In this document: one piece after another, positions 1 to 18,434 of the stretch
Numbering within the stretch: position 1 is the stretch's first letter
Layout: every line of letters begins with the position of its first letter
NCBI GenBank assembly: GCA_028713935.1
Contig: JAQTNI010000027.1
Location: forward strand, 1 to 18,434
Length of the DNA stretch: 18,434 bases
Reading direction: 5' to 3'
Source: Candidatus Iainarchaeum sp.
GTDB lineage: Archaea; Iainarchaeota; Iainarchaeia; Iainarchaeales; GCA-2688035
Made by a program: the position numbers and the translations under genes
Notes under the pieces: model-generated
Database searches by the model: none
Told to the model about the DNA's origin: nothing
What the model saw: the letters and a program-made list of their open reading frames with translations, nothing else

Positions 1-124
1 TTGCCCGCCGCGCGCGATGGCAAGATAATGATAAAATCAAAATTAACAGATATTGCCGCTGTATCTGCGGGCACAAAGGTGCCACAACGCAGAATTAGCG
101 GCTCTTAACAGTAATGGATTGACT

Positions 125-149
125 TAAACTTTCTTTTTAAGAAAGTTTA
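125..149. terminator. Perfect 11-bp inverted-repeat hairpin (TAAACTTTCTT / AAGAAAGTTTA, 3-nt TTT loop)
   Basis: Read directly from the sequence. It lies between the GC-rich left edge and the 11-nt tRNA-end repeat. It could act as a bidirectional terminator-like structure. No function is proven. Confidence 0.35.
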
Positions 150-159
150 GCGGGGTGAG
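149..159 (-). repeat. 11-nt direct copy (AGCGGGGTGAG on +) of the tRNA-Cys 3' end; candidate distal att half-site
   Basis: Identical to 10109-10119, which covers the discriminator, the 3' acceptor strand and the first 3 nt of the T-stem of the minus-strand tRNA. Same orientation. It is G/C-rich in AT-rich DNA. Confidence 0.35.
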
Positions 160-270
160 AAATAAGCCCTGACGAGTTCAAATACCTTGTAACCAATATG
201 TTTAACCTTGCGAAACAGATTTTTTAAAGCTTGTGCTGGCCATAGCTTTGCGCCTCCAATCTGAAAATCA

Positions 271-879
271 GTGACTTTTAAAGCCAAGCTGTTGTTATTT
301 AAGCTTTTTAACCAAAATAATATCGTGAATCGCTTGTCAAAAATAAGGTATCCAAAATTTTTGTTGCTGATTCTGACTTTTATAATTGCCTATATTTTGT
401 TTAGTGGCAGAAATTTGTTGTTTTTGCAACAGGCCTTGCTCGCTTTAAATTATTTGGGGAGTTTTTTTGCTGGAATTTTTTTTGTTTATGGGTTTACTGC
501 TGCTCCGGCAACAGCGATTCTTTTGATTATTGCCAAACAGCAGAATATTGTTGTAAGTTGTCTTGTTGCGGGAATTGGAAGCGTTATTGGAGATTTGATT
601 ATTTTCAAGATTATTAGGCATTCTTTTCAGGATGAAATTGATGAATTGTCAAGAGAAGAAATTTCTCTTCAAATTGAAAAAAGTATTCCAGGTTTTTTGA
701 AAAAGTATTTGGCAGTAATTTTTGCCGGGTTAATAATTGCTTCGCCTCTTCCAGATGAGATTGGTGTTTCCTTGTTGGCCATGGCAACAAAAATTTCACA
801 GAAAAAGTTTATTGTTTTGTCTTATGTTCTGAACACAATTGGAATTTTTGTTATTCTGCTGATTGGTTCTGGAATATGA
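271..879 (+). CDS. DedA/YqaA-like (VTT-domain) integral membrane protein
   Basis: 202-aa GTG-start ORF with multiple hydrophobic segments. GSVIGDLIIF and ASPLPDEIGV motifs resemble the DedA/COG1238 family. Its architecture is similar to 16104-16595. Confidence 0.55.
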   Translation: MTFKAKLLLFKLFNQNNIVNRLSKIRYPKFLLLILTFIIAYILFSGRNLLFLQQALLALNYLGSFFAGIFFVYGFTAAPATAILLIIAKQQNIVVSCLVAGIGSVIGDLIIFKIIRHSFQDEIDELSREEISLQIEKSIPGFLKKYLAVIFAGLIIASPLPDEIGVSLLAMATKISQKKFIVLSYVLNTIGIFVILLIGSGI

Positions 880-891
880 CTGTTTTTTCTG

Positions 892-3330
892 TTAAGGGTT
901 TTGTTCAAATATTTTGTAGAACCTAGTTTTGAGGAAGTCTGTAATAAGGAAAGAACTTATGGCAAGTGCCCATACTATTGCTGCAAGGTTCCAGCCTATT
1001 GGTGCGAGCAATATTCCGTAAACTGCGATTATTGTGGCAATTGTTTGTGTTCCGAGAACAGCTGCTAATAAGATTTTTGAGGGTTTTACTGTCCAGAATC
1101 CTTTTTTTGTTCTTGCTGCAAAAATCAAAAAGTGGCCTGCAATTGAAAGTTTTAGGTAAATGAAAGTTTGAAGTGTTGCTAAGGGCAGTTTCAATATTTC
1201 CAGGCCAATGTATAACACTGTGAATGAAGTGAAAACCCCGATTATTCCCAAAAAAGTTGCTACCCCCAAAAGAGACTGCATATTCCATCTTTCTGGCTTG
1301 TCAGAATATTTTACATTGTCATAGGCAATTGTCATTATTGAAACATCATTTAGAATTGCTAAAAGAACGATTATTACTGCTGAAACTGGATAAAAATTAA
1401 ACACGATTATTGAGAGGCTAACAAAAATTAGTATTCTTATTGTTTCTGCAATCCTGTAAATTGCATAATTTGTCATTCTTTGAAAAATTTTTCTGCTTTC
1501 TTTTATAGAATCAATTATTGTTGATAATCCTTGTTGTGCAAAAACAATGTCTGCAACTGATTTTGCTGCGTCTGTTGCATTAATAACTGCAATTCCTGCG
1601 TCTGCTTTTCTTAATGCGGGGGCATCGTTTACTCCGTCTCCTGTCATTCCAATAATGTGGTTTTTTGCCTGTAAAATTTCGACTATTTGGAATTTGTTTT
1701 CTGGATAAACTTCTGCAAAACCGTCAGAATTTTCAATTATTTCTGTTTTTTCGCTTTCAGAAAGGTTTATGAAAGAGGATGCCTGCACAATGTTTGTTCC
1801 AAGCCCTACTTGTTTTGCTGTTTCTTTTGCAATTGCAATATGGTCTCCGGTAATCATTTTTACATTGATTCCCATTGATTGTGCGGTTTGGATTGTTTCT
1901 TTTGAATCAATTCTTGGAGGGTCATACAAAGCGATTAACCCGCATATTTCCCAATTGCTTTTTCCACTTTTTTTTGCAACACCAAGCGCCCTATAACCTT
2001 TTTTTGCAAATTCTTCGACAAAATTCATTATTTTATTGTTATTTTTGTTTTCTTGCACAAGTGCCAGAATGCTTTGGGGAGCTCCTTTTGCAATAATGAT
2101 TTTTTTGCCCTTGTTGTCTTCAAAGATTGCTTCGCTTTTTTTTGTTATCGGGTCAAAAGAGCGGAATTCAACAAGCTTGAGTTTGCTTGTTTCCAAAAAA
2201 ATATTTTCTCTCTCTGCTTTTTCAATAATTGCATTGTCTATTGGGTCATTATCTTCTTTTTTTGACGCAAGAACCCCTGAGAAAAGAACGTCTTTTTCAG
2301 AAAAACCATTAAATCCAATTATTTCTGCAACTGACAACTGGTTTTTTGTAATTGTGCCTGTTTTGTCGGAGCATAATATGTCAATGCCTGCGAGTTCTTC
2401 TATTGCTGCAAGTTTGCTTACTATTGCCCCTTTTTTTGCAAGTGCAATAGCGCCAACTGCAAGAGTTACTGATAAAACAGCTGGCAACGCAACAGGGATG
2501 GATGCGACAACAAGAATGAGGGAAAATTGCAAAATTTCAAGGATATTTTCATGCCTGAACAGGGAAACAAGAAAAACAATTGCAACAAGAACCAATGCAA
2601 AAATAGTTAAAAAATTTCCTATTTTTACAATTGCTTCTTGAAGGTGGCTTGGTGCTTTTGCAGCTTGGATTAGTTTTGCAGTGTGGCCAAAAAAAGTGTT
2701 CATTCCAGTTGAAACGATTATTCCTGTTAGTTCGCCGTGGTTTACAATAGAACCTTCGAAAATAATGTCTGAAACGTGTTTTTCAACTGGCAGTGATTCT
2801 CCTGTCAAGGAAGATTCGTCAGCAAGAACATAGTCTTCTTCAATTATTTTTACATCTGCAGGAACAAAATTTCCTATTCGCAATCTTGCGATATCCCCTG
2901 GCACTAATTCTTTTGAATCAACCGAAATCCAGTTATTGTCCCTTAAAACCATTGCTTTCTGAACAAGTCTTTGTTTTAATGCTTCAATTGCATGGTCTGC
3001 TTTGCGTTCCTCCCAAAAGCTAACTCCTACGTTCAAAAAAAGCAATGCAAGAATAATCCAAAAATCGTCCCATTGGCTTACAAGTGCCGATAAAATAAGT
3101 GCAATTTCAATCATCCAGGGAATAGGCCCCCAAAAGTAAAACCCAAATTTCAAAAAAAGATTCGACTTTTTTTCAACAATTTCGTTTTTTCCGAATTGCT
3201 CAAGTCTTTTTTTTGCGTCTTCCGAAGAAAGCCCGGTTTTGCTTGAAAAAATTTTTTGAAAAATCTCTTCCAGAGAAAGATTTTTTGCATCCGAAGTAGT
3301 CAAAACAGAATTGTCCATAAACAAAGCCAT
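892..3330 (-). CDS. P-type ATPase, plasma-membrane H+-ATPase-like (P3A type)
   Basis: 812 aa. It has the LTGESLPV actuator motif, the CSDKTGTITKNQL phosphorylation site, MITGDHIAIAKETAKQVGLG and the GMTGDGVNDAPALRKADAGIAV hinge. The N-terminus LSSEDAKKRLEQFGKNEI is typical of P3A pumps. Confidence 0.9.
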   Translation of the reverse strand: MALFMDNSVLTTSDAKNLSLEEIFQKIFSSKTGLSSEDAKKRLEQFGKNEIVEKKSNLFLKFGFYFWGPIPWMIEIALILSALVSQWDDFWIILALLFLNVGVSFWEERKADHAIEALKQRLVQKAMVLRDNNWISVDSKELVPGDIARLRIGNFVPADVKIIEEDYVLADESSLTGESLPVEKHVSDIIFEGSIVNHGELTGIIVSTGMNTFFGHTAKLIQAAKAPSHLQEAIVKIGNFLTIFALVLVAIVFLVSLFRHENILEILQFSLILVVASIPVALPAVLSVTLAVGAIALAKKGAIVSKLAAIEELAGIDILCSDKTGTITKNQLSVAEIIGFNGFSEKDVLFSGVLASKKEDNDPIDNAIIEKAERENIFLETSKLKLVEFRSFDPITKKSEAIFEDNKGKKIIIAKGAPQSILALVQENKNNNKIMNFVEEFAKKGYRALGVAKKSGKSNWEICGLIALYDPPRIDSKETIQTAQSMGINVKMITGDHIAIAKETAKQVGLGTNIVQASSFINLSESEKTEIIENSDGFAEVYPENKFQIVEILQAKNHIIGMTGDGVNDAPALRKADAGIAVINATDAAKSVADIVFAQQGLSTIIDSIKESRKIFQRMTNYAIYRIAETIRILIFVSLSIIVFNFYPVSAVIIVLLAILNDVSIMTIAYDNVKYSDKPERWNMQSLLGVATFLGIIGVFTSFTVLYIGLEILKLPLATLQTFIYLKLSIAGHFLIFAARTKKGFWTVKPSKILLAAVLGTQTIATIIAVYGILLAPIGWNLAAIVWALAISSFLITDFLKTRFYKIFEQNP

Positions 3331-3435
3331 AATTCTTATCTAAAATCAAGCATATTATTTTTTCCACAAGCTGAGCTTTACCCGTCAAGTCTGTCTTGCC
3401 TGCAAAATCGGCTCAAATATACGCCCTAGCTCTTT

Positions 3436-4026
3436 TCAGCAAATAATTTTTCTGAACTTTCGTTTGGAACCAGTTATTGTAATCTCAAAAATAGAAGTAT
3501 TCTCAACTATTGTTTCAAGCGCCTTCTTTTGTCTCCAACCTAAGATTAGTTTCAACAAAATAATTGTTGTGCCAGAGTGGCTTACTATTAAAAAGTTTTT
3601 AAATTTAAAAGAAAGAATTTTTTTAAGAACGAGCTTTAGGCGTTTTTCCAAATCTGAAAAAGATTCTCCTTTCTGGGGCCTTGTTCTGAAATGGTTTTTG
3701 CGCCATTTTTTTTCAAGCAAAGCATTTTTGCCCGTTAATTCTGAAGGTTTTTTTCCTTCCCAATCACCAAATTTTCCCTCACGCAAACCTTTTTCTTTGA
3801 ACAATTTTGGCTTTGGAGAAATTTTTTTTGCAACAATGTGTGCAGTAACCGATGCTCTTGAAAGGTCGCTGAAAAAGATTGCTTGAATGTTTTTTTTTGA
3901 AAAAAAATTTGCAATGCTTTCTGCTTGTTGTTTTCCTAACTTTGTCAGCCGCGTGTTGCCCTGCCCAGAAAACCTGTATTGAGCATTAAAAATGCTTTGG
4001 CCGTGCCGTGCCAAAAAAATTTTCAT
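3436..4026 (-). CDS. Histidine-phosphatase superfamily protein (phosphoglycerate-mutase-like); candidate glycosyl-3-phosphoglycerate phosphatase
   Basis: 196 aa. It has the RHG motif (LARHGQS) at the N-terminus and a second catalytic His in IVSHSG. It starts 4 nt after the stop of the GT81-like gene on the same strand. Confidence 0.8.
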   Translation of the reverse strand: MKIFLARHGQSIFNAQYRFSGQGNTRLTKLGKQQAESIANFFSKKNIQAIFFSDLSRASVTAHIVAKKISPKPKLFKEKGLREGKFGDWEGKKPSELTGKNALLEKKWRKNHFRTRPQKGESFSDLEKRLKLVLKKILSFKFKNFLIVSHSGTTIILLKLILGWRQKKALETIVENTSIFEITITGSKRKFRKIIC

Positions 4027-4030
4027 GCTA

Positions 4031-5167
4031 TCACTCGGATTTTTCCTCTATTAACAGCAATTCTGAAAGGTCTTGGATTGTTTTGTCAGCAATTTTTTCA
4101 AGGCCTGATTTGCCAAAAGCAATGCCAAGCGCACCTGCTTTCAAAAGAATTTCTTCTTTTGGAATTGTTCCCACAATTGCGGTATCTTCAAGCGAAAAAC
4201 CATTTTTTTTCAGTGTTTTTTTTACTCTTGATAATAGTTTGTGTTCTGGAACATTTGCATTCAAAAAGCTGTGGCAGCCAATTTGTTTTGCTTTTTCTTT
4301 TGCATTGTTGCTATAGCCAAGCATTATTATTTTTGCTTTTCTTTTTTTCAATCTGCTAATTACTTCTAATGCGTTTTTGCGAAGTTTAGAATTGGAAAAC
4401 AAAGCATTTTCTGAAAAAACAATTGCTTTGAAAAATTGCATTGTTAAACCGGATTTTTTTAGCATTGTTTCAAGCACTTGTTTTGACATTTCTGCAACCT
4501 CTTCATTGGAATGACCTCTGTGGACTATTGTTCCAATATCCACTTCAACAATTTTTTGACCCGCTTTTACCGCATCGAGCAAAATAGCAATGTCAATTCC
4601 ATATCTGTCCTCTATTGTAAGGCCTGACAAAAAAGATTTTTTTCCTGCAAACTGCCCGGAAATTGGCTGGCTGAACTCAAGTTTGGGATAAAGAATTTTT
4701 ATCATTGGCTTTACTGCAAATTCTGTAACTCTTCCTCTCGCCCTTGAAAAAGTTGATTTTGTGAACTCTGCCTTATTCTCCAGTATTGGCATTATAAGTT
4801 TTCTTATTTTTTCAGTGTCGATGTTTTGTAAGTCAGCATCAAGGAAAAGAATTATTTCGTTGGAAGAGTTTTCAATGCCTGTTTTTACTGCTTTTCCTTT
4901 TCCAAGATTTTTTTCATGTCGAATTATTTTTACATTAAGCCTTTTTAAGGATTCAATTGTTTTGTCAGTACTGCCATCATCAACAACGATTACTTCTGAA
5001 ACAAAATAACTGCCAAGGGCTGTTTTTGCAACTTTCCTAATTGTTTTTGCTTCGTTAAATGCGGGTATTATTATTGTTGCCTTGCGCGGGGCAAAAGACC
5101 ATAAAAATTTTCCAAACCCGCGGAGAGGATATTCAATTATTTTTGCAATAAAATCTGTTAAAGTCAT
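4031..5167 (-). CDS. GT81-like glucosyl/mannosyl-3-phosphoglycerate synthase fused to a degenerate HAD-like C-terminal domain
   Basis: 378 aa. IIIPAFNE, VVDDGSTD, GKGKA, LDADL and the block RGRVTEFAVKPMI...QPISGQFAG...YGIDIAILLD...HR...MSKQV match my recollection of the GpgS family (for example the Rv1208 type). The C-terminal ~130 aa look HAD-like but read AIVFSENAL and IVGTIPKEE where DxDxT and GDxxxD are expected. Confidence 0.75.
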   Translation of the reverse strand: MTLTDFIAKIIEYPLRGFGKFLWSFAPRKATIIIPAFNEAKTIRKVAKTALGSYFVSEVIVVDDGSTDKTIESLKRLNVKIIRHEKNLGKGKAVKTGIENSSNEIILFLDADLQNIDTEKIRKLIMPILENKAEFTKSTFSRARGRVTEFAVKPMIKILYPKLEFSQPISGQFAGKKSFLSGLTIEDRYGIDIAILLDAVKAGQKIVEVDIGTIVHRGHSNEEVAEMSKQVLETMLKKSGLTMQFFKAIVFSENALFSNSKLRKNALEVISRLKKRKAKIIMLGYSNNAKEKAKQIGCHSFLNANVPEHKLLSRVKKTLKKNGFSLEDTAIVGTIPKEEILLKAGALGIAFGKSGLEKIADKTIQDLSELLLIEEKSE

Positions 5168-5179
5168 GAGAGAGCCTTT

Positions 5180-6322
5180 TTATTTTAGTATTTTGTATGT
5201 CAGGTATGCAAATTCCACCCCGATTTTTTCTAATTCTTTTTTTATTCCAAGGTTTATTTTTTGCTGGGTGTCCATATATTCATTGTAATTATTGGAGTCT
5301 AAAAAATAGACTGTTTCAAATTTTAAGGCATAGTCTCCAAATTCTTTGAAGTGTATTCTATCAACACGGGTTTTTTCCTGGTTTTCAATTATTTTTTTTA
5401 CAATTTGCGGAATTTTTTCAATTTTTTTTGTTGGTGTTTCATATGCCACCCCAAATCCAAATTGCACTCTTCGGTAATCCATTTTTTTGAAATTGTGAAT
5501 TTTTGAAGAGGTTAACTCCTGATTTGAGATTATTAGTTCTTCGCCGCGCAGGCTCTTAAGGCGGGTTGACCTTATGCCTATTTTTTCCACTACCCCCATT
5601 TCTTCTCCAATGATTAAAAAATCGCCTTCTGCGAACGGCTTGTCGAAATAAATTGCAAAAAAATTTAAAACATCCTGGAGAATATGCTGTAATGCAAGTG
5701 CAATTGCTATTCCTCCAATTCCAAGACCGGCTATCAATGGGGTTATTTCAACGCCGATGTTTGCAAGAAAAATCAGTGCTGCAAAAAGCCATAATATGAG
5801 TTTTGCAAAAATAGCGAGGTAATGCATTGCTTTTGGCTGGTTTGAAACATCCTCGCCATTTTTTGCTCTTTGTTTTTCATATTCTTTTACAAAAAAGTCA
5901 ATCAGGTTTTGTAAAGCGCGGACAGCATAATATAATGCGCCTATCAGCAACAAATAGTACGAGGCGTCTTGAATTATTTTCGGTGTTTCCAAAACTTGGA
6001 TTGAAAAATAAAAAGCAATTATTGCATAAAAAGGAAACTTGATTGAATTAATCATTTCAATTAGGGCATCATCGTATTCGGTTTTTGTTTTCAAAGCCAT
6101 TTTCTTTAGAATCCGAAGAAGATATTTTTTGAAAACAAAAGCTATTGCCATTAGAACCAAAAAAACAGTTATAAAAAACAAGTATTGGGCAAAAGTGTTT
6201 CCAAAAAAACTTATTTCAAGAATTTCACTAATGCTCAAAAAAATCACCTTTGTATTCAACTGGCTGTAAAAAACAAGGAAATTATGAATTTGAATAATAA
6301 AACACTTGATTGGATACAGCAT
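5180..6322 (-). CDS. Small-conductance mechanosensitive channel (MscS family)
   Basis: 380 aa. It has N-terminal TM helices, the pore helix LIAGLGIGGIAIALALQ, and a beta-domain GDFLIIGEEMGVVEKIGIRSTRLKSLRGEELIISN. The true start within the first ~30 codons is uncertain. Confidence 0.85.
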   Translation of the reverse strand: MLYPIKCFIIQIHNFLVFYSQLNTKVIFLSISEILEISFFGNTFAQYLFFITVFLVLMAIAFVFKKYLLRILKKMALKTKTEYDDALIEMINSIKFPFYAIIAFYFSIQVLETPKIIQDASYYLLLIGALYYAVRALQNLIDFFVKEYEKQRAKNGEDVSNQPKAMHYLAIFAKLILWLFAALIFLANIGVEITPLIAGLGIGGIAIALALQHILQDVLNFFAIYFDKPFAEGDFLIIGEEMGVVEKIGIRSTRLKSLRGEELIISNQELTSSKIHNFKKMDYRRVQFGFGVAYETPTKKIEKIPQIVKKIIENQEKTRVDRIHFKEFGDYALKFETVYFLDSNNYNEYMDTQQKINLGIKKELEKIGVEFAYLTYKILK

Positions 6323-6572
6323 AATGAGATTATTAGGACCGAACTCCCACCCTATAATTTATTTCCCGCCACTCTGCTTTATTTTTTTGTATTTAGTCGG
6401 TACAGCCTATCCTTTACTATAATTTTATAATCTAAGCCCAACCACCTCCTGCCTTCCAACTTTGCCTTTTTTTGGAGTGAGAAAGCCAATAAGTTAATTG
6501 TTTTTTGCCACTAATATAATTGATGTTCAAAAAAACAATTAAAAAATTGAAAAGCGCATAAAAAAAGTAAAA

Positions 6573-7319
6573 TTGTCTAAAAAAGATATTTTTTTATGCA
6601 TTTTTGACCAATTCTATTCAATGAATAATCAAAAAATTTCTGTTGCGAATACTGTTAAAGAGCTTATTGAACAAAACCCTTATGTGCGAAACAATCTCAC
6701 AGACGGCCTCATAAATATCTCTGCTTTGGCAAGAAAGCTTGCCCCAGAACTTGAAACAAAGTTTGGCAAAAAAATCAAGGAAGAATCACTGATTGTTGCA
6801 ATAAGAAGATACTCTGACGAAATCAAAGGCAAAAGCATTAAAGAGGATTATGCAAAAATTTTTGCAAATTCCCAGCTTTCAATGCAGGAAAACATGGCTT
6901 ATGCAGTTCTCCAAAGAAACGAAAAAACAATTCTGGCACTTGAAGCAATCGTAAAGGAAACAGACTGGCAGGTTGGAGAATTACGCATAATAATTCAAAG
7001 CTCTCCAAAAATAATTGTCCTATTAAAAAAGCCTCGCTTGGAAAATATGTTGTCGCAAGTTGAAGACTGCATTATAAAAAAAATAAGCGACAAAACACTC
7101 TTGACTTTGCATGCAAAACCAGAAGACATAATTACTTATGGGGTAATTGCAGAGATAGCCGGCTTATTGTCAAAAAAAGGCATTGCAATAGAACCAATCA
7201 GTGTATATTCTGACCTTCATTTCTTGGTTGACGAAAAAAAAGCAGAAGAAGCATACAGCACACTAAAAGAGTTCCTAAACAAAGCAAGGCAACTAACTGA
7301 AGAAAACAACAAAAATTGA
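6573..7319 (+). CDS. ACT-domain protein with an HTH-like N-terminus (putative small-molecule-responsive regulator)
   Basis: The C-terminus VIAEIAGLLSKKGIAIEPISVYSDLHFLVDEKKAEEAY looks like an ACT_7-type domain. The tracked ORF starts at TTG 6573. The ATG at 6621 (MNNQKISV) is the more likely start. Confidence 0.55.
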   Translation: MSKKDIFLCIFDQFYSMNNQKISVANTVKELIEQNPYVRNNLTDGLINISALARKLAPELETKFGKKIKEESLIVAIRRYSDEIKGKSIKEDYAKIFANSQLSMQENMAYAVLQRNEKTILALEAIVKETDWQVGELRIIIQSSPKIIVLLKKPRLENMLSQVEDCIIKKISDKTLLTLHAKPEDIITYGVIAEIAGLLSKKGIAIEPISVYSDLHFLVDEKKAEEAYSTLKEFLNKARQLTEENNKN

Positions 7320-7339
7320 AAAGCAATTTTTTGAAATGC

Positions 7340-7618
7340 TCATTTGAATCTTCTTCTCCACTTTTGCAGCGGCATTGTTTCAATATGAAATTGCCATTGC
7401 AAGAGCTTTATCAAAACCATTGAAATAGCAGTAGTAACAAGCAGCATGAACAATAGCATTCCCCAGTCTCCAGTGCGAAGAAAATACAAGGTAAAATCTC
7501 CACTCCAAAGCCTAAGTTGCAGTGAAATGAAAAGCACTATTGCAAAAGCAATCAAAAAAATTATTATTTTCCATGACCAGGAAATTACTCTCCCTATAAT
7601 TATTGCTGCAGAATTCAT
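7340..7618 (-). CDS. Small membrane protein (92 aa, 2-3 TM), translationally coupled to the antiporter
   Basis: Its ATG overlaps the antiporter TGA in an ATGA overlap at 7615-7618. The profile is hydrophobic. I recognise no family. Confidence 0.5.
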   Translation of the reverse strand: MNSAAIIIGRVISWSWKIIIFLIAFAIVLFISLQLRLWSGDFTLYFLRTGDWGMLLFMLLVTTAISMVLIKLLQWQFHIETMPLQKWRRRFK

Positions 7619-8895
7619 GTTTCACTGCCCATTATTTTTTCAGAGATTTTTATTTCTTCAAGCGCTTCGTTTTTTTCGCTTGTTTTTTTGTCATTTTTTT
7701 TTCTTTCGCTGAAAATGACGCCTGCACTGGTTATTATGTTTGAAAACAGGATTATCAAAAAAACTATTTGAATTGTTTGTGTTGCAAAATCAATCTGGAG
7801 GCCAGCACTTAAAGGATAAGATGCAAGGACTGCCGCTGCAAGGCCGCGCGGCATCATTATTGAAATTGCCTTGTTATCACTTGAATCTTTTTTGGATGCC
7901 TTGTAAAGCAGTTTTGTTATTGCAGTTCTTGCAAGCAGAAGAGCAATTGCAATGCCAATTGAAACCAGGATAACAAAGCTTGTTACCATGGACAGTTCAA
8001 AAATTATTCCAATATAAATAAAGAAAAATGTTCGAATAAAAAAAGATATTTCTTTTTGGAACAAAGAAATGTTTGTGTCTAGAGTAATTGGTTTCATTCG
8101 CAAAAAGTTCATTATTGCCCACGAGTTTCCTAAAACTAATCCGAAGGCAAGTGCTGCAATTGCCCCGTTGCTTTTTACGAATTCTGCTATGAAAAAGACT
8201 GAAAAAAGAACTGCGATTGTCAAGATATATTCCATTTCTTTTATTGTTTTTATGTCGCGCAATAGTTTCATCCAGATTATTGCTGCAATTGCCCCAATGC
8301 CTATTGCTATTAGAAATGCGCCTGCAATGCTGTGGCTTATTTGTTGCGCGTCTATTGTTGAACTAAGCACGATTTCGATTAAAACAATTGTAACAATTAT
8401 GCATAAAGCATCTGTGAATGCTGATTCAAGATTTAACAATATTTTTGTTTCAGGTTTTACATTCATTCTTTCTATTAATGACAAGACTATTGCACTGCTT
8501 GTGCCGCCAATTATTGCGCCAAGAATCAGGCCGTAAAGAAGAGGCCATCCAACAGCAAGCATTGTAAGTGAAACCACTGTAATGCTTGCCAAAAAAACCA
8601 GGATAATGAAAACAAAGGCAAACCTTAGTTCATGAATAACCTTGAAAAAATTCATTTTCAAGCCGCTTTCAAACAAGAGCATTATTAAAACAAGAGCAGC
8701 CAGAAAAGGCGCAAGTTCACGTATCAATGCAATTGTCTGAAAATCAATTAATTGAAAAACAGGCCCTATCAACAAGCCCAAAATCATCAATAGTAGGACA
8801 TCTGACAATTTTGTTTTTTTAAAAACAAGCATGCCAATAAAGCCAGAAAAAATAACCAGTGCTATAATCAAAAGAATTGTTTCAGTGCCAAACAA
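7615..8895 (-). CDS. Cation:proton antiporter, CPA1/NhaP-like
   Basis: 426 aa, polytopic. The N-terminus ILLIIALVIFSGFIGMLVFKKTKLSDVLLLMILGLLIGP and the segment LNLESAFTDALCIIV are typical of the Na+(K+)/H+ exchanger fold. It has a TTG start and no upstream extension is possible because of a TGA at 8905-8907. Confidence 0.85.
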   Translation of the reverse strand: MFGTETILLIIALVIFSGFIGMLVFKKTKLSDVLLLMILGLLIGPVFQLIDFQTIALIRELAPFLAALVLIMLLFESGLKMNFFKVIHELRFAFVFIILVFLASITVVSLTMLAVGWPLLYGLILGAIIGGTSSAIVLSLIERMNVKPETKILLNLESAFTDALCIIVTIVLIEIVLSSTIDAQQISHSIAGAFLIAIGIGAIAAIIWMKLLRDIKTIKEMEYILTIAVLFSVFFIAEFVKSNGAIAALAFGLVLGNSWAIMNFLRMKPITLDTNISLFQKEISFFIRTFFFIYIGIIFELSMVTSFVILVSIGIAIALLLARTAITKLLYKASKKDSSDNKAISIMMPRGLAAAVLASYPLSAGLQIDFATQTIQIVFLIILFSNIITSAGVIFSERKKNDKKTSEKNEALEEIKISEKIMGSET

Positions 8896-9058
8896 AAAAT
8901 CACTTCAAAAATTGTTGATAAAATTAATGCCTTCATCATATTAAAATTTAACCCAAAAAACACTGTTAACAGAAAAGAAAGCAAAAAATGCGCATTCTGC
9001 CAAACAACAAGATCAATTACCATGATTAATTAACTTGGACGTTTCCTTTCTTTTTTGG

Positions 9059-9871
9059 TTAAAATGTCTCAAAATGTCGCACTTTTTTGTCAGGTTCTTT
9101 CAAACCATGCATGCGCAAAATAGCATCATCAACCTGCTTGCCAGACAAGTGAACATATTGCGCAGCCATTTTTGATTCCTGCACCCAGCCAAAATATTCT
9201 TTTAGTTGTGCTTCAGTCAAAAACTGGGCCATGTACGTTGCTCTTGAATGCCGAAAATGATGCGGATTAACAGGCTTTTGAATTTTTGCTCTTGTACCAC
9301 TTTTTTTTAAAACAGCAACCATGTTTCTATGGTGCATTCTTCCGGCAAATGTTTTTTCAATGTTCACGAAAGCAAAAGCATTTGGGTTTCCTCTTTCTGG
9401 ATGCTGATTTATCCATTCCAAGAGATTTGGTGCTGAATTTACGAGTCTTACTCTTCTCATGCCGGTTTTTCCATCAACAAGAATTTTGCAGCCGAACTCG
9501 TCAAAAACAATGTTCTTCAATTGCAGGGTTCCTATTTCTCCAATTCTTGCGCCAGATTCCCATAAAACAGAAATCAAGGCCTTATCGCGCAAATTCAAAG
9601 CATTTTTTTCCATTTCTTTGACATCCTCTTGAGATAACAGGCTTTCAGGCAGTTTATGCGAATGTTTGTTAGTGCTCTTAAACCAAGCAACACAAGCAGG
9701 ATAACCCTTGCCCTTGTTAAGCCACTTGTAAAAAACCTTCAAAACTTCCTTGTATGTGTCCAGTGTTGAGGGAGATTTTTTTTGTTCTTTTAATAAGCCA
9801 ACAAACCTTTGAAAATCTTCTACAGTAGCTGCTTCAAAATCCTTTTTCAAGAAAAGGCTGACAATTTTCAA
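9059..9871 (-). CDS. Tyrosine recombinase / archaeal integrase (core-binding and catalytic part)
   Basis: Catalytic signature present: WESGARIGEI (Arg), HHFRHSRAT (His-x-x-Arg) and AAQYVHLS (Tyr). The tracked TTG start is really an internal Leu of a longer frame (see 9932-10036). Confidence 0.85.
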   Translation of the reverse strand: MKIVSLFLKKDFEAATVEDFQRFVGLLKEQKKSPSTLDTYKEVLKVFYKWLNKGKGYPACVAWFKSTNKHSHKLPESLLSQEDVKEMEKNALNLRDKALISVLWESGARIGEIGTLQLKNIVFDEFGCKILVDGKTGMRRVRLVNSAPNLLEWINQHPERGNPNAFAFVNIEKTFAGRMHHRNMVAVLKKSGTRAKIQKPVNPHHFRHSRATYMAQFLTEAQLKEYFGWVQESKMAAQYVHLSGKQVDDAILRMHGLKEPDKKVRHFETF

Positions 9872-9931
9872 AGAACTAATATGCTTAACAAGCCTGGGGA
9901 TAGAAAGGTCTCTGGGATAATTAAAATTTTA

Positions 9932-10036
9932 AAAATCCAGAATCAGTTTCTTGTTATGAACAGAAACAGGATATTTATCCAAATCCCTGAATTGATGCGC
10001 TAAAATTGTTTCGTAATCGTAAATATATGTTTTCAT
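9932..10036 (-). CDS. 35-codon N-terminal segment of the integrase, separated from the rest by one in-frame TAA (9929-9931)
   Basis: ATG at 10036-10034, preceded by GGAG with a 10-nt spacer. The frame is continuous with 9059-9871 except for the single TAA: MKTYIYDYETILAHQFRDLDKYPVSVHNKKLILDF*NFNYPRDLSIPRLVKHISSLKIVSLF. Confidence 0.55.
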
Positions 10037-10044
10037 ATGCAACA

Positions 10045-10089
10045 CTCTCCTAAACCGAAAAACACTTAAAAACACTCTGTTTAGGAGAG
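10045..10089 (-). promoter_or_regulatory. Perfect 11-bp inverted repeat (CTCTCCTAAAC ... GTTTAGGAGAG, 23-nt spacer) covering the integrase Shine-Dalgarno (SD)
   Basis: Read directly. On the minus strand the 3' arm contains the GGAG that precedes the integrase ATG. The spacer carries a tandem AAAAACACT motif. Confidence 0.45.
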
Positions 10090-10143
10090 AGCTGACATTT
10101 ACTATCAAAGCGGGGTGAGGGAGTTGAACCCCCTTACTCGGCT

Positions 10144-10234
10144 AACCGCTGCAAACAGCGCCCTGCCGGATTTCTTTTTCTTTTGGGCACCTTGCACTTT
10201 TCTTTTTCTTTCCCAAAGAAAGAGAAAAGGGCAG
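10144..10234 (-). other. tRNA-Cys intron (91 nt), BHB-bounded
   Basis: Exon 1 is 10270-10235 (36 nt) and exon 2 is 10143-10109 (35 nt). Boundaries are inferred from manual BHB folding and could be off by 1-2 nt. Confidence 0.65.
10171..10228 (-). repeat. Three-arm Y-R-R element, copy A (inside the tRNA intron)
   Basis: Minus-strand sense: TTTTCTCTTTCTTT-GGG-AAAGAAAAAGAAAA-GTGCAAGGTGCCC-AAAAGAAAAAGAAA. Homologous to 16737-16786. Confidence 0.7.
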
Positions 10235-10274
10235 CTGCAGGCCGGTCCATGACCGTTCTGGCAACCCCGCAAAA

Positions 10275-10313
10275 GCCTTTCGAAGCACTCGCTGATGCTC
10301 GCTTTCGAAAGCC
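10275..10313 (+). repeat. Hairpin repeat H, copy 1 (identical 17-nt core CTCGCTGATGCTCGCTT)
   Basis: GCCTTTCGAAGCA-CTCGCTGATGCTCGCT-TTCGAAAGCC. It directly abuts the tRNA-Cys 5' end and lies ~45 nt downstream of the CDP-alcohol transferase stop. The second copy is at 17244-17287. Confidence 0.7.
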
Positions 10314-10357
10314 TTGGGAAAATTGAATTGTTATTTAATTGGGAATTGGAACTTATT

Positions 10358-10981
10358 TTAATGCTTTTCGCGGCTTTTATCGGCAAATTTTTTTGCCAGC
10401 AGGATTCTTTGCAGCGCTGTTATGTTTGAAAGCACTGCTAAAATAATCAGGACGAAAACCAGGTAAAGCGGGTTTATTACTGCCAGCAGGATTCCAACAA
10501 ACAGGATTATGAGGCGCTCCGCTCTTTCAAGTATTCCGCCTTTCAATTCTTTGCCTTCAATTACCAATTCTTTTTCTTTTGCAGAGGCCTTTGCATAAGT
10601 TGTCATCAGGCTTCCAAAAAAATAAAGGAAAATCCATGCATAGGCTGGAATAAAAAATTCCGGCAGGGAAGCAAACAGCAGGCCAAAAACAATCATTCCT
10701 TCCACATAGCGGTCAACAATTGTGTCCAGATAAGCCCCGAATTTTGAAACAGTGCCTGTAACGCGCGCAACACTTCCATCAACAAGGTCGATTGCCGCGG
10801 AAATAAAAAACAAAATTGCGGCTGCCAAAAATTGCTCTTTAACCAAAAAATAAACAGCAATAATTGCGGGGATTAATGAAACAAGAGTCCATTGGTTTGC
10901 GGAAAGGGGAACTTTGCTGCAAATAACCCCAATTTTAATTGACAATTTGTTGAATTTTTCCCTTTGCCTGTACAAAGTCAT
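10358..10981 (-). CDS. CDP-alcohol phosphatidyltransferase; likely archaetidylinositol-phosphate synthase
   Basis: 207 aa, polytopic. The signature D-x2-D-G-x2-A-R-x8-G-x3-D-x3-D is read in AIDLVDGSVARVTGTVSKFGAYLDTIVDRYVE. It starts 3 nt after the MIPS stop. Confidence 0.8.
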   Translation of the reverse strand: MTLYRQREKFNKLSIKIGVICSKVPLSANQWTLVSLIPAIIAVYFLVKEQFLAAAILFFISAAIDLVDGSVARVTGTVSKFGAYLDTIVDRYVEGMIVFGLLFASLPEFFIPAYAWIFLYFFGSLMTTYAKASAKEKELVIEGKELKGGILERAERLIILFVGILLAVINPLYLVFVLIILAVLSNITALQRILLAKKFADKSREKH

Positions 10982-10983
10982 TT

Positions 10984-12099
10984 TTATCTTTCCCTGCTGC
11001 CCTGAATAAATTCTTCAAGCATCTGCCTTGCAATGTCATCAGGATACTGGATTGGAGGATGCTTCATAAGATAAGCGGAAATAGAGGTTAATGGCCCGGA
11101 AATTTTTCTGTCAAGGGCAATTTTGCATGCGCGGATTGCATCGATTACAACGCCGGCGCTGTTTGGGCTGTCTTCAACGCTTAACCTCAATTCAAGGTTC
11201 ATTGGAATGTCGCCAAACTGGCTTCCTTCAATGCGCAGAAAACAAATTTTTTGGTCAAAAAGCCATGGCACATAATCGCTTGGCCCTACATGAATCAATT
11301 CCCAGGGAAGAGGCGCAGACATATTTGACTGGACTGATTCTGTCTTGGAAATTTTTTTGCTCTTCAGCCTTGCCTGTTCCTTCATGTTCAAAAAATCAGT
11401 GTTGCCCCCAACATTCAATTGGTAAGTGCCGTTGATTTTTATTCCGCGGTCACAGGCAAGCTTTGCCAAAACCCTGTGGACAATTGTGGCGCCCAACTGG
11501 CTTTTCATGTCATCGCCAAGAACAGGCAGGCCCTTTGACTCAAATTTTTTTGCCCACTCTGAATTGGAGGCAATAAAAACAGGCATGCAGTTTATGAAAC
11601 CGCATCCCGCTTCAAGCGCGGCCTGTGCATAAAATTTTGTGGCTTCCTCGCTGCCGACAGGTATGTAATTGACAAGAATTTCTGCGCCGGATTTTTTAAG
11701 CTCGGAAATAACATCAACAGGCTTCTGTTTTTCATCAACCAAAAAAGCCCTGTCTGCTGGCCAGTCAGCCATATGGCTTGCAACCCCATCAAGCACCGGG
11801 CCTTTCTGCACAATCACTTTTTGCTTTGGAATTTTTTTGCAGAAAACCTTTGTGCAATTCGGCTTTTCAAAAATCGCTTCCGAAAGGTCCTTGCCTACTT
11901 TTCTCCTGTCAATGTCAAAAGCGGCTACAAACTTAATGTCGGAAATCTTGTAAGGGCCGAAAACATTGTGCATAAGCCCCGGCACCGGCTCAGCATTTGA
12001 ATCGACATCCTTGTAATAATAAATTCCCTGCAAAAGCGAGGAAAAACAATTCCCAACTCCAGAAACAGCAACCTTAATCTCTCCTGCCAGAAAAACCAC
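10984..12099 (-). CDS. myo-inositol-1-phosphate synthase (archaeal type)
   Basis: 371 aa. It has the N-terminal Rossmann segment KVAVSGVGNCFSSLLQGIYYY, the MKSQLGATIVHRVLA and LNVGGNTDF blocks, and a C-terminus SPNSAGVVIDAIRACK. GTG start. Confidence 0.85.
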   Translation of the reverse strand: MVFLAGEIKVAVSGVGNCFSSLLQGIYYYKDVDSNAEPVPGLMHNVFGPYKISDIKFVAAFDIDRRKVGKDLSEAIFEKPNCTKVFCKKIPKQKVIVQKGPVLDGVASHMADWPADRAFLVDEKQKPVDVISELKKSGAEILVNYIPVGSEEATKFYAQAALEAGCGFINCMPVFIASNSEWAKKFESKGLPVLGDDMKSQLGATIVHRVLAKLACDRGIKINGTYQLNVGGNTDFLNMKEQARLKSKKISKTESVQSNMSAPLPWELIHVGPSDYVPWLFDQKICFLRIEGSQFGDIPMNLELRLSVEDSPNSAGVVIDAIRACKIALDRKISGPLTSISAYLMKHPPIQYPDDIARQMLEEFIQGSRER

Positions 12100-12286
12100 C
12101 TATTTACAAACTGCATAATATTTTACAACCATAAAACATTGTAAATAATTGGTATTTTATGCTTATAAAACTATCTGAGAGCGCAGTATTTACATCCAAA
12201 AGTTCGACAAAAGAAGAATTGCTGTTCGTATTACTGGTTTTTAATTGTGATTGGGTTTTAAGTTTTTTACCTTTAGGGTTCCCATT

Positions 12287-13579
12287 TTAATCACGTGGCC
12301 CATTTTCCAACATCCATTTCCAAGTTGGCATTATTGTTATTTTTTTTCCGGAAACGGCAATTTTTTCTTCCTGGTCGTTTGTTAGTATTATTCCTTTTTT
12401 TAGTTTGAATTTGTTCATTGTTTCTATTAAGCCAGCCATTTCCCGTTCTCTGTTTTCAGGAGTTAGCTTCCATGTTGCTTGAATTGCTTCAACAATCTGG
12501 TTTCCTTGTTTTATTACAAAATCACACTCTTTTGTTTCACTTGAGTAATAAATATCTTTTGACCTTCTTTTGAGTTCTATTGCGACAAGGTTTTCAAGCA
12601 TTTTCCCTTCATTATCACTGAAGCGAAAACCCAAAGCAGTAATTAAACCGTTGTCAATGCAATACAATTTTCTTGGATTTTGAATTTGTTTTTTTATGGA
12701 AAAATCAAATTTTGGCAGGAAAAAAAACAAGAAAGAATTTTCAAAAGCATTTAAGACTTTTTTAACGCTTAATAAATTTGTTATGCCCATTAATTCTCCG
12801 GCCTTTCTAGAACTAATCTTTCCAGATGGATTCGAAAGAAAGTAAGACGATAATTCTTTCACTGGTTTTTCCAAATTGGCCCCTAATCTTGCTATCACGT
12901 CACGATAAAGAATGTTTTCGTATAGTTCTCTCAAAATTGTTTCATCCCCAGAAAGAACCATTTTTGGAAAACCGCCTGTTTTATAGTATTCCAAAAAAGC
13001 GCGTCGTATTAGCGCTTGTTTTTTTGCATCAAGCAAATAATTTTCCGTCTTAATTTTTTTGGCAAACAAAAATTCTTTGAAACTGAATGGCTCTAAATGA
13101 AGATTAATGCTTCTGCCCGTAAGGGTGCTTGCTATTTCCTTGCTCAAAAGCTTTGAATTGGAACCGGTTATAATTATTGGGTGTTTTTCTTTCAATCTGT
13201 TAACCCATTTTTCCCAGTGCTCGGCTTCCTGAACTTCATCAATAAACAAAAAGCATTTTTCAGAATATTTATTTTCAATTAAAAAATCTTCAATTTTTTG
13301 AAAGTCGCTATGTTCAAAACCTATTAACCGTTCATCGCTGAAATCCACAAAAAGACAGCTCCCTTTGCTTAATTTGAGTTCATCTCTAATCAGAACCATT
13401 AGTGATGATTTTCCGCAACGCCGCACCCCAGTTATTATGAGAGGCAATTTGAGTTTCAATAAAGAAAGCATTTTAGAAACCGCTTCTCTACGAATAAGAT
13501 TTTGAGGGCCAAAAAACTGGTTCTGTTGGCTTGAAAGCACCACATACAAAGAGTTTCTGTCCATACCAATAATGTTCAC
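12287..13579 (-). CDS. AAA_14 ATPase with DUF4143-type C-terminal region carrying a PD-(D/E)xK-like motif
   Basis: 430 aa. Walker A is ITGVRRCGKSSL and Walker B is FLFIDEVQ. The C-terminus ENLVAIEL...ECDFVIKQGNQIVEAIQATWK is read as a possible E...D...E-x-K nuclease-like signature (inference). Confidence 0.8.
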   Translation of the reverse strand: MNIIGMDRNSLYVVLSSQQNQFFGPQNLIRREAVSKMLSLLKLKLPLIITGVRRCGKSSLMVLIRDELKLSKGSCLFVDFSDERLIGFEHSDFQKIEDFLIENKYSEKCFLFIDEVQEAEHWEKWVNRLKEKHPIIITGSNSKLLSKEIASTLTGRSINLHLEPFSFKEFLFAKKIKTENYLLDAKKQALIRRAFLEYYKTGGFPKMVLSGDETILRELYENILYRDVIARLGANLEKPVKELSSYFLSNPSGKISSRKAGELMGITNLLSVKKVLNAFENSFLFFFLPKFDFSIKKQIQNPRKLYCIDNGLITALGFRFSDNEGKMLENLVAIELKRRSKDIYYSSETKECDFVIKQGNQIVEAIQATWKLTPENREREMAGLIETMNKFKLKKGIILTNDQEEKIAVSGKKITIMPTWKWMLENGPRD

Positions 13580-13601
13580 CGAACAAAATATAAACCTTTC
13601 T

Positions 13602-13648
13602 AAAGTGATACAAAAAAAGCATCACTTTTTGTTAAAAGTGATACAAAA
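13602..13648. repeat. AAAGTGAT(ACAAAA) motif present three times (direct, inverted, direct) in the divergent intergenic region
   Basis: AAAGTGATACAAAA at 13602-13615 and 13635-13648. ATCACTTT at 13621-13628 can pair with either copy. Confidence 0.5.
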
Positions 13649-13683
13649 TGAGTGCCAATTATTGCTCATTATATTGAGCAACA

Positions 13684-13701
13684 ATGCGTAATATTGCACA
13701 T
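13684..13701. promoter_or_regulatory. Imperfect palindrome ATGCGTAATATTGCACAT; PadR-box-like candidate operator
   Basis: 14 of 18 positions are self-complementary around AATATT. The ATG./.CAT ends resemble the ATGT-N8-ACAT-type half-sites known for PadR regulators. It lies ~80 nt upstream of the PadR ATG. Confidence 0.3.
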
Positions 13702-13772
13702 TACAATGCACACATAAGATGATAGTATTTGCCGCCATTTTATGCTTTTAAAGGTTTCGGCTTTTCTTTTTC

Positions 13773-14108
13773 TTGTTTGCAATGGCAGCGGATATTTCAA
13801 AAAGCAGGGAAATGGAAAGGCTCAGGAAAAAGCTTACAGTGGACTTGCTCTGGATTTACCTTTTGGGAATTTTAAGGAAAGAGCCGATGCATGCTTATGC
13901 ACTGCGCAGTGAAATTGAAAAGCGCTTCGGCTTTCTCCCTGGAAATGTTTCCGCCTATGTTGTGCTTTACAAATTGCAAAGCAGGGGCTTTGTTTCTTCT
14001 TTGCAGAAAGGAAACAGGACTGTTTATTCAATAACGCAAAAAGGAAAGGAATTGCTTAAAGAAGCTGAAAAGGAATTTTCCGCAAAACAAAAAATGCTTT
14101 TCAAGTGA
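13773..14108 (+). CDS. PadR-family winged-helix transcriptional regulator
   Basis: LLWIYLLGILRKEPMHAYALRSEIEKRFGFLPGNVSAYVVLYKLQSRGFVSS...RTVYSITQKGKELL. The likely true start is the ATG at 13782 (MAADISK). Confidence 0.85.
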   Translation: MFAMAADISKSREMERLRKKLTVDLLWIYLLGILRKEPMHAYALRSEIEKRFGFLPGNVSAYVVLYKLQSRGFVSSLQKGNRTVYSITQKGKELLKEAEKEFSAKQKMLFK

Positions 14109-14160
14109 ATTTGTTTTTTTCTGTTTCTTTTTTAATTTCATTGTTCTTATTCTTTTTTGA

Positions 14161-14997
14161 ATGGAAAGAAAATTATTGCTGCTGCTTGTTGCATTGTTCA
14201 TTGTTACGCAGGCAATCGGGCTTTTTGTCGCATACAATCTTGTTCTTGGAATCAGCTCGGGAGAAATTGCACAGCCGGGAATTGTAAGCGAAAATCCCAA
14301 TGATCCTTTGAATGCGCTTGCATTGATTGGATACATTCTCATTGGAACTGGGGTTTTTTTGGTTTCAATAAAATTCATGAAAAGGCCTTTTGTTTTCAGG
14401 ATTCTGGAGGCATTCATTGTTTTTATTACTTCCTGGATAGTGTTTGAATTTGCCTTTGGCGAGCCGATAGGAATAATCTGCGCCGCATTGTTTTTGATAA
14501 CAAGAATTGTTTTCAGCAAAAGCATCTGGCTGAGGAATGCAAGCAGTGTGATTTCAGCCGCAGTTGTCGGCTCTCTTGTGGGGGTTACTCTTGGAATGAT
14601 TCCTGTTTTGATTTTTGTAGTGGCTCTTGCAGTGTATGATTACATTGCTGTTTTCAAGACAAAGCACATGGTTGCGCTTGCAAAAGGAATCAAGGGAAAA
14701 AACCTTGCTTTTACAATTGCAATGCCAACCAAAGACCACACTTTTGAACTTGGCACTGGGGATTTTGTTGTCCCGCTTGCTTTTGCAACAAGCGCAATGC
14801 GCGGCTCTTTTGAATCTGGAATTGCTTTTCCAAATTATTTTTTCATTGCTTTCCTTATTCTCATTGGAAGCATTGTCGGATTAATTCTTACTCTGGAATA
14901 TTTAAGCAAAAGAATCGGGACAGCATTGCCTGCTTTGCCTGTCCAGACAGGAATAATGCTTGCAATGTTCCTGCTTGGAAAACTGCTTGGATTTTGA
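14161..14997 (+). CDS. Presenilin / signal-peptide-peptidase-like intramembrane aspartyl protease (A22 family, archaeal PSH type)
   Basis: 278 aa, polytopic. All three family motifs are present in the correct order: YD (LAVYDYIAVF), GxGD (LGTGDFVVP) and PAL (TALPALPVQ). Confidence 0.8.
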   Translation: MERKLLLLLVALFIVTQAIGLFVAYNLVLGISSGEIAQPGIVSENPNDPLNALALIGYILIGTGVFLVSIKFMKRPFVFRILEAFIVFITSWIVFEFAFGEPIGIICAALFLITRIVFSKSIWLRNASSVISAAVVGSLVGVTLGMIPVLIFVVALAVYDYIAVFKTKHMVALAKGIKGKNLAFTIAMPTKDHTFELGTGDFVVPLAFATSAMRGSFESGIAFPNYFFIAFLILIGSIVGLILTLEYLSKRIGTALPALPVQTGIMLAMFLLGKLLGF

Positions 14998-15275
14998 CAG
15001 GTGAAACTATGGATTTGCAAAAATTCAGGGTCTTGCAACCAGTTACAGTAAATAGAATCCGCGCAGAAATTGATTTTTTGAATGGTTTTCCATTCCAAAT
15101 TGCGCATATCAATTTGATGGACAACAAGGATGCCTCGGCAATTCTTGCACTGGGCGAGGAGTCACTTACAATTGTAAGTGACAGGCATTCATACCATAAA
15201 AAAGACCGTATTTTCCCAATCAACCAAGAGGAAAATACTGTTTTTGCACAATATGTTTATCGTGATTCAAAAAAT
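14994..15275 (+). CDS. N-terminal segment (frame 0) of a HemK/PrmC-like methyltransferase, before a frameshift
   Basis: The likely start is the ATG at 15009. IFPINQEENTVFAQYV matches the (V/I)(F/Y)xPxxD/E segment that precedes motif I in HemK/Mtq2-type enzymes. The remainder of the tracked ORF (to 15416) looks non-coding. Confidence 0.6.
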
Positions 15276-15292
15276 ATTCGTATGAAACTGGC

Positions 15293-16081
15293 TTGGACCT
15301 TTGCACTGGTTGTGGTGTTATCGCAATGGCACAGGCGAAGGCTGGCACACGGGAGGTCATTGCTACTGATGTTAATTCCCGTGCAAAAGGGTTTATTGAA
15401 AAGAACAATTCGGTGAATAGTTTAAAAGTGCAGTTTAAGAAAGCAAATCTGTTTAATGGGCTCGGGGGAAAGTTTGACAAGATAACTATGAACCCGCCGT
15501 TTATGCCTGCACCAGCAGGCGTGTTCCCATTACATGCACAAGGAGGCAATTTTGGAACGGAAAATGTGATAGAGCCTTTCTTTAATCAGTGTTGGGACTA
15601 TTTAAATGACGGAGGGTGCATTCAGGGAATTTTTCATAGTTGTGCAAGCCAGACAAGAGATTCAATTCTCCAAATAATTGATAAAAATCTTCCTTCAGGA
15701 TGGTCTTACAAAATCAAGCATGTTTTTCCAGTTAAAGAAATCCCACTGGAATTATACAAAACAGGTTTCCTTGGAGAAAATGGGTGCAAAAAATGGTCAG
15801 CAATGCTTGAAAAAAAAGGGTTTTATCTATCGCGTTTTTTTATGGTTACAATAAGAAACAATGGCAAAAATGGTTTGCAAAAAGAAGAACTTTCTGACCC
15901 AAGATTGTACAATATTGTGTGCCCTCCAACTCAACTGAGTTTTCTGAAAAAGAAAAACTTGAAACCAAAGCTTCTTGAAAAGCCAATTTCAGAAGAACAA
16001 TTCCCAACAATTGGACACTTGATGCGCCAAAGCAGATACAATTATGGGTTATATTTAACGTTAAAAACCATTTTTTCCTGA
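15293..16081 (+). CDS. Class I SAM-dependent methyltransferase, HemK/PrmC/MTS-like catalytic part (frame 2)
   Basis: Motif I is LDLCTGCGVIA and motif IV is MNPPF, followed by GGNFGTENVIEPFFNQCWDYLNDGG. This frame is open from 15266 (FKKYSYETG), immediately after a TGA at 15263-15265. Confidence 0.8.
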   Translation: MDLCTGCGVIAMAQAKAGTREVIATDVNSRAKGFIEKNNSVNSLKVQFKKANLFNGLGGKFDKITMNPPFMPAPAGVFPLHAQGGNFGTENVIEPFFNQCWDYLNDGGCIQGIFHSCASQTRDSILQIIDKNLPSGWSYKIKHVFPVKEIPLELYKTGFLGENGCKKWSAMLEKKGFYLSRFFMVTIRNNGKNGLQKEELSDPRLYNIVCPPTQLSFLKKKNLKPKLLEKPISEEQFPTIGHLMRQSRYNYGLYLTLKTIFS

Positions 16082-16103
16082 CTCAAAAATTGGATTTTGA
16101 AAT

Positions 16104-16595
16104 TCAGTGCAAAAAAACAGCTTGTATTGCTTCCAAGCCGTAGAAAATTGCGTATGCAATCAGCACATGCCTGATTATTCTTCCGAGCATTGCTGCTGCC
16201 AAAAATCTTTTCCAGTCAAATTTTATCAGGCCAGCCGCTATTCCAATGAAATCAAAAGGAAATGGGATAAGCGCGCCTATAAAAATGAAAATTGTGCCAA
16301 GGTTTTTTATGCGGTTTTTGAAATCATTAACTTTGCCAGTTTGCGCGTGAGTCATTTTTTCAATTGTTTTGCTTCCAAAGTAACCAGTTGCATAGCCGAC
16401 CATTTCCCCCATTGCAGCGCCTGCTCCTGCTGCAATTCCTAAAAAAAGGGGATTGAAAACCCTTAGGCCTGCAATGAAAACAAAAATAATGTCGAATGGC
16501 AGTGGCAGGAGCACTGATGCGTTCAGGCCAATGGCTGCCAAAAAAACCCCTGCAAGGCCGTAATTCATTATGAATTGGACAAGCAAATCCTGCAT
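16104..16595 (-). CDS. YqaA/DedA-family (COG1238-like) membrane protein
   Basis: 163 aa. LLPLPFDIIFVFIAG, GEMVGYATGYFG and PFPFDFIGIAAGLIKFDWKRFLAAAMLGRIIR resemble the E. coli YqaA layout. Confidence 0.7.
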   Translation of the reverse strand: MQDLLVQFIMNYGLAGVFLAAIGLNASVLLPLPFDIIFVFIAGLRVFNPLFLGIAAGAGAAMGEMVGYATGYFGSKTIEKMTHAQTGKVNDFKNRIKNLGTIFIFIGALIPFPFDFIGIAAGLIKFDWKRFLAAAMLGRIIRHVLIAYAIFYGLEAIQAVFLH

Positions 16596-16736
16596 TTGAA
16601 TCTTTTAAGAATAGGAAATTTGGGTTTAAATCCTTTTTGGCATTGAAAAGCAGGTTTTTAAAACAAAGCAAGTCTAATTTAATTAATAATAATTGTTTTA
16701 AATTCTCAATTTTTAAAGGGTGTTTTTTTGGCCGCC

Positions 16737-16786
16737 TTTTCTTTCTTTGCGAAAGAAAGAAAATGCAGGTTGCCAAAAGAAAGAAA
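16737..16786 (+). repeat. Three-arm Y-R-R element, copy B (upstream of aIF2-beta)
   Basis: TTTTCTTTCTTT-GCG-AAAGAAAGAAAA-TGCAGGTTGCC-AAAAGAAAGAAA. Y1/R2 form a perfect 12-bp hairpin. R3 repeats (and mirrors) R2. Confidence 0.7.
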
Positions 16787-16827
16787 CCATAAACCTTTGA
16801 TAAACAGTTAAAAAAAAGTGTTTTTTT

Positions 16828-17244
16828 ATGGAATATGAGCAGATGCTGGACAGGCTTTATTTGTCTTTGCCGAAAGAGGCTTTGAACAAGGAAAGGTTTG
16901 AAATGCCGAGGGCTGAGTCTTTTGTGCAGGGCACAAAAACAATAATAAAAAATTTTTCCCCTATTCTGAAAGCAATCAACAGGGATAATGAGCAGTCAAA
17001 AAGGCATTTTGTAAAGTATCTTGCAAAGGAAACAGCAAGCCCAGCGAACATTGAGGAAAGCCAGCTTATTCTGGGCGGAAAATTTTCAGATTTTCAGGTT
17101 AATGATTTGCTGAAAAGCTATATTACACAGTTTGTTCTCTGCCCTGTATGCAAAAAGCCCGATACTCATGTGATTGAAAAGCAGGGAGTAAAAATTCTCA
17201 AGTGCGAGGCCTGTGGTGCAATTTCCTCTGTAAAAGGGCTATAA
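16828..17244 (+). CDS. eif2b: Translation initiation factor aIF2 beta subunit
   Basis: 138 aa. The N-terminus is YEQMLDRLYLSLP and the C-terminal C4 zinc ribbon is CPVCKKPDT...CEACG. Length and layout are typical of aIF2-beta. Confidence 0.9.
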   Translation: MEYEQMLDRLYLSLPKEALNKERFEMPRAESFVQGTKTIIKNFSPILKAINRDNEQSKRHFVKYLAKETASPANIEESQLILGGKFSDFQVNDLLKSYITQFVLCPVCKKPDTHVIEKQGVKILKCEACGAISSVKGL

Positions 17245-17287
17245 AACCTTTTCGGAGCGCTCGCTGATGCTCGCTTCCAAAAGGTTT
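17244..17287 (+). repeat. Hairpin repeat H, copy 2 (identical 17-nt core CTCGCTGATGCTCGCTT)
   Basis: AAACCTTTTCGGAGCG-CTCGCTGATGCT-CGCTTCCAAAAGGTTT. It begins at the last base of the aIF2-beta TAA. Confidence 0.7.
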
Positions 17288-17304
17288 ACGAAAAACAAGG
17301 TGAA

Positions 17305-17598
17305 ATCATTTTTCACAAAATCCATGGTTCGGGAAGAAATTGCGTGCTTGCTGTTTGCGACAAGGAGCTTTCCGGGAAAACACTGAAAAGCGGGGAAATT
17401 GAATTTTTTGTCAGTGAAAAGTTTTATGGAACCAAAAAAATTTCCAAAAAACAGCTTGCTTAATTGCTGAAAGAGTTTGGCAATGTGAACCTGGTTGGCG
17501 AAAAAAGCGTTGGAGTTGCCTTAAAGGAAAAGATTATAAGGGAAAAAAGCATAATTAGAATTTCGGGAATTCCGCATGCGCAGATTTTCAGGTTTTGA
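17305..17598 (+). pseudogene. DUF424-family gene lacking ATG/GTG/TTG start and carrying an in-frame TAA (17461-17463)
   Basis: Not in the ORF track. Frame-1 translation: IIFHKIHGSGRNCVLAVCDKELSGKTLKSGEIEFFVSEKFYGTKKISKKQLA*LLKEFGNVNLVGEKSVGVALKEKIIREKSIIRISGIPHAQIFRF*. The VAVCD..L.GK, EFY and G(I/V)PHAQ blocks match my recollection of DUF424. GGTGA at 17299-17303 is followed by ATT at 17308. Confidence 0.65.
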
Positions 17599-17934
17599 GT
17601 GAAAGTGAAAAAAATGGCTGAAAAACAGGATGAAAACAATCCGGAAGAATATGTCTGGGTAAGGTTTCCAAAGGAAAAAGACAATGAGCAGTTTGCAATT
17701 GTATTGCAGTTAATGGGCGGAGACCAGGTAAAGGCAAAATGTGCAGACGGCCTGGAAAGAAGCTGCAGGATTCCCGGAAAAATGAAGAAAAAAGTCTGGC
17801 TGCGCGAAGGCGATTTGATAATTATCAAGGTCTGGGATTTCCAGCCAAGCAAGGCAGACGTTGTCTGGCGCTTCCTGGGAAATCAGACAGAATGGCTCAG
17901 AAGAAAAGGCTATTTGAAAAACCTGAAGCCATAA
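17599..17934 (+). CDS. eif1a: Translation initiation factor aIF1A
   Basis: S1/OB-fold sequence VRFPKEKDNEQFAIVLQLMGGDQVKAKCADGLERSCRIPGKMKKKVWLREGDLIIIKVWDFQPSKADVVWRF. The likely true start is the ATG at 17614. Confidence 0.9.
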   Translation: MKVKKMAEKQDENNPEEYVWVRFPKEKDNEQFAIVLQLMGGDQVKAKCADGLERSCRIPGKMKKKVWLREGDLIIIKVWDFQPSKADVVWRFLGNQTEWLRRKGYLKNLKP

Positions 17935-18014
17935 TCCAAAATTAAAAATTGCTTTTTTCACAAGCCCTATTTAAAGGACTTCCATGTTTAAATAATTAAA
18001 AACGGGGGCCTTTT

Positions 18015-18308
18015 ATGGATTTGCAAAATGTCAGGACTTTTTTGTCAGGAACTCAGAACGGAATTGAAGACTACTGTGATGCCTGCATTAACCATGAACA
18101 GATTTTTTTTTATGCAAGCGGGGAAAAAAACACGCCTCTGTTTGAATTTGACATTCACAAGTCAAAGGACTGGGAAGTTGTCAAGTGTTTTCCAACAGCA
18201 AGCATTTGTTCCGGAGGCGGAATTCCTCTTGGAAGGGCATTCAACACTCGCATGCTTGTCCATGTAAAAAAGAATTTTTCAAAATTGACAGAAGAAAACA
18301 AAAAATAA
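18015..18308 (+). CDS. Hypothetical protein (97 aa)
   Basis: ATG ORF preceded by an AT-rich TATA-like tract (TTTAAATAATTAAAAA). I recognise no family. Confidence 0.4.
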   Translation: MDLQNVRTFLSGTQNGIEDYCDACINHEQIFFYASGEKNTPLFEFDIHKSKDWEVVKCFPTASICSGGGIPLGRAFNTRMLVHVKKNFSKLTEENKK

Positions 18309-18353
18309 GCAGCCTGAAAACCATTAAATTAAGGTCGCGTTACCTATTTTTTC

Positions 18354-18434
18354 ATGGAAAAGCAAAAATTTTTGCTGCAGGAAATTGTGCCTGAAGAAGA
18401 GACAAGGCGGATTTTTGCACAGGTCTTTGACAAG
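18354..18434 (+). CDS. 5' end of a CDS running off the window; possibly a RIO-type kinase
   Basis: MEKQKFLLQEIVPEEETRRIFAQVFDK. The ..VFD. N-terminal helix and the position downstream of aIF1A fit archaeal RIO kinases. Only 27 codons are visible. Confidence 0.35.
   Translation, partial: MEKQKFLLQEIVPEEETRRIFAQVFDK

Follow-up and report, generated by a model that had tools for sequence, protein, structure and literature searches.

Features of the locus

As listed in Table 1, the window, by which we denote the whole 18,434-nt stretch of Candidatus Iainarchaeum sp. DNA that was analysed, contains an intron-bearing tRNA-Cys gene, a tyrosine integrase pseudogene next to it, eight further genes and, beyond these, a displaced copy of the tRNA end followed by a hairpin.

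Table 1 Features of the island, its boundaries and its target.
Feature	Position	Strand	Basis
Hairpin, 10–11 bp stem, abutting the outer repeat	125..148	-	folding; L003 homolog
attR core, displaced CTCACCCCGCT copy, last 11 nt of tRNA-Cys	149..159	-	repeat searches
Inserted island, 9,949 bp	160..10108	.	empty relatives and composition
VTT/DedA-like membrane protein	271..879	+	Pfam VTT_dom 28.8 bits, under gathering score
P3A plasma-membrane H+-efflux P-type ATPase	892..3330	-	TIGR01647, 1006.7 bits
Histidine-phosphatase superfamily enzyme	3436..4026	-	Pfam His_Phos_1, E = 9.5e-43
GT2 glycosyltransferase, glucosyl-3-phosphoglycerate synthase-like	4031..5167	-	Pfam Glycos_transf_2
MscS-type mechanosensitive channel	5180..6322	-	three Pfam MS_channel domains
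DUF7523 / ACT-domain protein	6573..7319	+	domain search
92-aa hypothetical protein	7340..7618	-	no Pfam or NCBIfam match
Monovalent cation/H+ antiporter, Na_H_Exchanger fold	7615..8895	-	Pfam PF00999, E = 8e-42
Tyrosine integrase pseudogene	9059..10036	-	homolog alignment, Pfam
Element-side spacer, attL to integrase	10037..10108	-	folding, family comparison
attL core, 3' end of intact tRNA-Cys	10109..10119	-	repeat search, ARAGORN
tRNA-Cys(GCA), integration target, 91-nt intron 10144–10234	10109..10270	-	intron-aware ARAGORN

The full-length match of the ATPase passes the TIGR01647 equivalog cutoff (615.5 bits), corroborating its earlier P3A assignment, and its best database matches, from Methanobacterium, Bathyarchaeia, Methanococcoides and others, are just 60–64% identical. 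For the glycosyltransferase the first-pass annotation had proposed a GT81 synthase. The likeness to GpgS was recovered (best homolog 59% identical; among the homologs, some bear the name GpgS or are fusions with HAD phosphatases), but both equivalog cutoffs for a curated GT81 glucosyl-3-phosphoglycerate synthase were missed (NF010496, 146.8 versus 262 bits; NF040724, 27 versus 700 bits), so the enzyme is termed GpgS-like only. The histidine phosphatase is a candidate phosphatase partner of this glycosyltransferase, and the two genes also adjoin each other in the loci L183, L184 and L186; in L183 and L184 they stand beside an antiporter 63% identical to that of the window. The Logan gene call for the VTT/DedA-like gene starts at 325. 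Taken together, the H+-ATPase, the antiporter, the MscS channel, the GpgS-like glycosyltransferase with its phosphatase, and the ACT and VTT proteins would constitute an ion and osmotic-stress set.

Besides the integrase, only transport, metabolic and unknown genes were found in the island. Neither replication, conjugation or virion genes nor a transposase or second recombinase were detected there by Pfam and NCBIfam searches, in agreement with the earlier remark that no other mobility gene is present. Having no replication, conjugation or virion genes by these searches, the island does not qualify as a self-transmissible or viral element.

The tRNA-Cys target and the direct repeat

The intron of the tRNA-Cys gene is located at position 37/38 and is the reason why neither default ARAGORN nor Rfam at the gathering threshold calls any tRNA in the window. 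The exon boundaries are confirmed independently by the intron-less tRNA-Cys of the locus L004, in which both exons are contiguous (94% and 91% identity), and intron-bearing orthologs occur in L003 and L103. The first-pass description of this tRNA did not mention the intron.

Two exact copies of AGCGGGGTGAG are present on the plus strand, at 149–159 and 10109–10119, and no further copy was found in the window on either strand with up to one mismatch, or on the minus strand with up to two. Read on the minus strand, the repeat is CTCACCCCGCT. In tRNA-Cys(GCA) it takes in the final 3 nt of the T-stem, then the acceptor strand on the 3' side (ACCCCGC) and finally discriminator U73, which is exactly the tRNA segment to which the first-pass annotation had assigned it. 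The locus thus has the direct repeat of a tRNA-integrated island, exact over 11 nt and anchored on the discriminator base. With the 10.1 kb downstream of the tRNA modelled as a first-order Markov chain, such a 3'-anchored 11-mer is expected 1.6e-4 times by chance; for any 11-mer out of the last 30 nt of the tRNA the expectation is 0.019, and one was seen in 11 of 1000 simulations. The 2.26 Mb of fetched loci contain the 11-mer nowhere but in the Logan copy of this locus and at the 3' end of the tRNA-Cys in L003, so that it is rare in the sequence surveyed. The worry that 11 nt might be too short for an archaeal att site is met by precedents, as sites of 8, 11 and 13–14 bp are on record (PMC8371274).

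The integrase and its family

The integrase is encoded inside the interval and close to the tRNA 3' end, as described earlier, its ATG at 10036 leaving a 72-nt spacer to the tRNA. It retains a match to PF00589 (Pfam E = 2.3e-17), and the residues R164, K190, H259, R262, W284 and Y294, in the numbering of the full-length family member P0002 (399 residues), show no variation across 17 sequences, the window copy among them. The in-frame stop that had been noticed is real (TAA at 9929–9931, replacing a Tyr/His-type position that is Tyr in the closest homologs), but the decay is greater than this: there is also a frameshift near position 9083, the zinc-ribbon cysteines are gone, and ~75 aa at the C-terminus have been lost through frameshift and deletion. 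With a pseudogene as its only mobility gene, the island is therefore fixed. An SSV-type (suicidal) integrase was rejected, because the window copy aligns from residue 1 with full-length homologs; furthermore, tblastn with full-length homologs did not reveal a second integrase fragment elsewhere in the window, and next to attR there is no ORF resembling an integrase.

Within the spacer, a TATA-like TTTAA and the conserved TTTCGGTT are accompanied by an 11-bp inverted repeat, CTCTCCTAAAC / GTTTAGGAGAG; the GGAG ahead of the ATG is contained in its 3' arm (fold z-score −3.95). This architecture recurs in 8 family members, in which the arm sequences differ yet stay complementary.

The family to which the integrase belongs comprises proteins of ~400 aa with a C-terminal CxxC...CxxC zinc ribbon and a helical tail and occurs chiefly in DPANN MAGs. 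Of the 72 loci whose upstream sequence is long enough, 19 have the integrase gene 57–160 nt behind a same-strand tRNA, and the window integrase, 72 nt from attL, shares this spacing and orientation; the predicted tRNA association of the family in other contigs is thereby borne out. Among the closest relatives with sufficient upstream sequence the tRNAs are Ser (L083, L105, L188), Thr (L085), Cys (L103), Asn (L104) and Asp (L106), the exception being L084 (55%), where a mere tRNA-like fragment precedes the integrase. L103 represents a second insertion at tRNA-Cys, with an intact integrase 59% identical to that of the window. In L085 a 6.25-kb element lies between 14-nt repeats ending at the last base of the tRNA as called by ARAGORN, and at both attR sites, of the window and of L085, a T-arm-like motif precedes the core by ~12 nt. 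Only these two loci showed a clean repeat of 11 nt or more anchored at the tRNA 3' end, none being detected in several loci with 6–10 kb of downstream sequence. Lying next to tRNAs, present twice on the L085 contig and pseudogenised in the window, the family behaves as part of mobile elements and not as a housekeeping gene.

From these observations a wider reading can be drawn, which we put forward tentatively and consider rather doubtful as a whole: that ~400-aa zinc-ribbon tyrosine integrases form an undescribed DPANN-wide family, targeting 11–14 nt of tRNA ends under the control of a hairpin, and provide a main route by which adaptive modules are acquired. Recombination may take place at only the last 11–14 nt of tRNA genes, intron-bearing ones included, and the conserved hairpin, whose arms vary and stay complementary, may sequester the ribosome-binding site and so gate integrase synthesis. 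If this reading were true, genome-reduced DPANN archaea would gain whole modules, here for osmotic and pH homeostasis, via this integrase family.

The tRNA-Cys site in relatives

The only other copy of the locus is a Logan contig, which covers positions 101–6323 of the window. The closest relative found was L003 (Ca. Iainarchaeum DeMMO3_25), a different species whose MIPS protein is 93% identical and whose flank is 81.5% identical at the nucleotide level. Nucleotide homology between L003 and the window extends from 12181 down to exactly 10109, the 3' end of the tRNA. In L003 the tRNA-Cys continues directly into AAACTTTTTTAGCAAAAAAGTTTAATC (3337–3363), the homolog of window positions 148–122, whose stem is kept through a paired C>T / G>A compensatory change. 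Adjoining the tRNA end there is a stretch homologous to window 148–119 (41-nt HSP, 87.8% identity, E = 7e-6); as the left flank within the window measures 148 nt only, this match rests on ~40 comparable nucleotides and is A/T-rich. L003 thus provides the empty site that the first-pass annotation had suggested looking for, with tRNA-Cys running straight into the hairpin, and the hairpin itself was confirmed to abut the outer repeat. This hairpin is the ancestral trailer of tRNA-Cys, now 9.95 kb away from the tRNA. In L004 a hairpin of other sequence directly follows tRNA-Cys.

Downstream of tRNA-Cys no island gene was matched by tblastn in L003 (~9 kb) or L004 (~8 kb); in L003 an ABC-F gene and then the housekeeping genes L15e, Rpp14 and proteasome alpha follow. 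The region downstream of tRNA-Cys differs in all three species, so that gene absence taken alone is weak evidence. Furthermore, L003 carries a second, degenerate copy of tRNA end and trailer at 5228–5330, which makes the history of the site more complex than a single clean insertion. This copy retains 16 of the last 20 tRNA nucleotides plus at least 80 nt of trailer and lies beside one ABC-F gene, no integrase being present. It may have arisen because the tRNA trailer is prone to recombination, by segmental duplication or by homologous recombination, and the repeat in the window could have the same origin, with the integrase as a passenger. For the window we judge such an origin very improbable: identity is confined to 11 nt and stops proximally right where the tRNA ends on its 3' side, and attL lacks the hairpin, a pattern that marks a site-specific crossover limited to the core. 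Moreover, the integrase stands at the family-typical distance and orientation, and L085 shows the same geometry.

Composition of the island

The composition inside and outside the island is distinguishable, as had been asked of it: GC is 0.349 in the island versus 0.402 in the flank, and GC3 is 0.30 for the island genes versus 0.41 for the flank genes (Mann-Whitney p = 0.002, with the 8.3 kb flank as background). All nine island genes fall within GC3 values of 0.26–0.355 and the flank genes within 0.35–0.47, one other suspected insertion excepted, and the two VTT paralogs are split alike (VTT1, island, 0.305; VTT2, flank, 0.402). The synonymous-codon chi-square of island versus flank exceeds 96.6% of random gene splits. 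The best database matches of the two cargo genes searched are 59–64% identical, compared with 93% for the flank MIPS gene.

These data also bear on a reading in which the 149–159 repeat is coincidental, the integrase a lone remnant and the other eight genes native, loss of synteny explaining the differences between species. DPANN genomes are poorly syntenic, L003 and L004 differ from each other past tRNA-Cys, and any 18-kb window holds many 11-nt repeats. Against it, the chance expectation for a 3'-anchored 11-mer is minute, the outer 11-mer is followed by the homolog of the very sequence that trails the L003 tRNA, the compositional step falls on the island boundaries, and the cargo genes searched have no match above 64% next to the 93% of MIPS. 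Consequently, we disfavour coincidence and regard it as highly unlikely.

Origin of the island

The order of intact tRNA, integrase, cargo and partial repeat described in the first-pass annotation was recovered in full; the observation is confirmed and its interpretation largely supported. The interval 160–10108 is probably a genomic island that was site-specifically recombined into the extreme 3' end of tRNA-Cys(GCA) in an Iainarchaeota-like DPANN chromosome, and as an island of an ordinary kind it is well supported. In the mechanism we propose, a classical (non-suicidal) tyrosine integrase, coded 72 nt from the crossover, would have recombined a short core carried by the element with the 11 nt of the same sequence that end the tRNA. 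The attL product (10109–10119) would be the intact tRNA joined to the integrase, while the original tRNA end and its trailer hairpin would have been pushed to attR (149–159 and 125–148). Later decay of the integrase by nonsense codon, frameshift and loss of the zinc-ribbon tail would have fixed the island.

Whether the cargo came with the integrase is a separate matter. A similar cluster of glycosyltransferase, histidine phosphatase and Na+/H+ antiporter is present on other DPANN contigs where no integrase is visible; hence we only infer that the integrase brought all 9.9 kb in one event, and the cargo could have accreted later or come by another route. The corresponding scenario is a mosaic, in which a small integrase element, similar to the 3.5–6 kb elements elsewhere, set the att cores and lost its backbone, and the cargo was added or swapped later independently of the integrase; the boundaries would be real and the cargo not integrase-delivered. 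The other elements of the family, whose content resembles that of mobile elements (hypothetical ORFs, DUF3800 and a T4SS-pilin-like match that is weak and sub-threshold) and which have no cargo in common with the window, are in line with such a course, as are the lacking element backbone, the integrase-less clusters, the variable site downstream of tRNA-Cys in all three species and the second duplication in L003. Nevertheless, we consider it unlikely, because GC3 is uniformly low throughout the nine genes, that of the integrase among them, a search allowing up to 2 mismatches gave no degenerate att copy inside the island, and the island holds no transposase or other recombinase.

Comparison with known systems

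The arrangement of the island is that of classical pNOB8-type and SNJ2-type elements, which likewise show an intact tRNA, an integrase gene at attL, cargo and a partial tRNA repeat at attR (PMC8371274). The integrases of these elements, likened here by description, combine an N-terminal SAM-like and a PF00589 catalytic domain as in the window family, and the att length of 11 nt is comparable to the 13–14 bp of SNJ2 and the 11 bp of Msmi-Pro1 (PMC8371274). In contrast to both types, the window family possesses an additional zinc ribbon and helical tail, the window integrase is a pseudogene, and an element backbone is lacking from the island; the review mentions neither DPANN nor zinc (PMC8371274).

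The best viral matches to P0002 are the integrases of Archaeoglobi pleomorphic (pro)viruses (Geoglobus acetivorans pleomorphic virus 1 and ThalV2), which align over 86–95% of length, up to query residue 387 of 399, at an identity of just ~35%; the island differs in being devoid of viral genes, and the hosts of these viruses are Euryarchaeota, not DPANN. The archaeal chromosome-dimer resolvase XerA belongs to the same superfamily, has the same domain order and is the best NCBIfam match of P0002. This assignment was rejected, as the score of 112.8 bits remains far under the NF040815 equivalog cutoff of 220, and the window family, unlike XerA, adjoins tRNAs and is pseudogenised here.

Bacterial tRNA-linked islands, such as fitness and pathogenicity islands, use a tRNA 3' end as target and show direct repeats, deviant GC, adaptive cargo and a decayed integrase. 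All of these traits are common to the window island, which is set apart by its reduced-genome archaeal host, its intron-bearing target tRNA and a core of 11 nt at the very 3' end.

Results

The first-pass annotation had described an identical 11-mer at 149-159 and 10109-10119, equally oriented and representing the 3' end of a minus-strand tRNA-Cys. AGCGGGGTGAG indeed occurs exactly twice in the window, at these positions and each time on the + strand, and no further copy was found on either strand of the window with one mismatch allowed. Read in the direction of the tRNA, the 11-mer is CTCACCCCGCT, which starts with the final 3 nt of the T-stem and continues through the 3' strand of the acceptor stem to the discriminator U73. 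Neither default ARAGORN nor Rfam at the gathering threshold reported a tRNA in the whole window, because the gene carries a 91-nt intron (10144-10234, canonical 37/38 position); with introns allowed, ARAGORN returned tRNA-Cys(GCA) as outlined in the table. Both exons align contiguously to the intron-less tRNA-Cys of the relative Zod_Metabat.1228 (L004) with 94% and 91% identity, and the orthologous genes of the closest relative found, Ca. Iainarchaeum DeMMO3_25 (L003), and of locus L103 contain introns of 128 and 138 nt, respectively. Judged by these alignments, the tRNA-Cys gene is genuine. With the 10.1 kb downstream of the tRNA modeled as a first-order Markov chain, 1.6e-4 occurrences of the 3'-anchored 11-mer and 0.019 occurrences of any 11-mer out of the last 30 nt of the tRNA (11 of 1000 simulations) are expected. 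Across the other fetched loci (2.26 Mb) the 11-mer was present only in the Logan copy of the locus and at the 3' end of the L003 tRNA-Cys. The repeat is confirmed and lies beyond chance. Furthermore, a 52-nt palindromic repeat is located directly 5' of the tRNA-Cys (10271-10322) and just past the aIF2-beta stop (17243-17294); the two copies, 81% identical, may act as terminators or promoters or belong to a small dispersed element.

Features of the window; products were assigned by Pfam/NCBIfam matches
Feature	Position	Strand	Region	Remark
VTT/DedA-like protein	271-879	+	island	
P3A H+-ATPase	892-3330	-	island	TIGR01647, 1007 bits (cutoff 615.5)
Histidine phosphatase	3436-4026	-	island	
GT2 glycosyltransferase, GpgS-like	4031-5167	-	island	146.8 bits (cutoff 262)
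MscS	5180-6322	-	island	
DUF7523/ACT protein	6573-7319	+	island	
92-aa hypothetical	7340-7618	-	island	
Cation/H+ antiporter	7615-8895	-	island	
Tyrosine integrase (pseudogene)	9059-10036	-	island	
tRNA-Cys(GCA)	c[10109..10270]	-		ARAGORN, introns allowed
CDP-alcohol phosphatidyltransferase	10358-10981	-	right flank	
Myo-inositol-1-phosphate synthase (MIPS)	10984-12099	-	right flank	
AAA_14/DUF4143 ATPase	12287-13579	-	right flank	
PadR, presenilin-like peptidase, methyltransferase, VTT, aIF2-beta	13773-18308	mixed	right flank	

A genome scan with MIPS, which is 93% identical to the L003 protein and 83% identical to that of L004 at the amino acid level, assigns the window to the Iainarchaeota (Diapherotrites, DPANN). 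Nucleotide homology to L003 extends from 12181 to exactly 10109, the 3' end of the tRNA (81.5% over 2.1 kb). Window 159-119 aligns separately with L003 3326-3365 (41 nt, 87.8%), so that the L003 tRNA-Cys end runs straight into AAACTTTTTTAGCAAAAAAGTTTAATC, the homolog of the window hairpin AAACTTTCTTAAAAAGAAAGTTTAAGTC; this empty-site comparison involves a different species and an A/T-rich match of ~40 nt, limited in length because the left flank in the window measures only 148 nt. The stem of the hairpin is kept between both genomes through a paired C>T / G>A change. In L004 a hairpin of different sequence also follows the tRNA-Cys immediately, and in the window the integrase leader stands in its place. 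The empty site looked for in relatives is thereby found in L003, and the earlier proposal that the 125-149 hairpin represents the original sequence downstream of the tRNA is borne out; integration would have displaced the ancestral trailer to 125-148. Tblastn of the nine island genes against the sequence downstream of tRNA-Cys in L003 (~9 kb) and L004 (~8 kb) gave no match; in L003 this region encodes an ABC-F protein, followed by the housekeeping genes for tRNA-Val, L15e, Rpp14 and proteasome alpha. The artificial empty-site and circle junctions of the locus read ...GGTTCAACTCCCTCACCCCGCT/AAACTTTCTTAAAAAGAAAGTTT and ...CAGGGCTTATTTCTCACCCCGCT/TTGATAGTAAATGTCAGC, respectively (slash, joint).

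In L003 the tRNA-Cys end is additionally present a second time in degenerate form (3322-3460 and 5228-5330): 16 of the final 20 nt of the tRNA match, and the copy extends through 80 nt or more of trailer (hairpin and AAAGTTTAAT units). Both copies flank a single ABC-F ATPase gene (3616-5193) with no integrase, and may reflect a duplication or a second event at the tRNA-Cys site. The 148-nt left flank of the window contains a strong nested hairpin at 55-103 (-), GCCGCT..CTGCG..GGCAC / GTGCC..CGCAG..AGCGGC, with a fold z-score of -4.4 for bases 1-160; an E-value-threshold Rfam scan of window 1-400 returned chance-level matches only and none for this hairpin. Exact-protein look-ups aimed at extending the left flank, two of them without a hit, led to the sole other public copy of the locus, the 6.2-kb Logan contig SRR22315509_1619725. 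It covers exactly window 101-6323, and its ends may be where the assembly graph branches, owing to repeats or to strain variation close to the left border of the island.

With regard to composition, the inside-outside comparison suggested by the first-pass annotation showed a difference. The GC content is 0.349 in the island and 0.402 in the flank (AAA_14 region excluded), and pooled GC3 amounts to 0.30 and 0.41, respectively. Per gene, GC3 varies between 0.26 and 0.355 for the nine island genes and between 0.35 and 0.47 for the flank genes other than AAA_14 (Mann-Whitney p = 0.002), and the VTT paralogs split likewise (0.305 for the island copy, 0.402 for the flank copy). In 96.6% of random gene splits the synonymous-codon chi-square is lower than for the split into island and flank. 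Island-flank tetranucleotide correlations are only slightly below those within the island and within the flank. The best database matches of the two cargo genes searched reach 59% (GT) and 60-64% (ATPase, spread over Methanobacterium, Bathyarchaeia, Methanococcoides and even one bacterium), compared to 93% for the flank MIPS. These values fit an island acquired from a donor of lower GC that is not among the close relatives sampled, with MAG incompleteness as a caveat.

Within the right flank, the AAA_14/DUF4143 gene between MIPS and PadR exhibits an island-like GC3 of 0.309; since PadR lies within ~60-90 nt of MIPS in four related loci (L005, L006, L062, L078), it looks like a single-gene insertion distinct from the island. 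The pair of MIPS and CDP-alcohol phosphatidyltransferase, which probably serves to make inositol-phosphate lipids or solutes, adjoins tRNA-Cys in L003 and L004 too, and osmolyte-related inositol chemistry is therefore native to the flank and outside the island.

The integrase belongs to a family with full-length members of ~395-400 aa labeled as Diapherotrites, Micrarchaeota, Aenigmarchaeota, Nanoarchaeota and Thermoplasmatota; with 112.8 bits against a cutoff of 220 it falls outside NCBIfam XerA. As the homologs align from residue 1, the ATG at 10036 is the true start. Their 75 extra residues form a C-terminal CxxC...CxxC zinc ribbon plus helices; an SSV-type split integrase, suspected on account of this length difference, was discarded, the extra residues being C-terminal and the N-terminus complete. 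The in-frame stop reported earlier is the TAA at 9929-9931, where the closest homologs carry Tyr (11 Tyr, 3 His, 1 Asn and 1 Cys in a 17-sequence alignment). Decay goes further, with a frameshift within an A-run at about 9083, shifted-frame remnants (KKCDILRH... vs KKEDILKQ...) in which the ribbon cysteines are replaced, and loss of the remaining C-terminus. The catalytic R, K, HxxR, W and Y are still legible. The gene is a pseudogene.

A same-strand tRNA ends 57-160 nt before the integrase in 19 of the 72 fetched loci with enough upstream sequence. Among the closest relatives with enough upstream sequence these are Ser (L083, L105), Thr (L085), Cys (L103), Asn (L104) and Asp (L106), the exception being L084 (55%), where a tRNA-like fragment alone precedes the integrase; L188 adds a further case (Ser). 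L103 represents an independent tRNA-Cys insertion with an intact integrase, 59% identical to that of the window, and the leader motifs AGCTCTCTCCT...TTTCGGTTTAGGAGAG are common to both. L085 carries two tRNA-integrase pairs. One of its elements, 6.25 kb long with the integrase and eight small ORFs, has TCCCACCGGAGGCT at either end: one copy forms the 3'-terminal 14 nt of tRNA-Thr and stops exactly at the last base of the tRNA (ARAGORN coordinates), and the second lies within an intergenic gap. L085 alone gave a clean repeat of at least 11 nt in the att-repeat survey, in which few tRNA-integrase contigs extend far enough; several with 6-10 kb downstream had no repeat of at least 10 nt. Two candidates, L131 and L182, were rejected since their 9-nt near-anchored matches are indistinguishable from chance. 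In the Diapherotrites MAG locus L187 a 3.6-kb integrase/AbiEii segment is bounded by a 12-14-nt copy of a tRNA-Leu 3' end (9921-9934 / 13504-13589), which lies upstream of a family integrase at a distance of 66 nt; the self-complementarity of the acceptor stem leaves the orientation of this copy relative to the integrase ambiguous, and it was not counted. For archaeal att sites, lengths of 8, 11 and 13-14 bp are documented (PMC8371274, section 17), so an 11-nt core is not anomalous and the earlier caveat about its shortness can be dropped. About 12 nt upstream of the attR core, both the window (TTTGAACTCG, 173-182 (-)) and L085 (GGGGCTTCGAAC, ~9343-9354) show a T-arm-like motif, which suggests that a displaced mimic of the T-arm of the tRNA is part of attP.

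The leader upstream of the integrase ATG (window 10037-10108) is conserved in L083, L084, L085 and L103-L106, with TTTAA followed by TTTCGGTT inside a hairpin. The arms vary between members, their complementarity being kept, and the GGAG preceding the start codon lies within the 3' arm. The hairpin was seen in single-sequence folds; an RNAalifold consensus of the tRNA-integrase spacers was not obtained, MAFFT having left the variable stems out of register. The leader may control translation or transcription, or serve as an inverted repeat bound by the integrase.

Discussion

Taken together, the repeat, the empty site in L003, the composition and the tRNA-linked integrase family support the island reading, and we consider it likely that an integrated island targeted to tRNA-Cys occupies window 149-10119, bounded by attR (149-159) and attL (10109-10119). 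As noted in the first-pass annotation, no mobility gene is present besides the integrase; this being dead, the island is fixed. Of the cargo identities proposed earlier, the P3A ATPase stands, while the GT81 synthase is only GpgS-like, its score remaining below the cutoff.

We infer that the window integrase delivered the cargo in one step. The main rival is a mosaic origin: after integration of an element, its own backbone disappeared and the cargo was added. In line with a mosaic, the island shares no cargo gene with 100 other integrase loci, whose elements contain hypothetical ORFs, DUF3800 and a weak, sub-threshold T4SS-pilin-like match, and in other DPANN contigs, where no integrase is in view, GT and histidine phosphatase occur together again. 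There they adjoin an antiporter 63% identical to that of the window (L183, L184) or an OpuA-like ABC, TreT-type synthases and MscS (L186); by this recurrence the gene set is a recurrent osmotic/ion-stress module. However, GC3 is uniform across all nine island genes and the island contains no internal att-like remnants, which speaks against the mosaic.

DPANN archaea have very small genomes, and their route of function gain is debated. The locus offers a cleanly bounded case in which genes for stress physiology totaling ~10 kb (H+ pump, cation/H+ antiporter, MscS and GpgS-like compatible-solute genes) were added next to a tRNA in an integrase-type event and afterwards became fixed. The integrase family, tRNA-targeting, widespread in DPANN and using very short att cores, could help to delimit other MAG elements. 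As the intron hides the target tRNA from default scans, standard island finders will miss such islands.

The best viral relatives of the family are the integrases of Archaeoglobi pleomorphic proviruses, at 35% identity. A tRNA-linked island with a decayed integrase is a textbook phenomenon, and the island in the window is the same in kind as classical tRNA-linked genomic islands. New in comparison are the DPANN host, the intron-bearing target tRNA, which standard scans overlook, and the zinc-ribbon integrase family with its very short 3'-terminal core.

Follow-up and report, generated by a model that had tools for sequence, protein, structure and literature searches.

Here, we describe a family of 45–65-nt interspersed repeats in DPANN archaea, apparently new to the literature, in which a pyrimidine arm (Y1), a purine arm (R2) and a second, mirrored purine arm (R3) follow one another on a single strand and change together as a purine-motif triple helix predicts. 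Usual triplex proposals rest on single sequences; the present family offers about 100 independent copies, 25 arm variants and several unrelated linkers. About half of the copies lie inside tRNA introns or start at most 5 nt from a tRNA end. We tentatively read the element as a tRNA-linked selfish mobile repeat in which a class II intrastrand purine-motif triplex has been selected and whose fold acts in the transcript, a reading that we regard as possible rather than probable.

Two copies of a three-arm element in one contig

The window analyzed here spans positions 1–18,434 of contig JAQTNI010000027.1 (18,434 nt, 37% G+C) from Candidatus Iainarchaeum sp. (assembly GCA_028713935.1), and it contains two copies of the element, A and B (Table 1). 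An earlier note had described both as GCC(C), Y1, a 3-nt loop, R2, a linker and R3, with R3 an exact mirror of R2 and copy A inside a tRNA intron. The layout can be read directly from the sequence, the mirror is exact in copy A and in copy B, and ARAGORN with introns allowed gives a tRNA-Cys(GCA) at c[10109,10270] whose intron contains copy A. The linker, given in the note as TGCA(A)GG(T)TGCC(C), is likewise present, although its best alignment is the indel-free TGCA-NNN-TGCC. Copy A carries an extra G after R2 and an extra C before R3, which go with a third C before Y1; across the family these three nucleotides are jointly present in 63 members and jointly absent in 33, with 2 exceptions.

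Table 1. Positions of the element copies and of the tRNA-Cys gene in the window
Feature	Positions	Strand	Sequence	Remark
Copy A, whole	10171-10234	minus		opens the 91-nt intron of the tRNA-Cys(GCA) gene
Copy A, 5' motif	10229-10234	minus	CTGCCC (C1-U2-G3-C4-C5-C6)	sequence reading; the intron begins at C1
Copy A, pyrimidine arm Y1	10215-10228	minus	TTTTCTCTTTCTTT	pairs with R2 in the predicted fold
Copy A, loop	10212-10214	minus	GGG	sequence reading
Copy A, purine arm R2	10198-10211	minus	AAAGAAAAAGAAAA	Watson-Crick partner of Y1
Copy A, linker	10185-10197	minus	GTGCAAGGTGCCC	G1-U2-G3-C4-A5-A6-G7-G8-U9-G10-C11-C12-C13
Copy A, third arm R3	10171-10184	minus	AAAAGAAAAAGAAA	exact mirror of R2
Copy A, rest of intron	10144-10170	minus	TCCGGCAGGGCGCTGTTTGCAGCGGTT	would complete the bulge-helix-bulge splicing motif (hand pairing)
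Copy B, whole	16732-16786	plus		intergenic
Copy B, 5' motif	16732-16736	plus	CCGCC (C1-C2-G3-C4-C5)	sequence reading
Copy B, pyrimidine arm Y1	16737-16748	plus	TTTTCTTTCTTT	sequence reading
Copy B, loop	16749-16751	plus	GCG	sequence reading
Copy B, purine arm R2	16752-16763	plus	AAAGAAAGAAAA	12/12 pairs with Y1 perfect (predicted fold)
Copy B, linker	16764-16774	plus	TGCAGGTTGCC	sequence reading
Copy B, third arm R3	16775-16786	plus	AAAAGAAAGAAA	exact mirror of R2
tRNA-Cys(GCA) gene	10109-10270	minus		ARAGORN, introns allowed; intron at 37/38
tRNA-Cys exon 1	10270-10235	minus		ARAGORN, introns allowed
tRNA-Cys intron, 91 nt	10234-10144	minus		ARAGORN, introns allowed
tRNA-Cys exon 2	10143-10109	minus		ARAGORN, introns allowed

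The Y1/R2 stem of copy A contains a single C·A mismatch. In its linker, the 5' half pairs with the 5' motif and the 3' half repeats the GCCC that precedes Y1. Copy B ends 41 nt upstream of the aIF2-beta start codon (ATG at 16828), and a TATA-like TTTGATAAA lies just downstream of it; the same downstream motif follows the element in locus L010. The combined linker-plus-R3 pattern TGCANNNTGCC(N)AAAAGAAA has two matches in the window and none in 200 dinucleotide-preserving shuffles. Simple purine tracts are not enriched (21 matches against 23.8 expected), so the signal lies in the arrangement and not in low complexity as such.

A repeat family restricted to DPANN archaea

Two pattern scans of public collections yielded approximately 120 further copies, 98 of them distinct. 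The genome scan returned 115 loci, about 35 of which are true members and the remainder chance bacterial matches. A scan of metagenome contigs in which R3 was left unconstrained returned 86 matches, and every one of the 86 has an A-rich third arm straight after GCC(C), degenerate in three (L135, L137 and L174). Titled true members come from metagenome-assembled genomes (MAGs) labelled Iainarchaeum, Diapherotrites, Micrarchaeota, Nanoarchaeota/Nanoarchaeia or simply 'archaeon', and taking these labels as DPANN, all true copies fall within that group. Two scans of viral contigs found zero copies. At the gathering threshold Rfam gave no match in the window and only ordinary tRNAs in 18 related loci, and at relaxed thresholds it gave generic hairpin matches only. 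Literature searches on tRNA introns with triple helices or in DPANN archaea returned no description of the element.

The mirror rule extends beyond the conserved linker. A generic, linker-free finder for the three-arm arrangement produced 183 matches in 737 kb of DPANN loci; a shuffle yielded 1 match, and 576 kb of bacterial loci yielded 7. Among the DPANN matches are subfamilies whose linkers are unrelated to that of the main family (CUGG/CUUG, CUGCAC and a 13-nt type) and that keep the mirror rule. That the similarity is a chance product of purine and pyrimidine tracts in an AT-rich genome might be entertained given the low G+C content of the window and a tract frequency no different from expectation, but the shuffle results for both the composite pattern and the linker-free finder speak against it. 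The earlier note had called for more copies and for a test of whether R3 tracks the other arms, and had named as damaging outcomes copies whose R3 departs from R2/Y1 or a generic purine-tract population that has no conserved linker. The finding withstood this test: across 98 distinct members, R3 follows Y1 and R2 and the linker is conserved. The chance reading is already refuted, and we give it practically no weight.

Three arms covary in register

Y1 and R2 form a hairpin stem. Among 1031 stem pairs, 1024 are Watson-Crick (864 U-A and 160 C-G), with 4 C·A and 3 U·G, a split that is uninformative about the selected strand, and 97.2% of Y1:R2 cells are paired as compared with 87.7% in shuffles and 57–67% when the arms are slid against each other. 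The first loop measures 3–4 nt in 97 of 98 members; 0 GNRA and 7 UNCG tetraloops among the 98 are likewise uninformative about selection at the RNA level.

R3 reads as the in-register parallel complement of Y1 at 1015 of 1020 positions in the 98 distinct members and as the mirror of R2 at 1014 of 1020. Counting only positions unforced by the search patterns, the R3/Y1 rule holds at 334 of 334, compared with a mean of 73% and a maximum of 82% under a shuffled-partner null. Interior C/G positions are identical across the arms in 96 of the 98 members (null mean, 45). In a MAFFT alignment that leaves the optional C/G/C positions ungapped, which makes them appear as C-G versus U-A substitutions, 207 of 207 R3/Y1 cells are complementary and 45 of them are changed on both sides; agreement in this alignment is 100% at slide 0 and 70–77% at slides of 1–3 columns. 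The rule is kept over 25 arm types of 7–16 nt and in copies from the same genome that carry different arms (copies A and B of the window, L003/L026 and L039/L059). The triplex-compatible geometry that the earlier note had seen in two copies is thereby strongly reinforced.

The order of the arms is fixed. Both window copies and all 98 distinct members run pyrimidine-purine-purine, and among asymmetric arms of at least 9 nt this order was found 114 times and its reverse never. The second loop of the main family, copies A and B of the window among it, measures 11–13 nt and is partly paired, whereas published limits are at most 10 nt; it is 4–6 nt in the CUGG and CUGCAC subfamilies.

A covarying helix extends the stem

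Beyond the arms, a conserved, slightly irregular helix joins the 5' CYGCC(C) to the linker (G)UGYARG, and it covaries and tolerates G·U. Position 2 of the 5' motif and position 6 of the linker form U-A in 62 and C-G in 34 members (48 and 27 in the alignment); copy B and 34 other members combine C at the former with G at the latter (TGCAGG). One pair of this stem extension is G-C in 47 and G·U in 30 of the 77 aligned sequences, and G·U is present in 41 of 63 unforced members. A C·U mismatch and a bulged A are conserved in the stem extension of every member. A closing helix formed by GGC after R3 was considered as a defining part of the element and dropped, as only about 38% of members carry that GGC.

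The element opens the intron of a tRNA-Cys gene

The tRNA-Cys(GCA) gene was called neither by default ARAGORN nor by Rfam, and removing its intron leaves a 71-nt tRNA with a cloverleaf fold (ARAGORN). Hand pairing of the exon-intron junctions gives a central helix of 4 bp between C32-U33-G34-C35 and GCGG (10149-10146), flanked by two splice-site bulges of 3 nt each, AG|C and UU|A (the UU at 10145-10144), and an outer helix of UGC with GCA (10152-10150). The anticodon stem CCGGC/GCCGA has 4 Watson-Crick pairs and a mismatched C27·A43. As far as can be judged from these pairings, the intron would qualify as a canonical archaeal bulge-helix-bulge intron at 37/38, and a like layout is found in L019 and L138.

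The U2-G3-C4 of copy A has two possible partners, the GCA of the outer splicing helix or the linker, with which it forms the stem extension (P1b). The minimum free energy fold favors the element's own hairpin over the splicing motif. A tyrosine recombinase gene adjoins the intron-bearing tRNA in the window, in L053/L147 and in L056. We looked for an att-site duplicate of the tRNA-Cys 3' end, the expected mark of an integrated element beside the integrase, and rejected this candidate, as the only match was 11 nt long (149-159, E = 0.09).

Genomic setting suggests a probably mobile unit

At tRNA genes, the element begins directly at the 5' splice site or a few nucleotides from the RNase Z site. 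C1 is the intron start in 14 of 31 distinct canonical introns and lies at most 8 nt off in the remainder. Of 59 tRNA-linked copies, 52 are on the tRNA's own strand, including every intron copy. Five copies abut a tRNA 5' end on the strand opposite to the tRNA (these head-to-head copies include L143/L154 and two in L194), and RNA co-processing is no explanation for them. Away from tRNAs, the sense strand agrees with both flanking genes in 14 cases versus 6, and eight copies begin 1–3 nt past an upstream stop codon.

Anticodon-loop introns of at least 18 isoacceptors carry family copies. T-loop introns are occupied as well and, judging by flanking sequence, D-loop introns probably are. Deletion scanning with ARAGORN, a brute-force approach to non-canonical introns that is noisy near tRNA 3' ends, yielded clean solutions only for one tRNA-His with a T-loop intron (L138/L141/L159), and four other T-loop cases (L133, L140, L153 and L200) were assigned by eye from their flanks. 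Because copies also occur directly after tRNA 3' ends, after stop codons and between genes, the repeat and not the intron is the unit.

The element is probably mobile, as suggested by three features. In L142, a copy sits between two genes that overlap each other in the window, a presence/absence difference at a syntenic site; direct repeats of 18–33 nt flank 3 of about 37 insertions tested; and some introns carry two elements. Target-site duplication as a general feature was rejected on the small number and variable length of those repeats, and the family showed neither terminal inverted repeats nor a conserved right end.

A proposed fold and its possible role

We propose that on the sense strand Y1 would first pair with R2 and that the irregular helix between the 5' motif and the linker would then lengthen this stem. 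The strand would next turn and bring GCC(C)-R3 back alongside the hairpin, with the polarity of Y1 and opposite to that of R2, placing A over A-U(T) and G over G-C in reverse-Hoogsteen triples of the purine motif. Class II intrastrand purine-motif triplexes have the order 5' pyrimidine, purine, reverse-Hoogsteen purine 3' (PMC4666352), and by arm order and mirrored third block the element appears to fit this class. Since Y1 is a same-strand inverted repeat of R2 and covaries with both purine arms, the pattern argues for a fold of one strand rather than a structure of supercoiled duplex.

That RNA is the folding strand is hinted at by the G·U pairs of the stem extension, the orientation of 52 of 59 tRNA-linked copies and the starts at RNA-processing sites. 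Copy A is the first 64 nt of the intron and would leave with it upon cutting by the splicing endonuclease, having lent its UGC(C) to the outer splicing helix as one of the two strands; copy B is a free-standing intergenic copy. What tRNA-processing enzymes set free would be a compact, nuclease-resistant RNA, and the element itself would be a selfish mobile passenger rather than a host gene. A more specific form of this proposal, which we consider unlikely, is a natural all-RNA A·A-U/G·G-C triplex of 8–17 consecutive triples that arises as a by-product of tRNA maturation, either spliced out with an intron by the splicing endonuclease or freed by RNase Z as a 3' trailer. If it holds, the third strand would make the element unusually stable, and this would be the first natural RNA triplex of the purine-motif class, with covariation evidence comparable to that for ENE triplexes, and would define a new mode of hitchhiking on tRNA genes for small or selfish RNAs.

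Several observations sit poorly with a canonical RNA triplex. Purine-motif triplexes rich in A should be less stable than those rich in G. The GCC(C) that precedes R3 repeats the one that precedes Y1 letter for letter instead of being purine-matched to it, a misfit with canonical triplets that two competing Watson-Crick helices can also explain. The second loop of the main family exceeds those of classical intrastrand triplexes, for which searches have allowed 1–6 nt (ITxF) or 0–10 nt (Hoyne et al.) (PMC4666352). The purine motif is well established for DNA (PMC4666352), and, as far as Semerad and Maher (1994) are summarized in that paper, it was reported not to form with RNA strands; a later review calls the evidence on RNA purine motifs mixed and assigns natural RNA triplexes to the pyrimidine motif (PMC7583470). 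Published biophysics therefore counts against the RNA version.

Alternative explanations

The same fold could instead form in single-stranded DNA, on the non-template strand of heavily transcribed genes such as those for tRNAs or during replication, as an all-DNA class II triplex of the kind shown for the E. coli BoxC/TM_ECO repeat. It could then stall polymerases, pose a polar barrier at meeting points of replication and transcription, or cause a local genome instability by which the repeat also spreads. Intrastrand triplexes of the purine motif made wholly of DNA form under physiological conditions, as opposed to the disputed RNA ones (PMC4666352, PMC7583470), and TM_ECO, which has the same pyrimidine-purine-purine layout, is linked to rearranged loci. 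The near absence of wobble from the triplex arms (3 U·G in 1031 pairs), the duplications flanking three insertions, the syntenic presence/absence difference and the five opposite-strand copies at tRNA 5' ends are also in keeping with DNA, and a fixed orientation to transcription fits folding of the non-template strand as well. Weighing on the other side, G·U(T) at the frequencies seen in the stem extension (30 of 77 aligned, 41 of 63 unforced) is not usual in hairpins of DNA, copies begin at the 5' splice site or near the RNase Z site with the UGCC in an RNA splicing helix, A-T-rich purine-motif triplexes of DNA are weak, and a DNA effect does not need the absolute arm order. We consider a DNA fold somewhat unlikely on balance.

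The earlier note had also offered a two-state Watson-Crick switch in which Y1 pairs with R2 or, shifted by 1–3 nt, with R3. The linker UGYA or a downstream GGCR would be contested by the duplicated YGCC boxes, and the element would toggle between two states, a long hairpin whose purine tail is free and another fold; in introns, this could control whether the splicing motif forms. Antiparallel Y1:R3 pairing in a shifted register, mismatched at one position at most, does exist in most members (mean 8.8 of 10.6 positions), but the conserved relation is a different one: a switch would call for an R3 that copies R2 directly, and in-register direct identity is 73–75% against 99–100% for the mirror, the apparent direct matches being shifted sub-runs of near-symmetric arms. 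Folds with R2 blocked average −7.1 kcal/mol, some 6 kcal/mol weaker than the unconstrained mean of −13.0. Mutually exclusive helices do exist: in L019 and L138 the splicing motif joins UGCC to a GGCA/GGCG further downstream, the linker AAGUUGCC pairs with GGCAACUU (L138, L140), with covariation of this pairing in L163 (CAGGUUGCC with GGCAACC), and linkers of the short-linker subfamily pair with the 5' flank (CAG/CUG, AAG/CUU); still, only about 38% of members have GGC after R3. A switch as the conserved function seems quite improbable to us. No greater credence attaches to a binding site for a protein, such as a tRNA-processing factor or a recombinase, or to a role of the T-rich and A-rich arms as transcription stop or promoter signals, with the mirror relation a by-product. 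The C·U mismatch and bulged A of every member are typical of recognition sites, copies occupy positions of archaeal terminators after tRNA 3' ends and stop codons, and a tyrosine recombinase gene lies beside intron-bearing tRNAs (the window, L053/L147, L056). A protein that reads sequence would, however, forbid the differing yet three-way matched arms of same-genome copies, and a stop signal within tRNA introns would be harmful. We know of no process or protein symmetry that makes or needs mirror repeats rather than inverted or direct ones. BoxC-type repeats showed neither promoter nor terminator activity (PMC4666352).

The functional molecule might also be the antisense RNA, which runs U-rich, linker, U-rich, loop, A-rich and could form a pyrimidine-motif triplex (U·A-U, C+·G-C) like that of MALAT1; at tRNA 5' ends, RNase P would make its protected 3' end. 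By the logic of the class definitions (PMC4666352) the mirror rule fits a pyrimidine motif on the complementary strand equally well, RNA triplexes of that type are well documented (PMC7583470), and the five head-to-head copies, 0–2 nt upstream of the tRNA 5' end and antisense on the tRNA's strand, reproduce the MALAT1-mascRNA layout. Yet 52 of 59 tRNA-linked copies face the opposite way and would require antisense transcription of tRNA genes, the sense strand prevails relative to flanking genes, eight copies start just past a stop codon, and neither window copy abuts a tRNA 5' end, which leaves this explanation very improbable. Further candidates were discarded. K-turn, C/D box or H/ACA guide RNAs, a self-cleaving ribozyme core and a second splice site in the linker were each rejected on sequence alone. 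An RNase P minihelix mimic has its tail CCA out of register, an intrinsic terminator would need a trailing U-tract, which the element lacks, and would not be expected inside introns, where the element occurs, and a recombinase core site is at odds with arms that vary among same-genome copies.

Implications

If the fold forms in RNA, the family bears on the long dispute over natural purine-motif RNA triplexes; a DNA fold would give the enigmatic BoxC/TM_ECO repeats their first counterpart in archaea and would bring evolutionary evidence of selection on the fold. The family also explains the 60–200-nt introns of many DPANN tRNA genes that defeat standard tRNA finders, provides a concrete, traceable unit for tracking the spread of archaeal tRNA introns, and supplies a simple sequence tag for DPANN contigs in metagenomes.

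Comparison with known systems

The closest known relative is BoxC/TM_ECO of E. coli and other Proteobacteria (Hoyne and Maher 2000; Holder et al. 2015, PMC4666352). Both are interspersed, extragenic and multi-copy, place a pyrimidine arm, short loop, purine arm, second loop and mirrored purine arm on one strand, let the loops vary freely under constrained arms, and combine copy numbers that vary among relatives with an association with rearranged loci. TM_ECO is rich in G and C (CCCTCNCCC ... GGGNGAGGG), its arms have a constant length of 9 nt and its second loop is 3 nt long, and it is bacterial with no reported link to tRNA genes. By contrast, the DPANN element is A/T-rich and confined to DPANN, its 7–16-nt arms covary three ways, its 11–13-nt linker forms a covarying helix with the 5' flank, and it sits in tRNA introns or at tRNA ends in a single arm order and mostly on the tRNA's strand. 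The BoxC/TM_ECO consensus CCCTCNCCC-N3-6-GGGNGAGGG-N3-GGGNGAGGG has no similarity to the A/T-rich window copies, which makes the DPANN element an analogue and not a homologue. A TM_ECO-like motif was seen only in L038, a bacterial chance locus.

Archaeal bulge-helix-bulge introns, including the 'transposed' families of Thermoproteales and the non-canonical introns of ARMAN/Micrarchaeota (PMC4090602; PMC3239211), offer a second comparison. Like mobile archaeal introns, the element is spread over isoacceptors, earlier taken as a sign of intron movement between genes; known mobile families are defined by overall sequence similarity, whereas the DPANN element is defined by its three-arm core. MITE/REP-type mobile repeats are marked by terminal inverted repeats with a target-site duplication of fixed length, or by an associated transposase; in the DPANN family, direct repeats of variable length flank a few insertions, one syntenic site differs by presence of the element, and terminal inverted repeats were not found.

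Among triple helices, the ENE with its A-rich tract (MALAT1, MEN-beta, KSHV PAN and transposon ENEs) similarly folds a genomic A-rich tract onto a U/A helix with an occasional G-C in register, and MALAT1 lies beside a tRNA-like unit with its end set by a tRNA-processing enzyme, a layout that five family members reproduce on the tRNA's strand. In ENE triplexes, however, two U-rich strands clamp one A-rich strand (pyrimidine motif), while the DPANN element on the tRNA-transcribed strand has one U-rich and two A-rich strands (purine motif); the U-U-A order of ENEs was absent from the tRNA's strand of copy A and occurs on the antisense strand only. ENEs are eukaryotic or viral and stabilize long RNAs. 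As in H-DNA repeats, R2-linker-R3 is a perfect homopurine mirror repeat, but for H-DNA two mirror halves suffice and the spacer is usually short, and the DPANN element adds Y1 on the same strand.

The element in the window

The earlier note had described two copies of an element with a 5' motif, a pyrimidine arm (Y1), a loop, a purine arm (R2), a linker and a second purine arm (R3). Reading both strands, we saw this layout in copies A and B, and in each, as claimed, R3 mirrors R2 exactly. Two matches to the linker-plus-R3 pattern occur in the window, against none in 200 shuffles, and plain purine tracts in the window showed no enrichment. The placement of copy A in a tRNA intron also held: ARAGORN with introns allowed finds a tRNA-Cys gene in which copy A makes up the first 64 nt of the intron. 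Neither default ARAGORN nor Rfam reported a tRNA in the window, the 91-nt intron making this gene invisible to both. Many related loci hold tRNA genes likewise missed by default finders, and DPANN tRNA sets are probably under-called. Paired by hand, the intron junctions appear to form a canonical bulge-helix-bulge motif, with copy A's own UGC as one strand of the outer helix.

Copy B sits between divergently oriented genes and ends 41 nt upstream of the aIF2-beta ATG. The motif 3' of it, also present 3' of the element at locus L010, is probably a BRE/TATA promoter for the downstream gene, and its position about 26 nt before the ATG implies a leaderless mRNA.

Features in and around the two window copies
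Feature	Position	Strand	Description
Copy A	10234 down to 10171	minus	CTGCCC; Y1 TTTTCTCTTTCTTT; loop GGG; R2 AAAGAAAAAGAAAA; linker GTGCAAGGTGCCC; R3 AAAAGAAAAAGAAA
Copy B	16732-16786	plus	CCGCC; Y1 TTTTCTTTCTTT; loop GCG; R2 AAAGAAAGAAAA; linker TGCAGGTTGCC; R3 AAAAGAAAGAAA
tRNA-Cys(GCA)	c[10109,10270]	minus	91-nt intron at 37/38
Anticodon stem of putative splicing motif			CCGGC with GCCGA, C27·A43 mismatch (hand pairing)
Central helix of putative splicing motif			CUGC with GCGG (hand pairing)
Bulges of putative splicing motif			AG↓C and UU↓A (hand pairing)
Outer helix of putative splicing motif			UGC with GCA (hand pairing)
Probable promoter	16790-16810		AAAC(C/A)TTTGATAAACA
Imperfect palindrome, 52 nt	10271-10322		AAAAGCCTTTCGAAGCACTCGCTGATGCTCGCTTTCGAAAGCCTTGGGAAAA; abuts tRNA-Cys 5' end
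Imperfect palindrome, 52 nt	17243-17294		begins at aIF2-beta stop codon
Tyrosine recombinase gene	9059-9871	minus	Pfam Phage_integrase; 238 nt downstream of tRNA-Cys 3' end, same strand
11-nt match	149-159	minus	exact match to last 11 nt of tRNA-Cys, same orientation

The 52-nt palindrome is a second two-copy repeat (81% identity between copies), and similar sequences in L186/L187 are again near a tRNA with an element-bearing intron. The tyrosine recombinase has homologues at L053 6618-7409 and L056 3769-4533 (40% and 36% identity), and the homologues in L053/L147 and L056 adjoin an intron-bearing tRNA too; these genes may belong to integrated elements or represent a chromosomal Xer-type gene. 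The 11-nt match, about 10 kb downstream of tRNA-Cys and past the recombinase gene, may mark the distal end of an integrated element or have arisen by chance (E = 0.09).

A repeat family across DPANN archaea

Scanning one genome per prokaryotic species with the linker and R3 start matched at least 115 loci. Among the matches listed, about 80 loci are chance hits in bacterial coding sequence, and 33 loci with 35 copies, both window copies included, carry the full upstream hairpin that was absent from the query; all of these listed hairpin-bearing loci are in MAGs labelled Iainarchaeum, Diapherotrites, Micrarchaeota, Nanoarchaeota or 'archaeon'. According to the earlier note, further copies in which R3 did not track R2 and Y1 would refute its proposal of a triple helix or hairpin switch. 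The family survived a metagenome scan that fixed only the Y1 start, R2 end and linker and left R3 unconstrained: all 86 matches continue straight after GCC(C) into an A-rich third arm, three of them degenerate. The viral contigs scanned contained no copies. Pooled, these members of a DPANN-wide, tRNA-linked repeat family number 98 distinct sequences, whose Y1 stems are of 25 kinds and 7-16 bp long.

A linker-free finder (arms of at least 8 nt, at most one mismatch) gave 183 matches in 737 kb of DPANN loci, one in a shuffle and seven in 576 kb of bacterial chance loci. It uncovered subfamilies with unrelated second loops, namely CUGG/CUUG/UUGG, CUGCAC/CUGUAC and a 13-nt UCUACRGUCUWKC type. In the type with a short loop, R3 also complements the bases 5' of Y1 (CC ... 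GG). Arm order is absolute: asymmetric arms 9 nt or longer gave 114 pyrimidine-purine-purine and 0 purine-purine-pyrimidine cases.

Some copies carry additional 3' sequence. Modules of GUUGCC(C) plus a purine tract, lacking a hairpin and with tracts unlike the first R3, follow the first third arm in L102 (298-420, three in tandem), L047, L126, L163, L194 and L115. In several Iainarchaeum/Diapherotrites copies a conserved hairpin, GTTTTCG-loop-CGAAAAC-AAGCA, lies directly 3' of the third arm (L031 6594-6620, L060 2590-2615, L093, L118, L123, L125, L139). This hairpin turns up in intergenic copies as well as within a tRNA-Thr intron, which suggests that the subgroup shares a longer unit.

Covariation of the three arms

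The hairpin covaries. Stem pairs in the 98 distinct members comprise 864 U-A, 160 C-G, 4 C·A and 3 U·G, and in a 77-sequence alignment the hairpin is 97.2% paired, compared with 87.7% in shuffles and 57-67% in slid registers. The third arm varies in step with the other two, with register and polarity as in a purine-motif triple helix: across the 98 members R3, read parallel and in register, complements Y1 at 1015 of 1020 positions, and at every one of the 334 positions outside those fixed by the search patterns, against a mean of 73% and a maximum of 82% when arms were re-paired between members. Interior C/G positions are concordant in 96 of 98 members (null mean 45), and four unforced columns are complementary in 207 of 207 cells, 45 with change on both sides, falling to 70-77% when slid.

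The 5' motif (consensus C1-Y2-G3-C4-C5-(C6)) and the linker ((G1)-U2-G3-Y4-A5-R6-G7-N8-U9-G10-C11-C12-(C13)) extend the stem. The optional C6, G1 and C13 are all present in 63 members and all absent in 33, with 2 exceptions.

Pairing between the 5' motif and the linker
5' motif	Linker	Pairing
C1	G7	C-G in 98/98; invariant, so uninformative
Y2	R6	U-A 62, C-G 34, 2 exceptions
G3	Y4	G-C or G·U; U in 41/63 unforced members
C4	G3	C-G 75, U·G 2, of 77
C5	U2	conserved mismatch
	A5	conserved bulge

Genomic context and signs of mobility

Contexts were counted in two overlapping tallies, one of 101 distinct main-family contexts and one that took in every linker type at an arm length of 9 nt or more. Thirty main-family copies sit in introns of the anticodon loop, with at least 18 isoacceptors represented, and C1 is the very first intron nucleotide in 14 of 31 cases (the intron start is at most 8 nt away in the rest). 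Some copies occupy T-loop introns, as in L138 (central helix GUUC with GAAC, outer helix UGCC with GGCG). Eleven copies begin 0-5 nt past the discriminator base of a same-strand tRNA, and the 5' end of an opposite-strand tRNA lies at 0-2 nt from four main-family copies, or five with all linker types. Subfamilies with other linkers show a tRNA link in 16 of 25 copies, and over all linker types 52 of 59 tRNA-linked copies lie on the tRNA's own strand. Of about 16 non-tRNA copies that have a same-strand upstream gene, eight begin 1-3 nt past the stop codon of that gene. C1 thus seems to be the true 5' boundary of the selected unit in very compact genomes, coinciding with RNA-processing sites.

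At L194 (6603-6950) and L154 (about 2060-2200, reverse-complement coordinates), a family member on the opposite strand abuts the 5' end of each of the adjacent minus-strand tRNA-Gly and tRNA-Val genes. The tRNA strand there reads U-rich, U-rich, A-rich and then RNase P site, a MALAT1-type layout, and the tRNA promoters would need to lie within the element.

Several copies bear signs of mobility or instability. At L142 (about 282-337) a copy lies between inositol-1-phosphate synthase and CDP-alcohol phosphatidyltransferase genes, 2 nt past the stop codon; in the window the same two genes overlap (10981-10984) without an element, the two synthase genes being 65% identical. Direct repeats of 18-33 nt flank three insertions (L039, identical to L122; L059, identical to L182; and L010). 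In one case a second copy of the initial 18 nt of tRNA-Leu lies upstream of the intact gene; in another the terminal ~21 nt of tRNA-Pro recur 79 nt past the element; at L010 the repeat is imperfect and 33 nt long. Some introns contain two elements, and the apical loop of one copy is enlarged by a 47-nt insertion. The element is plausibly a mobile passenger, and copy A would be removed by splicing together with the tRNA-Cys intron.

Folding strand and alternative folds

We infer that the element adopts a triple helix, with R3 parallel to Y1 and antiparallel to R2 in reverse-Hoogsteen pairing, and that this fold is what selection maintains. The two-state switch proposed in the earlier note, in which Y1 pairs by Watson-Crick with R2 or R3, is energetically possible (mean fold -7.1 kcal/mol with R2 blocked, -13.0 unconstrained), but it depends on a direct-repeat relation seen at only 73-75% of positions in the 98 members, and this is not the relation conserved by evolution.

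For the triple helix, we give RNA slightly better than even chances as the folding strand because the stem extension tolerates G·U, UGCC lies in the splicing helix, copies are in sense orientation and the hairpin comes first. Single-stranded DNA, which published biophysics, arms without wobble pairs and the instability signs favour, falls just short of even. The antisense strand would form an orthodox U·A-U / C+·G-C triplex, and in the five cases where copy and tRNA stand head-to-head it recreates the MALAT1-mascRNA layout, but every intron copy is oriented the other way.

Comparison with known triplex systems

Holder et al. (PMC4666352) define four intrastrand triplex classes, and the sense strand of the element has exactly their class II order, a 5' pyrimidine domain, a purine domain and a 3' reverse-Hoogsteen domain. 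According to the same work RNA is unable to form purine-motif triplexes; a later review describes the evidence as mixed and adds that natural RNA triplexes belong to the pyrimidine motif (PMC7583470). One chance match of our first pattern, in Methylococcaceae (L038, reverse-complement offset 7924), contains CCCTCTCCC-tct-GGGAGAGGA-ctg-GGGTGAGGG, which agrees with the published TM_ECO/BoxC triplex motif. In vitro, the E. coli BoxC/PIT/TM_ECO repeat, the example given by Holder et al., adopts a DNA triplex; it marks unstable loci and showed no promoter or terminator activity (PMC4666352). Since this repeat is bacterial, rich in G/C and has no sequence relationship to the DPANN family, the latter is an analogue and not a member of that repeat family.
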